Shown here: positions 1-61,311 of the stretch, one piece after another
Layout: each line of letters begins with the position of its first letter
How positions within the stretch are numbered: the stretch's first letter is position 1
Assembly (NCBI GenBank): GCA_964583975.1
Contig: CAZOXU010000011.1
Coordinates: 1-61,311 of the forward strand
Source: an uncultured Planctomycetales bacterium
GTDB lineage: Bacteria; Omnitrophota; Gorgyraeia; Zapsychrales; Fredricksoniimonadaceae
Length of the DNA stretch: 61,311 nt
Reading direction: 5' to 3'
The notes under the pieces: model-generated
The model's input: only the letters and a program-made list of their open reading frames with translations
Told to the model about the DNA's origin: nothing
Databases searched by the model: none
Program-made: the position numbers and the translations under genes

Positions 1-24
1 CCTTCAACCGCGATTCCACCACAT
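1..24. repeat. Terminal direct repeat, copy 1 (ccttcaaccgcgattccaccacat), identical to 61288..61311
   Basis: The first 24 nt of the window exactly equal the last 24 nt. Confidence 0.95.
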
Positions 25-616
25 ACGCTGTCCCTGCCTCGGCGTTCTCGTAAACCACCGCCTTCTCTGGAACGATCCACACCTTGTTAAAGGTATTCAC
101 TGGTATATTGGTTGTGTTGTACTTACTTTGGGCCTCTTCATAGATTCTCTTCCAAAACTTCTTTCCCACTTCATCTTCTGGATAAATGAGCGAGGCAGTG
201 ATTTGTTTGAGCATGTAGTCTTCTGCCAACAAATCTCGGCCCATCTCCGTTAAACCAAAGCTCTCTGGCACGATACGGTCTTTTTCGTAGGGAGATAGAT
301 TAACCCAGAGATCTCGCTCTGGCACGGTAAGGCTGGCGAGGAAATATTTGATGAGTCGATTGGCTTCATCATGTAGGGGCACAGCATGCTGTGCCCCTAC
401 ATCGCCCTGATCCATAATAAATTCAAATTGAAATGGATTATCCGGATGGACCTTGATGCCTTTCAAGATGGCTGGATTGACAGCGGGGCTGAGACTGACT
501 CGGACACCGGGTGTGGGTAAACGAATTTCCTGGGCCGAGGCAGGCAAAGGCCCAAAGGTATTAATTAAGAAAGCCACAAGGATGGCTATGTGGATTAATG
601 GGGTCGGTTTTCTCAT
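1..616 (-). CDS. 5' part (about 205 codons) of a giant-exoprotein family gene: signal peptide plus conserved N-terminal module; the ORF runs off the window start
   Basis: My own translation from the ATG at 616..614 reads MRKPTPLIHIAILVAFLINTFGPLPASAQEIRLPTPG...LWVNLSPYEKDRIVPE...NTFNKVWIVPEKAVVYENAEAGTAYVVESRLK. There is no stop before position 1. By eye it is clearly homologous to residues ~40-215 of the 33305..38098 protein. It is absent from the supplied ORF track because it has no stop in the window. Confidence 0.8.
   Translation of the reverse strand, partial: MRKPTPLIHIAILVAFLINTFGPLPASAQEIRLPTPGVRVSLSPAVNPAILKGIKVHPDNPFQFEFIMDQGDVGAQHAVPLHDEANRLIKYFLASLTVPERDLWVNLSPYEKDRIVPESFGLTEMGRDLLAEDYMLKQITASLIYPEDEVGKKFWKRIYEEAQSKYNTTNIPVNTFNKVWIVPEKAVVYENAEAGTAYVVESRLK
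373..400. repeat. 28-nt perfect GC-rich palindrome GTAGGGGCACAGCATGCTGTGCCCCTAC inside coding sequence
   Basis: The sequence is its own reverse complement. It shares the GTAGGGGC...GCCCCTAC termini with the 59-nt elements at 60939 and 61188. It encodes VGAQHAVPL in frame in a variable loop of the N-terminal module. Confidence 0.9.
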
Positions 617-691
617 ATCTATATAAAGTAAAGCATATATATTTTAGAAATCAAGACCTGGAAGCCTAATCTAAGATAACGCTTTCTTTAT

Positions 692-2275
692 CTATTTTTC
701 GATGTTAAATGAATCTGGGTTAGCGGTTTGAAAAGCACGAACGAACTCGGTAGGAAGCGGCTCTTTAAGCAGATCTCCATCTTTAATAAAAGGATAAATT
801 TCGCTGTAATCTTTAACTCTATCGGTAGACACGCGCCTTAAAAGATGCCATGGCCTTAACTGTTGCGGTCTTTCTAGTCCCATAGCTCCTAAAATCTCAG
901 CAAAACTTTTAACCGTGGTTCTATGAAAATTAGCTACTCTCTTATTTTTCTGTTCAACCACCAACCCCACCGTCAAATTAGGATCTTGAGTGGCAACCCC
1001 TGTGGGACAAGCATTGGTGTTACACTGCAGTGCTTGAATACATCCTAAAGCAAGCATCATGCCTCGAGAGGAATAACATAAATCTGCCCCCATGACCATA
1101 TGTTTGAGAATACCAAAACCAGAGTTAATTTTTCCTGAGGAAATGATCTTGATCTTATTACGTAAGGAAAGCCCTATTAAGGTATTATGTACAAAAATCA
1201 ATCCTTCATTGAGTGGAAAGCCAACATAATTAGAAAATTCCAAAGGAGCAGCACCCGTACCACCTTCACCTCCGTCCACCGTGATGAAATCAGGAGTGAT
1301 GCCAGTTTTCTGCATGGCTTTCGCAATCGCTACAAATTCGCGTGGTTTTCCAATACACAATTTAAAACCAATGGGCTTACCTCCGGAAAGTTCACGTAAT
1401 TTCTGGACAAATTGTAATAGTTCAACGGGTGTAGAGAATGCCGAATGTCCCGGCGGAGAAAGCACACTCTTGCCCATGGGTACGCCACGGATTTCAGCAA
1501 TTTCTTTAGTAAGTTTGGCAGCAGGTAAAATGCCTCCATGACCCGGCTTGGCTCCTTGGGATATTTTAATTTCAATCATCTTAACCTGAGGCAATTTGGC
1601 TTTGACAGAAAATTTCTCCGGTGAGAATTTACCATCTAGGTCACGACAACCAAAATACCCTGTTCCGATTTGCCAAATAACATCACCACCAGCCTCTAAG
1701 TGATAATGGCTTAAGCCACCTTCGCCAGTATTATGAGCAAAACCCCCCATCTTAGCACCCTGATTTAATGCACGAATAGCGTTCGAACTTAAAGACCCAA
1801 AACTCATAGCTCCAATATTAAAAATACTGGCCTTATAGGCTTGCTCTCCTTGGCCCACTACAACCCGTAAGGTTGCAGGATCCACATGCTTAGGCATAAT
1901 CGAATGTGTAACCCATTCGTAACCGACTTCGTAAACATTTTTCTGGGTCCCAAAAGGTATGGTATCTAATTCTCCTTTAGCTCGTTGATACACCAATGAA
2001 CGGTCTAAACGATTAAAAGGAGTGCCTGAGGTGTTGGACTCAACAAAATATTGATTGATTTCAGGACGTATGTGTTCCATGAAATAACGCAAATTACCGA
2101 TGACTGGAAAATTACGACGGATGGCTTGGTTTTTTTGAAGCATATCAACAAAACCAACATAGACTATAGGAGCAAAAATAACCCAAGACCACCATATGGG
2201 GGGAAATACAAATGCGATGGCCCAATTAATAATAATAAGAAAGAGAACTGAAAGAAGAAAAATTAATCTTACCAT
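692..2275 (-). CDS. FMN-binding glutamate synthase family protein (GltB central-domain-like) with an N-terminal membrane anchor
   Basis: 527-aa ORF. It has hydrophobic N-terminal helices followed by motifs typical of the GltS FMN-binding domain family (GAMSFGSLS, EGG, KISQGAKPGHGG, TVDGGEGGTGAAP). Confidence 0.8.
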   Translation of the reverse strand: MVRLIFLLSVLFLIIINWAIAFVFPPIWWSWVIFAPIVYVGFVDMLQKNQAIRRNFPVIGNLRYFMEHIRPEINQYFVESNTSGTPFNRLDRSLVYQRAKGELDTIPFGTQKNVYEVGYEWVTHSIMPKHVDPATLRVVVGQGEQAYKASIFNIGAMSFGSLSSNAIRALNQGAKMGGFAHNTGEGGLSHYHLEAGGDVIWQIGTGYFGCRDLDGKFSPEKFSVKAKLPQVKMIEIKISQGAKPGHGGILPAAKLTKEIAEIRGVPMGKSVLSPPGHSAFSTPVELLQFVQKLRELSGGKPIGFKLCIGKPREFVAIAKAMQKTGITPDFITVDGGEGGTGAAPLEFSNYVGFPLNEGLIFVHNTLIGLSLRNKIKIISSGKINSGFGILKHMVMGADLCYSSRGMMLALGCIQALQCNTNACPTGVATQDPNLTVGLVVEQKNKRVANFHRTTVKSFAEILGAMGLERPQQLRPWHLLRRVSTDRVKDYSEIYPFIKDGDLLKEPLPTEFVRAFQTANPDSFNIEK

Positions 2276-2306
2276 TGAGTGTATTCTAGAAGCACGACAA
2301 GAAAAA

Positions 2307-3119
2307 TCAAGCGCAGACTATACAAATTGAAGAATCATTGGCTAAATCTACCGTCGTTTGACGATCAATGATCAAAGTCTTGGCTGATTCAATAGCCAAG
2401 CAGGAAGCTTTGACCTTGGCCATGACCTTGATGGTTTTAGGACCAATGACAGGAATATCAAAGCGATGGTCTTGCTTAGGTTTACTTTGTTTAATAATCA
2501 CTGCTCCCTGATGAGCGATGCGTCCACCGCGTTCAATAGTGCGATCAGTGCCTTCCATTGCTTCAATAGCAACAATGGCTTTTTCTTTAATCACCACTGT
2601 TTGTCCGATATCGATACCGCCCATTAATTTGGCAATATTAATACCGAATTCGATGTCTTTTAATTCGCTAACCGTAGGACCACGCGATGTTAGCGTTCCC
2701 TGGGGAGCTAAATATTTCTTTAAAAGAAAGGTTGAATCTAAAAGACTCATACCTTCCTGGGCTAGGCGATCAGCCACTGCTGAAAATATAGTATCTGTTT
2801 TACGGTCCCTTAAAGCATCCGATAAAGCCTGGAATTCTTGATCTAATACAACGGATGGATTAAACAAATTATCTGGATTCACCTGTCCCGCCATGATGAT
2901 TTCTTTAATATTGAATCCTCGAAAATATTCAAACAGTCTTCTTAATTCACCAACTTTGAAATATTTAAATTGATCGACGTAAAACCTTAACAGAGGCGAG
3001 GTGTCTCCAATAACACCGGCTGCAACGATTTTATAACCTTGGTCACGCGCCGCACGGGCAAAAAGAAAGGGGAATTGATTATTACCAGCGATGAGTCCTA
3101 TGACCTTGGGAGAATTCAT
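2307..3119 (-). CDS. lpxI: UDP-2,3-diacylglucosamine pyrophosphatase LpxI (DUF1009 family)
   Basis: The N-terminus KVIGLIAGNNQFPFLFARAARDQGYKIVAAG and the C-terminal FDIPVIGPKTI are typical of LpxI. It lies directly downstream of lpxA. The start is trimmed to Met14 (MNSPKV) to remove the overlap with lpxA. Confidence 0.72.
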   Translation of the reverse strand: MNSPKVIGLIAGNNQFPFLFARAARDQGYKIVAAGVIGDTSPLLRFYVDQFKYFKVGELRRLFEYFRGFNIKEIIMAGQVNPDNLFNPSVVLDQEFQALSDALRDRKTDTIFSAVADRLAQEGMSLLDSTFLLKKYLAPQGTLTSRGPTVSELKDIEFGINIAKLMGGIDIGQTVVIKEKAIVAIEAMEGTDRTIERGGRIAHQGAVIIKQSKPKQDHRFDIPVIGPKTIKVMAKVKASCLAIESAKTLIIDRQTTVDLANDSSICIVCA

Positions 3120-3126
3120 CAAACTT

Positions 3127-3906
3127 TTAAGAGATCCCTCGTTTGGAGCTCTCAACAAACTCCAGAACCTTCATAACTTCAGGATGTTGACCTAATTGTT
3201 CTTGAACTTGAATCACAGCATTACTGCGGGCAAGACCAGAATTAAAAAGAATCTTGAAAGCTCGACGTAAAGCCAACAAAGCTTCGGAATTTAAATTAGC
3301 ACGTTTTAGACCAATAATATTTAAACCACGTAAGGTGGCAGGATTACCATCGACAATCGAATACGGAGGCACATCTTGATTAACCTTAGAACAACCACCA
3401 ATCATAGATAAATAACCGACCTTGGTAAACTGATGGACCCCTGAAAGACCGCCAATTACAGCCTTATCTTCAATCGTCACATGCCCGGAAAGTCCAACAT
3501 AATTAGCTAGCACACAATCATTGGCAATTTGACAATCATGCGCCACATGCGAACAAGCCATAAAAAGATTACCATTACCGATATTGGTTGTTCCTCCACC
3601 ATCCAATGTTCCTGGATTGACTGTCACATATTCACGAAAAATATTATCTCGACCGATTTTTAAATAAACCTTATCGGTTTTAGTATACTTTTTATCTTGA
3701 GGTGGAGAACCAATAACAGCACCTGTAAATAATTGGCAACCAGATCCCAAGGTTGTTCTTCCCTCGACCAAACAATGGTGGCCAATCGTAACATTATCCC
3801 CGATGGTCACGGGGCCTTCGATAACAGAGTAAGCTCCAATAATCACATTATTGCCTATTTGAGCATCACTGCTTATAACTGCTGTTTCATGAACTTGACT
3901 TGGCAT
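3127..3906 (-). CDS. lpxA: Acyl-ACP--UDP-N-acetylglucosamine O-acyltransferase
   Basis: 259 aa with left-handed beta-helix hexapeptide repeats and a C-terminal helical domain (GLNIIGLKRA). It sits within the lpxD-lpxC/fabZ-lpxA cluster. Confidence 0.9.
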   Translation of the reverse strand: MPSQVHETAVISSDAQIGNNVIIGAYSVIEGPVTIGDNVTIGHHCLVEGRTTLGSGCQLFTGAVIGSPPQDKKYTKTDKVYLKIGRDNIFREYVTVNPGTLDGGGTTNIGNGNLFMACSHVAHDCQIANDCVLANYVGLSGHVTIEDKAVIGGLSGVHQFTKVGYLSMIGGCSKVNQDVPPYSIVDGNPATLRGLNIIGLKRANLNSEALLALRRAFKILFNSGLARSNAVIQVQEQLGQHPEVMKVLEFVESSKRGIS

Positions 3907-3909
3907 AAA

Positions 3910-5211
3910 TTAACTCTTTAAATATTTGGCTTCCGTATAAGAAAACAACATATCCGCCTCGACAACTACTTCGCCAGCGACTTTACCAATACCTTTGACT
4001 TGGGCCGTTCTTTCACGGTCACGGATGATCTCTACTTCCATAACAAGTTGTTCTCCAGGAGAAACCACCTTACGAAATTTAACACCATCAATAGCCATGA
4101 ATAAAGCTACTTTATCAGGGTGTTCGCCACTTGTCAAAACAACAACACCTGCTGTTTGGGCCATAGCTTCAACCATTAAAACCCCAGGCATGACAGGCTT
4201 ACTAGGAAAATGCCCCTGAAAGAAATGTTCATTTATGGTGAGATTCTTGATTCCAATCCCCTTTTTACCTCTCTCAATCTCAACAACCTGGTCCACCAAT
4301 AAAAATGGATACCGATGAGGCAAAATTTTCATGATTTCGTTGATGTCAAAAACTCTTTGAGCTTTTGTCATAGCAGGATTCCTTTGCTGTTGTTCAATTT
4401 TCTTAATCAATACACGGTTTAAAGAATGGCCGCTCTTGGTAGCATACACCTTACCTTTGACGGCTCGGCCTAATAAAAAAAGATCTCCTACAATATCTAA
4501 CACTTTATGGCGAGCACATTCATTACTAAATCGAAGGGTGTTGTTTAACGGACCTCCTTCAGAAATAATCAAGGTATTTTGATGATTAGCCCCCTTACCC
4601 AAACCCCGTTCACGTATTTCGTTGGCTTCGCTTTCTAAACAAAATGTTCGCGCCGGTGCAATTTCTTTAAGAAAGTTGTCTCGATTAATACTAAAATCAA
4701 CGGTCTGTCGATTTAAAAACGGGTGTTCATAATCTAATGTATACGATACTGAAAAATTCTTATCTGGAATAATTACGATACTGGATTTCTCATTAGAAAC
4801 AACAATCGGCTGAAGCACTTCCAAATATCGATGAGGAGCATTTAACTCAACAATCCCCGCTGATTCAAGAATTTTAACAAACTCCAAACTACTACCATCT
4901 AACCCCGGAATTTCTGAACCATTAATTTCAATAAACACATTATCAATGCCCAAACCACTTAAGGCGGCCAACAAATGCTCCACAGTAATAATACGTACCC
5001 CCGAAGCCTCAATACAAGTACAACGGCTGACAGTCATGTCCATCACTACACTATCAGACTCGAGCTTGACAATAGGCTTACCTGAGATATCTACACGACA
5101 AAAACGAATACCTTCATCAACTTGTGCTGGCTTTAATGTCAGTGCGACGTTCTCTCCGGTGTGAAGGCCTGCTCCTGAAACAGTTACCGAATTTCTAATT
5201 GTCTTTTGCAT
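3910..5211 (-). CDS. lpxC/fabZ: Bifunctional UDP-3-O-acyl-GlcNAc deacetylase / 3-hydroxyacyl-ACP dehydratase (LpxC-FabZ fusion)
   Basis: The N-terminal ~280 aa are LpxC-like ([26 protein letters not shown]). The C-terminal ~150 aa are a FabZ hot-dog domain ([29 protein letters not shown]). Confidence 0.9.
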
Positions 5212-6241
5212 GCTTTTGTTCTAAATCTTCAATACGTTTCTTTAAATCCTGGATGGTCTGAACGTAATGATCTAATCGTTGAATATGCGCGTTATTCCTA
5301 AAAGCATTCTTTAAAGGCTGCGCAGGTGAACCAAAAACCTGTTCACCTGCTTTAATGGATTTGCTGACCCCTGATTGAGCAGCCACAATAGCACCATCAC
5401 CAATGCTTAAATGTCCTACAATTCCAGCTTGACCAGCTAATATGACATGATTACCTAAATGAGTGCTTCCTGAAATTCCTACTTGGGCAATAATTAAACA
5501 ATGTTTACCAATGGTCACATTATGGGCGATATGGACCAAGTTATCAATCTTTGTCCCTTCACCAATAATAGTTTTTTCAAATCTAGCCCGATCAATAGTA
5601 ACATTGGCCCCAATTTCCACATCATCTTCAATCACAACCGTTCCGATTTGAGGAATTTTAATATGTTTGCCATCAACGGTCACATACCCATAACCATCAG
5701 AACCTACGACTGTTCCTGAATGAATAATAATACGATTTCCGAGAGTTATTTTTTCTCGTAAAATCACATTGGGATAAATCAAACAATTAGCCCCGACTTT
5801 TGTATCATGCCCCATATAACTATGAGCATGGATCTTTGTTCCATCTCCAACTGTTGCTTTTGATTCTATAACTACATAAGGACCAATGGCTACATCTTTA
5901 CCAATAATTGCATCAGAAGCAATAATGGCCGTTGGATGGATACCGCTTAATGAGGAGGCTAGATCTTTAAAGAAATAATTAATCGCTTTAGAAAAAGCCA
6001 GCGATGGATGGTCAACCTTAATAACGGTTTTGCCAGGCAAAGAAATCTGACGAGGAACAATGATAGCACTGGCCTTACTTTCCTTTGCCAGCGCTTCATA
6101 CTTAAGGTTTGCTAAGAATGATAAATCCCCTTCTTTAGCTTCTTTGAGTCCAGCGCATCCTGAGAGCTCAAGTCCTGCGCTGCCGATGAGCTCCCCTTCA
6201 ACCAAACGTGCAATATCGGCAATTGTCGTATGCATAATCAA
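5195..6241 (-). CDS. lpxD: UDP-3-O-acylglucosamine N-acyltransferase
   Basis: 348 aa with an LpxD N-terminal domain ([12 protein letters not shown]), a long hexapeptide-repeat region and a C-terminal coiled coil. Confidence 0.9.
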
Positions 6242-6245
6242 TCAA

Positions 6246-6749
6246 TTATTTCTTGTAACCGTCATTCAGAGCTTTCAAAACTTTTTCTGTAATATTAGAC
6301 TCTGCTCCAGCATAAACAATAACGGTTTCATTAAAAATAAAATCATACCCTTCTTTTTTAGCTATATCGCTCGCGACTTTTTCGATCTCTAAAAGAATTT
6401 CTTTTCTCTTCTCCTCGAAATTTTTTCCTAATTCAGATCTTTTTTGTTTCTGAAATTCCATTAAATCCATTTTTTGTTTATCGATGTTAGCTTGTAATTT
6501 AGATTTTTCATCTTCTTTTAACAATGCCAATTTGCTTTCAGCATCACGATACTTCTTTAACATCTCTTCCATTTGCTTTTGAGCATCTTGGGTTTCTTTT
6601 TGCAACTTAGCATCGTAATCCTTAGTCTTATTATAATTATTAAAAACCCCACCTAATTCTACGTAGGCAATTTTAAACTCTTTGGCGTGAACTGGAGTTG
6701 CTAATAGTGAAATAAAAACAAATAAAAATAATAACTTTGCTGCTTTCAT
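6246..6749 (-). CDS. skp: OmpH/Skp-family periplasmic chaperone
   Basis: Signal peptide MKAAKLLFLFVFISLLATPVHA followed by a lysine/glutamate-rich coiled coil. It sits between bamA and lpxD. A strong RBS (AAGGAGGG) lies in front of the Met at 6749; the longer track ORF is an upstream extension. Confidence 0.78.
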   Translation of the reverse strand: MKAAKLLFLFVFISLLATPVHAKEFKIAYVELGGVFNNYNKTKDYDAKLQKETQDAQKQMEEMLKKYRDAESKLALLKEDEKSKLQANIDKQKMDLMEFQKQKRSELGKNFEEKRKEILLEIEKVASDIAKKEGYDFIFNETVIVYAGAESNITEKVLKALNDGYKK

Positions 6750-6777
6750 ACAACCCTCCTTGAGTTTGGTTAAATAA

Positions 6778-9204
6778 TTAGAAACCTCGACTGACACTGA
6801 AGTAAAATTTACCGCTTTTTCGTTCGCCATTGGATTGCTTGTTTAATGGAAAACCATAATCAAGATTGATGGGACCAATAGGGGTTTTTACTCTCAATCC
6901 AGGACCAACACCAGTTTTAAGGCCACCACTTCCGTAGTCCTTGGCCTTGGCCCAGACATTTCCAGCATCAAAAAAGACCGCTGCTTTCATGATATCAATG
7001 ACAGGAACAGTATATTCCACTGTGCCTAAAATAGTTGACTCACCACCGATCGAATCCTCGCTAATTGGATCCAAAGGACCTATCTTACGTTCTTCATAAC
7101 CACGTACTGTATCTTGTCCACCAGCGAAATAGCGTTCAAAAATAGGCACGCTACCTTTGTTGCCATAGGCTTTAATCACACCTGTTCGTCCACCAATTTT
7201 GACAGTACTGACATAGTCTTCATTAAATTTAAAAGGAATATAATAACTGGCAGTTGTATTAAAACGATAGAAATTCTTGTCTCCCCCTAATGCTCCTCCA
7301 GCCACATCCGCACTATTGACCCACAATAAACCTGTTGTAGGGTTCAAAGGATTGTCTCTGTAATCATGCGTAAAAGAAATCCCAGTTGAACTGACAACAT
7401 TTTCTCCTTCTTCCGCTCTTAAATCACTGGCAACATTGGAATCCAAATTACCAATTTTGATTTGTTCAAGTTTGTAATAGGTATTGGTAGAGAAATTATC
7501 ATTAAAACTTTTTCCTAATCGAACATCCCCACCTAAGCGTCTTTCATCATAAGCATAACCATTGCTGCTATCCTTAGTAATCTTAGTAAGGAATCCGTCA
7601 AACCCGGCAGACACTGGATAGTCAAACACCCATGGTTCAGTAAAACTTAAAAGGGCTTGTTGTTGCGTTGAACCTAGTTGTCCACGCAGTTTTAAATCTT
7701 GTCCACCACCGGTAAATGAAGGCCAGTTGGCAAAATCAAAATTCTTTTGTTCAACTTCCGCAAAACCAACAACCTTATCTACAGTTGAATATCCGCCACC
7801 AAAGGAAAATGTTCCTGTTTTGGCTTCTTTGACTTGCACAACTAAATCTTTGTGGTCAGCGACATCGGTATCTTCAATATCATAACCAACATCTTCAAAA
7901 TAGCCTAAATTGCGCAGGCGCTCTTTGGATTTACGCAACTGTTTGCCATCAAATTGATCTCCAGGATACATACGCAATTCACGTCGGACGACTAAATCTC
8001 TAGTATGGGTATTGCCTTGGATCTTGATTTGATTGACATAGGCTAAATTGCCTTCTGTAACTGAGATTTTAATATCCACTTTTCCTGATTCTGTGTTGAA
8101 TGAGGTCGCTTCTTCTACAGAAGCGGTAATGTAACCTCGATCAAAATAAGAATTACGGATATTGTTTAAATCATCTTCTAATTTTTCATGGCTAAAAATA
8201 TTACCTGTTTTGATGTGTTTGATGCTGCTTGTTACATCGTATTCTGTAAAGATTGAATTTCCTGAAACAGAAACATTACCTACATAATAACGCTTACCTT
8301 CAACAATAGTGATATTCACATTAACTAAACCATGACTAAGCTCCTCTATCTTATAAGTAGCTTTAGCATCAATAAACCCGTTTTGTTCATAAAATGTTTG
8401 GATGCGGGTCATATCTTCTTGCAAGACATCATCCTTTAAATACGCTTTATTAAACAACCAAGCCCAACGCGACTTAATTGTTTTTATAATCTTCTTATTC
8501 GAATAGGCTGTATTGCCATAAACATAAATATGTCGAATCTTTGTTCTATAGCCTTCACGAATAATAAAATGTAAAGTAGCTTTGTTGGTAACCTCATCAA
8601 TCGATGACTCAACATCCACCTTAACCTGGCTTAATCCTTTTTTGCTGTAGAGTTCTTCAATAGTATTAACGTCTTCTTTGAGGGTTTTATTATCTAAAAA
8701 CTTGTCTTTCTTGGTGTTCATCTTACTCTCAAGGAATTTCTTGTTGTAATAACGTATTTTGGAGAATGTAATCTGATCGACAATTGGTTTTTCTTTCAAT
8801 CTCACAACTACGCGATAACCGCCATCCACATCCTCATGGTCAATTTGAACATCGGAGAAATGTCCTGTATTATATAAGCGTTTAAGATCATCCGAAGCCA
8901 CATTTTCTTGGTATTCCTGGCCAACACGAGTCTTAATCTTTGCTAAAACTTGGGCCACGCCAATCGACTTATTTCCTTGGATATCAATAGATTTAACTAT
9001 TTTGCTCGCAGGTGATACAAGCTCAACAGGTGCTTGATTGGTGGTAGGTTCTTGAAGCGTTAAACCTTGATTTTCTTCACTGGTAACAGAGGAAGATTGA
9101 ACTTCTTGAGAATTTGTCGTAACTATTTGCGCCAAAACATCTTTAATTCCTAAACTAAAACTGCAAGAAAGTATCAAAACGAGAAATAAATGGTTTTTAT
9201 TCAT
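6778..9204 (-). CDS. bamA: Outer-membrane protein assembly factor BamA
   Basis: Signal peptide from the Met at 9204 (MNKNHLFLVLILSCSF), POTRA repeats and a C-terminal beta-barrel ending ...KFYFSVSRGF. The track ORF start (9306) overlaps the end of dnaB. Confidence 0.9.
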   Translation of the reverse strand: MNKNHLFLVLILSCSFSLGIKDVLAQIVTTNSQEVQSSSVTSEENQGLTLQEPTTNQAPVELVSPASKIVKSIDIQGNKSIGVAQVLAKIKTRVGQEYQENVASDDLKRLYNTGHFSDVQIDHEDVDGGYRVVVRLKEKPIVDQITFSKIRYYNKKFLESKMNTKKDKFLDNKTLKEDVNTIEELYSKKGLSQVKVDVESSIDEVTNKATLHFIIREGYRTKIRHIYVYGNTAYSNKKIIKTIKSRWAWLFNKAYLKDDVLQEDMTRIQTFYEQNGFIDAKATYKIEELSHGLVNVNITIVEGKRYYVGNVSVSGNSIFTEYDVTSSIKHIKTGNIFSHEKLEDDLNNIRNSYFDRGYITASVEEATSFNTESGKVDIKISVTEGNLAYVNQIKIQGNTHTRDLVVRRELRMYPGDQFDGKQLRKSKERLRNLGYFEDVGYDIEDTDVADHKDLVVQVKEAKTGTFSFGGGYSTVDKVVGFAEVEQKNFDFANWPSFTGGGQDLKLRGQLGSTQQQALLSFTEPWVFDYPVSAGFDGFLTKITKDSSNGYAYDERRLGGDVRLGKSFNDNFSTNTYYKLEQIKIGNLDSNVASDLRAEEGENVVSSTGISFTHDYRDNPLNPTTGLLWVNSADVAGGALGGDKNFYRFNTTASYYIPFKFNEDYVSTVKIGGRTGVIKAYGNKGSVPIFERYFAGGQDTVRGYEERKIGPLDPISEDSIGGESTILGTVEYTVPVIDIMKAAVFFDAGNVWAKAKDYGSGGLKTGVGPGLRVKTPIGPINLDYGFPLNKQSNGERKSGKFYFSVSRGF

Positions 9205-9265
9205 GCGGTGATTATAAAGTTTGTTATCTTCTGTGTCAACGAACATCACGGTTATTTTCCTTAAT

Positions 9266-10603
9266 TTATTGTTGGTAAGCGGTCTCAAGATTGGCAAAAC
9301 TGACAAATTCTTTGAAGAATTTCAATTTCACGGAACCAGTAGGGCCATTACGTTGCTTAGCAATGATGGCTTCGGCAATACCACGGTTTTCTTCGGTAGG
9401 GTTATAGTATTCCTCACGCATCAAAAGAACAACCACGTCCGCATCCTGCTCTATAGCTCCTGATTCACGTAAATCGGACAATTGAGGTCTATGATCCTGG
9501 CGACTCTCCACAGCGCGTGAAAGCTGGCTAATCGCTATTAAAGGAACGCTTAACTCACGTGCCAAAGCTTTTAACGAACGAGAAATTTCAGAAATTTCTT
9601 GCTGGCGGCTATCGGTTTTAACTGAAGCTTGCATCAACTGTAAATAATCGACAATAATAAGCCCAATGCCATGAGCTGCTTTAAGCCTGCGGGCTTTCGC
9701 ACGCAATTCCAATACAGAAATGGCTGGGGTATCATCAATATACATAGGGATATTGGATAATCTCCCGGCAGCCTTGGTTAACATAGGCCACTCGGCTGGT
9801 GACAGAAAACCTGTACGCACCTTATGGGCATCAACACGGGCTTGTGAACAAAGCATACGTTGTACCAATTGTTCTTTAGACATTTCTAAAGAGAAAATAG
9901 CAACGGGAATATTCTTCTCCACACAAGCATACTCGGCTATGCTAACGGCAAACGCACTTTTACCCATCGAAGGACGCCCTGCAATAACGATCAAGTCTGC
10001 CTTTTGCAAACCAGAAGTCATTCGGTCAAAGTCCACAAAGCCAGTAGGTACCCCTGTAATCGATTCTTTGCGCTGATAAAGCTGGTCAATATTTTCTATC
10101 GTTGTACGGATAATATCTTTAAGGGCGACGGCTTGCTGTTTTTGCTTGGCAGTTGCAATTTCAAAAATTAAACGCTCAGCCTCATCAACTAAATCATCGA
10201 TATTTACATCGGTGGAGTAACTTTTGCTGACGATATCCGTAGAATTCTTAATAAGTTGGCGTTGAATCCCTTTTTGTTTAACGATATCAACGTAATATTG
10301 AACGTTAGCTGCAGTTGGAACAAAATCAGCCAACTGAGTCAAATAGGTCAAACCACCAATGGGATCTAAAAGTGATTTATTTTTGAGAGAATCTGAAAGA
10401 GTGATGAGATCAACATTCTTGCGGCTCGCATAAAGGTCTTTGATCGCTTCAAAAATCTTTTGATGCGATGTTTCATAAAAATAAAAGCTATCGATGTGTT
10501 CGATAGCCACACCGATAGCTTCTTCTGATATCATCATCGCACCCAAGACTGCCTTTTCAGCATCTACGTTTTGGGGCGGAATTCTTATTTCTTCGTTACC
10601 CAT
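9266..10603 (-). CDS. dnaB: Replicative DNA helicase DnaB
   Basis: PPQNVDAEKAVLGAMM N-terminal motif, Walker A GRPSMGKSAF and the IIVDYLQLM motif. 445 aa. Confidence 0.93.
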   Translation of the reverse strand: MGNEEIRIPPQNVDAEKAVLGAMMISEEAIGVAIEHIDSFYFYETSHQKIFEAIKDLYASRKNVDLITLSDSLKNKSLLDPIGGLTYLTQLADFVPTAANVQYYVDIVKQKGIQRQLIKNSTDIVSKSYSTDVNIDDLVDEAERLIFEIATAKQKQQAVALKDIIRTTIENIDQLYQRKESITGVPTGFVDFDRMTSGLQKADLIVIAGRPSMGKSAFAVSIAEYACVEKNIPVAIFSLEMSKEQLVQRMLCSQARVDAHKVRTGFLSPAEWPMLTKAAGRLSNIPMYIDDTPAISVLELRAKARRLKAAHGIGLIIVDYLQLMQASVKTDSRQQEISEISRSLKALARELSVPLIAISQLSRAVESRQDHRPQLSDLRESGAIEQDADVVVLLMREEYYNPTEENRGIAEAIIAKQRNGPTGSVKLKFFKEFVSFANLETAYQQ

Positions 10604-11028
10604 AAGCGGATTTTAGCAATAACCTCAGGATGGAGTTGAACACCAACTTCAAAAATCCCCAACTCTTCGATTTGTTTTTCAATCACCAAAGATTTTTTGT
10701 CGATCTTCTGGCCTTCCGCTTCCAAAGCTTTGAGAATTTCTGTTTCAGTTACAGCGCCATAAAGTTTTTCTTGGTCATTGACTTCAACAGCAACTGTGAT
10801 CGAAATCTTAGCTAAATCATCGGCCTTTTTCTGAGCTTGTTTCTTTTGCTCTTCATAAAGGGCCAATTTTTTGGCTTTTTCTTTTTCAATACGATTGATA
10901 TTAGCTTGTGTTGCTGTGATTGCTAATGAACGTGGTATTAAAAAATTACGAGCATAGCCGTCTTTGACTTTTTTAATATCTCCAACCTTACCCAACTTTG
11001 CTACATTTTCAGTTAAAATAATGTCCAT
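10585..11028 (-). CDS. rplI: 50S ribosomal protein L9
   Basis: MDIILTENVAKLGKVGDIKKVKDGYARNFLIP is the canonical L9 N-terminus. Confidence 0.9.
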   Translation of the reverse strand: MDIILTENVAKLGKVGDIKKVKDGYARNFLIPRSLAITATQANINRIEKEKAKKLALYEEQKKQAQKKADDLAKISITVAVEVNDQEKLYGAVTETEILKALEAEGQKIDKKSLVIEKQIEELGIFEVGVQLHPEVIAKIRLWVTKK

Positions 11029-11030
11029 AA

Positions 11031-11354
11031 TTACTTCCTTTTTGATGATCCGACTGGTAATAGACCTAAGAAACGAGCCAGCTTCACAGCTTCAGCCAAT
11101 TGGCGCTGTTGTTTAGCATTAGCACTGGTCATACGGCGAGAGAAAATCTTACCGCGTTCTGTTAAACATTTTTGCAAAAATGCAATGTTCTTGTAGTTAA
11201 TATCTGTTCCCTTAGGAATTGAAAAGCGAGGTTGGCGCAAGCTGTTTGAACGACGATTGCCACCAGGAGCATCCCCATCTCTGTTAAAGGGTTTTCTCTC
11301 ATCTCTCGATGATGATCTTCCACCAAAACTTCTTTTTGTACTTTTACGTTCCAT
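11031..11354 (-). CDS. rpsR: 30S ribosomal protein S18 with a basic N-terminal extension
   Basis: The C-terminal half, INYKNIAFLQKCLTERGKIFSRRMTSANAKQQRQLAEAVKLARFLGLLP, is canonical S18. ATG at 11354 is preceded by GGGAGGAA, 3 nt after the ssb stop. Confidence 0.85.
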   Translation of the reverse strand: MERKSTKRSFGGRSSSRDERKPFNRDGDAPGGNRRSNSLRQPRFSIPKGTDINYKNIAFLQKCLTERGKIFSRRMTSANAKQQRQLAEAVKLARFLGLLPVGSSKRK

Positions 11355-11356
11355 GT

Positions 11357-11785
11357 TTATTCCTCCCAAGCTATATCTTCGGGGCTAATAACGTCCCCTT
11401 CATGTGAATCTTTAGCTGCACTTTCTGAGGCGGCAGCACCTTGTCCTTCTGCTCGTGGTCCACCTAAGAATTGGATTCTCTCAGCACGCACATCAATGGT
11501 TGAGCGTTTCTGACCATCACCCGTTTCCCAGGAACGACTTTGTAAAATTCCTTCAACAAAAACAGCCCGACCCTTTTGTAAATATTGATTACAAATTTCT
11601 GCCTGCTTATCCCATGCGGTGATGGTAATGAAACATGTATCTTCTTTTAATTCACCACTGCGGTCTTTGAATTTACGGTTAACTGCAATGCGCAAATTAG
11701 TAACGGCAGTTCCGTTAGGGGTATAGCGTAGTTCTGGGTCTTTTGTCAAATTTCCAATCAATAAAACTTTATTTAAACTTGCCAT
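11357..11785 (-). CDS. ssb: Single-stranded DNA-binding protein
   Basis: OB-fold N-terminus MASLNKVLLIGNLTKDPELRYTPNGTAV. The acidic C-terminal tail ends EDIAWEE rather than the canonical DDDIPF. Confidence 0.9.
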   Translation of the reverse strand: MASLNKVLLIGNLTKDPELRYTPNGTAVTNLRIAVNRKFKDRSGELKEDTCFITITAWDKQAEICNQYLQKGRAVFVEGILQSRSWETGDGQKRSTIDVRAERIQFLGGPRAEGQGAAASESAAKDSHEGDVISPEDIAWEE

Positions 11786-11795
11786 ACAACGCTCC

Positions 11796-12086
11796 TTAAG
11801 CTTCCTGACGCACAGTTAAAAAACGCAGGATTTGTTCATTAATTCTTAATAGCGACTGCATTTTATTAATTGCTGAAGATTTAGCTTCGACATTCAACAT
11901 ATAATAGGCCCCTTCCCAAACTTTATTAATAGGAAAGCTCATCTTATGTTTATCGAGCCATAACTGGCTGTTGATTATTTTAACTTCTGCTTTAGCAGCC
12001 GTATCCGCAACTTGTTTGGCTACTTCATCTTTAATAGTTTGCGACGCATGCGCATCGACGATATAAACAAATTCGTACTTGTTCAT
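11796..12086 (-). CDS. rpsF: 30S ribosomal protein S6
   Basis: MNKYEFVYIVDA... is S6-like, and it sits in the classic rpsF-ssb-rpsR-rplI order. Confidence 0.85.
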   Translation of the reverse strand: MNKYEFVYIVDAHASQTIKDEVAKQVADTAAKAEVKIINSQLWLDKHKMSFPINKVWEGAYYMLNVEAKSSAINKMQSLLRINEQILRFLTVRQEA

Positions 12087-12661
12087 TCACTCTTCCTTTT
12101 CTTGTTATATTGATTCATGGTTGCTTGCGTTCCCTGTATTACCCAGCTAGCAAGACAGGCAACAGCTTCATTAATAAAATCCGGCAAAATTTTCTTTTCG
12201 CCAGAGGTGAAATCAGACAATACATAGTCGGCCGTATCGATTTTGGGAGACGGATTACCAATTCCTAAGCGTAATCGAGCAAAATCTTTACTCCCCAGAT
12301 GATCGATCACTGACCTAATTCCATTATGACCACCATGGCTACCCGATCGCCTTAAACGTATCTGACCAAATTCTAGGGCCAGATCATCACAGACGATTAA
12401 AAGGTCTTCTAAAGCAAGTTCCTTTTTTTCACACCACGATCGAACCGCGACCCCTGAATTATTCATGTAGGTCAAAGGCATCATCAAAGAACATTGTTGG
12501 CCCTCTAAAACTATCTTTGTTTCTAAGGCCTGGGCCACGGCACTTTTTTTATATTTTGAATCGTATTGCTTGGCTAAGTTTGTAAGAACTAAAAACCCTA
12601 AATTGTGACGGGTATATTCGTACTGGCTCTCTGGATTGCCAAGGCCAACGATCAGTTTCAC
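12083..12661 (-). CDS. pth: Peptidyl-tRNA hydrolase
   Basis: KLIVGLGNPESQYEYTRHNLGF and HGGHNGIRS motifs. It appears to start at a GTG overlapping the rplY stop (TAGTG). Confidence 0.9.
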   Translation of the reverse strand: MKLIVGLGNPESQYEYTRHNLGFLVLTNLAKQYDSKYKKSAVAQALETKIVLEGQQCSLMMPLTYMNNSGVAVRSWCEKKELALEDLLIVCDDLALEFGQIRLRRSGSHGGHNGIRSVIDHLGSKDFARLRLGIGNPSPKIDTADYVLSDFTSGEKKILPDFINEAVACLASWVIQGTQATMNQYNKKRKSE

Positions 12662-13377
12662 TATTTCTTTTCTTCCTTCTTAGCTGCAGGAGCATCAGCC
12701 TTCTTACCAGCAGCATCGCCTTCTTCCTTCTTCTTTTCTTTTAATACTTCAGGTTCTGTTGCAGTTGCGCCAGCTTCGCCTTCAGCTGCAGTGGCAGACT
12801 CTTCACGCATAGAACCAGAAACAGTAGCCACTACAGAATCAGGATCATGTTTGGTACGAACGCCTTTAGGCAAAACTAAATCTTTGACGTGAACTGCATC
12901 GTGAATTCCTAAATTGGTAATGTCAACTTCGATATGATGAGGGATATTATTAGGCAAACAGATAATGTCCAATTCCCACATGGTGTGATCAAGTGTACCG
13001 CCATCACGTTTAACGCCAATGGCTTCACCTTTGATAACAACCTTAACTTTGATTTCAATTTCTTTATCTAAGGAGATGCGGTTAAAATCCAAATGAATGA
13101 CTTGGTCAGTGACTGGGTGGAGTTGAACATCTTTGACGATCGCTGGAAAATCAGCTACTTTTTTACCGTTATCCAAGACGTTTAAATGATAAATTAAACT
13201 TTCACCGGCATGCTGACGAGAGATACGGTCGTAAGTTTTTCGATCAGCTTGAATTGTTGTAGGCTCAGCTTTTCCACCATAGATCACAGCGGGAATAAAA
13301 TTGGCCCGTCTTAACTTTGCAGCTTGAGCAGAACCTAAACCATTTCTTAATTGAACGTCTAAATTAATCTGTTCCAT
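12661..13377 (-). CDS. rplY: 50S ribosomal protein L25 / general stress protein Ctc, with a long Ala/Lys/Glu-rich C-terminal tail
   Basis: RRANFIPAVIYGG motif and a two-domain Ctc-type length (238 aa). Confidence 0.85.
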   Translation of the reverse strand: MEQINLDVQLRNGLGSAQAAKLRRANFIPAVIYGGKAEPTTIQADRKTYDRISRQHAGESLIYHLNVLDNGKKVADFPAIVKDVQLHPVTDQVIHLDFNRISLDKEIEIKVKVVIKGEAIGVKRDGGTLDHTMWELDIICLPNNIPHHIEVDITNLGIHDAVHVKDLVLPKGVRTKHDPDSVVATVSGSMREESATAAEGEAGATATEPEVLKEKKKEEGDAAGKKADAPAAKKEEKK

Positions 13378-13454
13378 GTAATACCTACCTTTTCTTTTAC
13401 TTTCGCCTGCTTTGCCTAAATCTTAGAGAATCAGGCTTGCTGCAGAGGCTATCA

Positions 13455-14408
13455 TTAGTTTCTAATTTCATCAAACAAACTACTTATACTTTCCGCATTA
13501 TGTGTTCGCGCAATAGCTTCAGCTAAAAGAGGAGCTACAGTCAACGCTTTAATCTTAGAACAACCTGAAGGATTCTTAAAACCAATGCTGTTGGTAATAA
13601 TCACTTCCTGTAATTCTGTGCATTTGACGATACGATCAATGGCCGGGCCTGATAAAACACCGTGAGTGGCCACCGCATAAACACCCTTAACACCAAATCT
13701 TTTTAACGCATCTACGGCTTCAATCAAAGAACCTGCGGTCGCAATGATATCATCGACTAAAACTACATTCTTATCTTTGACTTCTCCAAGAATATTCATA
13801 ACTTCAGTTTTCTCAGGAGAAAAACGACGCTTATCAACAATCGCCAGACCAGCGTTTAAACGCTTGGCATATGCGCGGGCCATCTTAATTCCGCCAACAT
13901 CCGGCGAAACAACAACCAAATCTTTAATTTGTTTTTCTTTAAAATAATCACAAAGAACATTAATCGCATAAAGATGATCTACAGGAATATCAAAAAAACC
14001 TTGGATCTGGGCTGCATGCAAATCCATGGTCAAAACGCGATTAGCTCCAGCTGCTACAATTAAATTTGCTACTAACTTAGCCGTGATAGGAACACGTGGC
14101 TGATCCTTTCGATCTTGACGCGCGTAACCATAATACGGCAACACCGCTGTGATACGATCAGCTGAAGCACGACGAACAGCATCAATTAAAACCAAAAGTT
14201 CCATGATGTTTTCATTGACCGGAGTGCAGGTCGGCTGAACAATAAAAACATCCTTACCACGGATATTTTCTTTAATATGAACGCGAATTTCGCCTTCAGA
14301 AAAACGTCCTACTAAAACTTCTGTCTGCTTTATTTTTAAAGCTTCACAAATCTCAGCTGTCAGAGCTGGATTGGCATTCCCACCTAAAATCGCTAAACCT
14401 GTCGACAT
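13455..14408 (-). CDS. prs: Ribose-phosphate pyrophosphokinase
   Basis: FSEGEIRVHI, YYGYARQDRK and DLHAAQIQGFF motifs, and the PRPP-binding loop VLVDDIIATAGS. Confidence 0.93.
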   Translation of the reverse strand: MSTGLAILGGNANPALTAEICEALKIKQTEVLVGRFSEGEIRVHIKENIRGKDVFIVQPTCTPVNENIMELLVLIDAVRRASADRITAVLPYYGYARQDRKDQPRVPITAKLVANLIVAAGANRVLTMDLHAAQIQGFFDIPVDHLYAINVLCDYFKEKQIKDLVVVSPDVGGIKMARAYAKRLNAGLAIVDKRRFSPEKTEVMNILGEVKDKNVVLVDDIIATAGSLIEAVDALKRFGVKGVYAVATHGVLSGPAIDRIVKCTELQEVIITNSIGFKNPSGCSKIKALTVAPLLAEAIARTHNAESISSLFDEIRN

Positions 14409-14417
14409 CTCTGGCCT

Positions 14418-15674
14418 CTATCTTGGTTTTGGAAAAACTTTTGCTGGTACTCCCCTTGCAATCGCATGGGCTGGTACCTTTGTATTTTTTGTTACAACTG
14501 AACCTGCCCCTATTAAAGCTTTTTCACCTATGTCCACAGGAGCCACTAAAATCGAATCGGAACCTATGAATGCGCCTCGACCAATGATTGTTTTATTTTT
14601 GGCCACTCCATCATAATTCGCTGTGACCACCCCAGCACCAATATTGGTATTGGATCCTATAGTTGCATCTCCTAAAAACGAAAAATGTTTGACTACCACA
14701 TGAGAAGCTAGGGTTGTTCTGGAAACTTCAGCATAATTACCAATCTCAACTTCATCTGCTATTCGACTTCCTGGACGAATGTGGGCAAAAGGTCCAATTT
14801 TACAATTTTGACCTATAACCACATTGTTGTTAATGACGGTGCATGGAAAAATGGTTGTATCTCGACCAATTTTAACATCCGCTTCAATATATGTTGTCAG
14901 AGGATCTACAATCGTCACTCCATCTTCCATATGAGCATCTAAAATGCGCTTACGAACAATCGCTTCAGCCTGTGCTAGATCGGCACGATTATTGACTCCA
15001 AAAGCTACATTCGCATCGCTCGTAGTTAACGTATCAACTTTATCACCATTATTTAAAAGCAGCTCAATGACATCGGTTAAATAAAACTCTTTTTTCTTTG
15101 GATTAAGTTTTACTTTCTTTAACGTTTCAAAAAGCTTTCGACTTTCGAAACAATACACACCGACATTAATTTCATTGATCATGACTTCTTGGGGATTAGC
15201 ATCTTTTTCTTCACGGATCGCCAAAAATGATTTAGATCGATCTCTGATGATCCGGCCGTAGCCTTGAGGATTATTAATGAGAGCTGTCAAAACCGTAACT
15301 GATGCTTTACTTCGATGGTGTTGTGCTAACAAAGCTTTAACAATCGCTTTGGATAACAGCGGTGTATCGCCACAAAGCACAAGTACTGTACCCCGATAGC
15401 TTTTAAGATGTGGCCAGACTCGTCGAACAGCATCGCCTGTGCCTAGCAATTTGTCTTGAAGAACAAATTCCACATCATTGCCCACGGATTGCTTAACTTT
15501 ATCAGCTCCATGACCAGTCACAACATAGGTTTTCAAAGAACGTAATGAACGGGTAATGTCCAGAACATATTCGATAATTGGCCTGCCGCATACGGGATGC
15601 AAAACTTTAGGCACGTCGGATTTCATACGTGTCCCACGACCAGCCGCCAAAATAATCGAACGAAAATTTACCAT
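14418..15674 (-). CDS. glmU: Bifunctional GlcNAc-1-phosphate uridyltransferase / glucosamine-1-phosphate acetyltransferase
   Basis: The start is set at Met28 of the track ORF (MVNFRSIILAAGRGTRM, the canonical nucleotidyltransferase G-loop). The C-terminus has hexapeptide repeats. The 27 upstream codons of the track ORF are the tRNA-Gln gene read as protein. Confidence 0.9.
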   Translation of the reverse strand: MVNFRSIILAAGRGTRMKSDVPKVLHPVCGRPIIEYVLDITRSLRSLKTYVVTGHGADKVKQSVGNDVEFVLQDKLLGTGDAVRRVWPHLKSYRGTVLVLCGDTPLLSKAIVKALLAQHHRSKASVTVLTALINNPQGYGRIIRDRSKSFLAIREEKDANPQEVMINEINVGVYCFESRKLFETLKKVKLNPKKKEFYLTDVIELLLNNGDKVDTLTTSDANVAFGVNNRADLAQAEAIVRKRILDAHMEDGVTIVDPLTTYIEADVKIGRDTTIFPCTVINNNVVIGQNCKIGPFAHIRPGSRIADEVEIGNYAEVSRTTLASHVVVKHFSFLGDATIGSNTNIGAGVVTANYDGVAKNKTIIGRGAFIGSDSILVAPVDIGEKALIGAGSVVTKNTKVPAHAIARGVPAKVFPKPR

Positions 15675-15683
15675 AATATCAAA

Positions 15684-15754
15684 TTGCCCAGCCAGGACTC
15701 GAACCTGAACAACGAGATCCAAATTCTCGGGTGCTACCATTACACCACCGGGCA
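15684..15754 (-). tRNA. tRNA-Gln (anticodon UUG), no encoded CCA
   Basis: Hand-folded cloverleaf from the minus-strand sequence TGCCCGG TG GTGT AATGGTA GCAC C CGAGA ATTTGGA TCTCG TTGT TCAGG TTCGAGT CCTGG CTGGGCA A. It has a 7-bp acceptor stem, 4-bp D stem, 5-bp anticodon stem with the loop reading TTG at positions 34-36, and a T-loop TTCGAGT. Confidence 0.85.
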
Positions 15755-15767
15755 ATAAAATCCTAAA

Positions 15768-16664
15768 TCACCTAGTTCTGACCACAAAAACTTGAGAAAA
15801 ACGCCTGTCAAATTGGGCCCGGAGGCTTAAAGCATGTTTACGTGATTTAGCTAAAGCAAAAACCGACGGTCCACTGCCTGAAAAACACACCCCGATAGCA
15901 CCAGCGTCGATAAAAACGTCTTTCAACCGCCCCAAATGGGGCTGTAATTTCAAAATTGCAGGCTCTAAATCATTGAATAAACTAGAGCTTATAGAATATA
16001 AATTATTCTCCCTCAAAAAGGGAAGCAGAATATTAACATCATCCTTTTTTCTTGTCAACTTTAAATTCCGGCCCGCTGAAGCCGCTGAAAGGCAGGCCTG
16101 CCTGCCGGACAGGCAGGCAAAAACATCCTTGGTATAGACTTTAAGTCTTGGGGTGACAAGCACATGCCACAATTTGGTCTTAATGGGCAAGACCTTAATT
16201 TTCTCTCCTCTACCCTCTCCTAAAGCGTAGGAAGCCCCATAAAGGAAAAAAGCCACGTCCGATCCAATGGCTGAGGCGTACTCCACTAACCTTTTTTGCG
16301 GTAAGTTAAGATTCCACAATCGGTTTAATCCCTGCAAAACTGTAGCCGCATTGCTAGAACCTCCAGCCAGGCCAGCAGCCACTGGTATGCGCTTTTGAAT
16401 GATGATTTCTACACCTTCTTTAAGTCCAAAATCATCCCTAAACTTTTGAGCCACCCGATAAACCAGGTTCTTAGACCCTTTAGGCACATCTGGATTTGAA
16501 CAACGAATACGAATTCCCTGAGGTATTTTTCGTAAGACAATGGTATCGTGCAAATCAATGCGTTCAAAAACAGTTTGCAACTCATGAAAACCATCAGGCC
16601 TTTTTCCTAAGACTTTTAAGACAAGATTGAGTTTTGCATATGATTTAAGGGCAATTGACTTCAT
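15768..16664 (-). CDS. ispE: 4-diphosphocytidyl-2-C-methyl-D-erythritol kinase
   Basis: The start is set at Met34 (MKSIALKSYAKLNLVLKV, the canonical IspE N-terminus). GHMP kinase motif IPVAAGLAGGSSNAA. It carries an in-frame GC-rich insert (see the repeat at 16068..16118). Confidence 0.85.
   Translation of the reverse strand: MKSIALKSYAKLNLVLKVLGKRPDGFHELQTVFERIDLHDTIVLRKIPQGIRIRCSNPDVPKGSKNLVYRVAQKFRDDFGLKEGVEIIIQKRIPVAAGLAGGSSNAATVLQGLNRLWNLNLPQKRLVEYASAIGSDVAFFLYGASYALGEGRGEKIKVLPIKTKLWHVLVTPRLKVYTKDVFACLSGRQACLSAASAGRNLKLTRKKDDVNILLPFLRENNLYSISSSLFNDLEPAILKLQPHLGRLKDVFIDAGAIGVCFSGSGPSVFALAKSRKHALSLRAQFDRRFSQVFVVRTR
16068..16118. repeat. GC-rich palindromic cluster (CCTGCCTG/CAGGCAGG and GGCAGG/CCTGCC) plus a 9-nt tandem repeat, in frame inside ispE
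   Basis: The minus strand reads gcc tgc ctg tcc ggc agg cag gcc tgc ctt tca gcg gct tca gcg ggc cgg. It encodes ACLSGRQACLSAASAGR (ORF residues 216-232). The local GC content is far above the surrounding AT-rich coding sequence. Confidence 0.7.
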
Positions 16665-16668
16665 GACA

Positions 16669-17679
16669 TTATTTTGTGGAAAGAGGAATGGATTCTTGAA
16701 TCTTAGCCGTACGCTTATTAAGCAAATCCAGTTTCTGAGACAATTTAGGTTGATCGGGATCAAGTTCTAATGATTTTAACCAAAATTTCCTGGCCAATGA
16801 AGGTTCACCGGTTGTCTGATAAACTTCCCCGATATGCTCGTAAATGACTGGATCAGTCACATAATTTAAAGCTCTTTGTAAAGCCATCAGCGCTTGGGTA
16901 TTCAATCCTTTTTTAAACAATACCCATCCTAATGTATCATGATACGCACCATTAGCAGGATCTAATTCAACAGCCCGTTTGGCCATTTTGAACGCTTCAT
17001 CTAAATTAACTCCTTCTTCAGCATACACATAGGCTAACGAATTAAGCGATTCATCATGATCTGGCTCGAGCGCCAATACCTTACGAAAATTCTCCTTAGC
17101 TTTTTCTTTTTCTCCTGAATCCAAATAAATAGCTCCTAACAAAAATAAGGCTGATACATTTTTAGCTTGAAACTGTAAAATTTGATTAACCTGTTCAATG
17201 GCCTGAACATATTTGTGCTGGGCGTAGAACAATTGGGCTAAATAGGTATGGATTTCAAAATTCTCTGGATCAGTATCTGAGGCCATCTTTAAAATCGTCT
17301 CGTACTCACTAGAAGCCAGGGTATATTTCTTCTGGGAAGAATAAATCAAAGCTAACAAATAATGCGCTTGGGAAGATTCAGGATGTAATTTTAAGACGAG
17401 CTTTAAATGTTTAACAGCTTCATCTAAACGCCCCATACGCACATCATAAGCAGCTATTCTTAAATGTGGTCGGGGTTGTTGGCGGTCTAATTTCGAGGAT
17501 TTTTGATATTCGACTAATGCACTTCGGCTATCACTATTAAGATCGTAGATATTACCCATAATGTAATGGGCAAGGGCTTTAGACTGAGTCACAATGCGTC
17601 CTTCATCAGCAAAACATGATCCTGATGCGAACATCAGGATCATGCCTATCCAAAAAACGCATTGGCGATCTTTAACCAT
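16669..17679 (-). CDS. Secreted tetratricopeptide-repeat protein
   Basis: Signal peptide (WIGMILMFASGSCFA) followed by multiple TPR-like 34-aa repeats (e.g. AHYLLALIYSSQKKYTLA, ALFLLGAIYLDSGEKEKA). Confidence 0.7.
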   Translation of the reverse strand: MVKDRQCVFWIGMILMFASGSCFADEGRIVTQSKALAHYIMGNIYDLNSDSRSALVEYQKSSKLDRQQPRPHLRIAAYDVRMGRLDEAVKHLKLVLKLHPESSQAHYLLALIYSSQKKYTLASSEYETILKMASDTDPENFEIHTYLAQLFYAQHKYVQAIEQVNQILQFQAKNVSALFLLGAIYLDSGEKEKAKENFRKVLALEPDHDESLNSLAYVYAEEGVNLDEAFKMAKRAVELDPANGAYHDTLGWVLFKKGLNTQALMALQRALNYVTDPVIYEHIGEVYQTTGEPSLARKFWLKSLELDPDQPKLSQKLDLLNKRTAKIQESIPLSTK

Positions 17680-17711
17680 GACAGCCTCTCTACCAAAAAA
17701 ATAAAACTTAA

Positions 17712-17813
17712 TTATCTTGTTGTGCGTTTCTTCAAGTGTCGTAAAGCCTTACGTAATTTCTTACGTTTGTGCGTGCGAATCTTGACGCGTTTTCTTTTTT
17801 TACCGCAGGGCAT
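17712..17813 (-). CDS. 33-aa highly basic peptide resembling the small ribosomal protein bS22 (AURKAIP1/COX24-like); not in the ORF track
   Basis: My own translation reads MPCGKKRKRVKIRTHKRKKLRKALRHLKKRTTR*. It is preceded by GGAGAGAAG. It resembles, from memory, the MPSGKKRKRHKMATHKRKKRLRKNRHKK-type peptides of Bacteroidota and the mycobacterial bS22. Confidence 0.55.
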   Translation of the reverse strand: MPCGKKRKRVKIRTHKRKKLRKALRHLKKRTTR

Positions 17814-17874
17814 CTTCTCTCCTTAAGTATATCATGAAACAATTCCCCCTTTCAAAGGCAGGGGTCAAGCCTGA

Positions 17875-18750
17875 TTAATGAATTAACTTATTCAAAGAAT
17901 ATTCAATAATTCCCTCTGCACCAGCATCTTTCAGTGCAGGGATAATTTGACGGACAGTGGACTCTTCAATCACCGTTTCTAAAGCCACCCAAGAATCATT
18001 CGCTAAGGGAGCGACCGTTGGATTTCTCAAAGAAGTCAGCACCTTTAAGACTTTATCTAAATTCTTACGGGCTACATTCATCTTAAGGCCAACCATATTC
18101 TTGGCATCCAAAGCTCCTCGAAGAAGCAATAAAATCTGTTCCATTTTCTTTCGTTTCCAAGGATCTTTGATCGCTTTATGATTCGCGATAAATTGAGTGC
18201 TCGATTCACATAAAGTCTCCACAATACGCAGTTTATTGGCACGAAGCGAAGAACCTGTTTCGGTCAATTCCACAATCGCATCGACTAAACCAGAGGTAAC
18301 CTTGGCTTCGGTGGCTCCCCAAGAAAACTCGACATGAGCTTTGACTTTGTGTTTGGACAAATATTTCTTAGTGATGTTTACAACTTCAGTAGCAATTTTC
18401 TTACCTTCTAACCCTTTGGCAGACTTAATTGGGGAATCTTCCGGAACCGCCAAAACCCAACGCACCTTATTAGAGGTAGCTTTAGAGTATTGCAATTCAG
18501 ATAAACGTTTTACATCCGAAGAGTTTTCTTCAATCCAATCATTACCTGTAATACCACAATCCAATGTTTCATCCTCGACATAACGAGACATTTCCTGGGC
18601 GCGCAACAGCACAGGGGAGATTTCAGAATCATCAATTTGGGGGAAATAAGAACGTGAGGACACGATAACCTTAAACCCTGCTTTTTCAAAAAGGGCTACG
18701 GTCGCATCCTGCAAACTTCCCTTAGGAAGCCCAAGTTTTAATTTTTTCAT
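17875..18750 (-). CDS. hisG: ATP phosphoribosyltransferase (long form)
   Basis: [27 protein letters not shown]-terminus. The length fits HisG-long with a C-terminal regulatory domain. The track ORF appears to begin at a TTG 12 nt upstream; ATG at 18750 is preferred. Confidence 0.87.
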
Positions 18751-18774
18751 AAGATAATCCAATCAAACGAGTTA

Positions 18775-18792
18775 ACCTGCCGGCAGGCAGGT
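18775..18792. repeat. Intergenic GC-rich hairpin ACCTGCC-GGCA-GGCAGGT (same CCTGCC/GGCAGG core as 16068 and 23395)
   Basis: 7-bp perfect inverted repeat with a 4-nt loop in an otherwise AT-rich spacer between the methyltransferase gene and hisG. Confidence 0.7.
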
Positions 18793-18826
18793 AAAAATTT
18801 TAGGCCTCGATTATAGCAAACGAATA

Positions 18827-19528
18827 TTAATTGTAAAGCAGTAAAAACAGAGTCGGCTTCTTAGGAAGGCTGGTCGCTTGTTTTTTCCAGTGACCAACAC
18901 TCTGTGTACGGATCATTTGATCTGGCCCGGTCATATCACAAGCCACACAAAGAAGCGTTCTTGGCTGGCAGCTGGCCAATAAATCCTCAAAAAGACTCTG
19001 GCTTCGATAAGGCGCCTCCATCACAATCTGGGTCTGCCCTTCATTCATCGATCGCTGCTCCAATATTCTAATCTTTTTGACACGCTCATCCTTGTCCTTA
19101 GGAAGATAGCCGTTAAAGGCAAAGTTCTGTCCATTAAGTCCCGAGCCAGCTAAGGCTAATATAATAGAGGAAGCTCCAGCCAAAGGAATGACCTGCCCGC
19201 CTGCCTGATGAATAAGCCGAACCAAACCAGCTCCCGGATCAGCCACACAGGGATAACCTGCCTCGGAAATAATAGCCATGTCCTGTCCGACAAGTTCTTG
19301 AAGCTGCTTTTCAATCTCGAGCGGCTCGGTATGTTCATTTAGATCAATGTACTGGCACGCAGATAAAGGGAAATCAGGCGCAATTTTCTTCAATAAAGCA
19401 CGGGCAGACTTAGGTTCCTCCACAAAAAAAACTCGAATATCCTTAATGATATGAGCAATATAGGCAGGAATGACATCATTCTTAGCTTGGTCGGATAAAA
19501 TATTAGGAATTAAATATAATTTAGGCAT
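18827..19528 (-). CDS. RsmI-like SAM-dependent methyltransferase (tetrapyrrole-methylase fold)
   Basis: ISEAGYPCVADPGAGLVRL...VIPLAGASSIILALAGSGLNGQNFAFNGYLP matches the RsmI/YraL-type motif layout. Confidence 0.7.
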   Translation of the reverse strand: MPKLYLIPNILSDQAKNDVIPAYIAHIIKDIRVFFVEEPKSARALLKKIAPDFPLSACQYIDLNEHTEPLEIEKQLQELVGQDMAIISEAGYPCVADPGAGLVRLIHQAGGQVIPLAGASSIILALAGSGLNGQNFAFNGYLPKDKDERVKKIRILEQRSMNEGQTQIVMEAPYRSQSLFEDLLASCQPRTLLCVACDMTGPDQMIRTQSVGHWKKQATSLPKKPTLFLLLYN

Positions 19529-20217
19529 TACTTTCGACCTTGGACTCCCCCATAAAGATCAGGAGTAGGATCAGATTGCCAGTACTCTTTAGTGTGAATA
19601 TCCATAATTGTCAGCTTGCCGCGCCAGCCTGCCCCTGTATCTAAGGCCCAAACATTACCCAAATGTAACGGCAGGTGGCTTTGGAAATTTTGTACAGGAG
19701 TGTGTCCTAAAAAAATTTCTTCATAAATACTAAATTTAAAATCATTGCCTTCCTTAGAATGTTTCCAAGCATTTGTAATCAATTCCCTGTCCCAGACAAA
19801 TTTATCTCTTGCCTGCTTTTCAATGGGAAAATTAGGGTCAAACCCTCCATGAACAAAAACTTTATTCTCTAGAAGCAGCCACAAGTGTGCTTTTTGTAAG
19901 AAATGAATGTGTTCTTGAGGTGGCGTCTCATTATCATAAGAATTAATCGTAGCTAATCCACCTTGCGAAATCCAAGCCCGCTCTTTTTTGCCTGACTGAG
20001 CCCATTCCAAGGTCCATAAATCATGATTACCTATAATGTAATCACAATACCGGATCATTAAAAGCTCATCAATACAACCGCAAACTTCCGGATAACCATC
20101 ACAAACATCGCCTAAAACAATTAAGCGATCTTGGGAATAACTAAAGCCACTACGCTCTAAACATTGTTTAAGTGCTTTTAAAGCTCCATGAATATCACCG
20201 ATGACAAATGTACGCAT
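19528..20217 (-). CDS. Metallophosphoesterase (PPP-family Ser/Thr phosphatase-like)
   Basis: GDIHG ... LGDVCDG ... GNHD motif series. Confidence 0.8.
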   Translation of the reverse strand: MRTFVIGDIHGALKALKQCLERSGFSYSQDRLIVLGDVCDGYPEVCGCIDELLMIRYCDYIIGNHDLWTLEWAQSGKKERAWISQGGLATINSYDNETPPQEHIHFLQKAHLWLLLENKVFVHGGFDPNFPIEKQARDKFVWDRELITNAWKHSKEGNDFKFSIYEEIFLGHTPVQNFQSHLPLHLGNVWALDTGAGWRGKLTIMDIHTKEYWQSDPTPDLYGGVQGRK

Positions 20218-20256
20218 AAGAGATTAAGTATATCATTCAAGGTTTCAAATATCTAG

Positions 20257-20285
20257 TTGTCAAAGCTAAATGGCTCGTATATAAT
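20257..20285 (+). promoter_or_regulatory. Sigma70-type promoter for the ppiD-like gene
   Basis: TTGTCA (20257..20262), a 17-nt spacer, then a perfect TATAAT (20280..20285). It lies 45 nt upstream of the ATG at 20330, and AAGGA lies before the start. Confidence 0.5.
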
Positions 20286-20329
20286 CACGCCATTCTTTCA
20301 ACAACATTTCTAAAGCTTAAGGAAAATTT

Positions 20330-21799
20330 ATGCTTAATGTACTTCGTCATAAAGGTGTTGCCAAAAAAGTCCTTTGGTTTGTAACCGCTATCATTGTCCT
20401 GTCTTTTGGATTCTTTGGAGTAGCTAATCGTATTGATAATTCCATTAATAGTGCTGGCAAAATGTATGGCAAGAGCGTTTCCATCCGTGATTTTGAAAAA
20501 GCCTATTATGATACCCGCGACCAAGCGATTATGCTTTATGGCGATCAATTCTTTAAATATGGCGCTCGTTTAGACCTTGAAAACCAAACCTGGGACCATC
20601 TGATCCTCTTACGTGAAGCTAAAAAACGTGGGATCAAGACATCTGATCAAGAAGTCATTAATTTCATAGCTGCTGTTCCCTTTTTCCAAACCAACGGAAA
20701 ATTTGATCAGTTCCAGTATCAGATGATCGTCCAAAATTCCCAAATCTTTAATCGCAAAACCCATGATTTTGAACAAGGCATCCGTTCTCAAATTACAATC
20801 AATAAACTCTTAGAACAAATCACTGGTTCTAATGCCATCAGTGATACTGAACTCAAAAAAGAATTCACACTTAAAAATGAAAAAATTAAGCTAATCTATG
20901 CACTGTTTGAGCCCCTCGCAGCAGCCAAGGACATCAAAATCTCAGATGAAGAAATCAGCAAATACTACGATACCAACAAAGAACAATTCCGCAAACCTGT
21001 GATGGTGGATGTGGAATATGCCGCATTGAATTATCCTGCGAAAGCAACTGATCAACAAAAAGAAGCTGTTAAAAAATCCATCCAAGCTTTGGCTAAAGAA
21101 CTCAAAGCTGATAGTGATTTTAAAACCTTAGGCCAAAACCATAAAATTGAAGTTAAAGAAAGCGGCTTATTCACTCAAGGGCAACCTTTATTGACCTTTG
21201 CATGGTCACCTGAACTAGTAGAAAACATATTCACCATGAAACAAGGCGAATATAGTCCTGCTCTGGAAACACCCGATGGTTGGATGATCGTAAAACTTAA
21301 AGAACGCAAAGATTCCATCGTTCCTGAATTTAATACCATTAAAAATGATGTCAAAACTGCTCTTTTAACTGACCGTGGTTATGCTCTGGCACAAACCAAG
21401 GCGAATGATGCTCTAAAAGTTATTAGTGAAGGTCTTAAACAAAATAAAGGTTTCAAAGAATTGGCCGAATCTCAGGGAGCTAAGGTAGAAACCACTCCTT
21501 TATTTAGTCGTGGAGAGTTTATCGCAAATATGGGCCTTATTTCAGAATTTCAAGAAGTCACCTTGAAAATGAATATGGACAATCGCCTTAGCGATGCCCT
21601 TTCTACCTCGCAAGGACCTGCCATCGTTTATCTAGATAGCATCCAAGCTATCGATGAAAAACAATATGAAGCTGATAAAGAAAGCTTCAAGCAGCAGATG
21701 TTAGCTCAAAAGAGAAATCAGGCTATTGTAGGATTTGTTACCAAGCTAAAGATTGAAGCGAACGTGCAGAGTCAAATCAATCGTGGAAAAGCAAAATAA
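20330..21799 (+). CDS. PpiD/SurA-N-like periplasmic chaperone (membrane-anchored, parvulin-type region degenerate)
   Basis: The N-terminus MLNVLRHKGVAKKVLWFVTAIIVLSFGFFG is typical of PpiD, followed by a SurA_N-like region. 489 aa. One of only three plus-strand genes. Confidence 0.68.
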   Translation: MLNVLRHKGVAKKVLWFVTAIIVLSFGFFGVANRIDNSINSAGKMYGKSVSIRDFEKAYYDTRDQAIMLYGDQFFKYGARLDLENQTWDHLILLREAKKRGIKTSDQEVINFIAAVPFFQTNGKFDQFQYQMIVQNSQIFNRKTHDFEQGIRSQITINKLLEQITGSNAISDTELKKEFTLKNEKIKLIYALFEPLAAAKDIKISDEEISKYYDTNKEQFRKPVMVDVEYAALNYPAKATDQQKEAVKKSIQALAKELKADSDFKTLGQNHKIEVKESGLFTQGQPLLTFAWSPELVENIFTMKQGEYSPALETPDGWMIVKLKERKDSIVPEFNTIKNDVKTALLTDRGYALAQTKANDALKVISEGLKQNKGFKELAESQGAKVETTPLFSRGEFIANMGLISEFQEVTLKMNMDNRLSDALSTSQGPAIVYLDSIQAIDEKQYEADKESFKQQMLAQKRNQAIVGFVTKLKIEANVQSQINRGKAK

Positions 21800-21801
21800 A
21801 T

Positions 21802-21822
21802 TAGGGACAGCTCCCTATTTTT
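21802..21822 (+). terminator. Rho-independent terminator of the ppiD-like gene
   Basis: TAGGGA-CAGC-TCCCTA followed by TTTTT, starting 3 nt after the stop. Confidence 0.55.
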
Positions 21823-21832
21823 AAACAAACAA

Positions 21833-21859
21833 CACAAATAGAAATAGGGAGCTTCCCTA
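21833..21859 (-). terminator. Putative terminator of the convergent thiol-disulfide oxidoreductase gene
   Basis: The minus strand reads TAGGGA-AGC-TCCCTA then TTTCTATTTG. The hairpin includes the TAG stop codon and is nearly identical to the 21802 hairpin. Confidence 0.45.
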
Positions 21860-22378
21860 ATTTTTTAATCTTACCTCGTAGTCTTGCGGAAACTCGTGCG
21901 CAGCGTCACGAATCATACCTTTTTCATCAATCAAAAAGATTGCTGGAATTCCAATCACATTATATTGTTCGGCAACCACAGTATCTTCGTCTACAAAGCT
22001 ACTTAAAGGTATCTCTTGATGCTGCAAATACGCCTTGGCTTTTTCTTGGCTCTCACCAATATTGACCAAAACAATTTCAAGACCTTTTTGCTTATATGTA
22101 TCTAAATTTTGTCTAACCATCTCTAACTCTTCATGGCAATGTGGACACCATGTGGCCCAAAAAAACAAAGCTGCACACTTTCCCTGTCGGGCTTGGTTTA
22201 AACTCATATTTTGACCTGCTGTGGTTGGCAAATTAAACTCTGGTGCTAGCATATCGGTCTTCATATTCTCAGCAGGCATATTGCTCATGGCATATGAATG
22301 TATAGGCATCAACATAAGAAAAAACACTGTGATAAAACGTATGCTCATAACTCTCCTAATGTTAAGTAACCTCATCAA
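21857..22378 (-). CDS. TlpA/redoxin-family thiol:disulfide oxidoreductase (secreted)
   Basis: Signal peptide plus the WATWCPHCHEE thioredoxin-fold CxxC motif. The true start may be the internal Met (MSIRFITVFF). Confidence 0.8.
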   Translation of the reverse strand: MMRLLNIRRVMSIRFITVFFLMLMPIHSYAMSNMPAENMKTDMLAPEFNLPTTAGQNMSLNQARQGKCAALFFWATWCPHCHEELEMVRQNLDTYKQKGLEIVLVNIGESQEKAKAYLQHQEIPLSSFVDEDTVVAEQYNVIGIPAIFLIDEKGMIRDAAHEFPQDYEVRLKN

Positions 22379-22679
22379 TCCATTTCAAATAAGGCCAGCT
22401 ACCAGCTGCTAAAGGCAAAGCAATGATTTCAGGATTCTCATAGCTATGCAATTGCTTGACCTTCGTTACAATCTCTTCAAAAAGCTTTTGCCGACTTTTA
22501 ATAATTAATAAGACTTCATTAGCCTTATCAATCTTTCCTTGCCAGCAAAAATGCGATTCAACACCATCTACTATATTAACACAAGCCACCAACTGTTTCT
22601 TAAGAAGCCCTTGGGCAATCTTGCGAGCTTCTGCTTTGTTTTTGACAGTTACCAGTATAACAATGTATTGATTTTTCAT
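22362..22679 (-). CDS. cutA: Divalent-cation tolerance protein CutA
   Basis: 105 aa with a VACVNI ... W.GKI ... YENPEIIALP pattern. Confidence 0.85.
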   Translation of the reverse strand: MKNQYIVILVTVKNKAEARKIAQGLLKKQLVACVNIVDGVESHFCWQGKIDKANEVLLIIKSRQKLFEEIVTKVKQLHSYENPEIIALPLAAGSWPYLKWIDEVT

Positions 22680-23365
22680 AGGAGCATCATCAAGGAGATC
22701 ATTCGTCCTGACTTATCTGCATCTCGGCGAAATGAAGGGTATTTAACATTACAGCAGGTACAGATCCCTGAATTATAGATATTTTCTTTCTTCAAACCAG
22801 CTTTGAGCAGTTGTTTATAATTATTTTTAGTCACATCGACATAAAGCTTACCCGCTCGATCAATGATCTCTTGGGGAAAATACTGATGAAATTCTTCGCC
22901 AACCTCATAACAACATGGCTGAATAGCTGGCCCCAAAACAGCTTGGATATCCTTAACCTGAGAGCCAAAAATTTCAATCATGCGAAGTACCGTTTTATAG
23001 GTGATCTCTTTGACTGTTCCCTTCCATCCAGCATGAACCACACCAACAGCTGGTTTGGTAGGATCAAATAACAGTACAGGCACACAATCCGCTGTACGAA
23101 TAGCGATAGGTAAATTCTTCTGATGAGTGATATAAGCATCCGCATCCGGGCAACCATGACAAGAGCTGACGGAATTCTTGGCTACCAAGATATCATCACC
23201 ATGCACCTGCTTGCGCCAGAATACTTGAGGAATATCTTGGCCGCATTCTTGGCTTAAATAATCTCTTTGGGCCTGAGTCAGCGAAGAATCAAAATCGGTC
23301 GGCTGAAAGTCCATCCGAGCATCACCAATAAAAGCTACAACTTTTTGATCTTCAAAGAATCTCAT
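22676..23365 (-). CDS. pgeF: YfiH/PgeF family (peptidoglycan editing factor / purine nucleoside phosphorylase, laccase-domain) protein
   Basis: QVHGDDI, TADCVPVLL and VHAGWKGT motifs and the C-terminal CTCC...FPSFRRD. Confidence 0.85.
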   Translation of the reverse strand: MRFFEDQKVVAFIGDARMDFQPTDFDSSLTQAQRDYLSQECGQDIPQVFWRKQVHGDDILVAKNSVSSCHGCPDADAYITHQKNLPIAIRTADCVPVLLFDPTKPAVGVVHAGWKGTVKEITYKTVLRMIEIFGSQVKDIQAVLGPAIQPCCYEVGEEFHQYFPQEIIDRAGKLYVDVTKNNYKQLLKAGLKKENIYNSGICTCCNVKYPSFRRDADKSGRMISLMMLL

Positions 23366-24486
23366 ACTTCCTCAACTAATAAAGGTTTATCCTTGGATGC
23401 GGGCAGGCCTGCCCCGGCAGGTAAATCTTGCACATCACGCAGCTTACGTTCAATCGTACGACTTTTGCGTGTAGCATCTTCAATGTTCTTGCTAGCAGAC
23501 TCCAGTTTTTCCTTAGTTTTCTCTAAAAGATCCCCAAACTTGCCAAATTCTCCTTTCACTGTTCCCAACATGGCCCAAACTTCCGAGGCGCGCTTTTCAA
23601 CAGCTAAGGTACGAAATCCCATTTGCAGACTATTAAGCAAGGCTGCAATGGTGGTGGGACCAGCCACGATAATCTTGTATTGGTTTCTTAAGCCATCGGC
23701 AAAACCAGGCCTACGCAACACTTCCGCATAAAGACCTTCGGTGGGAAGATAAAGAATTCCAAAATCGGTAGTCAATGGTGGCTCAATGTATTTCTCATGA
23801 ATATTCTTAGCTTCTAATTTTAACCGAGCATCCAAGGCCTTGGCAGCTGCCTCGATCAAATCCAATTGCCCTAATTCCTGAGCATTTTGTAAACGCTCAT
23901 AATCTTCCGTTGGAAATTTAGCATCAATAGGCAAATACACCGGCCTTGAACCATCTCCTGGTAATTTAATAGCAAACTCGACTGCATCACGACCAGTAGA
24001 TTTTGTCACACAGTTGCGTTCGTATTGCTCTGACGTTAAGATTTGCTCCAAAAGATTCCCTAATTGAACTTCTCCCCATGTCCCTCGTGTTTTGACATTA
24101 ATTAAAACCTTCTTAAGATCTCCTACACCGGTTGCCAAATGCTGCATCTCACCTAAACCCTGATGGACCTTTTCTAAACGATCACTAACCAACTTAAAGG
24201 ACTCACCCAAACGTTTCTCTAAAGTTGCATGCAATTTCTCATCGACCGTCTGACGCATCTGATCTAACTGTCGCGAATTATCTTGCTGGATCTCACCTAA
24301 TTTCTTTTCTACCGACTCACGGATGCGCTCAAGTTTTTGTTCATGCATTTGGGCAAAAGAACTTAAATTCTGCGCCATCATCTGTTGGCTGCGGTCCTGA
24401 TTTTTCTCCAATGCCGTTTGACGAACAAGCACCATAACCAAAAGCACCAGAGCTAATGCGATGAGGATTAAAGAGACTAAAACCAT
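23362..24486 (-). CDS. rmuC: DNA recombination protein RmuC
   Basis: N-terminal TM segment, a long coiled coil and the RmuC nuclease-like core (VEFAIKLPG...YLPIDAKFP...ILYLPTEGLYAE). Confidence 0.88.
   Translation of the reverse strand: MVLVSLILIALALVLLVMVLVRQTALEKNQDRSQQMMAQNLSSFAQMHEQKLERIRESVEKKLGEIQQDNSRQLDQMRQTVDEKLHATLEKRLGESFKLVSDRLEKVHQGLGEMQHLATGVGDLKKVLINVKTRGTWGEVQLGNLLEQILTSEQYERNCVTKSTGRDAVEFAIKLPGDGSRPVYLPIDAKFPTEDYERLQNAQELGQLDLIEAAAKALDARLKLEAKNIHEKYIEPPLTTDFGILYLPTEGLYAEVLRRPGFADGLRNQYKIIVAGPTTIAALLNSLQMGFRTLAVEKRASEVWAMLGTVKGEFGKFGDLLEKTKEKLESASKNIEDATRKSRTIERKLRDVQDLPAGAGLPASKDKPLLVEEV
23395..23427. repeat. GC-rich palindrome cluster (ACCTGCC GG GGCAGG CCTGCCC) in the C-terminal tail codons of rmuC
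   Basis: Encodes DLPAGAGLPAS. GGGCAGG/CCTGCCC and CCTGCC/GGCAGG are inverted repeats. It lies 30 nt upstream of the overlapping pgeF start. Confidence 0.6.
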
Positions 24487-24872
24487 TCGATTCGTTCCTG
24501 TTCGTGTTTGATTAATTTACCTTGATCATCAAAATACAAATATACCTTATCCTTAGCTTCTCTAATTAAAGCATAACGATACATCCATTGCTGCTGCTTT
24601 TTACCATTAACTTCTATATCTTTGATTGTGATTGGATCGCCAAATTTATTACGGATATCAACTTGATTTGCGTAGGAATTCATCTGGTTGGTATTGATCG
24701 CAACCACCAGAGCATCATAATTACTTTTAGCCTGATCAATAATCTTCTTCTCATCGCTCTTTTCTCGAGCAAACTCTCCCATGGTAGAAAGCTGATCTAA
24801 ATGGCCAATAATGCTACAGCCGCTGCAGACTAACAACATCAGGAACAAGAAAACTTTTATCATGGGTATCAA
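24477..24872 (-). CDS. Hypothetical small lipoprotein
   Basis: Signal peptide with a cysteine-containing lipobox-like end (LLVCSGC). I recognise no family. Confidence 0.55.
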   Translation of the reverse strand: MIPMIKVFLFLMLLVCSGCSIIGHLDQLSTMGEFAREKSDEKKIIDQAKSNYDALVVAINTNQMNSYANQVDIRNKFGDPITIKDIEVNGKKQQQWMYRYALIREAKDKVYLYFDDQGKLIKHEQERIEWF

Positions 24873-26816
24873 CTATTTAGAGATATCAATTTTTTCTTGC
24901 TGCAATTTGTCTAATGTTACTACTATTTCCCTTAAACGTCTTTGAATTTCTTTCAGGCGAATACCATAGTCTTTAATAATCTGTGGGTCACGCCCAAAAG
25001 AGTCACTTAAGAAACGTGATTTCACATACGATTCAGTTTCTAAATCAGCTTTTTCTTTTTCTAAAGATTTGGTTTCTTTCTTTATTTCTTCAAGCCGGCG
25101 CAAAGCTTGATTGTGTTTGGCGTGGGCATCAACCACCTGAGACGGTGGTTTAACACTTTGTTTTTCCTGACGATGCTTCTGGTTTTCTTGAGCCATGATC
25201 TTGGCAGCATCAATCTTCTGTTTACCAGATGCTTCAATACCTGCCTTCTTTTCCAGATAATAATCCAAACCACCATGGTAGTGTTTTAAGACACCATTAT
25301 TTACCTCTACCATGTGAGTGGCGATTTCTTTCATGAAAAACAAATCATGACTGATAAATAACAATGTGCCTTGATAATTCTTGAAACAACTTGTTAAGGC
25401 TTCAACCCCATCGATATCCAAGTGAGTGGTGGGTTCATCGAGGCAGATAAAATTAGGAGGATTTAATAATAGCTTGGCTAATATCAAACGGCTCTTTTCA
25501 CCCCCCGAAAGCACATTAACGGGCTTAAAAACATCATCGCCTCTAAAATTAAATACGCCAAGTAGGGTTCGAGCCTGCGCCTGAGGAACTGAACGTTCAG
25601 TGGCTGACATCAATTCTTCGAAAGCAGTCCTGTTAGGATTAAGCACATCTAAACGAGTCTGGGAGAAATAACCAAGATCCACCTGGTGACCGAGCTTTCG
25701 CTCTCCACTATCAAAAGGCACCATTCCAGCTGCCATTTTAAGCAAGGTGGATTTACCAGCCCCGTTGGCACCTACTAAACAAATCTTTTGGCCGCGGGTG
25801 ATTTCAAACTCCATATCGTTATAAATCTTCTTTTCTCCATAAGCCTTACAAATCTTATTCATGGTTAAGACAGTGTAGCCACTCTCGCGGGTAGCTGGAA
25901 AATCAAAATCACGGATAGAATGTTTCTCTTGGGGGATATCAATCTCATCTAAACGTTCAAGCTGGCGACGTTTATTGCGCACAGCACCAGAGAAATTAGG
26001 CTGGGCATGAAAACGCTCGGCAAAACGCTCGAGCTGCTCACGTTTTTTCTCCACAACCTTGGCCTGCTTCTCTAAAGATTTTAAACGAACAGCCTTAGCC
26101 TCTTCGTATTCTTCATAATTACCCTTAATCTTAGTGGCTCGGCCATCTTCTAAAACAATGGTGTAATTAGTGACAGAATTAAGGAAAACCTTATCGTGAG
26201 AAATCATCAAAAATGTACCAGGATAATCCGCTAGATGACTTTTAAGCCACAAGGTTGCTTCCAAATCCAAATAGTTAGTCGGTTCATCGAGCATCAAAAC
26301 ATCATATTGATATACTAAAAGCTTGGCTAACTGGGCCCGCATCTGCCATCCACCTGAAAGATGAGCAATGGGCTTATGAAACTCCTCTTCTTTGAATCCC
26401 AAACCGCTTAAGATCTTCTCAGCTTTATGTTCCAAATCATAGATTCCATTTTTCTCGAGCAGCTCTAAAACATCCCCATATCTAGGAGAATCAGCCTTAT
26501 TTTCATCTTCAAGCTTATGTCTTTCTTCCAATAATTTTCTAACCTCATCATTACCGGAGGTCATTTCATCCATCACAGTTCGCTCGGAAGGATAACTTGC
26601 TTCCTGGGCCATATAACCAATTTTAAGGCCTTTTTGAATTTGTACGGACCCTGAAGAAGCTTCTTGCTGTCCTAATAAGATTTTAAAAAGGGTTGTTTTT
26701 CCAGCCCCGTTAGGACCGGTCAAACCAATGCGTTCATTGGCAAAAATACTTAAGGTTATGTTCTTAAGCAATAAACGCTGGTCAAAATTTTTTGAAATAT
26801 TCAGTAAAGTAATCAT
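24873..26816 (-). CDS. ABC-F family ATPase (Uup/EttA-like translation factor type)
   Basis: Two ABC cassettes (GPNGAGKTT, GANGAGKST, LSGG signatures), no TM domain and a charged C-terminal coiled coil. Confidence 0.9.
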   Translation of the reverse strand: MITLLNISKNFDQRLLLKNITLSIFANERIGLTGPNGAGKTTLFKILLGQQEASSGSVQIQKGLKIGYMAQEASYPSERTVMDEMTSGNDEVRKLLEERHKLEDENKADSPRYGDVLELLEKNGIYDLEHKAEKILSGLGFKEEEFHKPIAHLSGGWQMRAQLAKLLVYQYDVLMLDEPTNYLDLEATLWLKSHLADYPGTFLMISHDKVFLNSVTNYTIVLEDGRATKIKGNYEEYEEAKAVRLKSLEKQAKVVEKKREQLERFAERFHAQPNFSGAVRNKRRQLERLDEIDIPQEKHSIRDFDFPATRESGYTVLTMNKICKAYGEKKIYNDMEFEITRGQKICLVGANGAGKSTLLKMAAGMVPFDSGERKLGHQVDLGYFSQTRLDVLNPNRTAFEELMSATERSVPQAQARTLLGVFNFRGDDVFKPVNVLSGGEKSRLILAKLLLNPPNFICLDEPTTHLDIDGVEALTSCFKNYQGTLLFISHDLFFMKEIATHMVEVNNGVLKHYHGGLDYYLEKKAGIEASGKQKIDAAKIMAQENQKHRQEKQSVKPPSQVVDAHAKHNQALRRLEEIKKETKSLEKEKADLETESYVKSRFLSDSFGRDPQIIKDYGIRLKEIQRRLREIVVTLDKLQQEKIDISK

Positions 26817-26820
26817 AAAA

Positions 26821-27522
26821 TTAAGTTCTTCTTAAAGCCTCCACTTCCTGGTTTGATAACATGCGCCACTGGGAAGGTTTCAAATCTCCTAAAACCAGCG
26901 ATCCTATGCTAATACGTTTTAAAAAAATCACCTGATGGCCAACACTCTGAAGCATACGACGAATTTGCCGTTTTTTTCCTTCGTGAATGACCATTTGAAA
27001 TTCGGTTTGTGCGTCATTATAGCGAAGTTCTTTGATCAGGCAAGGAGCAGTTTTCTCATCATCAATCAATACCCCTTGTTTCAAATGCTTGATACTTTCT
27101 TTCGTTAAGTGACCCTTAACCTGTACTAAATAGGTCTTATCCAAATGAAACTTAGGGTGCGTTAATTTATAAGCAAAATCTCCATCATTGGTCAATAATA
27201 AAAGCCCTTCACTATCCCGATCCAGCCGTCCCACCGGTGATAAATAATGCAGATGTTTGGGTAGCAAATCTAATACTGTTTTCTCTGCATGTGGATCATC
27301 CTTGGTTGTGGTATACCCCGAAGGCTTATGCAGCATGATATAGGTGTTGTTATGAACTGAAACTTTCTTACCATCAACCGTAATATCTTCCTGGCCTGTG
27401 ACATCAGTTGAAGGTTCTCGTTGGATCAAACCATCGACCCTGACTCGCCCTGACTGAATCAAGTCCATAGCTTCTCTACGTGAGCAAACACCATTATGGG
27501 AAAGGAACACTTGTAAACGCAT
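26821..27522 (-). CDS. Pseudouridine synthase, RsuA/RluB family
   Basis: S4 domain (MRLQVFLSHNGVCSRREA) and the catalytic GRLDRDSEGLLLLTNDG motif. Confidence 0.88.
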   Translation of the reverse strand: MRLQVFLSHNGVCSRREAMDLIQSGRVRVDGLIQREPSTDVTGQEDITVDGKKVSVHNNTYIMLHKPSGYTTTKDDPHAEKTVLDLLPKHLHYLSPVGRLDRDSEGLLLLTNDGDFAYKLTHPKFHLDKTYLVQVKGHLTKESIKHLKQGVLIDDEKTAPCLIKELRYNDAQTEFQMVIHEGKKRQIRRMLQSVGHQVIFLKRISIGSLVLGDLKPSQWRMLSNQEVEALRRT

Positions 27523-27528
27523 AAAGAA

Positions 27529-28368
27529 TCAGTATTTTTTTGCAGAACGTCGAAAAACGGATGGAGCCTGTTTGAGGCTTCGTTGACGCATAGCTTCATA
27601 AATGACAATGGCGGCACATACCGACACATTTAGCGAGTCAGCCTTACCTCGCATAGGAATTTTCATGCTGGCCGTTGAATTCTTTCGCCAAAAATCGCTT
27701 AAACCTTTATCCTCACTACCTAGCACAATGGCCAAAGGTCCCGCTAAATCAACTTCAGTATAATCCTTTTCGCTTTCAGGAAATAAACTACAACTGGAGA
27801 TCTTAAATCGATCTAGAAAAGCTAAAATGGCTCTATTATCGGCAATGGCGGTCGGCACACTAAAGACAGTACCTGTACTGGCTCGGATTACATTGGGATT
27901 ATAAAGGTCTGTTTTGCTATCTACCAATATCAGACCATCTACACCAGCTGCATCACAAGTTCTTAAAATAGCACCAATATTACCTGGCTTCTCTAGTCCC
28001 TCGGCAATAACGTACAAGGAATTGGCTATAGGCTTAAAATCAGAAAGAACCTTTTTAGGAATCCGAGTAACAGCCAATAACCCTTCCAACCTTTGACCAT
28101 AGGCTATTTTCTGAAATACGGAGTCGATAACTTCAATGGTCTTAACCCCTCGCTTTTTAAGTAAGCTTAATAATTCATATTCTTCCTTACCTTGAATCAA
28201 ATCCGGACAGAAGAAAACCCGTTCGATTTCAACTTGGGCATTGTAGGCCCGTTGGATCTCACGAATGCCATCAATCAGGGTCAAATGATTTTCTTTTCTA
28301 GCTTTAACATCTCTTAAAGCGACAGCGTCTTTAATGAGAGGATTTTGTAAACTTGTTATTTTTTCCAT
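27529..28368 (-). CDS. TrmH/SpoU-family RNA 2'-O-methyltransferase
   Basis: SpoU methylase motifs (GNIGAILRTCDAAG, LGSEDKGLS, IPMRGKADSLNVS). Confidence 0.85.
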   Translation of the reverse strand: MEKITSLQNPLIKDAVALRDVKARKENHLTLIDGIREIQRAYNAQVEIERVFFCPDLIQGKEEYELLSLLKKRGVKTIEVIDSVFQKIAYGQRLEGLLAVTRIPKKVLSDFKPIANSLYVIAEGLEKPGNIGAILRTCDAAGVDGLILVDSKTDLYNPNVIRASTGTVFSVPTAIADNRAILAFLDRFKISSCSLFPESEKDYTEVDLAGPLAIVLGSEDKGLSDFWRKNSTASMKIPMRGKADSLNVSVCAAIVIYEAMRQRSLKQAPSVFRRSAKKY

Positions 28369-28386
28369 AAATTGCCTTAAGAATTA

Positions 28387-29565
28387 TTAAAATTGGGCTG
28401 CTTTTTGTAATTGCTCAATAACATGCGTATTAATATTAAAAGCCTTGGTATTCCATGAAGAGACCATAGACTTTCGTTCTTTAGGCCAAAATTCTTTCCA
28501 TCGGTGCCATCCTGTCACAGGGCCAGGCCTATGCACCCAAAGACTGTTAGGATAATAACTGAAAATCCCGTCAGGAAACATATAATTCTTAACTGCTTTA
28601 TAAGTCCAGTAATTCCAGTGGAATCCAAAATCGTTAAAACATTTTAGCTCGTCTTTAAGGTACTCGCACTCATTATAGAGACCTTCTCGATAGTGGACAC
28701 CAAACTCGCCCACATGAATAGGCCTCTGCTTGATCTTAGAGAATTGATAATACCCCTCCAGCCTTCGGCGCATCACCTTCTTGTCCCATCCAGAAAGTGG
28801 GTATTTTAAAAATGGCACAAAATTAAAGGTATACTCCAGAGGTTCATAAAAATGAATACTGTAAACTAAATTATCATCTGAAAAATCATCCAAAGCCTCA
28901 ACATCTTGGGCCCAACGATTCGCTTCAACAAACAAAATATGATTCTTATCAACACTACGAATAGCTTTAATGACTTCTCGATAAAATTCATTTAAGAGCT
29001 TCACATTCCCTAGAACAGCTTCATTGAGCAAATCATATCCAGCAATGGTTGGTTCATTCTTATATCGATCGGCCAGCATCGACCATAAATCATAAGTCTT
29101 CTGTCGATTAATCTTCTTAGTCCATAATTCTGCCTTGCCATTACTGTCTGAATGCCAGTCGTGATTTTGGGCTCCGTAAGCAGCATGTAAATCCAGAATA
29201 ATGTATAGGTTATATCGTTTGGCCCAAGCAATGGCTTGATCTAGGTATCGGATGGTTTTAGGGTCAGCAGCAATTTTATAATGAAATGGCAGACGAATGC
29301 AATTCATTCCCCAGCGCGCCACCTGTTTAAAGTCATCTTCGGTTATAAAACTATCCCTAAAACACCTCAGAAGATCCTCAAGCATCGTCTTAGAGTGCTG
29401 TTTGATAAATTCTTTTTCAAACACGTGCTGCGCCAAATTAGGTGCATGCATAAAATAGGCTTCCATCATTAGCCATCCACCAAAGTTTACTCCGCGCAAC
29501 TTAAGCGGTCGATCGCTAGCATCGACAATAGAAGTTTTTTTAACTTTTAAAAATCGATTCTTCAT
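28387..29565 (-). CDS. Glycoside hydrolase family 5 (cellulase/exo-glucanase-like), no signal peptide
   Basis: RGVNFGGWLMME, IRLPF, the acid/base region LLNEA, HFYEP and the nucleophile region HVGEFG. Confidence 0.8.
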   Translation of the reverse strand: MKNRFLKVKKTSIVDASDRPLKLRGVNFGGWLMMEAYFMHAPNLAQHVFEKEFIKQHSKTMLEDLLRCFRDSFITEDDFKQVARWGMNCIRLPFHYKIAADPKTIRYLDQAIAWAKRYNLYIILDLHAAYGAQNHDWHSDSNGKAELWTKKINRQKTYDLWSMLADRYKNEPTIAGYDLLNEAVLGNVKLLNEFYREVIKAIRSVDKNHILFVEANRWAQDVEALDDFSDDNLVYSIHFYEPLEYTFNFVPFLKYPLSGWDKKVMRRRLEGYYQFSKIKQRPIHVGEFGVHYREGLYNECEYLKDELKCFNDFGFHWNYWTYKAVKNYMFPDGIFSYYPNSLWVHRPGPVTGWHRWKEFWPKERKSMVSSWNTKAFNINTHVIEQLQKAAQF

Positions 29566-30383
29566 AACAAAGAATGTTTCTGTAAAAACACGAGTAGTTG
29601 TTCTTTGATTTTTGGATCACTCACCAAGGCGCCTTCATTATGTCCTCCATGAGTGGTAATAAATATTTTAGGTTCCTTGGCTCGATTATACAGAGCCTGT
29701 CCCATACTATAAGGAACTGTTTGATCTTCTTGGCTATGTAAGAAAACCTTTGGAGCAGTAATCTTGTCCATCTTAGAAATCAAATCAAACTTAATACTCA
29801 TCATAAATGTGGGGAGACCAGGATAAATCCGACGGGCCATATCACGAGCGCAAGTAAAAGAAGACTCTATGATTAAACCTGCTACCTTTCTGCGCATAGC
29901 CAGTTCACTCATCACCGCCCCACCTAAGGAAGCTCCATAGGCAATGATACGAGAGTGATCCATATCATCACGCCCTTGAAGGTAATCATAAACAGCCTGA
30001 GCGTCTAGATAAACTCCACCTTCACTAGGAGAACCGCTGCTTCGTCCATATCCTCGATAATCAAAAATCACAATGTTAAATCCTAAGTCATGAAAAAATT
30101 TAACCTTCATGACTCTCTGCCCCATGGTGCCAGCATTGCCATGAGCAAAAATTACAATCGGCGCTGTAGGAGAAGATTTAACCAACCAGGCATTAATAGT
30201 TAGCCCATCAGTAGTTTTTAAGAATAAATCCTCATACTTCATACCTGCGCTAGCAGGAGTAGAGTCTATATTCCTGCTTGGATAGAACACAGAAGTACCT
30301 TCCAAAAATCTAATGAGCAGAAATAAACCTACGAAGACAACTGAAAAAATGATCAATAGACCAGGCATAAACCGAGGTAACAT
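29562..30383 (-). CDS. Membrane-anchored alpha/beta hydrolase
   Basis: N-terminal TM helix, HGNAG, nucleophile elbow GASLGG and the C-terminal HGGHN. Confidence 0.8.
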   Translation of the reverse strand: MLPRFMPGLLIIFSVVFVGLFLLIRFLEGTSVFYPSRNIDSTPASAGMKYEDLFLKTTDGLTINAWLVKSSPTAPIVIFAHGNAGTMGQRVMKVKFFHDLGFNIVIFDYRGYGRSSGSPSEGGVYLDAQAVYDYLQGRDDMDHSRIIAYGASLGGAVMSELAMRRKVAGLIIESSFTCARDMARRIYPGLPTFMMSIKFDLISKMDKITAPKVFLHSQEDQTVPYSMGQALYNRAKEPKIFITTHGGHNEGALVSDPKIKEQLLVFLQKHSLL

Positions 30384-30384
30384 A

Positions 30385-30777
30385 CTAGGTATTTCTTAGC
30401 GGGATTAATGTCATCATGACTTTAATGGCTTTAATAATATCTTCAAGCTTGCAAGGTTTAATCAAATAATGGTCGGCTTGCAAATCCAAGGTCTTTTGCA
30501 CGCTTTGCATCTCCCCCAGAGCTGAAATAATGATCACAGGAATCCATTTCTTAGAAGGAGGTGAAGAACGTAGTTTACTCAAGACCGAATACCCATCCAT
30601 TTCTGGCATGACTAAATCTAAAAGAATAATATCGGGATTTTCTTGCTGAATTTTTTCCCAAGCTTCTTTGCCATTGGAAGCCTTAATAACATCATATCCT
30701 GAATTCGCTATCCTTTTGGCCATGATTTCCAAGACAGCAAACTCATCATCAGCCATCAAAATTTTAATTGCCGCCAT
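30385..30777 (-). CDS. Stand-alone response regulator receiver domain
   Basis: ILMADDE ... ILLDLVMPEMDG ... KP pattern. 130 aa with no output domain. Confidence 0.85.
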   Translation of the reverse strand: MAAIKILMADDEFAVLEIMAKRIANSGYDVIKASNGKEAWEKIQQENPDIILLDLVMPEMDGYSVLSKLRSSPPSKKWIPVIIISALGEMQSVQKTLDLQADHYLIKPCKLEDIIKAIKVMMTLIPLRNT

Positions 30778-30793
30778 ATATTTATCCTAATCT

Positions 30794-30861
30794 GTCATTC
30801 CCGAATGATTCTATCGGGAATCTAGTTCACTGGATCCCCGATTAAAACATTCGGGGATGAC
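30794..30861. repeat. 68-nt nested palindromic intergenic element (two TCCCGA/TCGGGA-type hairpins with GTCAT...ATGAC termini)
   Basis: GTCATTCCCGAATG attcta TCGGGAATC tagttcactg GATCCCCGA ttaaaa CATTCGGGGATGAC. Each half folds on itself (TTCCCGA/TCGGGAA; ATCCCCGA/TCGGGGAT), and the outer and inner arms also pair with each other. Confidence 0.75.
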
Positions 30862-30869
30862 TCTACAAG

Positions 30870-31340
30870 TCATCTCGCGGATGGATATAAGTTAAGATCG
30901 TAACGGATTTCTTTTTGAGGCATGGCGATACGGTCAATCGTAACCGAAGCTTTGGCAAAAAAGGTTTCCGCCATCGTGTCATGATAATCAGAGAAAATAA
31001 CAATTCTCTTAACGCCTGCCGTAATCAAGGCTTTAGCACAGTTGGTGCAAGGCATATTAGTAATGTAAGCGGTGGAATTTTCCATAGCATGACCGCGGCG
31101 GGCAGCTTGAATTAAAGCATTCATCTCAGCATGTACGGTACGTACACAATGATTGTCGACAATGATACAACCCACATCTTCGCAATGGTCATCACCTGGG
31201 ATGGAACCATTGTAGCCTGTAGCAATGACATTCTTATCTTTCACCAAGACACAGCCACAGTGCATACGAGGACATGTGGCTCGCTCAGAAGCAAGCATGG
31301 CTAACTTTAAAAAATATTCATCCCAATTCGGTCGTTTCAT
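30870..31340 (-). CDS. dCMP deaminase (ComEB-like cytidine/deoxycytidylate deaminase)
   Basis: HAEMNAL and PCTNCAK zinc-binding motifs. 156 aa. Confidence 0.88.
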   Translation of the reverse strand: MKRPNWDEYFLKLAMLASERATCPRMHCGCVLVKDKNVIATGYNGSIPGDDHCEDVGCIIVDNHCVRTVHAEMNALIQAARRGHAMENSTAYITNMPCTNCAKALITAGVKRIVIFSDYHDTMAETFFAKASVTIDRIAMPQKEIRYDLNLYPSAR

Positions 31341-31355
31341 ATTTGTATTTTACAT

Positions 31356-32513
31356 TTATTTCTTTAATCTGCGAGTAATTCTTTCAACAGCTTGATTAAA
31401 AACCTGAGAATCAGGCAAAAGGCTTACAACTAAATATCCTTCCTCTTGAAAATCAAAGAAATACCCTGGATGAATCACCACATGATCTTCTTTTAATATT
31501 TTCAATACCATATCTTCTTCTTGAATAGATGGAGCTTTAATGACAGCATACCAACCGCCCTCTACAGAACAAATATCTAGACCCTGCTGTTTTAAAACAT
31601 TCAAATTTTCTCTAATGCGCTTTAAGATTTGCTGTTGAATATCACCACTTTGAAGCAACCAAGTAGCCAAAGCATTTTGGACTGGTGTATTCACAGAAAG
31701 ATATGTATCTGAAATAATCTCTAATTTCTCTAAAGCTGCCTGAATGAATATCGGAGGTCCATTAACAGCAACCCATGAAAGTTTCATCTGCGGCAATCCA
31801 AGAATTTTTGATATTCCACTTAAAACAAAGGTTGGCACTTCTTTATTGTTGGCCAAACTTTCTCCATCGGGAGATTCCAACAATGGATAATCTAAAAACA
31901 CCTCATCAGAAATAATGCTCATCTTATATTTCTGACACATTTGATTTAAGAACAAACGATCATCGGGACTAATATAAGAACCTGTTGGATTATTAGGATT
32001 AACCACAATGACACAGCGCGTTTGTGGAGTAATTAATGCCTCAAAAGCCTTAGTATCGATTTGCCAAACTCTCCCATATTGCAAAGGATAATAATCAAAT
32101 TCCACATCATGAAGCTCGAGAAGAAATTGAAATAACGGATAACTAGGCCGAGGGATCAACACATGATCACCGCTATTGGTAAGAAGTTTTAACAAGAATG
32201 AGTAGCCTTCGGAAGTGCTAGACGTTAATACAAGATTCTCGGGATCAACGTTAAGATTTCTTTTTGAATAGTATTGAGCAATGGCTTCTCTAGCTTCCAA
32301 AATACCTTTAGCTAAAGGAGAATAGGTTAAATTAGACGAACTAGAAAGTGAATCCATTAAGCTGTCAGGATACTTAAAACCACAGCAAGTGGGGTTTGAT
32401 TCAGTCAGATCCAGCAATTTAATACCCTTAGACTGAAGTTCTTCTAGGGCTTGACTCAAAGGATTATTTTGTAAAGACCAGTTGGTACGATGGGCAAAAT
32501 CAAAATCAGACAT
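31356..32513 (-). CDS. Class I/II PLP-dependent aminotransferase
   Basis: NPNNPTG motif and the SGISK PLP-lysine region. 385 aa. Confidence 0.85.
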   Translation of the reverse strand: MSDFDFAHRTNWSLQNNPLSQALEELQSKGIKLLDLTESNPTCCGFKYPDSLMDSLSSSSNLTYSPLAKGILEAREAIAQYYSKRNLNVDPENLVLTSSTSEGYSFLLKLLTNSGDHVLIPRPSYPLFQFLLELHDVEFDYYPLQYGRVWQIDTKAFEALITPQTRCVIVVNPNNPTGSYISPDDRLFLNQMCQKYKMSIISDEVFLDYPLLESPDGESLANNKEVPTFVLSGISKILGLPQMKLSWVAVNGPPIFIQAALEKLEIISDTYLSVNTPVQNALATWLLQSGDIQQQILKRIRENLNVLKQQGLDICSVEGGWYAVIKAPSIQEEDMVLKILKEDHVVIHPGYFFDFQEEGYLVVSLLPDSQVFNQAVERITRRLKK

Positions 32514-32516
32514 ATT

Positions 32517-33251
32517 TTATGAAGGGCCAGGATTAGAATTCTTAAGACGAATTATTTCCTGTTCTTTGGACTGTAATTGTTTTTTTAACTCTTCATGTTC
32601 AGTTTTAGCAACCCACTGAATATCTTCACGCTTTTCTTTAAGCTTTGCATTCTCTTGTTTTAATTCCCTTAATTCTTTATTAAGTTGCTCTAATGAAGTT
32701 TCAAGACTACTAGCTTTTGTTGAAAGTGTCCTTTTTTCTTCTTTAAGCGCTTCAAATTGTATTTTAATCTCAGTAAATTGCCCTTCCACACGAATACGAT
32801 TGGAGTGTTCTTTCTCCAAATCTTTCTCGGTGCGATAAATCTGGTCTTTTAATTCTTTTTCATGCAATTTAGATTTATCCAAATTGACCTGCTCTTTTTC
32901 ACGCCAGCTTTTTTCTTGGGACAATTTATCCAATAAATCTTTTTCGTGTACTTTATTGTCAGCTGTTTTCTTCTCTAATTCTTTATATTGGATCTTTAAT
33001 TTCTCAATATCCCCTAATAAGGCATTATTATTTCTTTCCCAACGTTCAGCAATAGCCTTCCAATCCTTGGAAGCTTGTTCCTTGGCTTGGGCTTCAGCCA
33101 ATAGTTGAGCTTTAGCTTCCTTAGCCTTCTTCTTCACCCCATTACTAGAATCAGTAGGCAAGGTGTAAATGACAATGGCAAAAGCCACCAAAACTATAAA
33201 AACTAAAATAATAATCCAAAACATAATTCTCCTAAAAACAAACCCTCGCAA
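32517..33251 (-). CDS. Membrane-anchored coiled-coil protein (hypothetical)
   Basis: One N-terminal TM helix (IMFWIIILVFIVLVAFAIVIY) followed by about 200 aa of K/E/L-rich heptad-like sequence. It lies 53 nt downstream of the giant ORF. Confidence 0.6.
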   Translation of the reverse strand: MRGFVFRRIMFWIIILVFIVLVAFAIVIYTLPTDSSNGVKKKAKEAKAQLLAEAQAKEQASKDWKAIAERWERNNNALLGDIEKLKIQYKELEKKTADNKVHEKDLLDKLSQEKSWREKEQVNLDKSKLHEKELKDQIYRTEKDLEKEHSNRIRVEGQFTEIKIQFEALKEEKRTLSTKASSLETSLEQLNKELRELKQENAKLKEKREDIQWVAKTEHEELKKQLQSKEQEIIRLKNSNPGPS

Positions 33252-33304
33252 ATTTTTCTAATCATACACGAAAAATGCGAGGGTCTAAAATAAATTAATG
33301 ATCG

Positions 33305-36300
33305 TTATACTTTCGCTAATAACTCTTCCCTACCAGGCACCAAACCTAACAAAGGTCGCATATCAACAATAGGTGTAATATTGAGAATTACTGGACGAAC
33401 GCCAGAAAAATCACCCGCCTGGAACTGCTTAATCATCGCAGGGTCAAAACGGATATCAATCTTCTGACCATCTACATCTATCTTCATATTCTTAGAATTA
33501 AGGTCGATACCACCCTTAGTATCATCATTCTTAGTTGCCATAGCATTATCTGAGAATTTAATTGTTCCACTCGCATTAATCTCTATTTCAACATTGTCTA
33601 AACGGACGGTATCTCCTCTTGTTAATCCATATTTCACTCGAAAAGCTTCAAAGAAATCTTCCAAAGCAATATTTCGACCAGTTTTATTAATAATACTCAC
33701 ATGGTCTCCAATTTGGAAAACTCGAGGATTAATTTGAACACTACTAGGAATAGTATTAGTACCGACCATGGCTGCATCGCTATTAAATTTCCCATCCTTA
33801 ATTAAACCGCTTTGAATTAATTCCTCATCACTTCGCTTCAAAAAAGCTACACCATCATCAATATTTTTTGGCTCCTTCAAATCATGAATATCTTCCCCAG
33901 AGCTTACAAATGCGGCCTTGGTTGATGGCAATTGAGTCACATCCCCTGTTACAGCTTCAAGATAAAAATATCCATCTTTAAACCGCAAATTAAAAGGCAA
34001 TTGATTTTTTAAAATAGTTCTTAATTTATCTACCGCATACACCAGTCTAAAAGCATTGTAGGGCGCACCTTTTTTACCTGCTTCATCTAAAAGTCCAACC
34101 AAGGCAGGACTCGCCTTCACATTGGATGTTTCAATGAGAAAGCTTCTGCCAGTTTTTGTGTTTTTCAAAACATTGCCACCTTTTTGTTTGCTAGGATTAT
34201 TCACCAGCTCTCCGACAACACCATAGCCTCGATCTATTTGGGCCAAAGCAAAGGCAATTTTATCAATACTAACAACACTGTCTTTGGAAAATTTAGTCAG
34301 ATCATTAATGCGGTGACTAGAGATAACCTCAAAATCAGAAAATTCATCAATTAAAGCCCCAGTTATATATTTTCGTTGGCCTTGGCTATCTAAACGAAAT
34401 GCTTGGCCATTTTCTGCTAATTGCATGAAATTATGGCCATGTCCATAAGGCACAGTAGGGCTATTAGGATCAAATTCTAAAACTCCATTGTTGAATTTAA
34501 ATCCATGAAAAGTTGGTTGAACAACAAAGAATATATTGGCAGGAGAAAATCCATAGAAGTTATTTCTGATGAAATCCTCTAAAACGTCTTTTTCGATATC
34601 AGCATTCACATTTACAATTATTTTTTGTTGAGTCAAAACTTCCTGAATATTTCTTTTATTGTCTTTAGCGAGCTGCTCTATGGCCAAACGATAAGCCAAA
34701 ATTTGTCGAGGCCCCATTCCTAGGCGAAGTTTGGCATCTGTAGCGCTAGCCTTACCTAATTCTTGAGCTAATTCCCAAATGTCTAAACCATACATCGGAC
34801 CTCTCTTCAATCGAGTAGCAGCACCAGCAAAAATAAATTGTGGAATATAAGCTCCATTTAACAAAGTATTCTTTGCATGCTGTTGAAATTCTGCTGCTTG
34901 ATCAGAACTCAAAAAGCTAGATAAACTAACAACATCATCAGCAAGTTTTAAATCATCAGCTTTGGATTGAGCATATATATTTGATCCATCGACAATTTTA
35001 TTAATCTCCCCATCTAAACGTTTAACCTCATCTACATTATTGGTAGTCACAGCTTGATAATAGGCATCCAATAGCGGCTGAATACTTGCTTTAACCGATA
35101 TTACTTTATCAGACAAAGCTTTTTCTAAGCTTGCAATAGGTTTTCCAACCATAGCTCTATCTAAATTCCTTACGCGAAGAAAATCCCCAATATTAGTACC
35201 TCCTTCAGATTGCCATTGATAAAAATCTCCTAAAAGGGTATTTGCATTCAAATCATCTCTCTCTGCTATTTCAGTGATTCTTTCCCTAACATTTTGAGAA
35301 ACTTCCTCGATTGATTTTGGCCGGCCACTTGCTTTAGCTTCAACCGTTCTTTCTTGAACAAAGGCTTGAAGATTATTATTTCCTGTAGATTGTATGGCAC
35401 GAAATACTTCTAAAAGCTTTCCTCGTTGAAGACCTGCCCCTTCTGCTTGCTGCCATATTCCTTCCATTTCCAAATCTTTCATTTCACTAGCTGGTTGCAG
35501 TATTTTATTTCTCACAGTAGTAATTTTAGCCAAAACAAAACTCCTTAAATCAGCCGCACCCGCCATAGATTGTCTTCTTTGAAATTCTAAAAGTAAACGG
35601 CCTCGGCTTAACCCCACATTTTCTGCCTGTTGCCAAATATCTTCGGTAACAGAAGTATTCGGCACATCACCACCATCAATATCTCCTTCATTTAATAATC
35701 GACTAGCAACAGCAGCAGCGACTGCTGCACCAACAGCGGAAGCATTCTCAACCTTTACAATCTCTACATCTTCTGGAGTAAAACCTTCTAATTTTAAAGC
35801 TTCCTCAAATCCTTGTTTCACTAATTCATTCTTCCAATAGACGCTGCCATCAATCACAATTTTCTTTTTTCCAGAAACTGTCACATTTTTTAAAACCTGA
35901 GCAATGGCTGAACCTAATAGAAGTCCAGATCTCTTAAGTAAAGTCTGGCTAATATTCTGCATTTCAAATGCTTCAGCTTCTGAAACAGAGATATCCTCTC
36001 CTAAATACTCCTTAATCAAACTAATTAATTCCAACTTGTCATTGGCAATAGCTAGCTTACCTAATAATACGCTCTCTAAATCATCCCATTTTGAACTTTG
36101 TGCAATTTGGAGGTAATTCCCTTCTTTCGCAGACTTGGCAAGATTTCTAATATTCTCACGCAAAAGCTGAACTAGATATTTTCCTGAAATCATCTTCTCA
36201 AACATTTGTTTTCCCTGAGGCTCTGAATCTCTCAAAACGACTTCATCGCTTTCAGTTCGTAAACTTTCGGGAATATTATTGGTCGAACCTGCCTCTAAAT

Positions 36301-38098
36301 TAATGATATTGCCCTGCGCATCTGTGATTGAAAAATTAGAACCTGTCCCTAAAATGATTCCACTGACAGCTCCAGGAGAAGCTAATTGAGTGGCAATCGT
36401 ATCGTTTAAGACGCCAACAACCTCTAATTTTCTATTATTAAGAGCTGTTTCTAACAATGCTCCTGGATTTTTATTTTGAATATCTTGAAGTTCCCAACCT
36501 TTAGCGAGACGTAAAACTGTTGCACCTCCCATAGATTGATGTGACATAGGAAAAGCAAAAGACAAACCAATCTTATAATCTTTCGATGTTTCTAAAGGTA
36601 ATTCCTTAATTTTGGAAGCCACAAAACTAAAAACATCTGCACTAGTTCTCATTTTTAACTCTTCAGGGAATTTTGCGTCTATTTGTTGAATGGTCGTAGG
36701 TTTTTGACCTGGCTGCATCCTTACTAAAACAATCTTTAAATTTGTTCCACTAAAATCAACTCCAATATAATCTCCAGATTCTCTTCCATTCGCAGGTTTA
36801 AAATATGAATTTAAATAACTCACCCCACCCACACCGCTTTTGCCATTTAATGTTGTTATTAAATTTTCCGCAAAAACATTAGACACTCTTCTAATCGATT
36901 CCGTATCCAACTCAAAACTACTTCTCATAGCTAAATCTGTTTTAGATTTCGGAGTCGTGACTCTTATATTAAAAAGACGTCCTTTTGCAGGATTTACGAT
37001 AAATCTAGCTGCATCGTTATCCCTAGGATTACTCGTTTGAGCTAGATCTAATTTTCCAAGCACCCCACCAGAGAAATATTTTCTTGGGATTACCTGTCCA
37101 TTTTGTACGTCTTCCTTAATATAGTTAAATACACCCTTCTTATACGCCTTTAAGTATTCCTTATAAATCTTCTCCTTAATGGTCTTATCTGCAGTGTCCA
37201 CCCCATTAACCTTAGCTTTATTGCTGTAAACTTGATTAAGCAACGCATCTTTAAGATTTTTCTTATACCAAGCTGCTAAAATCATCGAGTGAAAAATTTG
37301 ACGGAGATTAGCAAAATTCTTTCCCGTATTAACTTCTTTTTCCAGCTCAGGAAGAACGATATCGCGAACGATCTGGGATCCTAAATTATTGGTATCTTGG
37401 GCAACCTGATTCACGGTTTGTTTCTGCGAGGCCAAATAATCTTCTTCCAACATCACCTTCAAATGGCTTGCCACAACGAATGCTGTGTTATCATGCACAA
37501 AAACTTTAGCCTTATCAGCCACAATCCATACCTTATTAAATGTATTTACTGGAATCTCAGTTGATCCATAGAGTGCCTGAGCTTTAGCGTAAACCTTGTT
37601 CCAAAACGCCTTGCCTAATTCTTTCTCGGGATAGATCAATGATGCTGTTAATTGCTTGAGGATATAGTCTTGGGCCAGCATGTCACGTCCCATATCGGTC
37701 TGTCCTAATTCATTAGGAATAATGCGGTCTTTTTCATAAGGTGAAAGGTTAACCCATAAATTTTCTTCGGGAATGGTTAACGAAGCTAAAAAATATTTGA
37801 TGAGCTTTTCAGATTCTGTTTTTAATTGCTCTTGACCGTTGGACAAACCTGAATTTCCTGTATCCACAATAAAATCAAATAAGATGGGGTTCTCTGGATG
37901 AACGCGCAAGCCCTTAACCATCATAGGCACATAATTCTCGGTTAAACTGATCATGGTACCTGGTATGGGAAGACCCAATTCTGCGGGAGATTGAGCTAGA
38001 GCTCGAACTGGAGAAAGAAAGCTAACAATAAAACATACATTAATAACAATTGTTAAACAACGAAAAGCAAACGATTCTTTTTGTCGAGGATTCAACAT
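33305..38098 (-). CDS. Giant modular exoprotein 1 (1,597 aa): signal peptide, shared N-module, hexokinase domain, 3x repeat, UDP-sugar pyrophosphorylase-like domain, small module, shared C-module
   Basis: Uninterrupted 4.8-kb ORF. Its N- and C-terminal modules are homologous to the 54890..61311 ORF. Domain motifs are listed in the sub-features and findings. Confidence 0.88.
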   Translation of the reverse strand: MLNPRQKESFAFRCLTIVINVCFIVSFLSPVRALAQSPAELGLPIPGTMISLTENYVPMMVKGLRVHPENPILFDFIVDTGNSGLSNGQEQLKTESEKLIKYFLASLTIPEENLWVNLSPYEKDRIIPNELGQTDMGRDMLAQDYILKQLTASLIYPEKELGKAFWNKVYAKAQALYGSTEIPVNTFNKVWIVADKAKVFVHDNTAFVVASHLKVMLEEDYLASQKQTVNQVAQDTNNLGSQIVRDIVLPELEKEVNTGKNFANLRQIFHSMILAAWYKKNLKDALLNQVYSNKAKVNGVDTADKTIKEKIYKEYLKAYKKGVFNYIKEDVQNGQVIPRKYFSGGVLGKLDLAQTSNPRDNDAARFIVNPAKGRLFNIRVTTPKSKTDLAMRSSFELDTESIRRVSNVFAENLITTLNGKSGVGGVSYLNSYFKPANGRESGDYIGVDFSGTNLKIVLVRMQPGQKPTTIQQIDAKFPEELKMRTSADVFSFVASKIKELPLETSKDYKIGLSFAFPMSHQSMGGATVLRLAKGWELQDIQNKNPGALLETALNNRKLEVVGVLNDTIATQLASPGAVSGIILGTGSNFSITDAQGNIINLEAGSTNNIPESLRTESDEVVLRDSEPQGKQMFEKMISGKYLVQLLRENIRNLAKSAKEGNYLQIAQSSKWDDLESVLLGKLAIANDKLELISLIKEYLGEDISVSEAEAFEMQNISQTLLKRSGLLLGSAIAQVLKNVTVSGKKKIVIDGSVYWKNELVKQGFEEALKLEGFTPEDVEIVKVENASAVGAAVAAAVASRLLNEGDIDGGDVPNTSVTEDIWQQAENVGLSRGRLLLEFQRRQSMAGAADLRSFVLAKITTVRNKILQPASEMKDLEMEGIWQQAEGAGLQRGKLLEVFRAIQSTGNNNLQAFVQERTVEAKASGRPKSIEEVSQNVRERITEIAERDDLNANTLLGDFYQWQSEGGTNIGDFLRVRNLDRAMVGKPIASLEKALSDKVISVKASIQPLLDAYYQAVTTNNVDEVKRLDGEINKIVDGSNIYAQSKADDLKLADDVVSLSSFLSSDQAAEFQQHAKNTLLNGAYIPQFIFAGAATRLKRGPMYGLDIWELAQELGKASATDAKLRLGMGPRQILAYRLAIEQLAKDNKRNIQEVLTQQKIIVNVNADIEKDVLEDFIRNNFYGFSPANIFFVVQPTFHGFKFNNGVLEFDPNSPTVPYGHGHNFMQLAENGQAFRLDSQGQRKYITGALIDEFSDFEVISSHRINDLTKFSKDSVVSIDKIAFALAQIDRGYGVVGELVNNPSKQKGGNVLKNTKTGRSFLIETSNVKASPALVGLLDEAGKKGAPYNAFRLVYAVDKLRTILKNQLPFNLRFKDGYFYLEAVTGDVTQLPSTKAAFVSSGEDIHDLKEPKNIDDGVAFLKRSDEELIQSGLIKDGKFNSDAAMVGTNTIPSSVQINPRVFQIGDHVSIINKTGRNIALEDFFEAFRVKYGLTRGDTVRLDNVEIEINASGTIKFSDNAMATKNDDTKGGIDLNSKNMKIDVDGQKIDIRFDPAMIKQFQAGDFSGVRPVILNITPIVDMRPLLGLVPGREELLAKV
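33899..34921 (-). other. UDPGP/UAP-like nucleotide-sugar pyrophosphorylase domain within giant protein 1
   Basis: FAGAATRLKRGPMYG (compare AGGQGTRLG), VPYGHGHNF (compare P-x-G-x-G) and NPSKQKGGNVL (the K-GG region). Residues ~1060-1400. Confidence 0.55.
35699..36901 (-). other. Hexokinase-family (actin-fold sugar kinase) domain within giant protein 1
   Basis: Ordered motifs IGVDFSGTNLKIVLV, GLSFAFP, LAKGW, VLNDTIAT, ILGTGSN, NLEAGS, QMFEKMISGKYL, IDGSVY and ASAVGAAVAAAVA (residues ~400-800). Confidence 0.85.
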
Positions 38099-38257
38099 TC
38101 ATAATCTCCATAAAATAGATTCATAAATGGGAAAAACTAAGAACTAATTAAATATGCTGAAAGTATAACATACTCTTATCAAAAATCCAACCTATGGACT
38201 ATTCATAATAAGATGTAAAGTATTGAAATATAACATCTTATAGAAATATCAATTAAA

Positions 38258-39826
38258 TTATAAGAGTTTATTTAAATTGTCGCGCGCAGGGATATAGTTA
38301 GGATTAATTCCTAAGGCTGACTTCAAAATAGCTTCTGCTTGGACCTTCTCTCCTTTAAGAATATGACATACCGCCACATTATTAAGCAAAACTACATCTT
38401 TCGGGGTTATGCCTAAGGCTTTATTAAGAGCATCAATTGCTTCATCCAAACGTCCATTTTGCATATAAATGCTAGATAAATCAGAATAAATTTCTTTGAT
38501 ATACCCCAAATAAAAATCTCGGGCCTTCTCATTGCTGGCTTTCTTTACATAGGTCTGCATGATTGCAAGGGCTCTTTGGTAAGAAACGATGGCAGCATCG
38601 TATTGCTTATCACCATAATAAGTCTTAGCTAAAAGAATATGCCCCCGAGCAAATTTATTCTCATAAGCCATGGTCCGTTCAAATAAAATTACCTGACTCC
38701 TCCAAAAAGTGTTTTGGTAAATGGCTAAACCCATTAAATAAACACAAATCATCACACTCAACCCTAAAATCATTTTAGGAGATGTGATACGTTTAAGAAC
38801 TATGGCCAAGACCAACACAATACCTACCATCGGTAGATAAAGAAAATGTTCGGCTGTTAAAATCAAAGAATACTCATTAATGAGAGGCACTATATTTAAT
38901 ACAGGAAAAAGACAAACAATAAACCAAAGTAGACCAAATACGATATCTTTTCGAGTATCAACAAATTTCCTTATAAAAATGTACAAACTAGCTGCCAGTA
39001 TCCCTAAACCTAAGAAGCCACCCCGAGGGTCTGCGAGAATATCGGTGTTACGATAATAATGAAGATCATTTGGCAAAATCAACAAACGTAGATACATGAC
39101 AATGGTATTAGGAATCGAAAGAAGTCTTAAATAAAACTCTTTGGGAGAAGCAAGGATATCATCTATCAAATGTGAACCGCTCACTACCTGACGAAGTATT
39201 AGAAATCCTACGGTTAAAATAGTAAAAATCAACCACATCACAAAACGGTCTTTTTTGTTCCTATACCAATCGATCAGAACAATCAAAGGCAATACAATAA
39301 TAGCCTGCTCCTTGGTTAGAAGAGCAAAAACAAAATAGACACAAGTTAATATAGGACGTTGTTGAAGATATCCTCGTAAAGTGAGTAATATAAAAAATGT
39401 ACAGGCTAAATTAGAAAATCCTGATATGCATGCGACCGCTTCTGTTTGTATAGGATGAATTAAAAATAACAAACTGATCCCAAAGGTCATCATCTGGGAG
39501 AATTTCAAGGTCCTTAATAACGAGCATAATAAAAGACCATTGAAAAGATGAACGATCACATTGACGCTATGAAAATAGAACGCATTAAACCCAAAGAAAT
39601 AATATTGCAGACGGTTAAGAAATTCTAAGAACGGCCTATAGTACGAATTAAGTCCAGATCCTAGCGCTGCACTATTATTGGGTTGGAAAAAGATCTCAGA
39701 TAAGTTTAAACCACTAATTTGAGTATTTTGGAGAATAAAAATAATATCATCGTGAACGAACGGATGATTGAGGGCGTTAAAGAAAACTAAAAATGTAGCC
39801 GTCGCAAGAATCAGAAGCAAAGGCAT
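38258..39826 (-). CDS. TMTC-like polytopic membrane protein with C-terminal TPR repeats (GT-C-fold protein O-glycosyltransferase-like, DUF1736 type)
   Basis: N-terminal FNALNHPFVHDDIIFILQN motif typical of TMTC-type proteins, about 10 TM helices and then TPR repeats (AKTYYGDKQYDAAIVSYQRAL...). Confidence 0.68.
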   Translation of the reverse strand: MPLLLILATATFLVFFNALNHPFVHDDIIFILQNTQISGLNLSEIFFQPNNSAALGSGLNSYYRPFLEFLNRLQYYFFGFNAFYFHSVNVIVHLFNGLLLCSLLRTLKFSQMMTFGISLLFLIHPIQTEAVACISGFSNLACTFFILLTLRGYLQQRPILTCVYFVFALLTKEQAIIVLPLIVLIDWYRNKKDRFVMWLIFTILTVGFLILRQVVSGSHLIDDILASPKEFYLRLLSIPNTIVMYLRLLILPNDLHYYRNTDILADPRGGFLGLGILAASLYIFIRKFVDTRKDIVFGLLWFIVCLFPVLNIVPLINEYSLILTAEHFLYLPMVGIVLVLAIVLKRITSPKMILGLSVMICVYLMGLAIYQNTFWRSQVILFERTMAYENKFARGHILLAKTYYGDKQYDAAIVSYQRALAIMQTYVKKASNEKARDFYLGYIKEIYSDLSSIYMQNGRLDEAIDALNKALGITPKDVVLLNNVAVCHILKGEKVQAEAILKSALGINPNYIPARDNLNKLL

Positions 39827-39828
39827 TA

Positions 39829-40182
39829 TTATGAGGCAAATTCAGTTTTTAGTTTGGCTGTATTAGCTTTAATTTCTTCAAATTGACCATCAATGGTTTT
39901 GGTTAAATCAACCATCCCATCGGTGCTATTGGCCCTGGCTAACTGTTCAAGTTTAAGACACGAATCATACATACGTTTAGCTGAAATATTTCCAGAAGCA
40001 CCTTTCATGGAATGAGCCACCTCTTTGATCTTAGTAAAATCGCTGGCTGAGACTGCCTCTCCCAGATCTTTGCGCTTATTTACAAAATCCTCGATATAAA
40101 TATCTAGTAACTCTAAAAGCAATTCTTTGTCATCCTGGACTCTGTCTAACACATCTTTTAAATCAATGATATCTTCTGCCAT
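39829..40182 (-). CDS. Histidine phosphotransfer (Hpt) protein
   Basis: 117 aa with the HSMKGASGNISA phospho-His motif. Confidence 0.8.
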   Translation of the reverse strand: MAEDIIDLKDVLDRVQDDKELLLELLDIYIEDFVNKRKDLGEAVSASDFTKIKEVAHSMKGASGNISAKRMYDSCLKLEQLARANSTDGMVDLTKTIDGQFEEIKANTAKLKTEFAS

Positions 40183-40186
40183 AACA

Positions 40187-41788
40187 TTACCCTTTCAATC
40201 TTTGAGATACTAAGGTTACTATTTCATTATAAAGCAAACTGCGATCAATTGGTTTTGATACATAACCATCCATTCCACCTGCTATATAACGCTCACGATC
40301 ACCAGCCATGGCATTAGCCGTCATGGCAATAATCGGGATATGTAAACCTGTCTGTTTCTCTTCTCGACGAATAACTTGGGTTGCAGCTACGCCATCTAAA
40401 ACAGGCATGTGATCATCCATCAAAATAACATCAAAAGATTGCTTAGCAAGAAGGTCTAAAACTTCTTGTCCGTTAGTGACTGCTGTCACCTGCCAACCAA
40501 ATTTCTCTAAGGTCTTCATCGCCACCCGTTGGTTAACCATATTGTCTTCGGCTAACAAGATGCGTATATTCTTCACTTCTTCGGGGATAGATTCACCGTC
40601 TACAGCTTTCCTTGTATCTGACTGCGATTTCTTATTAAGCTCTGGATTAAAACCAAAAATAATGGTGAAACGAAATGTACTGCCTTTACCTTCAATGCTT
40701 TCCACCACAATCGATCCACGCATCATCTCGACAAGTTTTTTGCAAATCGCTAACCCTAACCCAGTTCCCCCATAACGACGGGCCGTAGTATTATGGGCTT
40801 CTGTAAAAACGTCAAAAATAGTGTCTAAGTTCTTCTTAGGGATACCAATTCCCTGATCGATCACATCAAACTTAACCACACAATCTTTTTCAGAAATAGA
40901 TTCCATTTTCACAATAACTTCAACCTTACCCTTGTGTGTAAACTTCACTGCGTTGCTGACTAAATTAACCAAAATCTGACGAAGCCTGACCGGATCTCCC
41001 ATTAAAATACGTGGAATTTGCGGATCAATAGTCCAAACCAGATCGATTTGTTTATTGCGAGCTAAAACAGCCAGACCTTTGCAAATATTTTTAATAATGT
41101 CTGGAACTTGAATCTCCATCTCTTCAATAACCACCTTGCCTGCTTCGGCACGAGAAAGGTCCAAAATATCATTAATGAGACTTAAAAGATTCTGAGCTGA
41201 ATCCTTAGCAACCACCAAATTATCTTTTTGTTCCTCGGATAAAGCAGTATCTAGCGTTAAATCCAACATCCCAATGACCGCATTCATAGGTGTACGAACT
41301 TCATGCGACATCTTGGCTAGAAATACACTCTTAGCATGATTCGCTTCTTCAGCGATCAATTTGGCTTGGACTAATTCTTGTTCGGCTAGTTTTTGCTTAG
41401 ATATGTCGTAGAGAATACCGATGGAACCAACAATATCTCCCTTGCTGTTCTTAAGGACGGCAACAGAAGCGTTGATATCTAATAAGGAACCATCCCGACG
41501 AATGACCTGGGTATTGATATCAGAAAGCATGCCCTTCTTGCGGATATCTAACGCTCGGATACGTTTCCATTCTACTTCGGGGTAAAGATCTTGGACGGGT
41601 TTGTTGAAAAGATCACTGCCACTCATTCCAAACATTCGCTCTGCCATCTGATTCCAAGCGACGATGCGTTCTTGAGCATCGGTCACCGTGATAGCTGAGG
41701 GAGAGTTTTCGAAAATAATTCGAAACATCTCCTTCGACTGCAAAACATCATCGTCTATCTGGTTTTGAGCGCTTTTTTTATGGATCAT
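40187..41788 (-). CDS. Hybrid sensor histidine kinase (PAS - HisKA - HATPase_c - REC)
   Basis: PAS region, H-box MSHEVRTPMNAV, N/G boxes (NLVSNAVKFT, DQGIGI, GGTGLGLAI) and a C-terminal receiver (ILLAEDN...ILMDDHMPVLDG...KP). Confidence 0.9.
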   Translation of the reverse strand: MIHKKSAQNQIDDDVLQSKEMFRIIFENSPSAITVTDAQERIVAWNQMAERMFGMSGSDLFNKPVQDLYPEVEWKRIRALDIRKKGMLSDINTQVIRRDGSLLDINASVAVLKNSKGDIVGSIGILYDISKQKLAEQELVQAKLIAEEANHAKSVFLAKMSHEVRTPMNAVIGMLDLTLDTALSEEQKDNLVVAKDSAQNLLSLINDILDLSRAEAGKVVIEEMEIQVPDIIKNICKGLAVLARNKQIDLVWTIDPQIPRILMGDPVRLRQILVNLVSNAVKFTHKGKVEVIVKMESISEKDCVVKFDVIDQGIGIPKKNLDTIFDVFTEAHNTTARRYGGTGLGLAICKKLVEMMRGSIVVESIEGKGSTFRFTIIFGFNPELNKKSQSDTRKAVDGESIPEEVKNIRILLAEDNMVNQRVAMKTLEKFGWQVTAVTNGQEVLDLLAKQSFDVILMDDHMPVLDGVAATQVIRREEKQTGLHIPIIAMTANAMAGDRERYIAGGMDGYVSKPIDRSLLYNEIVTLVSQRLKG

Positions 41789-41867
41789 AATTTGAGCATT
41801 AATCTATTTCCAATTTGACTCATCATATCATTGAAATTACAACCCAACAAACACAGATACAAACTTT

Positions 41868-42476
41868 TTAACGTTCAAACTTAACAACATTTTGCCACCA
41901 GGAATGGCTGTCCCATTTTAAAGCAGCCTTCCAAAGGGCTTTGGCTGTCCGAGTTTTAAGATGACTAGGCGCTCGGTTGAAAAATGTTTTAGCAACCGGA
42001 TAACCATTATCTAAATATTCTTTGGCCTGAATGAGGCATTCTAAAATATCCGCGTCGCGAGCCACGATACTTTCACGGGTCTTTTGTTGATCATACGATT
42101 TGCGCAAATCAGAAAGAGCAGCTTTAAACTTGACGTTGAGATCTTTGATTTGGTCTGCAAAAACCTTTTGTTCGGCGTTACGAAAATCAATATAGTAGTG
42201 ACCCATTTTATGTAAATCATTAATACGAGCTTCATGTATGTCATTAAATAGAGTCATGGCAACCACCTTGGCAGGATCAACACCTTCACAAAAGGCAATG
42301 TAATAGCCAATCACCGCACAGCGAAAACAATGCTCGGCCACGGTTTCAGGATTTTCAATACCAGCCACCCACCAGCCACTTCGTTTGACTCTCTTTAATA
42401 AGCCTGCTTCGGCAAAGAAATTAAGAGCGTTGACGGACGATTTCGTAGCAGAAGATGCTCGATGCGTGCGCGACAT
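41868..42476 (-). CDS. HD-domain phosphohydrolase (YfbR-like)
   Basis: LKRVKRSGWWVAGIENPETVAEHCFR and NDIHEARINDL motifs. The start is uncertain (ATG at 42476 or 42494), and either start overlaps the upstream gene by 56-74 nt. Confidence 0.72.
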   Translation of the reverse strand: MSRTHRASSATKSSVNALNFFAEAGLLKRVKRSGWWVAGIENPETVAEHCFRCAVIGYYIAFCEGVDPAKVVAMTLFNDIHEARINDLHKMGHYYIDFRNAEQKVFADQIKDLNVKFKAALSDLRKSYDQQKTRESIVARDADILECLIQAKEYLDNGYPVAKTFFNRAPSHLKTRTAKALWKAALKWDSHSWWQNVVKFER

Positions 42477-43137
42477 TAAGCGACATCCTTTCATGTTTCA
42501 TAGGGATCACAACTTCCTGATCCAATCTTTTTCTAATAATTTCCCGCACCCCTTTGTCTTCTGATCCTAAAACCAAGCCTAAAGGAAACTGTAACTTAAC
42601 ATCAAATACCGATTTGCCTTCCTTAGTTGAGGTGCCCATGATCCAAAAGCCAAGTTTCTTGGCTTTTTCAATAGCATTACCTAAATTTGATACGCGAGCA
42701 ACTGTGACAAAATTATCGCCTCCACAGGCCACCCTTAGAACTGTTTCTGTCACTCCTACTGATTCTGTAGTTGGCAATACAATGGCAAAACCACCCAAAC
42801 TGCCACAGGTACGCATAATTCCACCAAGATTTTGAGGGTCGGTCAAATTATCCAAGAAAATAACTGACCATCGTTTATCAATAGCCATTGGCAATAAATC
42901 ATCAATATTCATATAAGGAAATTCGTCAACTTCGGCAATGATTCCCTGACTATTCAAATTACGAGCAAGCTTCTGGATTTTGGTATAGGGCACAGCTGAA
43001 ACAGCGAAGCCAAATTGTTTGCCTTTCATATGGATATAAGATGATTCGCTGTGTCCCTGTTCAATGAGGACCATTTTAATACTTTTGGGATTAGTTTTAA
43101 TTCTCTCTAAAACTGGATTCTTTCCGTAGAGTTTCAT
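42421..43137 (-). CDS. RlmB-like 23S rRNA 2'-O-methyltransferase (SpoU family)
   Basis: The start is set at MKLYGKNPVLERIK. SpoU motifs TDPQNLGGIMRTC, LGSEDKGV and IPMKHERMSLNVA. Confidence 0.85.
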   Translation of the reverse strand: MKLYGKNPVLERIKTNPKSIKMVLIEQGHSESSYIHMKGKQFGFAVSAVPYTKIQKLARNLNSQGIIAEVDEFPYMNIDDLLPMAIDKRWSVIFLDNLTDPQNLGGIMRTCGSLGGFAIVLPTTESVGVTETVLRVACGGDNFVTVARVSNLGNAIEKAKKLGFWIMGTSTKEGKSVFDVKLQFPLGLVLGSEDKGVREIIRKRLDQEVVIPMKHERMSLNVAHASSIFCYEIVRQRS

Positions 43138-43145
43138 AAATTCCT

Positions 43146-43883
43146 TTATTTTTTGATGCCTAATTTCAAATAAAACAATGGTTTTAAAATGCTCCACCAG
43201 CTAATTAACGGAGTCATTTTTGTATACCCACCTAATTGTTTGGGCGGATAGATCTTGGTTACAAACGCTTCCTTAAATTTAAATTTAAGTGTAACAACCT
43301 TCCAAAGAATATAGGGTTCGAGCTCATAGGTATTCAACCATTCCTGGCGCAAATTAATACGTGGATCATCAAAGATTGAAAGGCGGATTGCACGAAAACC
43401 ATTGGTCGTATCCGTTACCTTGCGTCCAGTTAAAATTGAAAATACCCATGGATGAAGACGTGTGGCTAATTTTCTATAAAACGGCATCTGTCCTCCCGAG
43501 CCAACCTTACCTAAATAACGCGACCCTTGGATCAAATCATAGCCTTCATTGATAATAGGCCCAATAACTACAGGAATTTCTTGTGGGTTATCCTTATCAT
43601 TGCCAGCCATAATAACAATAATATCATAGTTGGCGCTACGTCCATGCTCAATGGCGGTACGAATAGCTGCCCCAACCCCGCTACGTTTAGCATGCTTGAT
43701 TGTCTGCACACCACGGTCTTTATATTCAGCAATCATTTCGGTTGTGCCATCATCAGAACCATCATCTACAATCAAATAGTCCATCTTGCCCAAGAAACCA
43801 GTCTTGAGAAATCTCTCGATGACACTACGTAATTTGACTTGCTCATTAAAAGCTACAGGACAGACCAAAATTTTAGAAGCCAT
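43146..43883 (-). CDS. Family 2 glycosyltransferase (polyprenyl-phosphate sugar synthase-like, DPM1/ArnC type)
   Basis: ILVCPVAFNE, the IVDDGSDDGT DxD region, and a size and single C-terminal hydrophobic region typical of the type. Confidence 0.82.
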   Translation of the reverse strand: MASKILVCPVAFNEQVKLRSVIERFLKTGFLGKMDYLIVDDGSDDGTTEMIAEYKDRGVQTIKHAKRSGVGAAIRTAIEHGRSANYDIIVIMAGNDKDNPQEIPVVIGPIINEGYDLIQGSRYLGKVGSGGQMPFYRKLATRLHPWVFSILTGRKVTDTTNGFRAIRLSIFDDPRINLRQEWLNTYELEPYILWKVVTLKFKFKEAFVTKIYPPKQLGGYTKMTPLISWWSILKPLFYLKLGIKK

Positions 43884-43886
43884 AAA

Positions 43887-44444
43887 TCAATTCTTAGGAA
43901 TTAAATGATTTTTGTCGATTGAATAGCTTAACCCACAGCTACAAAACAAATCATCATTGAGTTTGCGGCCACAACGACAGGCATATCCAATCAATTGGGC
44001 AGGGTTACCAACAACAATAGTATACGCAGCAACATTCTTGGTCACCACACAACCAGCACCTATCACCGCATACTCTTCGATCGTGACGCCACACAGAATG
44101 GTAGAATTGGCCCCCAAGGTCGACCCTTTTTTAACCATGGTTTTTTCTAAAACCCAGGCATCTTTGCGATTGCTGCGAGGATAGCGATCATTGATGAAGG
44201 TGGTATGGGCTCCAATAAAAACATCATCTTCAATAGTTACACCATTAAACACTTCCACGCCATTTTTTATTGTCACATGATTGCCAATAACGGCGCCTGA
44301 CTCGATGAAACAACCATCGCAAATGTTGCAATGTTCGCCAATCACAGCTCCTTCGAGCACATTGGCAAAAGCCCAGATGCGCGTGTGATCACCAATCTTA
44401 GCTTTAGGATGGACAAGGGCGTTTTCATGTTTGAAGAAACTCAT
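43887..44444 (-). CDS. Hexapeptide-repeat sugar N-acetyltransferase (WbpD/WlbB-like)
   Basis: Left-handed beta-helix repeats throughout. The N-terminus [23 protein letters not shown] resembles WbpD-type enzymes. It lies adjacent to a WbpB-like oxidoreductase. Confidence 0.75.
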
Positions 44445-45460
44445 AGTTTAACCAACTCCCCCTTGCGATTAATCGATTCAGTAATAGCCACCAAGGTACG
44501 AACTACATCGTAAGCCTTTTGAGCATTGGCAATTTCAGGGTCTTTGTGGTTCGCAATGCAATCGACGAAATACAAGGCTTGATTCTTTAAAGGTTCATTG
44601 ATCCCAATCTTTGGGATCATAATACTTCCTTCACGCGACAAAAGTTGAAATTCACCGTAGGTAGCGTAATACACATCGGTTTTCTCGACATGCTTATCAT
44701 AAAGCCTGATAGGCCCTTCAATGTCCAAATCATCCCATGTCACCATTTTCTTATCGCCCACAATAATGATATCGCGCACCTTCTTGGGATCCAACCAGCT
44801 GACGTGAATATTGACCATAATATTATTAGGATAATCTAAGGTTGCAAAAGCTAGGTCTTCTAATTTACCACCTAAACATTTATGCCCACGGGCCGAGACA
44901 CTGATCGGTGGTGAATCAAATAGATAATTAAAAATAGAAATATCATGGGGCGCTAAATCCCACAGAGCATTGACATCATAACGAAAAGGACCAAGATTAG
45001 TACGTTGCGAATTAGCATAATGCACCTTACCTAATTCACCCTTTTGGATATACTCTCGAAGTTTGACAACCCCTTGGTTAAATACAAAAATATGACCAAC
45101 CATCAGCAATTTCTTCTGCTTTTGGGCCAATTCTTTTAATTCAAGACATTCTTGGGAAGAAAGCGAGAGAGGTTTCTCACACAACACATGCTTGCCTGCT
45201 AAAAGCGCTTCTCGAGTAACTTGGACGTGATAATTAGTTGGGACAGCAACAACAACGGCATCAATGGTTGGATTATTAAGAATATCTTCATAATTTTTGA
45301 CTGCTTGAATTTGAGGATAGAGCGCTGACATGGAAGCCAGACGTCGCTCATCAAGGTCAGCACACATCAGTACTTTCGAACCGGGTAACTGTGAAAAAAT
45401 ACGAATATGATTGGGGCCCCAATGTCCACAACCGATAACACCGATAGAAATCATATGCAA
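44441..45460 (-). CDS. Gfo/Idh/MocA-family sugar oxidoreductase (WbpB-like)
   Basis: Rossmann N-terminus [13 protein letters not shown], the EKP motif (VLCEKPL) and a C-terminal alpha/beta domain. Confidence 0.83.
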
Positions 45461-45523
45461 ATTATACTGAAACTGGCCTCGGCCGCAAACTATTTATTCG
45501 GCATATTCTCAATGACCTTTTAC

Positions 45524-45552
45524 TTGCATTGCAAGACTTAAGCCAGTAGAAT
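45524..45552 (+). promoter_or_regulatory. Candidate sigma70 promoter giving a leaderless mRNA for the 45559 gene
   Basis: TTGCAT (45524..45529), a 17-nt spacer, then TAGAAT (45547..45552). The ATG begins 7 nt after the -10 element and there is no Shine-Dalgarno sequence. Confidence 0.4.
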
Positions 45553-45558
45553 CCCCCC

Positions 45559-45972
45559 ATGCATCAAACGGTTGCCATTTTATTAAGCCTCTGTATCGTC
45601 TTTAATGTTTACACGTTGGGCTCGCAAGTCATCCAACATCAACAACAGCCTTCCAATATGCAATTTCACAATTTGGGAGATCAATTTAAAGAAATCGCGC
45701 CGCTTTTTAATAAAATATCCAAAGCAGGTTATTATACGGATAAAGATACTAATATACCGGTCGTAATTGCTCAGTTTGAGCAAGCCCAATATCACCTTGC
45801 CCCTACTATTTTGGACCTTAATAATACTGATTACCCTTTAGTTATTTTTGACTGCACCTTACCAGCGATTGCTTTAACTAAAATGCGAGAACTAGGGCTT
45901 CAACCTATTAAAGCCAATAAATTTGGAACCATTTTGGCCGTAAACCCAAAATTTAGTGAATTAAAACCATGA
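45559..45972 (+). CDS. Hypothetical secreted protein
   Basis: 137 aa with an N-terminal signal-like segment (VAILLSLCIVFNVYTLGS). Its end overlaps the downstream start (ATGA). I recognise no family. Confidence 0.55.
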   Translation: MHQTVAILLSLCIVFNVYTLGSQVIQHQQQPSNMQFHNLGDQFKEIAPLFNKISKAGYYTDKDTNIPVVIAQFEQAQYHLAPTILDLNNTDYPLVIFDCTLPAIALTKMRELGLQPIKANKFGTILAVNPKFSELKP

Positions 45973-47261
45973 TGTATCTTTTAGCACTTACCATTGCAGT
46001 CTCAATTGGCGTTTTAGCGATCCGACTTATCACTCAAAATCGCCTAGCTCGGGAATTAAATTTCTTTCTGGGGGCTGCCTTAGGATTAGGCATCACTAGT
46101 CAGATCATCTTCTACGTGCAGCTGGTTGGCTATAACTTCAATCATTTCCTGCCCGTAGCCATTAGCTTTGCTCTTTTAGGCGTCTTATTATGGCTTAACA
46201 AAACTAGTGCCAGGCACCAGATTCCTAGACATCCACAAAAAAACTGGTGCCTGGCACTAGTTTTATCTGCCGTAGCTATTCCTTTGTGGCTTGAAGCTAA
46301 TCACTATCCCCTAGGTGGCTGGGATGCTTGGTCGTGCTGGAATTTAAAATCCAAATTCATCTACCTAGGGGAACATGCTTGGAAGGATATGTTTGATCCT
46401 GTTTTGTGGCGCAGCAATACGGGTTATCCTTTGGCCCTACCAACACTAAATGTCTGGTTCTGGCAATGGACGGGATGGACCCAGCAAGTAAGCATGTACA
46501 ATGCCATTGTTATAACCCTATTAAATGCTGGAGTTTTGCTTTCGGGTCTTTGCGTACTTGGAGTGTCTACACTTTATGCATCCTTAATCACCTTTTGTAT
46601 ATTCACTCTGAGTTTTGGCAATACTCTGTGCATCAGTCAGTATAGTGACATCCTTTTTAGCCTTTATCTACTTTCTGCATTTGTTTGCTATTTTTATTTT
46701 GAAAAATCTAAAGACAATCGCCTGCTAATACTGACTGCTATTTTCATTGGATTACTCAGTTTTACTAAGAATGAAGGAATTGCAGCCTCTGGCATCTTAA
46801 GCTTACTTATTCTTCTACGTCGCCCCCAGCCATGGTTATTCATCATTGCCTTAGTAATTTCAGCTCTGCCAACTATTATCTTCACCCTTACCATGGCTCC
46901 ACATGGTGGGGTTTTTATTAATGGTTTACTGTCGGCGGATCACCCTTCAAGCGGATCAAGACTTATTTATATTCTGACAAATACCTTATACGAATTTATT
47001 TCTATGAAATGGGCCGGACTTTGGATCATCGCAGCCATAGGACTGACTCTTTCGAAAGGCCGATCTTTAAAACAACCCTTGGTCACGGTTGGTCTATTTA
47101 TGATCTGCTTCTTGACCGTTACCTTAACTTACTATCAAATCAACACCTTCTTTGATGATATCCGATGGTGGATGGACAATACACTCAATCGCATTGTCTT
47201 TGCGCTCATGCCGAGTGTATTTCTTTGGATGGGTTTAAGTCTTTTTAAGAAGGACGCTTGA
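45969..47261 (+). CDS. Polytopic integral membrane protein, possibly a GT-C-type glycosyltransferase
   Basis: 430 aa with about 11-12 hydrophobic helices and aromatic-rich loops. The function is inferred only from topology and from the neighbouring GT2 and sugar-modification genes. Confidence 0.5.
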   Translation: MMYLLALTIAVSIGVLAIRLITQNRLARELNFFLGAALGLGITSQIIFYVQLVGYNFNHFLPVAISFALLGVLLWLNKTSARHQIPRHPQKNWCLALVLSAVAIPLWLEANHYPLGGWDAWSCWNLKSKFIYLGEHAWKDMFDPVLWRSNTGYPLALPTLNVWFWQWTGWTQQVSMYNAIVITLLNAGVLLSGLCVLGVSTLYASLITFCIFTLSFGNTLCISQYSDILFSLYLLSAFVCYFYFEKSKDNRLLILTAIFIGLLSFTKNEGIAASGILSLLILLRRPQPWLFIIALVISALPTIIFTLTMAPHGGVFINGLLSADHPSSGSRLIYILTNTLYEFISMKWAGLWIIAAIGLTLSKGRSLKQPLVTVGLFMICFLTVTLTYYQINTFFDDIRWWMDNTLNRIVFALMPSVFLWMGLSLFKKDA

Positions 47262-47724
47262 TTTTCTTAATCTTATAATTAAGAGTTCCCGCAGGCACCT
47301 TGATGGCCAAGGTGTCTTTTTCTTTATGTCCTAATAATGCTTTTCCAATGGGAGAAAAAATAGAAATTTTATTTTCTTCGTAGCTAGCTTCTTCGGGAGA
47401 GACAAGCATGTAGGTCAACTCTTCGTCGTTATCTAAATCTTCTAACGTAACAATGGCGCCAATAAATACTTTATCAGAAGGGATATTTTCATTTTCAATA
47501 ATACGAACATTGGCTAGTTGCGCTTCTAACGTGGCAATGCGAGCTTCATTGTGTGCCTGCGCATCTTTCGCTGCATCATATTCAGCATTTTCAGAGATAT
47601 CTCCTTGCGCACGTGCCTCGCCAATAGCCTTGGCAATTTTCTGACGTTCAGTTGTCTTTAAAACTTCCAACTGTTCTTGTATTTTTTGAAAACCTTTTCG
47701 AGTTAAATAAACTTCATTTCCCAT
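47245..47724 (-). CDS. greA: Transcription elongation factor GreA
   Basis: The start is set at MGNEVYLTRKGFQKIQEQLEVLK. Acidic finger tip GDISENAEYDAAK. Confidence 0.9.
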   Translation of the reverse strand: MGNEVYLTRKGFQKIQEQLEVLKTTERQKIAKAIGEARAQGDISENAEYDAAKDAQAHNEARIATLEAQLANVRIIENENIPSDKVFIGAIVTLEDLDNDEELTYMLVSPEEASYEENKISIFSPIGKALLGHKEKDTLAIKVPAGTLNYKIKKIKRPS

Positions 47725-47806
47725 AAATTCACCTCTGGTTAATAAAAACATATCCCGCTTCAAAATATAAGCGGGATATTGTCAAACCTCTGCTTCGATC
47801 AAATAA

Positions 47807-48037
47807 TTACATTGTTGCAATAGCTTTGGTCAAAATAGGAGCAACAGCAATTGCTTCATCTTTGGATAAACGGCCAAGTTTCGTATAGCTCCAAGCCCCA
47901 TCAATTAAATTTTCGCGGCTTATTTGCAATTTTTTAGGCGCACCATTGTATGAAAAAACACCGACAGTCAAACGAGTATTCTCAAAATCAAGCACTTCTT
48001 TGAAGGTTGAAGCATCTAAACTGGCATCATAAGGCAT
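47807..48037 (-). CDS. Small conserved hypothetical protein, possibly a PC4/YdbC-like ssDNA-binding fold
   Basis: 76 aa. The pattern VFSYNGAPKKLQISRENLIDGAWSYTKLGRLSKDEA is reminiscent of PC4-like K-x-I-S/D-IRE...G...KKGI-L proteins. The family call is weak. Confidence 0.4.
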   Translation of the reverse strand: MPYDASLDASTFKEVLDFENTRLTVGVFSYNGAPKKLQISRENLIDGAWSYTKLGRLSKDEAIAVAPILTKAIATM

Positions 48038-48062
48038 ATCTTTTATCCTTTCAAACTGGTTA

Positions 48063-48359
48063 TTACGATAAACCTGGAATATTTAAACCAGGCATGCTTT
48101 TCATTTTATTGGCTGCGGCTTGCTGCGATTTCTTGACCGCGCTATTAATACTGCGCAACAAATCCATCTGAATACGGTTCTTTTGGGCTGGATTCAGAAG
48201 ACTCTCATCAACTTCGATAGACTGGAAAATCTGAGCACCATTAATCTTAACCTTAATCGGACGCACATCATTGACTTCAATGGTGATTGCTTCCAACTCT
48301 TTCTTTAACTGATCTGCTTTCTTTTTGAGCTCCATGAGCTCTTTAACTTTATCAAACAT
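48063..48359 (-). CDS. ybaB: YbaB/EbfC-family nucleoid-associated protein
   Basis: 98 aa with the N-terminal helix MFDKVKELMELKKKADQLKKELE and the typical ~100-aa size. Confidence 0.78.
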   Translation of the reverse strand: MFDKVKELMELKKKADQLKKELEAITIEVNDVRPIKVKINGAQIFQSIEVDESLLNPAQKNRIQMDLLRSINSAVKKSQQAAANKMKSMPGLNIPGLS

Positions 48360-48426
48360 AAATTTCCTTTCTAAAGATTCTTAATTATATACATTAAAGT
48401 ATGATTATTTGCAAGCAATTGTCTTT

Positions 48427-48720
48427 CTACTGTAAACGTGTTGCGATATCCGACAATGTCTTGACCAAAAATTGCCTTAAAAAAATAATCCCTAAAAACG
48501 CAACGATCGGTGAAAAATCAATCGGCATTTGAGGCAAAATGCGACGAATGGGTTCTAAAATAGGCTCTGTGGCACGATGCAAGAACTGCACAATAGGGTT
48601 AAATGGATCAGGTGAAACCCAGCTAATTAAAGCCCTGATCAATATTAGCCAATACATCACAGACAAAAGAATATTGACCAATACGGCTAATGCGTTTACA
48701 AAATTACCCATTACAAACAT
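48427..48720 (-). CDS. yggT: YggT-family membrane protein
   Basis: LILIRALISWVSPDPFNPIVQFLHRATEPILEPIRRILP is the YggT signature region. Confidence 0.82.
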   Translation of the reverse strand: MFVMGNFVNALAVLVNILLSVMYWLILIRALISWVSPDPFNPIVQFLHRATEPILEPIRRILPQMPIDFSPIVAFLGIIFLRQFLVKTLSDIATRLQ

Positions 48721-48734
48721 ATGAACCCCTTATA

Positions 48735-49328
48735 TTAAAATATTTTAAATAAACTACCTTCAATTAATTTATTCTCAAAACGATTAATCAAACGCTTACT
48801 TTTCTTGGAAATATACTTCCACTCATCTAACACTTCACTTAAATCGGCTGTTGTCTGCTGAATTGAAATCGCGGTACGGGTAATCACAGCAGCCATATCT
48901 TCCACGTTTAAAGGATCTTCTCCGATGATAGGTTTATTCATATCAAACATCTTATGCGCATGATCCTCACTGATCTCCACAAGTTTCTGACCTAACACAC
49001 CCTCTGTTTTAATAGCCACCCTGGAACATTTACGAAATTGAAATTCATATTTCTTGAAGATATTTAAAGTAACCTTTAAACTTCTATCTTCCAAAGGCTG
49101 CGTTAAAAAATCAATATTGCCTACCACACCAACATTGACCCCCGACATACGTATAGGAGCTCCATCCACCAATCCACCAACCTCATTAAAAAGAACAATG
49201 GCTTGGAACTTTGGTTGGGTTAAACCACGATCAAAACCAATGACAAAAATGGCCCCTACAATTAACCCTATACCAAATATAAAAAACAAACCCGCAAGAA
49301 TCCTTTTTAACTGACTATGATCCTCCAT
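48735..49328 (-). CDS. mlaD: MlaD-like MCE-domain protein
   Basis: N-terminal TM helix and an MCE domain (VLFNEVGGLVDGAPIRMSGVNVGVV). It sits in the operon with mlaE and mlaF. Confidence 0.8.
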   Translation of the reverse strand: MEDHSQLKRILAGLFFIFGIGLIVGAIFVIGFDRGLTQPKFQAIVLFNEVGGLVDGAPIRMSGVNVGVVGNIDFLTQPLEDRSLKVTLNIFKKYEFQFRKCSRVAIKTEGVLGQKLVEISEDHAHKMFDMNKPIIGEDPLNVEDMAAVITRTAISIQQTTADLSEVLDEWKYISKKSKRLINRFENKLIEGSLFKIF

Positions 49329-49345
49329 AATTCTCTCCTAACAGG

Positions 49346-49383
49346 GCCCCAACGTCTTGCTGTCGCAAGACAGCAGTTGGGGC
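49346..49383. promoter_or_regulatory. Strong GC-rich stem-loop in the mlaF-mlaD spacer
   Basis: GCCCCAAC ... GTTGGGGC forms an 8-bp outer stem. An inner stem TGCTGTC/GACAGCA carries a GCAA loop. It begins 2 nt after the mlaF stop and ends just before the mlaD RBS (GGAGAG). No T-run follows. Confidence 0.6.
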
Positions 49384-49385
49384 GA

Positions 49386-50120
49386 TTATACTGATACCAC
49401 CGACGGTTTTAGAAATTCTTTAACAAATGGATGTTGGCATTTTAATAAATCTTCCTTACAACCAATCACTTCAATACGCCCTTCATTAAGGATCGCTAAT
49501 CGATCAGCTATCCTAAAAGAATTAACAACATCATGCGAAGTAATGACAGTCGTAGCCCCTATTTTTTTGACTACTTGACGGATTAAATTAGAAATATCAT
49601 AACTGCGAACCGGATCCAAACCAGATGTCGGCTCATCACATAAAAGTATTTTAGCCCCTAAAACAATAGCTCGAGCCAACCCCACACGTTTTTTCATACC
49701 CCCCGAAAGCTCAGAAGGCATCTTACTTTCCACATCCTCTAAATCCACCATGTTTAAAACTTCACGAACCTTGTCACGAATCTGTTGTGGATTTAAACTC
49801 GTATGTTCTCGCAAAGGGAAGGCCACATTATCAAAAACATCCATAAAATCATACAAAGCCCCTTCTTGAAAAAGGTAACCAAAATTCTTACGTATTTCTA
49901 ATTGATCTTTTTGTGTTAAATGGGTAATGTCCTGGCCATCAATCATAACCGAACCAGCCTCAGGCTTTAAAAGCCCTATTAAGTGTTTCAATAATACCGT
50001 TTTACCCGTACCACTAGGTCCCAAAAAGACCAAAATCTCACCTGCAGCTACTTCAAAGCTAATATCATCTAGAACCTTCTCACTACTAAAAGATTTTGTT
50101 AAGTGCTCAACCTTAATCAT
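49386..50120 (-). CDS. mlaF: MlaF-like ABC transporter ATP-binding protein
   Basis: The start is set at MIKVEHLTKSF. Walker A GPSGTGKT, signature LSGGMKKR and Walker B LLCDEPTSGLD. Confidence 0.88.
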   Translation of the reverse strand: MIKVEHLTKSFSSEKVLDDISFEVAAGEILVFLGPSGTGKTVLLKHLIGLLKPEAGSVMIDGQDITHLTQKDQLEIRKNFGYLFQEGALYDFMDVFDNVAFPLREHTSLNPQQIRDKVREVLNMVDLEDVESKMPSELSGGMKKRVGLARAIVLGAKILLCDEPTSGLDPVRSYDISNLIRQVVKKIGATTVITSHDVVNSFRIADRLAILNEGRIEVIGCKEDLLKCQHPFVKEFLKPSVVSV

Positions 50121-50463
50121 GGTCCCTTTTTTCAAAATATCGGAATTTATTCTTAGCAAATTTTGTATAAAGACGTTTATATGGTTTGGTATCTACCTTA
50201 TCTACAAAGATTTGAACGCCTTTGTATTCACTGACCTGATAAACTTCCATATCCAATAAAACTTCCACATCATTAATGGGATACCATCGTTTCCCTTCAT
50301 ATTCGATCGGTTGACCTTCACGAATCCAACCAGCTTCAACATCAGGAACGCGGTAACTTTGCAACTGTCCTTCATTTTGATTTGGCGTGTGTGAACAGCC
50401 CACCAACCATGCACTAAGAGTTATCGTTCCTAAACTTCCCATCATCAATCTTTTGAAAATCAT
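50113..50463 (-). CDS. Hypothetical lipoprotein encoded between mlaE and mlaF
   Basis: Lipobox LVGC|S after a signal peptide. 116 aa. It overlaps the mlaF start by 8 nt. Confidence 0.55.
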   Translation of the reverse strand: MIFKRLMMGSLGTITLSAWLVGCSHTPNQNEGQLQSYRVPDVEAGWIREGQPIEYEGKRWYPINDVEVLLDMEVYQVSEYKGVQIFVDKVDTKPYKRLYTKFAKNKFRYFEKRDHD

Positions 50464-50464
50464 A

Positions 50465-51241
50465 TTAACCCCAAACTGTTAAAATAAGTATTGTTAATAA
50501 TGCATTTGATAAAATTACAGCCATATACGAATTAGCAACTGCACGGGTCGTAAATCGTCCGACTCCCAATGCCCCTCCCGATGTAAAAAACCCTTGATAG
50601 CAACAAATCCAAGCAATAATAATAGAAAAAAAGAATGCTTTAATCATGCCACTTAAGAAATCTACATAATGAATAGATTGAATCGTATGTTTTAAGTAAA
50701 TTGCTCCCGACAATTGAGCATGAAAAACACCCACTAAGTACCCTCCCCAAATACCAACTAATTCGGAAATAATCACCAAAACCGGCATCACGAGCACGCA
50801 AGCTAAAAAACGCGGCACTACCAAGAATTCAATAGGATCTACACCTAACGCTCGCGTCGCTTGAATCTGTTCATGTGTATTCATGGTCCCTAATTCAGCC
50901 GTGATTCCTGCCCCAGATTTTCCTGAATAAATAAAAGCTGTAAATACAGGGCTCAACTCACGCACTAATGATAACGCAACTAACGGAGCTATAAATTCTC
51001 GTGCGCCAAAACGCTGCAAGGTGATTGACCCCTGCAATCCCAACACCACACCAGAAGCTATTGATGATAAAATAATGATGACAACCGACTGCACACCCTG
51101 GTAATACACCTGCTGTAACACTTGATCGAATCTCACCTTTCCAGAAAATATGACCTTAAGCACATCCCCCAGAAAGAACACCGCATCTCCAGCAGCCATA
51201 ATACGTTGATTTGTCTTTTTTAAAAAAGCAGATTTCATCAT
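50465..51241 (-). CDS. mlaE: MlaE-like ABC transporter permease
   Basis: 258 aa with MlaE-type conserved stretches (REL.P...A....GRSGA-like SGKSGAGITAELGTM, MP.L). Confidence 0.87.
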   Translation of the reverse strand: MMKSAFLKKTNQRIMAAGDAVFFLGDVLKVIFSGKVRFDQVLQQVYYQGVQSVVIIILSSIASGVVLGLQGSITLQRFGAREFIAPLVALSLVRELSPVFTAFIYSGKSGAGITAELGTMNTHEQIQATRALGVDPIEFLVVPRFLACVLVMPVLVIISELVGIWGGYLVGVFHAQLSGAIYLKHTIQSIHYVDFLSGMIKAFFFSIIIAWICCYQGFFTSGGALGVGRFTTRAVANSYMAVILSNALLTILILTVWG

Positions 51242-51726
51242 TTTGATTTAATCCAAATCTTTTCAAATTCTTGTGTGATCTTAGCTTGCTGAGTCAGCGA
51301 AATATATTTCGAGGTTTTTTCCTGTTTACCAGCCGAAACCATCTTCGATTTCTTCGCGATCTTCCCTATAAATTCCTGCACACTCAATACTTGGGCCCCT
51401 AAAGCCCTAACATAAAACTTAATTCCCTTATCATTACTGACAACCACAAATTTCTTTTTGGGGCTCGCTTCAACTATGTTTCTAATCACATCATCGGCTG
51501 ATTCGCCTTTACTAAAAATAACTTTTATGCCATGCACGGATTGAAAGCTAGAAAACTCTTCCTTACCATCAAAAACAACTGTCATTTCATTACGTGAATT
51601 GCTCTGCGATCCATGAATACTGATCCAATTTAAAAGAGCCAGACGCTGGACTTCAAGCGTTCCGTGATTCAAGCTGGACGTCTGTTTGATGATGTTGTAC
51701 CCGTCTAGCAGAAAATGTAGTGACAT
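51238..51726 (-). CDS. NYN/PIN-like YacP (Rae1-type) domain protein
   Basis: N-terminal LLDGYNIIK and VVFDG motifs. 162 aa. Confidence 0.72.
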   Translation of the reverse strand: MSLHFLLDGYNIIKQTSSLNHGTLEVQRLALLNWISIHGSQSNSRNEMTVVFDGKEEFSSFQSVHGIKVIFSKGESADDVIRNIVEASPKKKFVVVSNDKGIKFYVRALGAQVLSVQEFIGKIAKKSKMVSAGKQEKTSKYISLTQQAKITQEFEKIWIKSK

Positions 51727-52645
51727 ACCAAAGCCCTCCCAGGAGTCCTACCAACACCATAAAAGTAAAATTGAGCAGACTCAAAGCTAAAGCCACATTT
51801 TGTGGCACCCCCACCTTGGCCAACAAATAGACCCAACCAATTTCTCTGACTCCCAAACCACCAATCGAAGGCAAGGAAGTGACCACACAGACCAAAGGGG
51901 AGAAAATAATAAAATAAACAAATGGGATATCTTGATGCAATCCCTGGGCTACCAAATAAAAATCATACGCCAGCATCACTTGGGCCAGCATGGAAAGCCC
52001 CAAGGTCATGGCAAATTCCTTCTTTCTATCTCTCATCAAAATAAGGTCATGGTGAAGCTTCATGAGCGCTTCCCTCACCTTAGGCAAAGACTCAAACAAC
52101 TTGCATACAAAAGCAAAAACTCGACGACTAAATAAAATAACGCCTAAAACCACAATGACTCCAGTCAAACTAGCAATAGATGTCAAAAGTGATGCATCCC
52201 CAACAATCTTACGACTAAAAAAGAACGAAACAGAAGCTACTAATACAATCCCTACCATACCTGTCAAACGATCTAAAACAATAGACGCAAATACTTTTGG
52301 TTTATTGCCTGTCTGGCTCGCTATCCCAAAAGCTTTTATGACATCCCCACCTACCGAAGTTGGTAAGAATAAATTAAAAAACTGTCCGATAAAAAACCAT
52401 CGGGCAGCATTTAAACGGTCAAATTTTAAATTTAATGCTTTTAAGAAAATAATCCAACGCCATAAGATCACGGCACAGGTGCTAAAGAAAATCAGGAAGG
52501 CCATTAATAAATATGCAGGGTCTGCTTCTTTGACAGCGGCCCAAGTGTGTTTGTAATCGATGCGGCTAAATAACCATCCTAAAAGGATTCCGCTTAGACC
52601 AAAACGTAAAAACAACGTCCAAATTGTTTTAAACTTTTCTTTCAT
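51653..52645 (-). CDS. UPF0104 / lysylphosphatidylglycerol-synthase-TM-region (flippase-like) membrane protein
   Basis: The N-terminus FLRFGLSGILLGWLFSRIDYKHTWAAVKEADPAYLL and about 8 TM helices are typical of the family. Confidence 0.72.
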   Translation of the reverse strand: MKEKFKTIWTLFLRFGLSGILLGWLFSRIDYKHTWAAVKEADPAYLLMAFLIFFSTCAVILWRWIIFLKALNLKFDRLNAARWFFIGQFFNLFLPTSVGGDVIKAFGIASQTGNKPKVFASIVLDRLTGMVGIVLVASVSFFFSRKIVGDASLLTSIASLTGVIVVLGVILFSRRVFAFVCKLFESLPKVREALMKLHHDLILMRDRKKEFAMTLGLSMLAQVMLAYDFYLVAQGLHQDIPFVYFIIFSPLVCVVTSLPSIGGLGVREIGWVYLLAKVGVPQNVALALSLLNFTFMVLVGLLGGLWYVTTFSARRVQHHQTDVQLESRNA

Positions 52646-53565
52646 CGACCTAAAGCCTCGCTGTAACCTTTTTCAGCAATGTAAGAACTACGCACCAAAG
52701 GACCGCTTTCAACATATTTAAATCCCATTTCCAGACCTAAAACACGAAAATCTTCAAACTCAGCAGGGGTGACGAATCTTTGAACCGGTAAATGTCTTTT
52801 CATGCGGGTGGGAGCCAGATATTGTCCAATAGTTAAAATTTGACAGCCGCTGTCTAAAAGCTGCTGCATTAATTCAAGAACTTCTTGCCTGGTTTCGCCT
52901 AAGCCCACCATAAAAGAAGATTTTACAAACGAGGTAGGATTTAATTGAGCAAAGCGTTGCAAAACTCTTAAAGATCTTTCATGCGACGCTTGGGGGCGAA
53001 TATTATCACTTAATCGGCTGACGGTTTCGATATTATGCCCTATCACCTCTGGCGCAGCCTTGCTTAAAATCTCTAAAGACTCCTCTTTGGCTGAGAAATC
53101 AGGTATTAAAACTTCAATCTTCACCTCAGGAGTCAGTGTGCGTATCGCCTTAATCGTATCGGCAAAATGATTGGCCCCTTCATCTTTAAGATCATCTCGA
53201 GCTACCGAAGTGATCACCACATACCTAAGTTTAAGTTTCTGGACTGCAAGCGCTACTTTTTGAGGTTCATCAATATCTAAAACATCTGGTCTGCCAGCTG
53301 GTACAGAACAAAAACGACAGGCACGTGTGCAGGTCCCACCTAAGATCATAAAAGTAGCCACCCCGGCCTTCCAGCAGGTACCCATATTAGGACAATTGGC
53401 ACTCTCGCAAACCGTATGCAATCCTGAAGAACGAAACAAAGCCTTCATGGAATTGATCTGGTCCATTTCTGGTAGCGGCTGCTTAAACCACTCAGGGAGC
53501 ACATTTAAACCATTATCAAATTTCTTAAGCGCGGTCGTGTTCATTGTCTTGGTCTTTTCCAACAT
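52642..53565 (-). CDS. lipA: Lipoyl synthase
   Basis: CESANCPNMGTCW and TCTRACRFC cluster motifs. Confidence 0.92.
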   Translation of the reverse strand: MLEKTKTMNTTALKKFDNGLNVLPEWFKQPLPEMDQINSMKALFRSSGLHTVCESANCPNMGTCWKAGVATFMILGGTCTRACRFCSVPAGRPDVLDIDEPQKVALAVQKLKLRYVVITSVARDDLKDEGANHFADTIKAIRTLTPEVKIEVLIPDFSAKEESLEILSKAAPEVIGHNIETVSRLSDNIRPQASHERSLRVLQRFAQLNPTSFVKSSFMVGLGETRQEVLELMQQLLDSGCQILTIGQYLAPTRMKRHLPVQRFVTPAEFEDFRVLGLEMGFKYVESGPLVRSSYIAEKGYSEALGR

Positions 53566-54043
53566 AAATCCCGTCTTTAATCTCTTTGAGGACTATTTTG
53601 CGCTCCGAAGGTGTGAGGTAATCCAAAATCAACTTGCCTTGCAAATGGTCGTTTTCATGCTGAAAAACCTTGGCTAAAAGTCCGGAAACTTTGGCCCTCA
53701 CTACTTCATTGTTTTCATCGATAAATTCAACTTCTAAATCCTTAGCTCTTTTGACGTTCACATGAAGATTAGGAATGCTTAAACACCCTTCTTCAGATTC
53801 TTCCGAGCCAGAGGACTTTATGATTTTAGGATTAATAATAGCCAAAGCATCCTTACCCGTATCTACGACAAAAATCTGTTCATTAATGCCCACTTGAGGG
53901 GCTGCCAACCCGATTCCTTTTTGCGCACGCATCGTATCAAACATCGATGCAATCAAAATACGTTCAGCAGGACCAACTTCTTTGACCGGCTTAGATTTGG
54001 CCCTCAGACAAGAATCTCCGTATAAACGAATTTTCAGCTGCAT
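53525..54043 (-). CDS. def: Peptide deformylase
   Basis: GIGLAAPQVG, EGCLS and HENDHL motifs. Confidence 0.92.
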   Translation of the reverse strand: MQLKIRLYGDSCLRAKSKPVKEVGPAERILIASMFDTMRAQKGIGLAAPQVGINEQIFVVDTGKDALAIINPKIIKSSGSEESEEGCLSIPNLHVNVKRAKDLEVEFIDENNEVVRAKVSGLLAKVFQHENDHLQGKLILDYLTPSERKIVLKEIKDGIYVGKDQDNEHDRA

Positions 54044-54048
54044 AGGGC

Positions 54049-54402
54049 TTACACTTTTTTTAATTTGTTATTGGAATCCAGATAAACAACCTTGGGTTTC
54101 AAGGTCTTGGCTTCTTTTTGGGTACAAATAGCGTAACTTAAAATGATAAGCTTGTCTCCCACATACCCTTGACGGGCGGCAGGGCCATTAAGGCATATCT
54201 CTCCCGAACCAGCTCGACCTGCAATGACATAGGTTTCCAAGCGATTGCCATTATTCACATTAAGCACATGGACTTTTTCGCCAGGAATCATACCGACTGC
54301 TTTAATAAGGTTTGAATCAATGGTAATGCTGCCTTCATAATAGAGTTCTGCAGCGGTCAATGTGGCTTGGCCAATTTTAGATTTTAGCACTTCAATTTGC
54401 AT
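54049..54402 (-). CDS. panD: Aspartate 1-decarboxylase
   Basis: LKSKIGQATLTAAELYYEGSITID with the G-S self-processing site. 117 aa. Confidence 0.92.
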   Translation of the reverse strand: MQIEVLKSKIGQATLTAAELYYEGSITIDSNLIKAVGMIPGEKVHVLNVNNGNRLETYVIAGRAGSGEICLNGPAARQGYVGDKLIILSYAICTQKEAKTLKPKVVYLDSNNKLKKV

Positions 54403-54468
54403 TACAAACTCCTAAATGAGTCCTGCAACTTAACAGGACGAATTTATCCCGAGCTATCGGCGAGGGAT

Positions 54469-54789
54469 CTATAAATGCGGATTTAATTTCGCTAATAATT
54501 TATCCTTAGGCATGGCCCCCACAAACTGGTCTACTGGCTCGCCTTTTTTGAACACAATCAGGGTTGGAATCGACATAACGTTAAATTGACCTGCCAAATC
54601 AGGCGATTCATCGACATTAAGCTTGGCAACCTTCAATTTACCCGCCAATTCGGTCGCGACTTGGTCAAGAATGGGGCTAAGCATCTTGCAAGGTCCACAC
54701 CATTCAGCCCAAAAATCCACCAAAACTGGGATCGAGCTGTCTAAAACCTCAGTTTTAAAGTTATTTTGATCTAAGTGTACTGCTGCCAT
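54469..54789 (-). CDS. trxA: Thioredoxin
   Basis: WAEWCGPCK active site. 106 aa. Confidence 0.93.
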
Positions 54790-54838
54790 AGTGTTACTCC
54801 TTTGATAAGAGGATCTGAAAGATCCAAATTGAGCTCGT

Positions 54839-54867
54839 ATTATATAGGCTCATTAATTATATATCAA
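54839..54867 (-). promoter_or_regulatory. Sigma70-type promoter for trxA
   Basis: The minus strand reads TTGATA (54867..54862), a 17-nt spacer, then TATAAT (54844..54839). The ~45-nt leader contains a GGATC-tgaaa-GATCC hairpin and an AAGGAG RBS. Confidence 0.5.
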
Positions 54868-54889
54868 ATAATATTATAAAGGGTTGGAG

Positions 54890-57800
54890 TTATGATGCCG
54901 CTGCCAGCTGGGTGACTGGTGTCTGGGTACTGATCCCTAAAAACTTCCTGAGATCAGTCATGGGCTGGATATTGATAATCACGGGATAAAAACCTGGGGC
55001 GTTTTGCAGTTGGGCAAGCTGTGCTGGGTCTAAATTAAACTTTATACCTCCATTAGCATTTTGGGTTTGTAGAAATTTGTCAGAGGTAAGGTCAATACCA
55101 CCTTTTTTGATCATTGCGCTATCTCTGACTAATGAACCTTTCTTAAATAAACTTGAAGCATTAGTCATAGCCGCATCTTCTGCCTTAGACATATCTAAAA
55201 TCTTCGGAAGGATTTCAACACCCAAAGACAATATTCCTGACAGATGCGCGCTAGGCGATCCTGGAATACCTTTTCCTTGAAAATAACTCGGCGGCTTTCC
55301 TAAAGAGCCGAAAAGTCTCTGACTATCTTCGGCAGGCGTCAACTCATCATCTACGACAGTGGCAAGCAAAACATTCTGACCATCCTTGGATGGCACTGCA
55401 GAAGCCAATTGATCCAAGTTTAAATCTCTCATAACTGAATCGACATCTTCTGGAACGAGCCCTTTTTGACGGAATAATTCTTGAATACCCGCATATCGAT
55501 CTCCCTGACTCCAAAGAAGGTGAGAATAATTAACGATAGGGACTATTGTGAAAAGATTTCGCACTAATGGATCTATCAGGTAGGTGCTTGTTGCCACACT
55601 ACCCGTAATGCTTTGCCCTGTTACAGATATTCTAGAGGGATCTATTTCTGGACGATCAGCAAGCCATCGTACAGAAACCAAGGTATCGGCAATCGATTGC
55701 ATAATAAAAGTTTTAAACTTTTCTGCATCAAAATCCAAAGCCACATATCGTTGTACAGAATTCATTCCTTGTGTTCCAGCAGCTGAACGTTTAGCGTATA
55801 AAGGCATTCCTACTTCCAATACCGCAACGCCTTTGCTAGCTAAATAAATAGAAATAAGACGGGCCAGCGTATCTTGTTCATAAAAACTACACAAAACGAC
55901 TCCGGGTAAAAGTTTTCCATCAGTTGTTTTAGGAAGGAAATATCTCGCATAAACATGTTCTGAATTAGGAAAGGCGGATTTATTAAAGGCAGATCGATAG
56001 GTTAGTTCTTGAATAGAAAACGGCTGAGCTTCAGGTGGAGATGTCTTTAATCTTTCTACCATTTGAAGCAGATCAGCAAGCAAAGGAGAATTTTTCATCA
56101 ATTTCTTTAACTGACCGAGAATATAATTAAGAGCTGCATCATCAGTTAAGGCCAAAATTTCTTCTTGTGTCAATGAGCGCAATTGATAATCAACGGTGTT
56201 AATATTTCCCTGAGGATCTCGATCTATCTTTAAATTCGTATCAGTTGGAAGAAATGCGATGTTCTGAGATAGATTTAAACCTGTTAGTTGAGATAATTCT
56301 TCTACAACATCTCTACCTTGTGCCATCGCAGCATCTTGCTTAGGATCGCTCTCCGCTTCCCAATTACCTTTAAAATCTGGAACGACTTCAAAATCATAAT
56401 CAAAAATGTCAAAAGTAATGGTTGATTCAATTAATACCGGTACTGGAAACTCTCCTTCGCGAGAGGGCGCCAACCATTGTAAATCAAAATTTCCAAGAAC
56501 ATCTTGGTCTAAATGAATACCCACCTTATTCAAACGTGCGACAAGAAGTTGAAAATCATGCCGAATGAGTTCATAAACATACGTTTGAAATTCTTCCCAT
56601 CTATTAGGATCTATTCCATAGGCCGCTAAGACATCACGATACCTTTCATCTTCTTTCAACAAGTCATAAGCTTGTTCACGTCCAGAATTATTGGAAAAGA
56701 ACGAAGAACTACCGATACGGGTACTCTGAATCCAGGATGGAGATCTAGAAAAATCTGGATCAGGTTCAAACTTACCGGTTTTTAAATTTCCTCGAAATAA
56801 AAAACGACTTTCGTAAGATTTTCCGTCTAATTTAAAAGCGTTAAAAACAGATTCCATTCCTCCAGAATCATAAATTCTTTCATTCAAAACAACTAATTTC
56901 CATAAACCATCTAAAATCTCAACGGCATCGGTTGTTGAGGTATCTAATGTAAAATGCATACTGTTTAAATCTGGGTCTCTATAAGGAGTAATTTTGTAGT
57001 TATCAAAATACTTAATGACTTTCTCTTGATAAGGATCTTGAAATGAAGGTGAATTGGTATAAGAAAATGTGATGGTCAGATTAGAATCTTTTCCTTTATG
57101 AATATAAAAAATTCCTCTTCCATAGGAACCCGTGTTGGGTTTGAAAATAACTGGCAAAGAAATCTCACCAGACACAATTTGTTGGGCTACTTCTCTAAAA
57201 TTAGCGACATCTCTTGGGTCTGTTAAAGCTTGTAAATAGGATTCGTCTGAAAAACGCATTTCGTCTAATTCTTGAATCACATCAGAATCTCTTTTAAAAG
57301 CAACAAACCAATCGGGCTGACGAACCTTACCGCCCTTAAGTAATTCCCTCATCCCCCACTTACTAGCCAAAAGTCGCTGTATATCAAGAATACTAACCTT
57401 GGCGCTTTGCATTGCTGCATCAACTTTGTAAACTTCTCGCTTCATAGAATCATAAAAAACCGGCTCAGCATTACTCAACTTCTTCCTTCTCCAATTGATG
57501 ATTCCCACTTGAGGGTCAACCATAGATTGGACACCTAGATTAACCATAAGGGCACTCGCTTGAATGCTATGGACAAAAGCTACAACGATGATCTTCCTTC
57601 CTCCATTAAATTTCTTTCTTAATTTCATCCTAGCTTTAAAATCATCCAATCCTTTCTTAGTTCGAATCAGAAGATTTAAATAACTTTCCGAAGGAGAATG
57701 ACCTGAAATACTAGGTAATGTTGCAGTCGCATCCATGCCTCTATTAAAACGATATAAGAACTCTCGCACACCTCTTCCTTCTTTTTGAATATCTGCTACC

Positions 57801-60800
57801 CCTTTTTCATCGAGCAATCCCAAGGATATCTCATCTAAAAAGCTTTCCACATTTGGTTCAATCTTATGCCCTGTTTTATCTTTAACTAGATCCAGAAAAT
57901 CTTGGGCAGTTTGTTGAGTACGATCTTTGGAACTAGTTATAACAACCACATCTGCATTAGATTCAATGTCAGGCCTTAGTTTAGAAAACAAAATCTTTGC
58001 CCCCGCTAGTGACTGTTCCTTACCTTTTAGAGTTAATAAATTTCTTCTTCCTGGAATTAAAATACCTGCATTAGAGTATGTTTGCCCATGTCTTTCCCAA
58101 TAAAAACTAAAATCATCTTGCGAAATTGAAACAAGAGGATCTATTCCATTGAATTTAATTTGACCAGATCCATTAACTAAAACCTTCTCATCTAACTCTT
58201 TTAAGGGTTTCCATTCCGATGGTCTGAGTAAATAAAATCGTGAGATTCCTTTAAAATTTCTCAATACCACCTCTCCTAATTTAATTTCATTAGGATTAAT
58301 TTTCGCAAATCGAATACGCAGCACCGCACCGTCTTCATCTCGCAAAACATCCCTTCTGTCTAAAAGACTCACCTCCGCTTCAGGATGAATTTTCTGAGCA
58401 TAAGAACGCATACTTAATAGACCTTCACCTTTTCCTCCAATTCTGTGATTACCAGCTAACTTTTGAGCTAATTTCTCTTCAGTAGTTTCAGCCTCTTTGA
58501 TAGATAATCCATTGTTTACTACATCAATATTTACAAAACCATCTTTTTCATAAACATAAAAATCAATTTTTAAACTTTTGTTGTCTGGTATTTTACCAAT
58601 GTCTATTCCATGTATAAAAGCATCCGCAGAATTTTCTATGGCATGAATAAATATAGATTCTAACAAAGAAACCACAAGTCTTTGATGACCGTCTTTATGG
58701 ACGACCAGCATTTTCTGGGATCCAAAATCTGAACTCTGATTTCCTAAAATAGAGGCAATTTTGTGATCCATAGGAAGGACGATTTCTTCTAATCTTCCCC
58801 ATACTCTTTGTAGTCCTTCTTTTTTAGAAAGGCTGGTTAATATTGGGAAATCTTCTTTAGAAAATTCGATCGTTCCTAAAGAAAATAACTTTTCCGCCTC
58901 CATCGCTGCATCTTTTGTGGTCGATCTTAATAAGGATTCCAAATCTTGTCTTACGCTCTTATCTTTAGGATCAAGCTCTATTGCTTTTCGAAAGGCCGCT
59001 TCTGCCCTCTTAAAATCATGTAACTTGGTTAGCACGCGTCCAAGACTTTTATAGGCATTTGTATACCGGGGGCTCTCTTCTATTGCTTTTAAATAAGCCT
59101 CCTCCGCTCCTTCTAAGTCACCTTTATTTTCCAATAAAAATCCTAAATTGTAACGTAGCCAAGAATTTCTTGAATCAAGCTTTATGCCTGTTCGAAAAGA
59201 CGCTTCAGCTCGTGCTAAATCACCCTTCTTCATCAATAGAAGTCCAAGATTGTTATAAGCGATTTGGTATTTAGGATTTATCTTTAATGCTGTTAAATAT
59301 GCTGTTTCAGCTCCTGTTAAATCACCTTTACTGTCTAACAAATCCCCTAAAGAAACGTATGCACTCATATCTTTAGGATCAAGCTCTATTTCTTTATGAT
59401 GCGCAGCCTCTGCTCCTGCCAAGTCTCCTTTATGCATCAGAAAAATTCCTAAATTCTGATAAAAACTTCCAATTATTCCTAATTGCCACGGTAAAATCCT
59501 AACAACCTGCAAATCATTCTTTCCTTTAAAATCAAATGTTAAACCTTCATTAGAGATATCTTTTTCGATTGGCAATTTCACAATAAAACTAAAATCTAAT
59601 TCTCCCGAAGGCCTCAACTCCTCAGAAGGTTCTGCGATATAGTATCGTCCATCAGATAACCTAACTAATATAAAGACATGATCTATTTCTGAAACCAGGT
59701 AAACCTTCTTAATTCCAATTGCATCCAAGTACAATGCCATTAAAGCACTTCTGCCGACACAATTAATTTCCTTAGTAAGTCGTATCCGAATTGGAGAGGC
59801 TTCATTTAAAGCAGAATAATCTTTATCTGTCCACCCGTGCATTTTGATAATTAACCGCATAATTTTATTGATGGCTTGGATTTCAAGCTCTGCACCAGCT
59901 AAAGGCGATCTCTCTCTTGCCTTTTGTATTTCTGCCTTTAATTGCTCTGTATCAATCTGATCAAAACGCTTAGCTTTCCTTTGAAACCCAAACGACTCTA
60001 ATGAAGAGAGCTTTGGTGACTCATTCTTAGATCTTGCTAAATCTTCTTTTAATAAATGCATCCCTCTTAAATAAGTTTGATTTTCTATATCAATCTGGAC
60101 ATGGCGTACGGTCAATTGAATGGCTTTGGTCATAAGAGTCTGCAGCTCATCAAGTTTCTGTGAATCTTTTAACCCAAGCCATTCTTTAATCTCTCTTTCT
60201 TGCTCCAAATCTAGGGGCTTTTGATTTGAAGAAACATGATCCACATGAAATCCATCCGGGATTTTCAAGTCACTATTGTCTTGAGCCAAAATGTATCCTA
60301 AAGCATCAAATAGACCAATAACCTGTTCATGTTCTTGAGTTTTTTGATTCTCATATCTCTGAGCCAAATACCTTGCAGCGTCTCTAAACTTTCCAGAAAT
60401 TCTAGGCAAGGTTCGTTCCTTATCGCTCAAAGGAAGATCCCTAATCTTTTGTGTTAATTCTATAGTTTCTTTAACGTTTATGTCTTCTGGCAACTTGAAA
60501 TGATAAAAAATTTCCCCATTGGTATTCGCAAGCTTTTCAGGTACTAGAAAATCAACCGCTTCTTGACCTCGCGGAACAAATTGCACAACAATATGATCTG
60601 TTAATGGCAGCCAGGCGTATTGATCCTTCTGTCCTTTCTGCGAGCCCGCAAAACGCTTGCGTTCTTGCTCAGTTTCCCATACTGGTTTACTTAAAACTTG
60701 ATCAAGTTTAACTTCTATTCTCATTTTCCCTGCAAGACTAGTCATGGCCGAATCACCAATCACAGATGGGTCTTGACTAATTCTCATAGCTTGAGAAGGT

Positions 60801-61311
60801 TGCAACAACATTCCTCCAGAGAAATATTTGCGAGGCACAGGCTGCTGGGTTATAGGATCAGGCTCTTCTTTGATGTAGTTGTACACGCCTTTTTTGAATG
60901 CTTGGAGGTACCGTTGATAAATTGATTCAACATCCTCGGTAGGGGCAGGCCCCTGTGCCTGCCCGGCTTGAGGGCGACCACGGGGGGTCGCCCCTACGAT
61001 TTTATTCTTATCCGTATACACCCGAGCCAGGATGCTGTCCTTTATTTTCTTCTTGTACCACGTAGCTAGGATTAAAGAATTGTAAACTTGTCTAAGTTGG
61101 GCGAAGTTTTGTCCTTCATTGACTTCGCGGGTGAGTTCGGGGATGACGATTTCACGGATGATGTTATTTCCCAATATATTGGTATCCGTAGGGGCAGGCC
61201 CCTGTGCCTGCCCTTCTTGAGGGCGACCACGGGGGGTCGCCCCTACACCGTTTTTGGATTCCGATAAATAATCTGCCTCTAGCATCACCTTCAACCGCGA
61301 TTCCACCACAT
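54890..61311 (-). CDS. Giant modular exoprotein 2 (>2,139 aa, 5' end off the window edge and apparently continued at 616..1): shared N-module, unknown region, transglutaminase-like Cys protease, TPR, GHKL ATPase-like, histidine phosphatase, ATP-grasp-like, alpha/beta hydrolase-like, shared C-module
   Basis: Uninterrupted 6.4-kb ORF open at the window end. The first codon in the track is an edge GTG, not a real start. Its N- and C-terminal modules are homologous to the 33305..38098 protein. Confidence 0.88.
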   Translation of the reverse strand, partial: VVESRLKVMLEADYLSESKNGVGATPRGRPQEGQAQGPAPTDTNILGNNIIREIVIPELTREVNEGQNFAQLRQVYNSLILATWYKKKIKDSILARVYTDKNKIVGATPRGRPQAGQAQGPAPTEDVESIYQRYLQAFKKGVYNYIKEEPDPITQQPVPRKYFSGGMLLQPSQAMRISQDPSVIGDSAMTSLAGKMRIEVKLDQVLSKPVWETEQERKRFAGSQKGQKDQYAWLPLTDHIVVQFVPRGQEAVDFLVPEKLANTNGEIFYHFKLPEDINVKETIELTQKIRDLPLSDKERTLPRISGKFRDAARYLAQRYENQKTQEHEQVIGLFDALGYILAQDNSDLKIPDGFHVDHVSSNQKPLDLEQEREIKEWLGLKDSQKLDELQTLMTKAIQLTVRHVQIDIENQTYLRGMHLLKEDLARSKNESPKLSSLESFGFQRKAKRFDQIDTEQLKAEIQKARERSPLAGAELEIQAINKIMRLIIKMHGWTDKDYSALNEASPIRIRLTKEINCVGRSALMALYLDAIGIKKVYLVSEIDHVFILVRLSDGRYYIAEPSEELRPSGELDFSFIVKLPIEKDISNEGLTFDFKGKNDLQVVRILPWQLGIIGSFYQNLGIFLMHKGDLAGAEAAHHKEIELDPKDMSAYVSLGDLLDSKGDLTGAETAYLTALKINPKYQIAYNNLGLLLMKKGDLARAEASFRTGIKLDSRNSWLRYNLGFLLENKGDLEGAEEAYLKAIEESPRYTNAYKSLGRVLTKLHDFKRAEAAFRKAIELDPKDKSVRQDLESLLRSTTKDAAMEAEKLFSLGTIEFSKEDFPILTSLSKKEGLQRVWGRLEEIVLPMDHKIASILGNQSSDFGSQKMLVVHKDGHQRLVVSLLESIFIHAIENSADAFIHGIDIGKIPDNKSLKIDFYVYEKDGFVNIDVVNNGLSIKEAETTEEKLAQKLAGNHRIGGKGEGLLSMRSYAQKIHPEAEVSLLDRRDVLRDEDGAVLRIRFAKINPNEIKLGEVVLRNFKGISRFYLLRPSEWKPLKELDEKVLVNGSGQIKFNGIDPLVSISQDDFSFYWERHGQTYSNAGILIPGRRNLLTLKGKEQSLAGAKILFSKLRPDIESNADVVVITSSKDRTQQTAQDFLDLVKDKTGHKIEPNVESFLDEISLGLLDEKGVADIQKEGRGVREFLYRFNRGMDATATLPSISGHSPSESYLNLLIRTKKGLDDFKARMKLRKKFNGGRKIIVVAFVHSIQASALMVNLGVQSMVDPQVGIINWRRKKLSNAEPVFYDSMKREVYKVDAAMQSAKVSILDIQRLLASKWGMRELLKGGKVRQPDWFVAFKRDSDVIQELDEMRFSDESYLQALTDPRDVANFREVAQQIVSGEISLPVIFKPNTGSYGRGIFYIHKGKDSNLTITFSYTNSPSFQDPYQEKVIKYFDNYKITPYRDPDLNSMHFTLDTSTTDAVEILDGLWKLVVLNERIYDSGGMESVFNAFKLDGKSYESRFLFRGNLKTGKFEPDPDFSRSPSWIQSTRIGSSSFFSNNSGREQAYDLLKEDERYRDVLAAYGIDPNRWEEFQTYVYELIRHDFQLLVARLNKVGIHLDQDVLGNFDLQWLAPSREGEFPVPVLIESTITFDIFDYDFEVVPDFKGNWEAESDPKQDAAMAQGRDVVEELSQLTGLNLSQNIAFLPTDTNLKIDRDPQGNINTVDYQLRSLTQEEILALTDDAALNYILGQLKKLMKNSPLLADLLQMVERLKTSPPEAQPFSIQELTYRSAFNKSAFPNSEHVYARYFLPKTTDGKLLPGVVLCSFYEQDTLARLISIYLASKGVAVLEVGMPLYAKRSAAGTQGMNSVQRYVALDFDAEKFKTFIMQSIADTLVSVRWLADRPEIDPSRISVTGQSITGSVATSTYLIDPLVRNLFTIVPIVNYSHLLWSQGDRYAGIQELFRQKGLVPEDVDSVMRDLNLDQLASAVPSKDGQNVLLATVVDDELTPAEDSQRLFGSLGKPPSYFQGKGIPGSPSAHLSGILSLGVEILPKILDMSKAEDAAMTNASSLFKKGSLVRDSAMIKKGGIDLTSDKFLQTQNANGGIKFNLDPAQLAQLQNAPGFYPVIINIQPMTDLRKFLGISTQTPVTQLAAAS
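55310..55942 (-). other. Alpha/beta-hydrolase-like domain in giant protein 2
   Basis: LLPGVVLCSFYEQ..., the IDPSRISVTGQSITGSVA nucleophile-elbow-like segment, and the later VVDDELTP. Confidence 0.42.
56390..57172 (-). other. ATP-grasp-like domain in giant protein 2
   Basis: LPVIFKPNTGSYGRGIFYI (K-P-x-x-G-S-x-G-x-GI) followed by a ~250-aa alpha/beta region. Weak, motif-level only. Confidence 0.4.
57515..58117 (-). other. Histidine phosphatase (phosphoglycerate-mutase-like) domain in giant protein 2
   Basis: The FYWERHGQTYSN RHG motif, with a downstream IVVAFVHSIQASAL second-His region. Confidence 0.5.
58385..58657 (-). other. GHKL (HATPase_c-like) ATP-binding domain in giant protein 2
   Basis: N-box-like IHAIENSADA, G1-like VVNNGLSI and G2-like GGKGEGLLSM, in the canonical order. 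Confidence 0.45.
58940..59482 (-). other. Five to six tandem TPR repeats in giant protein 2
   Basis: Recurrent 34-aa units: GDLAGAEAAHHKEIELDPKD, GDLTGAETAYLTALKINPKY, GDLARAEASFRTGIKLDSRN, GDLEGAEEAYLKAIEESPRY, HDFKRAEAAFRKAIELDPKD. Confidence 0.85.
59636..59830 (-). other. Transglutaminase-like / papain-fold cysteine protease core in giant protein 2
   Basis: INCVGRSALMALYLDAIGI (Cys517) ... IDHVFILVRLSDGRYYIAEP (His544, then an acidic residue). This is the typical C-H-D/E spacing of transglutaminase-like domains. Confidence 0.5.
60939..60997. repeat. 59-nt GC-rich double-hairpin element, copy A, in frame in giant gene 2
   Basis: GTAGGGGCAGGCCCCTGTGCCTGCCCGGCTTGAGGGCGACCACGGGGGGTCGCCCCTAC. 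Stems GGGCAGGC/GCCTGCCC and GGGCGACC/GGTCGCCC, with terminal inverted repeats GTAGGGG/CCCCTAC. It encodes VGATPRGRPQAGQAQGPAPT. Confidence 0.92.
61188..61246. repeat. 59-nt GC-rich double-hairpin element, copy B, in frame in giant gene 2
   Basis: Identical to copy A except for 2 nt in the linker (CCCTTCTTGAGG versus CCCGGCTTGAGG). It encodes VGATPRGRPQEGQAQGPAPT. Confidence 0.92.
61288..61311. repeat. Terminal direct repeat, copy 2, identical to 1..24
   Basis: The last 24 nt of the window exactly equal the first 24 nt. Confidence 0.95.

Follow-up and report, generated by a model that had tools for sequence, protein, structure and literature searches.

The closest described counterparts of the protein reported here come from its own phylum. 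Two preprints on Omnitrophota giant proteins and Archaeovorins (10.1101/2023.11.21.568195; 10.64898/2026.06.07.730766) describe long proteins that carry sugar-metabolic and glycolytic Pfam domains (PGM, PGI, FBPase, hexokinase and starch synthase) together with a signal peptide or transmembrane (TM) segments, are predicted to be extracytoplasmic and are proposed to undergo post-translational cleavage. For the glycolytic domains of the giant proteins, West-Roberts et al. suggested an extracytoplasmic pre-processing of sugars (10.1101/2023.11.21.568195), and a 2026 paper that cites TEM work describes open cytoplasmic contact between the predator V. archaeovorus and its prey. However, the giants are at least 10,000 aa long (10,000-30,000 or more) and contain numerous TM helices as well as peptidase (C39/S8), dockerin or SecA-like domains, whereas our protein has 1,597 aa, a single signal peptide and none of these domains. 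Neither preprint mentions the conserved N-terminal module (N-module), the GGIDLN tail, the D-x-A-M motif or the depletion of cysteine that we describe below.

Other systems share parts of the layout. MARTX toxins place variable enzymatic cassettes, which are freed at inter-domain linkers, between conserved N- and C-terminal regions, but they are type I-secreted proteins that lack a Sec signal and possess RTX/GD-rich repeats, an internal cysteine protease domain and toxic effector cargo; our protein has a Sec-type signal, and no MARTX feature was matched in it by Pfam or NCBIfam. Two-partner TpsA and type V passengers combine a Sec signal, a conserved N-terminal secretion domain of ~250-300 aa, a large variable passenger and low cysteine. 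Pfam recognises their TPS domain, a beta-helix with NPNL/NPNG motifs, whereas the N-module is predicted to be mostly helical and gave no Pfam match in 23 N-modules. No TpsB-type gene is adjacent or appears as a conserved neighbour, and the sole Omp85 protein in the window, the 61,311-nucleotide stretch of DNA that we analysed, looks BamA-like. The secreted glycogen enzymes and PGM (CT295) of Chlamydia trachomatis, a related lineage, are housekeeping sugar enzymes that gained export signals, and there PGM, glycogen synthase and others use host-derived sugar nucleotides outside the bacterial cytoplasm (PMC4829429, PMC9251005); they are, however, separate proteins with type III secretion signals, rather than enzymes to which a Sec signal and a shared head and tail are fused.

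Finally, FKP (L-fucokinase/GDP-fucose pyrophosphorylase) unites a sugar kinase and an NDP-sugar pyrophosphorylase in one polypeptide. FKP is cytoplasmic and joins a GHMP anomeric kinase to the consecutive pyrophosphorylase step, whereas our protein pairs an ASKHA hexokinase, which phosphorylates the 6-position, with a UAP/UGP-fold domain; because the mutase step is missing, the two reactions, one yielding hexose-6-P and the other using sugar-1-P, are non-consecutive. The original prediction for this locus, a hexokinase-UDPGP fusion behind an export signal, had seen the novelty in the fusion. Both modules do lie in one polypeptide, but the fusion is not what is new, as kinase plus NDP-sugar-pyrophosphorylase polypeptides such as FKP are already known and a family of at least 8,290 clusters combines its cargo in very many ways, of which this pairing is one. 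It is this family, apparently undescribed and apparently restricted to Omnitrophota, that we characterise here.

Results

Gene, modules and relatives in the window

The gene occupies positions 33305-38098, as had been predicted, and lies on the minus strand, which the prediction had left out. The peptides quoted for it, namely MLNPRQKESFAFRCLTIVINVCFIVSFLSPVRALA, IGVDFSGTNLKIVLV, GLSFAFP, LAKGW, VLNDTIAT, ILGTGSN, QMFEKMISGKYL, IDGSVY, ASAVGAAVAAAVA, FAGAATRL, VPYGHGHN and KQKGGNVL, were all found in that order. The ATG is preceded, at 7 nt, by a Shine-Dalgarno sequence (GGAG), and the stop codon is followed by a long terminator-like hairpin. We saw no sign of the chimeric misassembly that had been considered as a possible flaw: GC content is even along the gene, and independent homologues cross the N-module/hexokinase junction (P0033, P0056), the linker/UDPGP junction (P0002) and the UDPGP/tail junction (P0007, P0016). 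The features of the gene and of two further family members in the window are the following.

33305..38098, minus strand: ORF of 1,597 aa, ATG start, TAA stop
37994..38098, minus strand: signal peptide, aa 1-35; basic n-region (R5, K7, R13), 18-aa hydrophobic core, RALA↓Q
37061..37993, minus strand: N-module, aa 36-346 (loosely to ~387); LGLPxPGTM...HPENPLLFDF...WVNLSPYE...DYILKQLTASL...YFSGG
36926..36937, minus strand: junction motif 1, DLAM, aa 388-391, between N-module and hexokinase
35684..36925, minus strand: hexokinase module, aa 392-805, PF00349 and PF03727
35162..35656, minus strand: helical linker with three ~37-aa repeats (aa 816-852, 874-910, 938-974), (D/G)IWQQAE..GL.RG.LL..F, read from the translation
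35150..35161, minus strand: junction motif 2, DRAM, aa 980-983
33779..35146, minus strand: predicted divergent UDPGP-fold nucleotidyltransferase, aa 985-1440; motifs FAGAATRL, GMGPRQ, PYGHGHN, HRINDL, KQKGGN, PYNAFR, VTGD
33767..33778, minus strand: junction motif 3, DAAM, aa 1441-1444
33551..33766, minus strand: small domain, aa 1445-1516, no Pfam or NCBIfam match
33539..33550, minus strand: junction motif 4, DNAM, aa 1517-1520, 6 residues ahead of the tail
33308..33520, minus strand: C-terminal tail, aa 1527-1597; GGIDLN-x14-IRFDPAMIKQFQAGDFSGVRPVILNITPIVDMRPLLGL and a short charged end, no TM segment
54890..61309, minus strand: paralogue 2, truncated by the window end; TPR block and AXE1-type esterase, same tail, six D-x-A-M motifs bracketing domains
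2..616, minus strand: paralogue 3, running off the window start; signal peptide (…PLPASA↓QE) and N-module visible

A hexokinase module and a divergent UDPGP-like module

Scanning the whole protein against Pfam and NCBIfam returned the hexokinase only. The two enzyme-like modules nevertheless share the folds and most signature residues of the hexokinase (PF00349/PF03727) and UDPGP (UAP/USP/UGP, PF01704) families, respectively. The hexokinase, predicted at residues ~400-800, was borne out at aa 392-805, where both Pfam halves of this ASKHA-superfamily enzyme match above their gathering scores and in the correct order (PF00349, aa 392-573, E 1.2e-32, 113.7 bits against a cut-off of 24.3; PF03727, aa 580-797, E 1.8e-25, 90.2 bits against a cut-off of 24), and a phmmer comparison with human HK2 gave E 2e-49. 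The catalytic Asp and the hexose-binding residues, which we take to be K169, N204, D205, N231, E256 and E290 in human glucokinase numbering, were the point at which the original prediction had expected the assignment to be checked by alignment. Aligned with HK2, the module retains its sugar-binding and catalytic residues, namely K in LAKGW (WTKGF in HK2), N-D in LNDT (VNDT), N in GTGSN (GTGSN), E in NLEAGS (NMEWGA) and Q/E in GKQMFEKMISG (GKQLFEKMISG). The phosphate-1 motif (DxGGT) reads DFSGTN against DLGGTN in HK2, with one G replaced by S, and the adenosine motif (DGSGKGAA) is degenerate, with several changes (ENASAVGAA against EDGSGKGAA). The module contains no Cys and is only ~30% identical even to other hexokinases of the family; a database search with the hexokinase alone (word index) gave three standalone relatives.

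The UDPGP/UAP-type domain predicted at residues ~1060-1400 held up as a fold, at aa 985-1440, and in a profile search of the PDB, but not as a match to the Pfam UDPGP model. PF01704 matched neither our protein (E<=1) nor 19 members of the UDPGP-like domain family (E<=10), and in contrast to PF01704 proteins the module is too divergent for Pfam to detect, and its nucleotide-loop region is shortened. The AF2 model of the module (pLDDT 91.3, pTM 0.90) confirms the predicted UDPGP fold: its top 50 Foldseek matches in the PDB are all UAP/USP/UGP enzymes (E 5.7e-16 to 1e-12, probability 1.0, TM about 0.55-0.56), and the sequence profile placed seven UAP entries on top (E 1e-4 to 0.01). In the nucleotide loop, FAGAATRLKRG aligns with AGGQ(A/G)TRLG, and the loop that holds the UAP 'PK' lysine is shorter by 3 residues; PYGHG corresponds to P(D/N)G(N/H)G, while HRINDL and KQKGG vary little or not at all across the domain family. 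The UDPGP-like module also occurs in ~30 of 119 other top family matches, as a tandem duplicate in some. Because the adenosine motif of the hexokinase is degenerate and the UAP 'PK' loop is shortened, the activities predicted for the two modules are not assured.

The helical linker was aligned by P0002 only and has no Pfam match, and the only match of the small domain at aa 1445-1516 is a sub-threshold one to HtaA (E 0.067).

The N-module and the tail define a protein family

Our protein is a member of a family defined by a signal peptide, an N-terminal N-module, a GGIDLN tail, D-x-A-M motifs and near-zero cysteine. The N-module is common to all 119 top matches (44-76% identity), every one of which covers aa 1-346 of our protein; its alignment has 64 invariant columns, and our protein scores 595 bits against the resulting profile over aa 34-388. 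Clustered at 50% identity, the relatives of the N-module among 1.84e9 representatives amount to at least 8,290 clusters, and the module is N-terminal in every case. The 23 N-modules scanned gave nothing significant in Pfam, and the N-module profile had no significant match among PDB sequences. The AF2 model, a mixed alpha/beta and mostly helical structure with a pLDDT of 66, matched no PDB fold (best E 0.4); the non-significant matches included ClyA-type pore-forming toxins and colicin Ia (probability <=0.09), and we did not use them as evidence.

The ~65-aa tail ('GGIDLN...FDPAM...PLLGL') is common to roughly 70-80% of the top matches, which align with aa 1527-1590 of our protein. It matched no Pfam or NCBIfam sorting-signal model (T9SS CTD, PEP-CTERM, LPXTG, GlyGly-CTERM), and by hydropathy the C-terminus of our protein has no hydrophobic segment. 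Between head and tail the family carries interchangeable cargo that includes PGM, PGI, PGK, enolase, iPGM, NDK, UDPGP, FBPase, transaldolase and 6PGL, further malate synthase/ICL, PPDK, GDH, adenylate kinase and others, and also the non-metabolic TPR, esterase and LysM domains. One near-minimal member (P0222, 533 aa) consists of the N-module and the tail only.

At least 593 family loci were confirmed, and the 80 loci listed all lie in MAGs titled Omnitrophota/Omnitrophica or with a placeholder name, with several loci per genome. Our window alone holds three family members; paralogue 2 has 2 Cys in 2,139 aa, and the N-module of paralogue 3 is 57% identical to that of our protein. Conserved neighbours over the 80 family loci included no secretion-system, protease or sortase gene. 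The second-largest neighbour cluster at these loci in all likelihood represents a shadow ORF antisense to the N-module.

Signal peptide and cysteine depletion

The signal-like N-terminus that had been noted is built like a Sec signal peptide, with an n-region, a hydrophobic core and an AxA site; this call is based on simple hand-computed features. It is the sole hydrophobic segment of the protein (maximum of 2.2 in a 19-residue Kyte-Doolittle window, against <=1.46 elsewhere). In the family, 97% of members have an n-region with a net charge of +1 or more, and the h-region has a median of 18 residues. Of 212 scored sites (233 members), 176 have AxA, SxA, VxA or GxA at positions -3/-1 and the others have different small/aliphatic pairs; the +1 residue of the predicted cleavage site is Q, D or A. 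Lpx genes, BamA, Skp and SurA, all encoded in the window, mark the organism as a diderm.

The mature protein has no Cys in 1,562 aa. Across the family, mature proteins contain 201 Cys in 301,299 residues (0.07%), with none at all in 120 of 233 members, whereas control proteins from the same window contain 1.23% (cytoplasmic) and 0.26% (envelope); the family thus lies 16-fold below cytoplasmic proteins of the same genome. The depletion extends to individual folds, with 1 Cys in 2,739 residues of fused hexokinase domains against 16 in 1,169 of standalone hexokinases, and 0 in 1,168 of fused PGK against 0.56% in standalone PGK. A normal cytoplasmic GlmU with 5 Cys is encoded in the same window. 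Low cysteine is typical of proteins that cross envelopes unfolded (T5SS review, PMC8151025). The near absence of cysteine, in which the family resembles the envelope proteins and differs from the cytoplasmic ones, supports an extracytoplasmic constraint and a location outside the cytoplasm, and says nothing of the final destination.

D-x-A-M marks module boundaries

We show that D-x-A-M is a family-specific marker of module boundaries. In the variable regions of the family it is the top gapped tetramer, observed 164 times against 16 expected (10-fold), and in the window it occurs 11 times in 3,941 aa of family members and never in 15,615 aa of other ORFs. Its first occurrence has a median position of aa 383. 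The motif flanks enolase, PGAM, PGK, PGM, TPR and esterase domains, and in 6 proteins no copy lies within a Pfam domain; 57 of 233 family members (e.g. P0055) lack it. The simplest reading is that D-x-A-M may be a recognition or processing site at which cassettes are separated or handled singly; alternatively, it could be a structural linker motif. We rejected a DNA recombination joint since the codons of the motif vary synonymously and its flanks are unconserved. Signal peptidase I fits poorly as the protease, as a cut after Ala would leave Asp at -3, and for a cut after A-M-A position +4 is Ala or Ser in only ~30% of sites.

Discussion

The original prediction had found it puzzling that enzymes which depend on ATP or UTP should follow an export signal, and our analyses show the puzzle to be genuine: the modules are real, the N-terminus is Sec-shaped and cysteine is almost absent. 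To our knowledge, a normal periplasm has no nucleotide supply for such enzymes. We favour, with a probability of roughly 0.55, the explanation that the gene product is a Sec-exported, signal-peptidase-processed modular enzyme carrier and belongs to a family specific to Omnitrophota, whose shared head and tail apparently carry interchangeable, cysteine-free copies of ordinary cytoplasmic enzymes that work outside the cytoplasm. The whole chain would cross the inner membrane, and the N-module and the tail would be shared parts that handle the proteins during export, anchoring or assembly and so bring cytoplasmic-type enzymes outside. As the fold of the N-module is unassigned and its model moderate, we infer this handling role from architecture alone. 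Outside the cytoplasm, the protein may phosphorylate hexose and make NDP-sugar alongside paralogous carriers with PGM, PGI, NDK, adenylate kinase and glycosyltransferases, and the carrier set could then amount to an externalised pathway of sugar activation and central carbon metabolism. A host-dependent or predatory nanobacterial lifestyle is assumed for many Omnitrophota, and for this reason we suggest that the pathway would have to receive its ATP/NTP and sugars from a host or prey cell. The carriers would presumably end up in the periplasm, at the cell surface or at the prey interface, and might be cleaved at D-x-A-M.

One alternative, which takes up the effector-like delivery of the original prediction and which we consider unlikely, is that the proteins are delivered effectors, MARTX-like polyproteins whose head and tail mediate passage into or onto prey or host and whose cassettes are freed by cleavage at D-x-A-M to act in a prey cytoplasm that contains ATP and UTP. 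Conserved ends, a variable cassette array and short junction motifs are the layout of MARTX (PMC4453568, PMC6315884), the extreme depletion of cysteine suits unfolded translocation, and the cargo requires nucleotides. Moreover, when a fused PGK cargo is compared with standalone enzymes, its nearest named relatives are all archaeal, and one Omnitrophota species is reported to prey on archaea in open cytoplasmic contact. The weak fold matches of the N-module to ClyA-type toxins and colicin Ia point the same way, but they are not significant (probability <=0.09). Neither Pfam nor NCBIfam recognised RTX repeats, a cysteine protease domain, a T1SS signal or a translocation domain, no protease was found among the neighbours at 80 loci, and the cargo consists of housekeeping enzymes, not toxins. 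Delivery of this kind refines the destination in the carrier explanation and does not contradict it. It is rather improbable, in our view, that the exported proteins instead remain in the periplasm or in the cell's own surface coat, tethered by N-module and tail as an extracytoplasmic metabolic layer that pre-processes sugars. The signal peptide and the cysteine pattern agree with such a layer, the near-minimal member P0222 (533 aa) suggests a structural role of the ends, and TPR, esterase and LysM cargo is non-metabolic; however, the kinases and NDP-sugar pyrophosphorylases require NTPs, which are not known in the periplasm or medium, and we found no anchoring motif (LPXTG, PEP-CTERM, SLH, lipobox or C-terminal TM segment).

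The nucleotide problem would be solved if the hydrophobic segment were an uncleaved anchor that holds the enzymes on the cytoplasmic face as an inner-membrane metabolon; central-metabolism cargo is what one expects of a cytoplasmic scaffold, and an h-region with a median of 18 residues is rather long. We nevertheless disfavour the uncleaved anchor, which the original prediction had offered as one solution, and regard it as very unlikely because the positive n-region predicts an N-in, C-out orientation, the small-x-small site is conserved (176 of 212 scored sites), and cysteine is depleted 16-fold relative to cytoplasmic proteins, even in the hexokinase and PGK folds; a normal cytoplasmic GlmU (5 Cys) also coexists in the window. 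As for an assembly or gene-calling error, in which the ORF would be chimeric or its start wrongly extended, a look-up found no other record of the exact 1,597-aa protein, and the contig is therefore its sole source. Yet independent homologues cross its junctions, the composition of the gene is uniform, the ORF lies between a Shine-Dalgarno sequence and a terminator-like hairpin, and thousands of sequences conserve the signal peptide and the N-module at the protein level, which makes an artefact hardly conceivable.

Going beyond the carrier explanation as such, we tentatively raise a wider and doubtful possibility, that signal peptide, N-module, D-x-A-M cassettes and GGIDLN tail form a hitherto unrecognised, Omnitrophota-specific sorting and delivery platform that exports cysteine-free copies of central-metabolism and sugar-nucleotide enzymes, at least some of archaeal type. 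Much of the sugar metabolism of these bacteria might then take place outside their own cytoplasm, either in an internal compartment of the PVC style or at, or within, a host or prey cell, with D-x-A-M cut by a protease, possibly the N-module itself.

If the carrier explanation is true, thousands of Omnitrophota proteins annotated as 'hypothetical', 'hexokinase' or 'phosphomannomutase' would be exported carriers and not cytoplasmic enzymes, and metabolic reconstructions of these widespread, uncultured bacteria would change. A ~310-aa domain, a ~65-aa tail, a four-residue motif and a compositional signature would give a molecular handle on how nanobacteria exploit their partners. Moreover, the family offers a naturally occurring collection of classical enzymes in modular, cysteine-free form, joined through a defined linker motif.

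Target gene and enzyme modules

Translation confirmed the originally predicted coordinates of the target gene and placed it on the minus strand, with all peptide strings of that prediction found in the product in the order described.

33305..38098, minus strand: target ORF, ATG start, 1,597 codons, TAA stop
33243-33283, minus strand: 41-nt hairpin, 21 nt past the target stop
32517-33251: next ORF after the target, TTG start called, 244 aa, N-terminal hydrophobic segment

With GGAG 7 nt 5' of the ATG, an AT-rich spacer of ~160 nt upstream and the 3' hairpin (arms CCCTCGCA…TGCGAGGG, inner extension TTTTTC/GAAAAA), the target looks like a separate transcription unit. The called TTG start of the 244-aa ORF, for which no Pfam match was found, is doubtful because it overlaps this hairpin.

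The predicted hexokinase was recovered by Pfam as PF00349 (aa 392-573, 1.2e-32) and PF03727 (aa 580-797, 1.8e-25), and human HK2 matched the target at 2e-49. In the alignment to HK2, hexose-binding and catalytic residues are retained (LAKGW, LNDT, GTGSN, NLEAGS and GKQMFEKMISG), and the adenosine motif, ENASAVGAA, is degenerate. The hexokinase is followed by a repeat region which, among the top matches, recurs in only one other protein, P0002.

35162-35656 (aa 816-974), minus strand: three helical repeats of ~37 aa, (D/G)IWQQAE..GL.RG.LL..F…, between hexokinase and UDPGP-like module

The second proposed enzyme, a UDPGP-like nucleotidyltransferase, held as a fold but not as the Pfam family: the Pfam scan found no PF01704 match in the query or among 18 relatives of the domain, whereas a profile search against the PDB ranked seven UDP-GlcNAc pyrophosphorylases at the top (1e-4 to 0.01), aligning FAGAATRL with the nucleotide loop and PYGHG with P(D/N)G(N/H)G. 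The AF2 model of the module (pLDDT 91.3, pTM 0.90) yielded exclusively UAP/USP/UGP structures among the Foldseek top 50, with E-values down to 5.7e-16. Both cargo types of the target, hexokinase PF00349 and the UAP/UGP fold, are better known from eukaryotes.

A carrier family with variable cargo

A whole-protein search with the target returned 4,566 significant matches, the best 119 of which have only two segments in common with the query: aa 1-346, found in all 119 at 44-76% identity, and aa 1527-1590, found in ~70-80%. We call the conserved ~310-aa head (aa 36-346) the N-module, the ~65-aa GGIDLN C-terminal segment the tail, and proteins combining a signal peptide, N-module, swappable cargo and usually the tail the carrier family. 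According to Pfam, the middles of these 119 matches hold quite different domains, including PGM/PMM, PGI, PGK, enolase, iPGM, His-phosphatase PGAM, FBPase, NDK, UDPGP, transaldolase, 6PGL, malate synthase/ICL, PPDK, GDH, adenylate kinase, NAPRT, GHMP kinase, epimerases, glycosyltransferases, TPR/HEAT and LysM. Hexokinase cargo is uncommon (6 of the 119 other best matches); the UDPGP-like domain recurs in ~30 of the 119, in some as tandem duplicates, and often adjoins PGM. Near-minimal members have little beyond N-module and tail (for example P0222, 533 aa).

Among 1.84 billion proteins, the N-module profile identified 8,290 representatives at 50% identity (6,655 at E<=1e-30), and the module starts at about residue 24-40 in every match listed. 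At least 593 loci were confirmed in one-genome-per-species contigs, several per genome, and all 80 listed loci belong to MAGs whose titles read Omnitrophota/Omnitrophica or are placeholders. Three of the ~58 genes in the 61-kb window are members, namely the target and two paralogues.

54890..61309, minus strand: 2,139-aa ORF, TPR and AXE1 esterase cargo, same tail as the target (here GGIDLT); runs off the right end
2..616, minus strand: only signal peptide and N-module visible; runs off the left end

The family alignment contains 64 invariant N-module columns, which include S87 (WVNLSPYE), K116 and S121 (LKQLTASL) and no invariant His or Cys; judged by these residues, a Ser/Lys-dyad hydrolase is conceivable. 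The N-module had no Pfam, NCBIfam or PDB relative, and its moderate AF2 model (pLDDT 66) gave no significant fold match. The weak, non-significant matches were ClyA-family pore-forming toxins and colicin Ia.

In the variable regions, D-x-A-M was the most enriched gapped tetramer (164 observed versus 16 expected), the runner-up being just 2.7-fold enriched. Its flanks are unconserved, and in the three family members of the window, which hold 11 copies versus none in 15,615 aa of other window ORFs, its codons vary synonymously. The motif sits at module boundaries: at aa 388, 980, 1441 and 1517 in the query; at 392, 980, 1471 and 1865 in P0025, with enolase after 980, PGAM after 1471 and PGK after 1865; at 1300 and 1849, on either side of PGM, in P0024; and around the TPR and esterase blocks of the paralogue at 54890..61309. 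No internal site is present in 57 of 233 members.

Signal peptide, cysteine content and genomic setting

The query has a single hydrophobic segment (aa 8-36). In 97% of family members the n-region carries a positive charge, and 212 of 233 have a small-x-small site 4-9 residues ahead of a conserved LPxPG, with AxA (104), SxA (45), VxA (18) and GxA (9) as -3/-1 pairs and Q, D or A at +1. Both cysteines of the query lie within the signal peptide, leaving none in the mature 1,562 aa, and mature family proteins contain 201 Cys in 301,299 aa (0.07%, n=233; 120 members without any). This depletion matches that of six envelope proteins from the window, among them BamA, Skp and SurA (0.26%), as opposed to 18 clearly cytoplasmic ones (1.23%), and the envelope-cytoplasm split suggests that exported proteins of this organism generally avoid cysteine. 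The same holds within folds: fused hexokinase domains (n=7) have 1 Cys in 2,739 aa versus 16 in 1,169 aa for standalone ones (n=3), and fused PGK domains (n=3) have 0 in 1,168 aa versus 0.56% for standalone ones (n=120). Among the window's envelope proteins, individual counts are one each for BamA and MlaD and none for Skp, the SurA-like protein and a TPR signal-peptide protein.

The window encodes LpxI, LpxA, LpxC-FabZ, LpxD, BamA, Skp, SurA and MlaD, and its envelope-biogenesis cluster marks the organism as a diderm that possesses lipid A.

2307-9306, minus strand: envelope-biogenesis cluster with LpxI, LpxA, LpxC-FabZ fusion (3910-5211), LpxD, Skp-like protein and BamA (five POTRA stretches)
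14418-15755, minus strand: GlmU-like gene, ordinary bacterial cytoplasmic GlmU, 5 Cys, without N-module
28387-30383, minus strand: GH5 cellulase-family and alpha/beta-hydrolase (S9/S33-like) genes, a few kb downstream of the target
30385-30777: single-domain response regulator
38258-41788, minus strand: genes directly upstream of the target, encoding a 522-aa TPR protein, a 117-aa Hpt protein and a PAS-HisKA-HATPase-receiver hybrid histidine kinase

The GH5 protein has 4 Cys and lacks an obvious signal peptide. As the called TTG start (15755) of the GlmU-like gene overlaps tRNA-Gln (15683-15755), the real start must lie downstream of the tRNA. The genes of the window lie almost exclusively on the minus strand, and the GC skew stays below zero along its whole length (cumulative -4.15), consistent with a segment of a single replichore.

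Discussion

Two preprints have described Omnitrophota proteins of at least 10,000 aa with sugar-metabolism domains and signal peptides or TM helices, predict an extracytoplasmic location for them and suggest cleavage by C39/S8 domains (West-Roberts et al., 2023, bioRxiv 10.1101/2023.11.21.568195; Archaeovorins, bioRxiv 10.64898/2026.06.07.730766). Both are silent on any conserved N-terminal domain, on linker or cleavage motifs and on cysteine, and we found no literature pairing 'Omnitrophota' with 'polyprotein'. Exported multi-enzyme proteins of Omnitrophota are known already; several features of the carrier family appear undescribed. The fusion of kinase and pyrophosphorylase, originally proposed as novel, is not new in itself, FKP being a known example, and it is the carrier family that forms the unit of interest.

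We consider it somewhat more probable than its negation (about 55%) that the target is an exported carrier. The chain would be exported by Sec and cut after A35, N-module and tail would serve as common handling parts, and D-x-A-M may be a recognition or processing site. Topology rules and the cysteine data, together with the AxA site, argue against enzymes held in the cytoplasm on a membrane tether, one of the two readings in the original prediction. The target could be a delivered polyprotein resembling MARTX toxins, or it could reside in the envelope. The family resembles in its logic MARTX toxins, TpsA and type V passengers, which are also low in cysteine, and the secreted glycogen enzymes and PGM of Chlamydia, but it does not qualify as a member of any of these groups. 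The original observation is confirmed, and its interpretation is supported in part only.

The named sequences among the best standalone relatives of the PGK cargo of P0113 (aa 761-1152) come exclusively from archaea (Bathyarchaeia, Njordarchaeales, Aenigmatarchaeota, Micrarchaeota, Methanomicrobia, Nitrososphaeria; 35-47% identity), which may mean an archaeal origin of this cargo, as judged by a word-index search rather than a phylogeny. If the target is an exported carrier, its cargo would be active outside the cytoplasm as one part of a distributed set comprising hexokinase, PGM, UDPGP-like enzymes, NDK, PGI and glycosyltransferases, which would require NTPs supplied from outside the cell; possible destinations are the periplasm, the cell surface and a prey interface.

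Follow-up and report, generated by a model that had tools for sequence, protein, structure and literature searches.

The tetrapeptide pattern D-x-A-M punctuates two giant proteins, g1 and g2, encoded in a 61,311 nt stretch of DNA (all of it referred to here as the window). It is real and non-random, it sits at the junctions between modules, and orthologues conserve it there. The type of junction motif is lineage-specific, and the D-x-A-M and S-S-P-[VIL] types are mutually exclusive. From sequence comparisons, and with a probability of about 0.5, D-x-A-M is taken to be a lineage-specific recognition and cleavage site of a processing endopeptidase that acts on exported polyproteins.

Gene layout and the protein family

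The source DNA and the features discussed are as follows.

CAZOXU010000011.1 (GCA_964583975.1), positions 1 to 61,311, forward strand: source DNA, uncultured Planctomycetales bacterium (GTDB lineage Omnitrophota)
33305..38098, minus: g1, complete family member, 1597 aa; stop codon 33305-33307
37994..38098, minus: Sec-type signal peptide of g1, aa 1-35, MLNPRQKESFAFR, then hydrophobic core, then ALA-Q (heuristic)
37064..37993, minus: N-module of g1, aa 36-345 (WVNLSPYE ... RKYFSGG), from homologue alignment
36926..36937, minus: DLAM, aa 388-391, junction between N-module tail and hexokinase unit
35708..36925, minus: hexokinase unit, aa 392-797 (Pfam Hexokinase_1 1.2e-32, Hexokinase_2 1.8e-25)
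35171..35647, minus: three copies of a ~45-aa helical repeat, aa ~818-976, from repeat z-scores
35150..35161, minus: DRAM, aa 980-983, junction before pyrophosphorylase-like unit
33779..35149, minus: UDP-sugar-pyrophosphorylase-like (UDPGP/UAP-type) unit, aa 984-1440, from profile match to PDB
33767..33778, minus: DAAM, aa 1441-1444, junction after pyrophosphorylase-like unit
33551..33766, minus: 72-aa segment between DAAM and DNAM, no Pfam match
33539..33550, minus: DNAM, aa 1517-1520, junction opening the C-module
33308..33538, minus: C-module of g1, subtype A, aa 1521-1597 (GGIDL ... FDPAMI ... GVRPVILNITP ... PLLGL)
33434..33445, minus: DPAM, aa 1552-1555, conserved C-module element, not a junction
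54890..61309, minus: g2, second family member, N-terminus cut by the window end
60743-60754, 58901-58912, 57410-57421, 56324-56335, 55166-55177 and 55112-55123, minus: D-x-A-M sites of g2
2..643, minus: third family member, first ~214 aa of the N-module, 54% identical to g1; the window ends there

The genes g1, g2 and the third, truncated one are members of a large, unannotated Omnitrophota family. Each member begins with a Sec-type signal peptide, followed by a conserved N-module of ~310 aa; a variable set of enzyme cassettes comes next, and a 'GGIDL' C-module of ~75 aa closes the chain. In g1 the order is signal peptide, N-module (directly after the signal peptide), three payload segments, a small domain and the C-module. 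The signal peptide was called heuristically (K/R n-region, 12-mer Kyte-Doolittle score of 2.81, then small-x-small), and by the same heuristic 81 of 82 family N-termini look alike. A search with the N-module gave at least 1514 matches at E ≤ 1e-3, the named ones all Candidatus Omnitrophota. No protein above 700 aa was returned by this homologue search; the long relatives came from genome loci and a representative library, and 558 N-module relatives were found in genome contigs.

Both terminal modules are much more conserved than the payloads. The N-module of g1 is 56-74% identical to 15 homologues (mean column identity of the alignment 65%); Ser, His, Asp, Lys and Glu are among its invariant residues, e.g., S119, H212 and D139. 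It has no match in Pfam, NCBIfam or PDB sequence searches, and an AlphaFold2 model (16 sequences, pLDDT 65.6, pTM 0.54) found nothing below E=0.2 when compared with the PDB by Foldseek. The C-module (aa 1521-1597 of g1, aa 2067-2139 of g2) is recognised by an invariant GGI[DN][LFM] and a PVIxxIxP...LLG tail; neither of its subtypes has a family in Pfam, NCBIfam or PDB sequence searches, and its structure model (pLDDT 56) is unusable.

The cassettes of the family include hexokinase, the UDP-sugar-pyrophosphorylase-like unit, PGI, PGK, enolase and aldolase, with kinases and methyltransferases as further cargo behind the signal peptide. In g1 the two hexokinase lobes score 113.7 and 90.2 bits against gathering cut-offs of 24.3 and 24 (PF00349, PF03727) and span aa 392-797; the first of these residues, position 6 of the Hexokinase_1 model, directly follows the Met of DLAM. 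A homologous hexokinase unit in another locus (L051) lies between D-x-A-M sites 811 and 1252. The threefold repeat has z-scores of 14 for copies 1 and 2, and ~3 for copy 3. Neither the repeat nor the 72-aa segment has a family in Pfam, NCBIfam or PDB sequence searches, and the latter has no homologue among the fetched loci.

The unit at aa 984-1440 appears to be a distant, pyrophosphorylase-like relative of UDP-GlcNAc pyrophosphorylases (UDPGP-type). It has no Pfam match (PF01704 included), and a single-sequence search against solved structures reached E=0.089. A profile of 12 homologues gave E=2.5e-5 to PDB 3oc9 and 1.1e-4 to 2yqc, with only ~115 residues aligned. Stand-alone homologues (430-500 aa) align with the g1 unit end to end, and their residue 1 falls within ~10 aa of Met983, in DRAM. 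Scanning genome contigs with this unit gave no g1 orthologues; those described below came from an exhaustive representative search.

Frequency and position of the motif

All five D-x-A-M copies of g1 are in frame in the 1597-aa ORF, exactly at the coordinates given by an earlier note on this DNA. In 20,000 residue shuffles the mean was 0.133 copies for g1 and 0.181 for g2, with a maximum of 3, against observed counts of 5 and 6. Every 'AM' dipeptide of g1, and six of the seven in g2, lies within D-x-A-M; junction sites number four and six, respectively. The two giants are the only carriers among the 113 stop-to-stop ORFs of the window (≥80 aa, 25,284 aa in total). Across the family, 231 sites occur in 149,246 aa (1.55 per 1000 aa), 12.6 times the expectation from composition. 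In 105 members from 51 other genomes the motif is ~25-fold above the background of neighbouring genes and, outside the N-module, it is the sole strongly enriched short pattern. True non-family ORFs of the same loci hold ~14 sites in ~240,000 aa, and each supposed non-family ORF with two or more sites turned out to be a family fragment. In the genome of this window SSPx is absent and D-x-A-M reaches 2.7 per 1000 aa. That the motif arises by chance, or as a by-product of linker composition, is therefore extremely improbable: its shortness is the sole point in favour, and against it stand counts beyond every shuffle, the excess over both composition and neighbouring genes, and a position that is kept in orthologues.

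Within seven family proteins, none of 78 D-x-A-M sites falls inside a significant Pfam envelope (P ~3e-7, estimated from coverage fractions), and several domains stop 2-10 residues ahead of a site (Aldose_epim ends at 2884 and the next site is at 2887; URO-D ends at 2393, with the next site at 2399). Of 50 D-x-A-M-type members, 42 have a site no more than 80 aa past the N-module; of 43, 25 (58%) have one no more than 35 aa ahead of the C-module. The median spacing between sites is 220 aa; close pairs, less than 20 aa apart, make up 10 of 161 spacings. The earlier note had placed DLAM ahead of the hexokinase, DRAM between the threefold repeat and the pyrophosphorylase-like domain, and DAAM after that domain, and these assignments agree with the computed limits and with the relatives. 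Its proposal that DNAM opens the C-module just as DSAM does in g2 is likewise borne out, both lying six residues ahead of the invariant GGIDL; the consensus of 33 members at this entry is DxAM x11 GGIDLN.

Of the homologues of the pyrophosphorylase-like unit that are embedded in other chains, the closest are marked at the same junctions. Neither outcome that the earlier note named as refuting, orthologues without the motif or boundaries overturned by computed domain limits, came about. P0122 (65% identity) has DTAM before and DKAM after it, P0123 (63%) has DAAM before and NPAM after, and P0125 has DEAM before and DFAM after. P0126 carries DEAM before the unit, and P0128, P0131, P0141 and P0151 carry D-x-A-M after it.

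The fifth copy in g1, DPAM, is a separate element of the C-module and not a junction. As the earlier note pointed out, it has no counterpart in g2, which reads LDPAQL where g1 reads FDPAMI. Among subtype-A C-modules, D-x-A-M occupies this internal position in 15 of the 31 that come from D-x-A-M-type members and in 9 of the 20 from other members. Since the frequencies are alike, DPAM is independent of punctuation type and shows no co-variation with it, which vindicates the caution that not every copy need be functional.

Selection on the peptide and lineage-specific alternatives

At 271 D-x-A-M sites, Asp is encoded by GAT in 159 cases and GAC in 112, and Ala uses all four GCN codons. With codon choice unconstrained, it is the peptide and not the DNA that is under selection. 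A nucleotide logo upstream of these sites has no position above 0.14 bit, ruling out a DNA-level role such as a recombination site or ribosome binding site.

Five genomes carry S-S-P-[VIL] at the equivalent junctions, and a few carry [NS]-x-A-M. SSP[VIL] is enriched 45-fold in D-x-A-M-free members; it follows the N-module, precedes GGINL by 4 aa, and stands immediately ahead of receiver domains (SSPI-KKILVVDD). In P0134, the pyrophosphorylase-like payload also found in g1 is preceded by SSPI and followed by SSPV. The last residue of SSP[VIL] was considered as an alternative start codon and rejected, the codons being mostly non-start (GTT 8, GTC 5 and ATC 4 of 33). At least two D-x-A-M occur in 54 proteins and at least two SSPx in six; none has both. 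The punctuation type is constant within a genome across the divergent paralogues sampled. N-modules of the S-type are 64-69% identical to those of the D-type, and equally close to other S-type N-modules. Other Omnitrophota giants with the same payload are punctuated by GARLA or R[SA]E[VAST]R (RSEVR), and do so without the family N-module. About 45 of the 105 members, and several genomes (JAEUSC, CAYJXI, MHFY and CAIUQE), have no recognisable punctuation. The view of the earlier note that D-x-A-M belongs to the family architecture thus stands for its place at junctions across members, but not for the family as a whole: the motif is a lineage trait, and other genomes use SSP[VIL], [NS]-x-A-M or none.

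Proposed processing, its alternatives and known systems

If D-x-A-M is a processing site, g1 and g2 would be exported modular 'polyproteins' of an Omnitrophota-specific family with a cleavable Sec signal peptide, and the string between N-module and C-module would consist of complete, mostly cytoplasm-type enzymes. D-x-A would end one unit and M would begin the next, in the place of its native initiator Met; an endopeptidase would cut the chain into N-module, single enzymes and C-module. We infer the cleavage itself, the position of the cut in the motif, the cutting enzyme, and its place inside or outside the cell. One punctuation type per genome, and different types for the same family and payload, suggest that the reader is most likely a trans-acting factor whose evolution is coupled to that of its sites, as in the case of viral proteases and polyprotein sites.

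No protease lies beside g1 or g2, the neighbours in the window being housekeeping genes. Clustering all ORFs of 80 loci gave no non-family cluster present in more than 14 loci. Among Pfam-detectable payloads (most payload sequence has no Pfam match), no peptidase domain was found in the chains of g1, g2, six further members or 33 bulk-scanned ones. A Cys/His protease core seen by eye at aa ~500-560 of g2 had no Pfam support and was dropped, and an NCBIfam PA2778-peptidase match in g2 was confined to the TPR part. Signal peptidase I needs a small residue at -1 and a small or aliphatic one at -3; internal sites for this enzyme were rejected, as a cut at A|M puts Asp at -3 and SSP[VIL] would put Pro at -1.

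Several observations count against cleavage. Some members and genomes lack punctuation, the C-junction of D-x-A-M-type members is occupied in only 58%, no site separates the g1 hexokinase from the threefold repeat, and some sites are closely paired. ATP- and SAM-dependent enzymes behind a Sec signal peptide also have no obvious workplace beyond the cytoplasm. The motif might instead be recognised and not cut, serving as a short signal for docking or pausing where each module starts; a chaperone, the export machinery or the N- or C-module would read it, and the chain would stay intact. Peptide-level selection, position at junctions and lineage-specific alternatives fit this too, no protease was found, and the far stronger conservation of the terminal modules is as expected for contacts with common machinery. 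It is nevertheless unlikely: each enzyme would natively start exactly where Met or [VIL] stands, and the units correspond to complete proteins of stand-alone type, a pattern required by release and not by docking; the motif is also absent from many members.

Even smaller is the chance that the chain cuts itself at the motif, with the N-module or some other segment as the protease, in the manner of the MARTX cysteine protease domain. The N-module is present in every member, with its invariant Ser, His, Asp, Lys and Glu, and no partner gene is conserved. It has, however, no likeness to any peptidase in sequence or in fold (the latter from a model of pLDDT only 65.6), S-type and D-type N-modules are inseparable by similarity despite wholly different motifs, and the GARLA and RSEVR giants are punctuated without it. 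Fusion scars combined with internal starts, where Met is the start codon kept from a captured gene and D-x-A a common linker remnant, would explain why Met aligns with the start of stand-alone homologues; Shine-Dalgarno use in this genome is weak, so the absence of such sequences is not decisive. Yet Asp and Ala are kept as amino acids with free synonymous positions and no upstream nucleotide signal, the equivalent residue of SSP[VIL] is mostly on non-start codons, and the reading frame is uninterrupted over as many as 17 units, something that internal starts do not need. The motif type also switches in concert across old paralogues of one genome, as scars would not, and this origin is judged improbable.

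As candidate cleavage points, the D-x-A-M sites would be the first for these giant multi-enzyme proteins, and they are concrete and testable. The junction motif gives a rule for splitting the giants into units to be annotated and put through structure prediction, most of which have no Pfam match, and its type is a handle for finding the processing enzyme through a co-varying protease family. The finding also sharpens the question of what hexokinase, PGK, enolase, PGI, aldolase, kinases and methyltransferases do behind a Sec signal peptide. Omnitrophota are widespread, tiny and probably host-dependent bacteria. A tentative extension, more doubtful than the cleavage of D-x-A-M itself, is that they make a substantial share of their enzymes, including apparently intact glycolytic ones, as exported polyproteins cut by a co-evolving protease at D-x-A-M, S-S-P-[VIL], GARLA or RSEVR. 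This would be a virus-like polyprotein strategy, genome-wide in a cellular organism, perhaps one by which entire metabolic modules enter a host or prey cell, and the punctuation would let even giants of 10-150 kaa be segmented in silico.

Giant 'multi-enzyme metabolic cluster' proteins of Omnitrophota, or Archaeovorins, have been described in two preprints (West-Roberts et al. 2023, 10.1101/2023.11.21.568195; Nielsen & Lui 2026, 10.64898/2026.06.07.730766). Both suggest that the giants are cut into pieces and neither says where; post-translational cleavage was proposed, with the cleavage points not known, by West-Roberts et al. (2023). These proteins and the g1 family share the phylum, long ORFs, a signal peptide or TM segments, and proposed cleavage into several products, together with a cargo of sugar-metabolic and glycolytic enzymes, kinases, methyltransferases, receiver domains and TPRs. 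The g1 family differs by its explicit junction motif and by its specific N- and C-modules, which are in neither paper. A literature search found neither the motif nor Omnitrophota polyproteins described before.

Type IX secretion cargo has an N-terminal Sec signal peptide and a cleaved C-terminal domain. The g1 family resembles it in its Sec signal peptide and in a small (~75 aa) conserved C-terminal module after a possible cut site; the C-module has no sequence match to T9SS CTD families, and T9SS cargo is not known to have a conserved N-module or internal punctuation. MARTX toxins (e.g., Vibrio RtxA) combine RTX repeats, a cysteine protease domain, type I secretion, Leu-X sites and toxin payloads. 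As in the g1 family, conserved ends flank variable, unrelated domains with short processing sites, putative in the g1 family, between them, and MARTX domains are released by proteolysis. In contrast, the g1 family would be exported through a Sec signal peptide and has D-x-A-M sites and mostly housekeeping-type metabolic enzymes. Pfam and NCBIfam searches of g1 and g2 detected neither RTX or glycine-rich repeats nor a cysteine protease domain, and the window has no T1SS genes.

In multi-core RiPP precursors such as the cyanobactin PatE, recognition sequences for trans-acting proteases bracket cores of 6-10 aa. Repeated short recognition sequences around each cassette are the likeness; the cassettes of the g1 family, by contrast, are entire folded enzymes (70-650 aa), and leader-peptide logic is absent. 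In viral polyproteins (picornavirus 3C with Q|G, potyvirus NIa) the junction motif co-varies with the processing enzyme. The g1 family differs in being cellular, with many paralogues per genome and no embedded protease recognised, and is like them in joining complete proteins in one ORF with a short junction motif that differs by lineage.

D-x-A-M in two giant proteins and their family

The tetrapeptide Asp-x-Ala-Met (D-x-A-M) occurs five times in giant protein 1, exactly at the coordinates assigned in the earlier note, and six times in giant protein 2. Residue shuffling predicts 0.13 and 0.18 copies, respectively, and 0 of 20,000 shuffles attained the observed counts. All Ala-Met dipeptides of giant 1, and six of the seven in giant 2, lie within the motif, which is absent from every other window ORF of at least 80 aa.

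Features of the window
2..643, minus strand: third family gene, starting with the same N-module (54% identical to giant 1) and running off the left window end
33305..38098, minus strand: giant 1, a 1597-aa ORF with five D-x-A-M
45969-47261, plus strand: 430-aa ORF without a Pfam match
54890..61309, minus strand: giant 2, its N-terminus cut by the window end
60936-60997 and 61185-61246, within the giant 2 N-module: palindromic insert of 62 nt, 95% identity between copies

Similarity between the giants is confined to their ends: their N-terminal modules are 47% identical over the giant 2 portion within the window, and their C-terminal modules, about 60 aa long, are 42% identical. Since the gene at 2-643 also carries the N-module, there are at least three paralogues in this 61-kb stretch. 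The neighbours of the giants are ordinary housekeeping genes (among them aminotransferase, deaminase, TPR protein, hybrid histidine kinase, rRNA methylases, Mla system, peptide deformylase, lipoyl synthase and GreA). Nearly all window genes are on the minus strand, the 430-aa ORF being among the few on the plus strand. The GC minimum (38001-40000, GC 0.343, positive AT skew) spans the TPR-protein gene (38258-39826) directly upstream of giant 1.

Homologues of the N-module number at least 1514, the named ones essentially all from Candidatus Omnitrophota MAGs, and a scan of species-representative genomes gave 558 relatives. The family was sampled as 105 members in 80 fetched loci, where they are often in tandem, with several per genome. 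Sec-signal-like N-termini were seen in 81 of 82 complete members, using a simple heuristic (basic n-region, hydrophobic core, small-x-small behind). Neither module had any match in Pfam, NCBIfam or PDB sequences; AlphaFold2 modelled the N-module with mediocre confidence (pLDDT 65.6), a fold search with this model gave no match, and the C-module model was unusable. Two C-module subtypes occur among the 105 members (e.g., loci L054 and L075 versus giant 1): subtype A, ...F-DPAM-V..F..G.F.GV.PVI..., and subtype B, ...LQIKRDGNGVPLP...M.I.GF.PVIINI.P.... Both terminate in P..LLG and are absent from Pfam.

Some family genes are split into successive ORFs (L015 9992-14077; L003 1136-6133), with D-x-A-M-rich pieces lacking the N-module coming after a truncated member; these are probably assembly frameshift errors or pseudogenes. 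The 62-nt element of giant 2 is GC-rich with nested palindromes, and its two in-frame copies encode GATPRGRPQ[EA]GQAQGPAPT in two variable N-module loops. The same loops of homologues hold other short inserts (VIPAKAGIQ, IASEAKQSRE, SLRGAEGDVAISKG, SERSEESP), and the inserts resemble small palindromic repeat elements that have inserted in frame.

Enrichment and junction position of the motif

The 105 members contain 231 D-x-A-M in 149,246 aa, 12.6-fold over composition, and this is their only strongly enriched short pattern apart from those of the N-module itself. The background, a non-overlapping set of non-family ORFs from the same loci, held 54 copies, 40 of them in eight ORFs that are fragments of family members; once these are removed, about 14 remain in some 240,000 aa. 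As a sequence logo, the motif reads D-[A/P/K]-A-M-[LVAIT]-[ASVTG], and the residues ahead of it carry almost no information. In the underlying DNA, only forced positions are conserved (Asp codons, 159 GAT and 112 GAC; Ala, all four GCN), and no conservation was found in the upstream nucleotides. With synonymous codons free and the upstream region bare, selection is on the peptide rather than on a DNA site or ribosome-binding site.

None of 78 sites in seven proteins lay inside a significant Pfam envelope, for which the chance probability, estimated from coverage fractions, is about 3e-7. Domains stop shortly ahead of a site: Aldose_epim reaches model position 298 of 299 at residue 2884, with the next site at 2887; URO-D reaches 345 of 346 at residue 2393, with the next site at 2399. 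Others start shortly behind one: HPr is at model position 2 at residue 2409 (Met ahead at 2402), and the giant 1 hexokinase is at position 6 at aa 392 (Met at 391). Among D-x-A-M-type members, a site occurs within 80 aa after RKYFSGG in 42 of 50 and within 35 aa before GGIDL in 25 of 43, the consensus of 33 full-length members being DxAM-x11-GGIDLN. Median spacing between sites is 220 aa.

Giant 1 carries a complete hexokinase (aa 392-797, Pfam), a three-copy repeat (about aa 818-976) that proved real, and a unit (984-1440) distantly related to eukaryote-type UDP-GlcNAc pyrophosphorylases. The earlier label of pyrophosphorylase-like for this unit is reasonable, if weakly founded: the likeness is visible only with a 12-homologue profile (E=2.5e-5). 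An exhaustive search with aa 984-1597 gave 76 proteins at E<1e-30. Stand-alone homologues (430-500 aa) can be aligned with the unit from end to end, their residue 1 projecting within about 10 residues of Met983, so the unit is a whole protein whose native start is occupied by Met. Among embedded homologues, the closest retain punctuation at both ends, and the motif flanks the unit in P0122 and P0125, bearing out its predicted presence at equivalent junctions.

Punctuation of the pyrophosphorylase-like unit in homologues
P0122: DTAM, then M..., before the unit; ...DKAM after
P0123: DAAM before, NPAM after
P0125: DEAM before, DFAM after
P0126: DEAM
P0128, P0131, P0141, P0151: D-x-A-M after

The DPAM inside the C-module of giant 1 was rightly set apart from the other four copies. 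It belongs to a conserved subtype-A element, F-DPAM-[VI]-x-x-F, and D-x-A-M is at this position in 15/31 subtype-A modules of D-x-A-M-type members versus 9/20 of the others; its occurrence is therefore independent of punctuation type.

Most payload sequence is without a Pfam match. Recognised payloads of other members include hexokinase, aldose 1-epimerase, isocitrate lyase, malate synthase, class-I aldolase, NAD-epimerase, URO-D, HPr, dCMP deaminase, UDPGP, protein kinase, methyltransferases, PGM/PMM, NUDIX, CofD and receiver domains, as well as PGI (E=5.6e-199; L025, between sites 496 and 1136), PGK (1.6e-103) and enolase (5.7e-86; both L075, between sites 1028, 2075 and 2696). These glycolytic enzymes score very highly and are apparently intact within signal-peptide-bearing members.

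Alternative punctuation across lineages

D-x-A-M is absent from about one third of members, in which SSPV is enriched more than any other tetrapeptide (45-fold). S-S-P-[VIL] occupies matching positions, shortly after the N-module and four residues before GGINL, and directly precedes receiver domains (SSPI-KKILVVDD). It is used by family ORFs of L054, L059, L035, L037 and L057, and by the family member P0134, where SSPI precedes and SSPV follows the pyrophosphorylase-like payload that D-x-A-M flanks in giant 1. Codons for its fourth residue are mostly non-start.

At least two D-x-A-M occur in 54 proteins and at least two SSPx in six, while none has both. Of 52 genomes, that of the window included, 34 are clearly of the D-x-A-M type, with one or more sites per 1000 aa; SSPx is found in five, three or four use [NS]-x-A-M, and several have no recognisable punctuation. 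Punctuation type goes with the genome, divergent paralogues within a genome sharing one type. N-modules of S-S-P-[VIL] members are equally similar to those of D-x-A-M members and to one another.

Other giants with the pyrophosphorylase-like payload have a different N-terminus and other repeated, putative junction motifs: G-A-R-L-A (P0146, with 12 copies, P0137 and P0145) or R-[SA]-E-[VAST]-R (P0262, with 11 copies, P0247, P0259 and P0204). They reach 6.8 kaa, and their N-termini bear a signal peptide (…VFLIQDAHTNE / …VFHIQTAHGN); P0145 is labelled Candidatus Omnitrophota.

Possible cleavage at the junctions

Peptide-level selection, exact enzyme limits, lineage differences and concerted change in old paralogues point to a trans-acting, co-evolving factor that would read D-x-A-M or S-S-P-[VIL]. 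Its simplest form would be a processing protease cutting at the motif, and we put the probability that the motif is such a cleavage site at about 0.5. The motif ends in a residue (M or V/I/L) that holds the position of the next unit's native first residue. Against cleavage count the many members without the motif and the presence of ATP-dependent enzymes behind a predicted Sec signal peptide; no protease was found in cis (payload Pfam scan) or nearby (ORF clusters at family loci). Delivery to a host or prey cell, itself hypothetical, would fit a phylum whose members are thought to depend on hosts.

Multi-enzyme giants of Omnitrophota are already described in two preprints (10.1101/2023.11.21.568195; 10.64898/2026.06.07.730766). 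The former proposed cleavage of giant proteins and stated the cleavage points to be unknown; the latter makes no mention of cleavage, linkers or motifs. Full-text literature searches found no description of the N- or C-modules of this family or of any junction motif. The family members are smaller cousins of the Omnitrophota 'multi-enzyme metabolic cluster' giants. Their D-x-A-M junctions offer a concrete, testable handle on what would be processed modular polyproteins, a known kind. Viral polyproteins, MARTX toxins and multi-core RiPP precursors have an arrangement parallel to that of the D-x-A-M-punctuated chains.

What the first reader, a model, noticed from the sequence alone, without database searches (positions are those of the whole stretch)
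37064..38098. Conserved ~300-aa N-terminal module after a signal peptide defines a paralogous family (three pieces in this window)
Residues ~40-345 of giant 1 align along their whole length with two other pieces taken together. One is the orphan fragment at 616..1. The other is the first ~165 residues of the ORF ending at 61309. Shared blocks in giant 1 include LPIPG..., HPENPILFDFIVDTG, LIKYFLASLTIPEENLWVNLSPYEKDRIIP, MGRDMLAQDYILKQLTASLIYPE, IPVNTFNKVWIV, HLKVMLEEDYL, IVLPELEKEVN.G.NFA.LRQ, AWYKK, YLKAYKKGVFNYIKE and IPRKYFSGG. The blocks are strongly conserved while the loops between them vary, and those loops host the GC-rich elements. I cannot assign the module to any named family.
Basis: seen in the sequence. 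Interest (0 to 1): 0.7.

Follow-up and report, generated by a model that had tools for sequence, protein, structure and literature searches.

The report
Unnamed export module bracketing swappable cargo
A strongly conserved, unnamed ~310-residue domain behind a signal peptide, paired with a short conserved tail at the far end of the same protein, brackets freely exchanged enzyme "cargo" in thousands of exported proteins of the uncultivated phylum Omnitrophota; its distant relatives are Streptomyces cell-surface proteins.

Summary
Residues 36-345 of the 1597-aa protein (33305..38098, minus strand) align with the two contig-end pieces at 51% identity (BLASTP E 6e-126).

The window is a whole chromosomal contig from an Omnitrophota metagenome-assembled genome (MAG). 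Its ends share an exact 24-bp repeat inside the module, so the assembly broke in paralogues.

The module matches no Pfam, NCBIfam or PDB sequence family. A confident AlphaFold model (pLDDT 82) has no Foldseek neighbour in PDB or BFVD. The family is very large: 8395 clusters at 50% identity.

In intact genes it always comes with a Sec-type signal peptide and a ~65-aa C-terminal "GGIDL" module. The stretch between them (0.2-4.5 kaa) is unrelated from gene to gene. It is built from cytoplasm-type domains such as hexokinase, PGM, UDPGP, adenylate kinase, helicases and HTH.

At a syntenic locus in a related MAG both modules are 76% identical, but the cargo is entirely different. A D-x-A-M motif, 22-fold enriched, marks the domain boundaries.

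Distant homologues (hhalign 99.9%) are Streptomyces surface proteins, three of six with LAxTG sortase signals.

Best reading: a non-catalytic extracytoplasmic scaffold or trafficking domain for exchangeable cargo. The function itself is inferred, not shown.

The parts
33305..38098 (-). Giant 1, an intact family member of 1597 aa: signal peptide, N-module, cargo, C-module
   Evidence: ORF list and translation. It is the representative P0165, on an NCBI contig of 61311 nt.
37994..38098 (-). Sec-type signal peptide of giant 1 (aa 1-35): basic n-region, hydrophobic core aa 8-35, ALA|QS site
   Evidence: Hydropathy scan. The same pattern is seen in 82 of 87 family members.
37064..37993 (-). N-module of giant 1 (aa 36-345), from LPIPG to RKYFSGG
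   Evidence: BLASTP E 6e-126 to the paralogue. 1385 hits. AF2 pLDDT 82, pTM 0.72. No family or fold match.
35708..36925 (-). Cargo 1 of giant 1: eukaryote-type hexokinase (aa 392-797)
   Evidence: Pfam PF00349 1.2e-32 and PF03727 1.8e-25. Human HK2 E 2e-49. Motifs DFSGTN, LSFAFP, NDT, GTGSN and DGSVY are readable.
33776..35146 (-). Cargo 2 of giant 1 (aa 985-1441): possibly UDP-sugar pyrophosphorylase-like (tentative)
   Evidence: Only a weak PDB hit to UAP1, E 0.089. UDPGP is a recurrent cargo elsewhere in the family.
33308..33550 (-). C-module of giant 1 (aa 1517-1597): DNAM, then KGGIDL, FDPAM, PVILNITP and LLGL
   Evidence: Motif scan, alignment A3, local HMM. The AF2 model of this piece alone is mostly coil, pLDDT 70, pTM 0.24.
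36926..36937 (-). D-x-A-M boundary motif (DLAM, aa 388) between the N-module and the hexokinase. Further copies lie at 35150-35161, 33767-33778 and 33539-33550.
   Evidence: The motif occurs at 1.58 per kaa in the family versus 0.071 per kaa in non-family neighbours.
54890..61311 (-). Right-end family gene, lacking its 5' ~198 codons: last two-thirds of the N-module, then TPR, His_Phos_1, ATP-grasp-like and AXE1-like cargo, then the C-module
   Evidence: Translation, Pfam and NCBIfam, PDB.
60812..61311 (-). N-module portion of the right-end gene (VVESRLK to RKYFSGG)
54893..55123 (-). C-module of the right-end gene (DSAM-IKKGGIDL to LGI)
1..616 (-). Left-end family gene fragment: signal peptide (530-616) plus the first ~176 residues of the N-module. 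It runs off the contig.
   Evidence: Translation. The N-module HMM hits W_2_616.
1..24 (.). Exact 24-bp terminal direct repeat (the other copy is 61288-61311), lying inside the N-module coding sequence
60939..60997 (-). GC-rich 59-nt palindromic element, REPIN-like (GTAG-hairpin, then hairpin-CTAC), in frame in N-module loop 2. An identical copy at 61188-61246 sits in loop 1.
   Evidence: Both loops are low-pLDDT or variable regions of the model.

Best explanation
The module is a real, previously unnamed extracytoplasmic protein domain of about 250-310 aa with a mixed alpha/beta fold.

In Omnitrophota it forms the front half of a two-part bracket. A Sec signal peptide and the N-module open the protein. 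A ~65-aa GGIDL module closes it. Between them sits cargo that is exchanged wholesale between paralogues and even between orthologous loci.

I infer that the N-module is a non-catalytic scaffold or trafficking domain. After Sec export, probably together with the C-module, it holds or routes the variable cargo at the cell envelope or surface of these host-associated bacteria. It would play the role of the constant part of a polymorphic surface or secreted protein.

Shown: the family, the export signal, the N+C co-occurrence, the cargo turnover, and the surface-anchored Streptomyces relatives.

Inferred: the scaffold or trafficking role, any contact between the N- and C-modules, and processing at D-x-A-M.
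For: Family and novelty:
- 51% identity between the paralogues, E 6e-126.
- 8395 clusters with E<=1e-3 in 1.84 billion representatives.
- No Pfam, NCBIfam or PDB sequence hit.
- AF2 pLDDT 82, with no Foldseek hit better than E 0.1 in PDB or BFVD.

Export:
- Basic n-region, h-region and an AxA site are present in 82 of 87 members.
- 32 of 60 complete members, including giant 1, have no further hydrophobic segment above threshold.

Bracket:
- 63 of 71 3'-complete ORFs end with GGI[DN][LFM] 53-105 aa before the stop.
- 75 ORFs carry both HMMs. ORFs with only one are mostly cut or disrupted genes.
- 106 of 140 independent representatives have both.

Constant versus variable parts:
- N-module pairwise identity has a median of 58% and a minimum of 47%.
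- The cargo gives only 51 BLAST HSPs in 99 kaa.
- Most Pfam families seen in the cargo occur in only one member, and none in more than 3 of 29.

Cargo swap at one locus:
- L003 is collinear with the window over 11 genes.
- Its family gene has an N-module 76% identical and a C-module 76% identical.
- Its cargo is unrelated: PGM instead of hexokinase.

Surface location:
- Streptomyces homologues match at hhalign 99.9%, E 4.7e-31.
- They have a signal peptide, and the module sits next to a Pro/Thr linker and an LA[DH]TG + TM + RRRR sorting signal in 3 of 6.

Non-catalytic reading:
- No Cys, His or Ser-nucleophile is invariant.
Against: - No localisation or expression data exist.
- The cargo is made of enzymes that need ATP, NTPs or DNA (hexokinase, adenylate kinase, SNF2/DEAD helicases, HTH, receiver domains). 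That is hard to reconcile with action in a periplasm or outside the cell unless the proteins are delivered into another cell.
- A subset of members has a hydrophobic segment just after the N-module. This could put their cargo back in the cytoplasm.
- No secretion or sorting gene is a conserved neighbour in 80 loci.
- Many invariant charged and aromatic residues, and an invariant but poorly modelled WVNLSPYEKDR loop, would also fit a ligand-binding or catalytic site.
- The C-module alone does not fold in AF2, and contact between the N- and C-modules could not be tested.
Confidence: 0.5

Rival explanations
1. Delivery platform. The N- and C-modules together form a translocation or secretion device that injects the cargo into host or prey cells. 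The cytoplasm-type enzymes then work with host ATP. D-x-A-M, and possibly the Gly-Gly joints, are processing sites that release individual cargo domains. The logic is that of MARTX toxins, or of the hexokinases that microsporidia secrete.
For: - The cargo is overwhelmingly cytoplasm-type, yet sits behind a Sec signal.
- The hexokinase motifs are intact.
- D-x-A-M is enriched 22-fold, lies between Pfam domains and never inside them, and precedes GGIDL by a median of 17 aa, within 25 aa in 59% of members.
- Omnitrophota are reported as host-dependent or predatory (PMC10066038).
- Cleavage of Omnitrophota giant proteins has been proposed, but no cleavage sites are known (10.1101/2023.11.21.568195).
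- Secreted hexokinases are documented in microsporidia (PMC6460350, PMC6152459).
Against: - No protease, pore-forming or secretion component is linked to the family.
- The Foldseek hits to ClyA-family toxins (NheA, MakA) are insignificant: E>2, TM ~0.13.
- Some members, such as L003, P0175 and P0198, have no D-x-A-M in their cargo.
- Streptomyces relatives are anchored surface proteins, not injected ones.
Confidence: 0.17
2. The N-module is itself the functional unit: an enzyme or a specific binding domain, for example for a glycan, lipid or envelope polymer. The variable regions are then accessory.
For: - Conservation is extreme: 38 invariant columns across 89 sequences, including E, D, N, R, Q, W and Y, and the WVNLSP.E..R loop is shared even with Streptomyces.
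- That conserved loop is modelled with low confidence, as binding loops often are.
Against: - No similarity to any enzyme or binding fold.
- No invariant Cys, His or Ser.
- The cargo parts are themselves complete enzymes.
Confidence: 0.2
3. Membrane-anchored cytoplasmic multi-enzyme proteins. The N-terminal hydrophobic stretch is an uncleaved anchor, and the cargo works inside the cell.
For: - The nature of the cargo.
- A 2026 preprint reads many long Omnitrophota proteins as inner-membrane-anchored with cytoplasmic domains.
- Some members have a second hydrophobic segment after the N-module.
Against: - The positive n-region and the AxA c-region predict N-in/C-out topology and cleavage.
- 32 of 60 complete members, including giant 1, have no hydrophobic segment above threshold beyond the signal peptide, and few have one directly after the N-module.
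- In Streptomyces homologues the module lies between a signal peptide and an LAxTG or TM anchor, so it is outside the cell.
Confidence: 0.1
4. Assembly or annotation artefact, or chance similarity.
For: - The contig ends lie inside the module.
- Many database hits are fragments.
Against: - Intact ORFs occur on contigs of 0.2-1.3 Mb from many independent studies.
- E-values reach 1e-183.
- The short hit lengths appear to reflect how the word-index search selects candidates, since all hits in both searches were under about twice the query length (versus 36). This is an inference, not something documented for the tool.
Confidence: 0.01

Closest known systems
Streptomyces megaplasmid 'hypothetical proteins' (e.g. 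WP_121549542.1 from S. fungicidicus p1, WP_251091514.1, WP_266737726.1)
   Same: - True homologues of the module core, from KYFLASLT/WVNL(S/N)P to Y(F/I)xGG: tblastn E 4e-36, hhalign 99.9%.
- They have a signal peptide and are coupled to a variable region.
- GG(I/V)D(F/L) motifs flank the core.
   Different: - The module is in the C-terminal half, next to a Pro/Thr linker and an LAxTG or TM anchor.
- There is no separate C-terminal GGIDL module.
- Single-copy, about 760-830 aa.
- Also uncharacterised, so they give location but not function.
MARTX toxins and polymorphic toxin systems (CdiA, Rhs)
   Same: Conserved trafficking parts combined with exchangeable functional cassettes, and short motifs that mark the cassette junctions (cf. 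VENN in CdiA). This comparison rests on established knowledge of those systems.
   Different: - No RTX repeats, CPD, TPS, Rhs or immunity genes.
- The variable part is central, not C-terminal.
- The cargo is housekeeping-type enzymes, not toxins.
Two-partner secretion TpsA proteins (TPS domain)
   Same: A conserved domain of about 250-300 aa directly after a Sec signal peptide at the N-terminus of very large exported proteins.
   Different: - The predicted fold is helix-rich alpha/beta, not a beta-helix.
- No PF05860 hit.
- A TpsB-like neighbour was seen once but was not recurrent in 80 loci.
Omnitrophota giant proteins ('Archaeovorins'; West-Roberts et al. 2023 preprint; 2026 complete-genome preprint)
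   Same: - Same phylum.
- Signal peptide plus an unannotated N-terminal region.
- Overlapping cargo repertoire: TPR, HAD, PGM, hexokinase, HATPase, methyltransferases.
   Different: - Those proteins are 10-147 kaa with many TM helices. This family is 0.6-5 kaa, usually with only the signal peptide.
- Whether the giants start with this module was not tested.
- Neither paper describes the module, the GGIDL tail or D-x-A-M.
Secreted hexokinases of microsporidia
   Same: A eukaryote-type hexokinase placed behind a secretion signal in a host-dependent organism (PMC6460350, PMC6152459).
   Different: An analogy for the cargo only. There is no relation to the N-module.

Membership tests
Any Pfam-A / NCBIfam family | Profile HMM match above the curated cut-off | tested here: not met
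   No hit for the module in giant 1 or giant 2. Across 89 members at E<=1, the only result is sub-threshold DUF896 in 15 members, best E 0.0023, on one helix.
Any solved structure (PDB) or viral predicted structure (BFVD) | Sequence-profile or fold similarity | tested here: not met
   hmmsearch against PDB gives only a low-complexity hit, E 0.12. Foldseek best E is 0.27 (PDB) and 0.12 (BFVD), with TM<0.2. AlphaFold DB was not available.
TpsA / TPS domain (type Vb secretion) | Right-handed beta-helix TPS domain (PF05860) after the signal peptide | tested here: not met
   No Pfam hit. The AF2 model has eight helices and three beta-hairpins.
TpsA / TPS domain (type Vb secretion) | Adjacent TpsB (ShlB/POTRA_2) transporter gene | tested here: not met
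   One case (P0029 locus). No recurrent neighbour cluster in 80 loci. The window's Omp85 gene (6778-9306) is a five-POTRA BamA, 24 kb away.
Type IX secretion cargo | C-terminal ~80-aa beta-sandwich CTD (TIGR04183 / PF18962) | tested here: not met
   No Pfam or NCBIfam hit on the C-terminus. The AF2 model of the C-module is mostly coil, at low confidence, so the fold part of this test is inconclusive.
Exosortase / sortase-type C-terminal sorting signals | Signature motif, then a TM helix and a basic tail at the extreme C-terminus | tested here: not met
   Omnitrophota C-modules end in LLGL plus a polar tail, with no TM helix or basic cluster. The Streptomyces homologues, in contrast, do carry LAxTG + TM + RRRR.
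Classical autotransporter (type Va) | C-terminal 12-strand beta-barrel of about 270 aa (PF03797) | tested here: not met
   The conserved C-terminal part is only about 65 aa, and there is no Pfam hit.
MARTX | Gly-rich A/B/C repeats, a cysteine protease domain, and a T1SS signal | tested here: not met
   No RTX or Peptidase_C80 hits in 72 full-length members.
New family defined here (N-module + GGIDL C-module bracket) | Sec signal peptide + N-module (WVNLSPYE...RKYFSGG) + GGI(D/N)(L/F/M) module within about 105 aa of the stop | tested here: met
   Giant 1 meets all three. The right-end gene has the N-module (partial) and the C-module. The left-end fragment has the signal peptide and the start of the N-module.
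Omnitrophota giant 'Archaeovorin' proteins | More than 10-30 kaa, many TM helices, and the same N-terminal region | not tested
   No giant-protein sequence was available. The largest member seen with both modules is 4969 aa.

The most novel reading that the evidence does not exclude
The N-module and the GGIDL C-module are the two halves of one ancestral surface domain, split by insertion of cargo. They re-associate as a clasp. This creates a phylum-wide, cargo-swapping effector platform that uses an undescribed post-Sec route.

Cytoplasm-type enzymes (hexokinase, PGM, UDPGP, adenylate kinase, helicases) are cut out at D-x-A-M sites and act in or on host cells.

Support so far is only suggestive:
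- In Streptomyces a GGIDF hairpin resembling the C-module lies directly upstream of the core (hhalign 25%, E 8e-4).
- There the chain runs straight through 'GGVDL/F' at the point where Omnitrophota proteins have 'FSGG' followed by cargo.
Probability: 0.15. Interest if true: 0.85.

Novelty: categorically new. Interest (0 to 1): 0.62.

Why it matters
Omnitrophota are widespread, uncultivated, ultra-small bacteria thought to live on other cells. Most of their large exported proteins are unannotated.

A single conserved N/C bracket that marks thousands of them gives four things:
- A handle to find the exported cargo repertoire in any genome.
- Concrete boundaries (FSGG, D-x-A-M, GGIDL) for cutting these proteins into testable pieces. 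The giant-protein literature says it lacks such boundaries.
- A candidate new sorting or display system in a diderm phylum.
- An explanation for why these genomes assemble badly, since contigs break in the module.

The link to Streptomyces gives a culturable organism in which the domain could be studied.

Tried and rejected
- **True 61-kb circular replicon or phage.** Rejected, because the gene content is core chromosome and there is no phage hit.
- **Internal repeat** between the first hairpin of the N-module and the C-module. Rejected: hhalign probability 1.3%. The Streptomyces upstream hairpin against that N-module hairpin gives 1.4%.
- **Conserved neighbour genes.** Clustering the flanking ORFs of 80 loci gave only generic families: receiver domains, ABC ATPases and TPR membrane proteins, in at most 16 loci.
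- **D-x-A-M versus homology boundaries.** There were too few cargo HSPs (23 usable) for a firm test. The trend was 26% of HSP starts within 15 aa of a motif against 0% for random positions.
- **C-module search with a single sequence.** Only 4 hits. The profile search returned only fragments of up to 203 aa. The word-index tool seems to return only hits under about twice the query length, which also explains the '<=547 aa' hits.
- **Looking beyond the contig ends.** Giant 1 and its neighbour are not on record in the contig index. The end sequence is not in the metagenome or viral collections.
- **Full-text search of the held PMC/bioRxiv library** for GGIDL, and reading of three Omnitrophota papers. 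The module is not described there. Subscription-journal papers such as Kizina et al. 2022 are not in that library and were not checked.
- **UDPGP assignment of giant 1 aa 985-1441.** It remains weak, E 0.089.
Full report
**1. Observation**

RKYFSGG ends at nt 37064, which is aa 345. The stated coordinates therefore cover the signal peptide plus the module.

BLASTP of this N-terminus against the two contig-end pieces joined gives 184/364 identities (51%), E 6e-126.

The two end pieces share an exact 24-bp terminal direct repeat, 1-24 = 61288-61311. They join in frame through the peptide VVESRLK.

The window is a whole NCBI contig of 61311 nt, and it carries core chromosomal genes:
- LpxI, LpxA, LpxC-FabZ, LpxD, Skp and a five-POTRA BamA
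- DnaB, Pth, L25, Prs, GlmU, IspE and HisG
- Def, lipoyl synthase and glutamate synthase

A true 61-kb circle is therefore implausible. The contig most likely begins and ends inside two different paralogues, at a stretch they share.

**2. What organism, how big a family**

The module retrieves 1385 proteins in the word-indexed search. Of the roughly quarter of listed hits that carry a source name, nearly all are labelled Candidatus Omnitrophota.

An exhaustive profile search of 1.84 billion cluster representatives finds 8395 clusters at E<=1e-3 and 6790 at E<=1e-30. Among the 150 best hits listed, lengths run from 420 to 4969 aa.

The 80 best are all from Omnitrophota MAGs, some under coarse 'Planctomycetales' labels. 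Each genome carries several copies, and tandem arrays of two or three are common.

**3. Not a known family or fold**

- Pfam-A and NCBIfam give nothing for the module.
- Scanning 89 members at E<=1 gives only a sub-threshold DUF896 match on one helix.
- A profile search of all PDB sequences gives nothing.
- AlphaFold2 with an 89-sequence alignment gives a confident model: pLDDT 82, pTM 0.72. It has three beta-hairpins, five helices of 15-33 residues and three shorter ones.
- Foldseek finds no neighbour better than E 0.27 in PDB or 0.12 in BFVD, with TM below 0.2.
- AlphaFold DB could not be searched.
- The Omnitrophota literature I could search or read does not describe the module, the GGIDL tail or the motif below.

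**4. Anatomy of the proteins**

N-terminus. 82 of 87 members show a basic n-region, a ~20-residue hydrophobic core, an AxA-type site (YAQ, AHA, AQA, ALA), and then the conserved L-x-L-P-x-P-G-x-M-V. This is an ordinary Sec signal peptide.

C-terminus. 63 of 71 3'-complete ORFs have GGI(D/N)(L/F/M) 53-105 residues before the stop. Two more have near variants, and three of the rest contain masked bases.

With local HMMs, 75 ORFs carry both modules.
- The N-only ORFs are mostly cut by a contig or locus end or disrupted, for example by an IS66 insertion. A few, such as L049:9156-11768, remain unexplained.
- The C-only ORFs are either 5'-cut or the downstream half of a split gene.
- In an independent set of 140 representatives, 106 carry the C-module, always within 61 residues of the end. 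Those without it are shorter and look truncated.

The C-module alone does not fold in AlphaFold: pLDDT 70, pTM 0.24, mostly coil.

**5. The middle is cargo, and it is exchanged**

N-modules are 47-95% identical pairwise (median 58%). C-modules have a median of 34%, and the two co-vary (Mantel r 0.56). The regions between them give only 51 BLAST HSPs in 99,000 residues.

In two samples of 43 and 29 full-length members, most Pfam families in the cargo occur in a single member, and none in more than three of 29. They include:
- HD, HEAT, TPR and PGM/PMM
- UDPGP, receiver domains and ABC1 kinase
- methyltransferases and M48 and M3 peptidases
- LpxC, adenylate kinase, SNF2/DEAD helicases and PLP enzymes
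- hexokinase, metallophosphatase and HTH

In this window:
- Giant 1 carries a eukaryote-type hexokinase (Pfam 1e-32; human HK2 E 2e-49), with the phosphate, sugar and catalytic motifs readable in the sequence.
- Giant 1 also has a weakly UDPGP-like region, E 0.089.
- The right-end gene carries TPR, histidine phosphatase, an ATP-grasp-like region and an AXE1-like esterase.

The clearest case of exchange is a syntenic locus. Locus L003 from a related MAG is collinear with window 47751 down to 38098 over 11 genes, at 56-91% identity, and has a family gene at the same position. Its N-module is 76% identical and its C-module 76% identical. Its 1775-aa cargo (phosphoglucomutase) shares nothing with giant 1's 1160-aa cargo.

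Within that same genome, two paralogues have 93% identical N-modules but lengths of 2230 and 653 aa. This points to gene conversion or recombination in the constant parts.

**6. A boundary motif**

D-x-A-M, often D-A/S-A-M, occurs 219 times in 137 kaa of family proteins, against 15.7 expected from shuffling. That is 1.58 per kaa, against 0.071 per kaa in 225 kaa of neighbouring non-family ORFs.

- In giant 1 the motif sits at aa 388 (before the hexokinase, which starts at 392), 980, 1441 and 1517 (ten residues before GGIDL).
- In the right-end gene the copies lie between the Pfam domains and never inside them.
- 73% of members have the first copy within 80 residues after FSGG.
- Some members lack the motif.

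Whether it is a processing site, a linker cap or a recombination joint is unknown.

**7. Surroundings**

The family genes sit among housekeeping genes. Giant 1 lies between a TPR membrane protein and a TM-anchored coiled-coil protein followed by an aminotransferase. The right-end gene is followed by thioredoxin, PanD and Def.

Clustering the flanking ORFs of 80 loci shows no conserved partner. A ShlB-type gene near one member is not recurrent.

**8. Relatives outside the phylum**

tblastn against plasmids finds six Streptomyces megaplasmid 'hypothetical proteins', best E 4e-36. Profile-profile comparison with the Omnitrophota alignment gives probability 99.9%, E 4.7e-31. It covers the core from KYFLASLT/WVNL(S/N)P to Y-x-x-GG.

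These 760-830-aa proteins are arranged as follows:
- a signal peptide
- a variable N-terminal half
- the module
- a Pro/Thr-rich linker
- in three of six, LA(D/H)TG plus a TM helix plus RRRR

From established knowledge, that last element is the class E sortase sorting signal of actinomycetes. The other three end in a TM helix and a basic tail. So in a cultivable organism the module is an extracellular, envelope-proximal domain of surface proteins. They too have no Pfam, NCBIfam or PDB match.

In Streptomyces the core is flanked by two GG(I/V)D(F/L) motifs.
- The upstream one, with its hairpin, resembles the Omnitrophota C-module (hhalign 25%, E 8e-4, suggestive only). It does not resemble the Omnitrophota N-terminal hairpin (1.4%).
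- The downstream one aligns exactly where Omnitrophota proteins have FSGG followed by cargo.

This is compatible with the N- and C-modules being parts of one unit split by the cargo. It does not prove it.

**9. Mechanism**

Shown:
- export signal
- constant N and C brackets
- wholesale cargo exchange
- surface location of the homologous domain

Inferred, at about 0.5: the N-module is a non-catalytic scaffold or trafficking domain that, with the C-module, presents or routes variable cargo at the envelope.

The cytoplasm-type cargo is the main tension in this reading. It favours either delivery into other cells (rival, about 0.17; analogous to MARTX toxins or to the hexokinases microsporidia secrete) or an unexpected topology (about 0.1). 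The strong conservation of charged and aromatic residues also keeps a binding or catalytic role for the module itself alive (about 0.2).

**10. Verdict**

The module is a new domain family with no detectable relative among described families or solved folds. It is part of a distinctive bracket architecture that is abundant in Omnitrophota. Its function remains to be shown.

Noticed in passing
window 1-24 and 61288-61311: Exact 24-bp direct repeat at the two contig ends, inside the coding sequence of the N-module. The contig could be mistaken for a circular element or a DTR virus, but its genes are core chromosome.
   Followed up: yes
window 60939-60997 and 61188-61246 (-): Two identical 59-nt GC-rich elements (GTAG + hairpin GGGCGACC/GGTCGCCC, spacer, hairpin GGGCAGGC/GCCTGCCC + CTAC), resembling an inverted REP pair (REPIN). 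They are inserted in frame as 'GATPRGRPQ(E/A)GQAQGPAPT' in two variable loops of the N-module. The same loop (aa ~198-265) carries GC-rich, often palindromic inserts in 13 of the 98 homologous ORFs examined from other genomes (e.g. L018, L019, L065, L076, L063).
   Followed up: partly
window 36926-36937, 35150-35161, 33767-33778, 33539-33550 (giant 1); six copies in the right-end gene: A D-x-A-M tetrapeptide recurs at domain boundaries. It is 22-fold enriched in the family over neighbouring genes. It may be a processing or junction site.
   Followed up: partly
L003:9827-16516 versus window 33305-38098: At a locus collinear over 11 upstream genes, the family gene keeps its N- and C-modules (76% identity each), but the cargo is completely replaced: phosphoglucomutase instead of hexokinase.
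   Followed up: yes
window 35708-36925 (-): A eukaryote-type hexokinase domain (E 2e-49 to human HK2) with intact catalytic motifs, inside a protein that has a Sec signal peptide.
   Followed up: partly
L083:6726-9047, L084:6771-9050, L085-L088: Streptomyces megaplasmid proteins homologous to the module. Three of six carry an LA(D/H)TG + TM + RRRR sortase-type sorting signal. All are annotated as hypothetical.
   Followed up: partly
window 38258-39826 (-): A TPR-containing protein lies directly upstream of giant 1. Pfam finds only TPR repeats at aa 375-518, and the N-terminal ~370 aa are unassigned. The multi-TM character is inferred by eye from the homologue L007:1248-2894, not tested here. 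It is conserved in synteny with L003, and homologues lie in five other fetched loci (L003, L007, L026, L044, L045).
   Followed up: no
window 16065-16120: Another GC-rich palindromic stretch (GCCTGCCTGTCCGGCAGGCAGGCCTGCC), inside the ORF with GHMP-kinase domains (15768-16763).
   Followed up: no
window 2307-9306 (-): A complete lipid A / outer-membrane assembly block (LpxI, LpxA, LpxC-FabZ fusion, LpxD, Skp, BamA). This shows the organism is a diderm with LPS.
   Followed up: no
L001:10001-20935: A family gene split by an IS66 insertion. The N-module ORF of 449 aa is followed by IS66 genes, and an 825-aa ORF with the C-module lies 7 kb downstream.
   Followed up: partly
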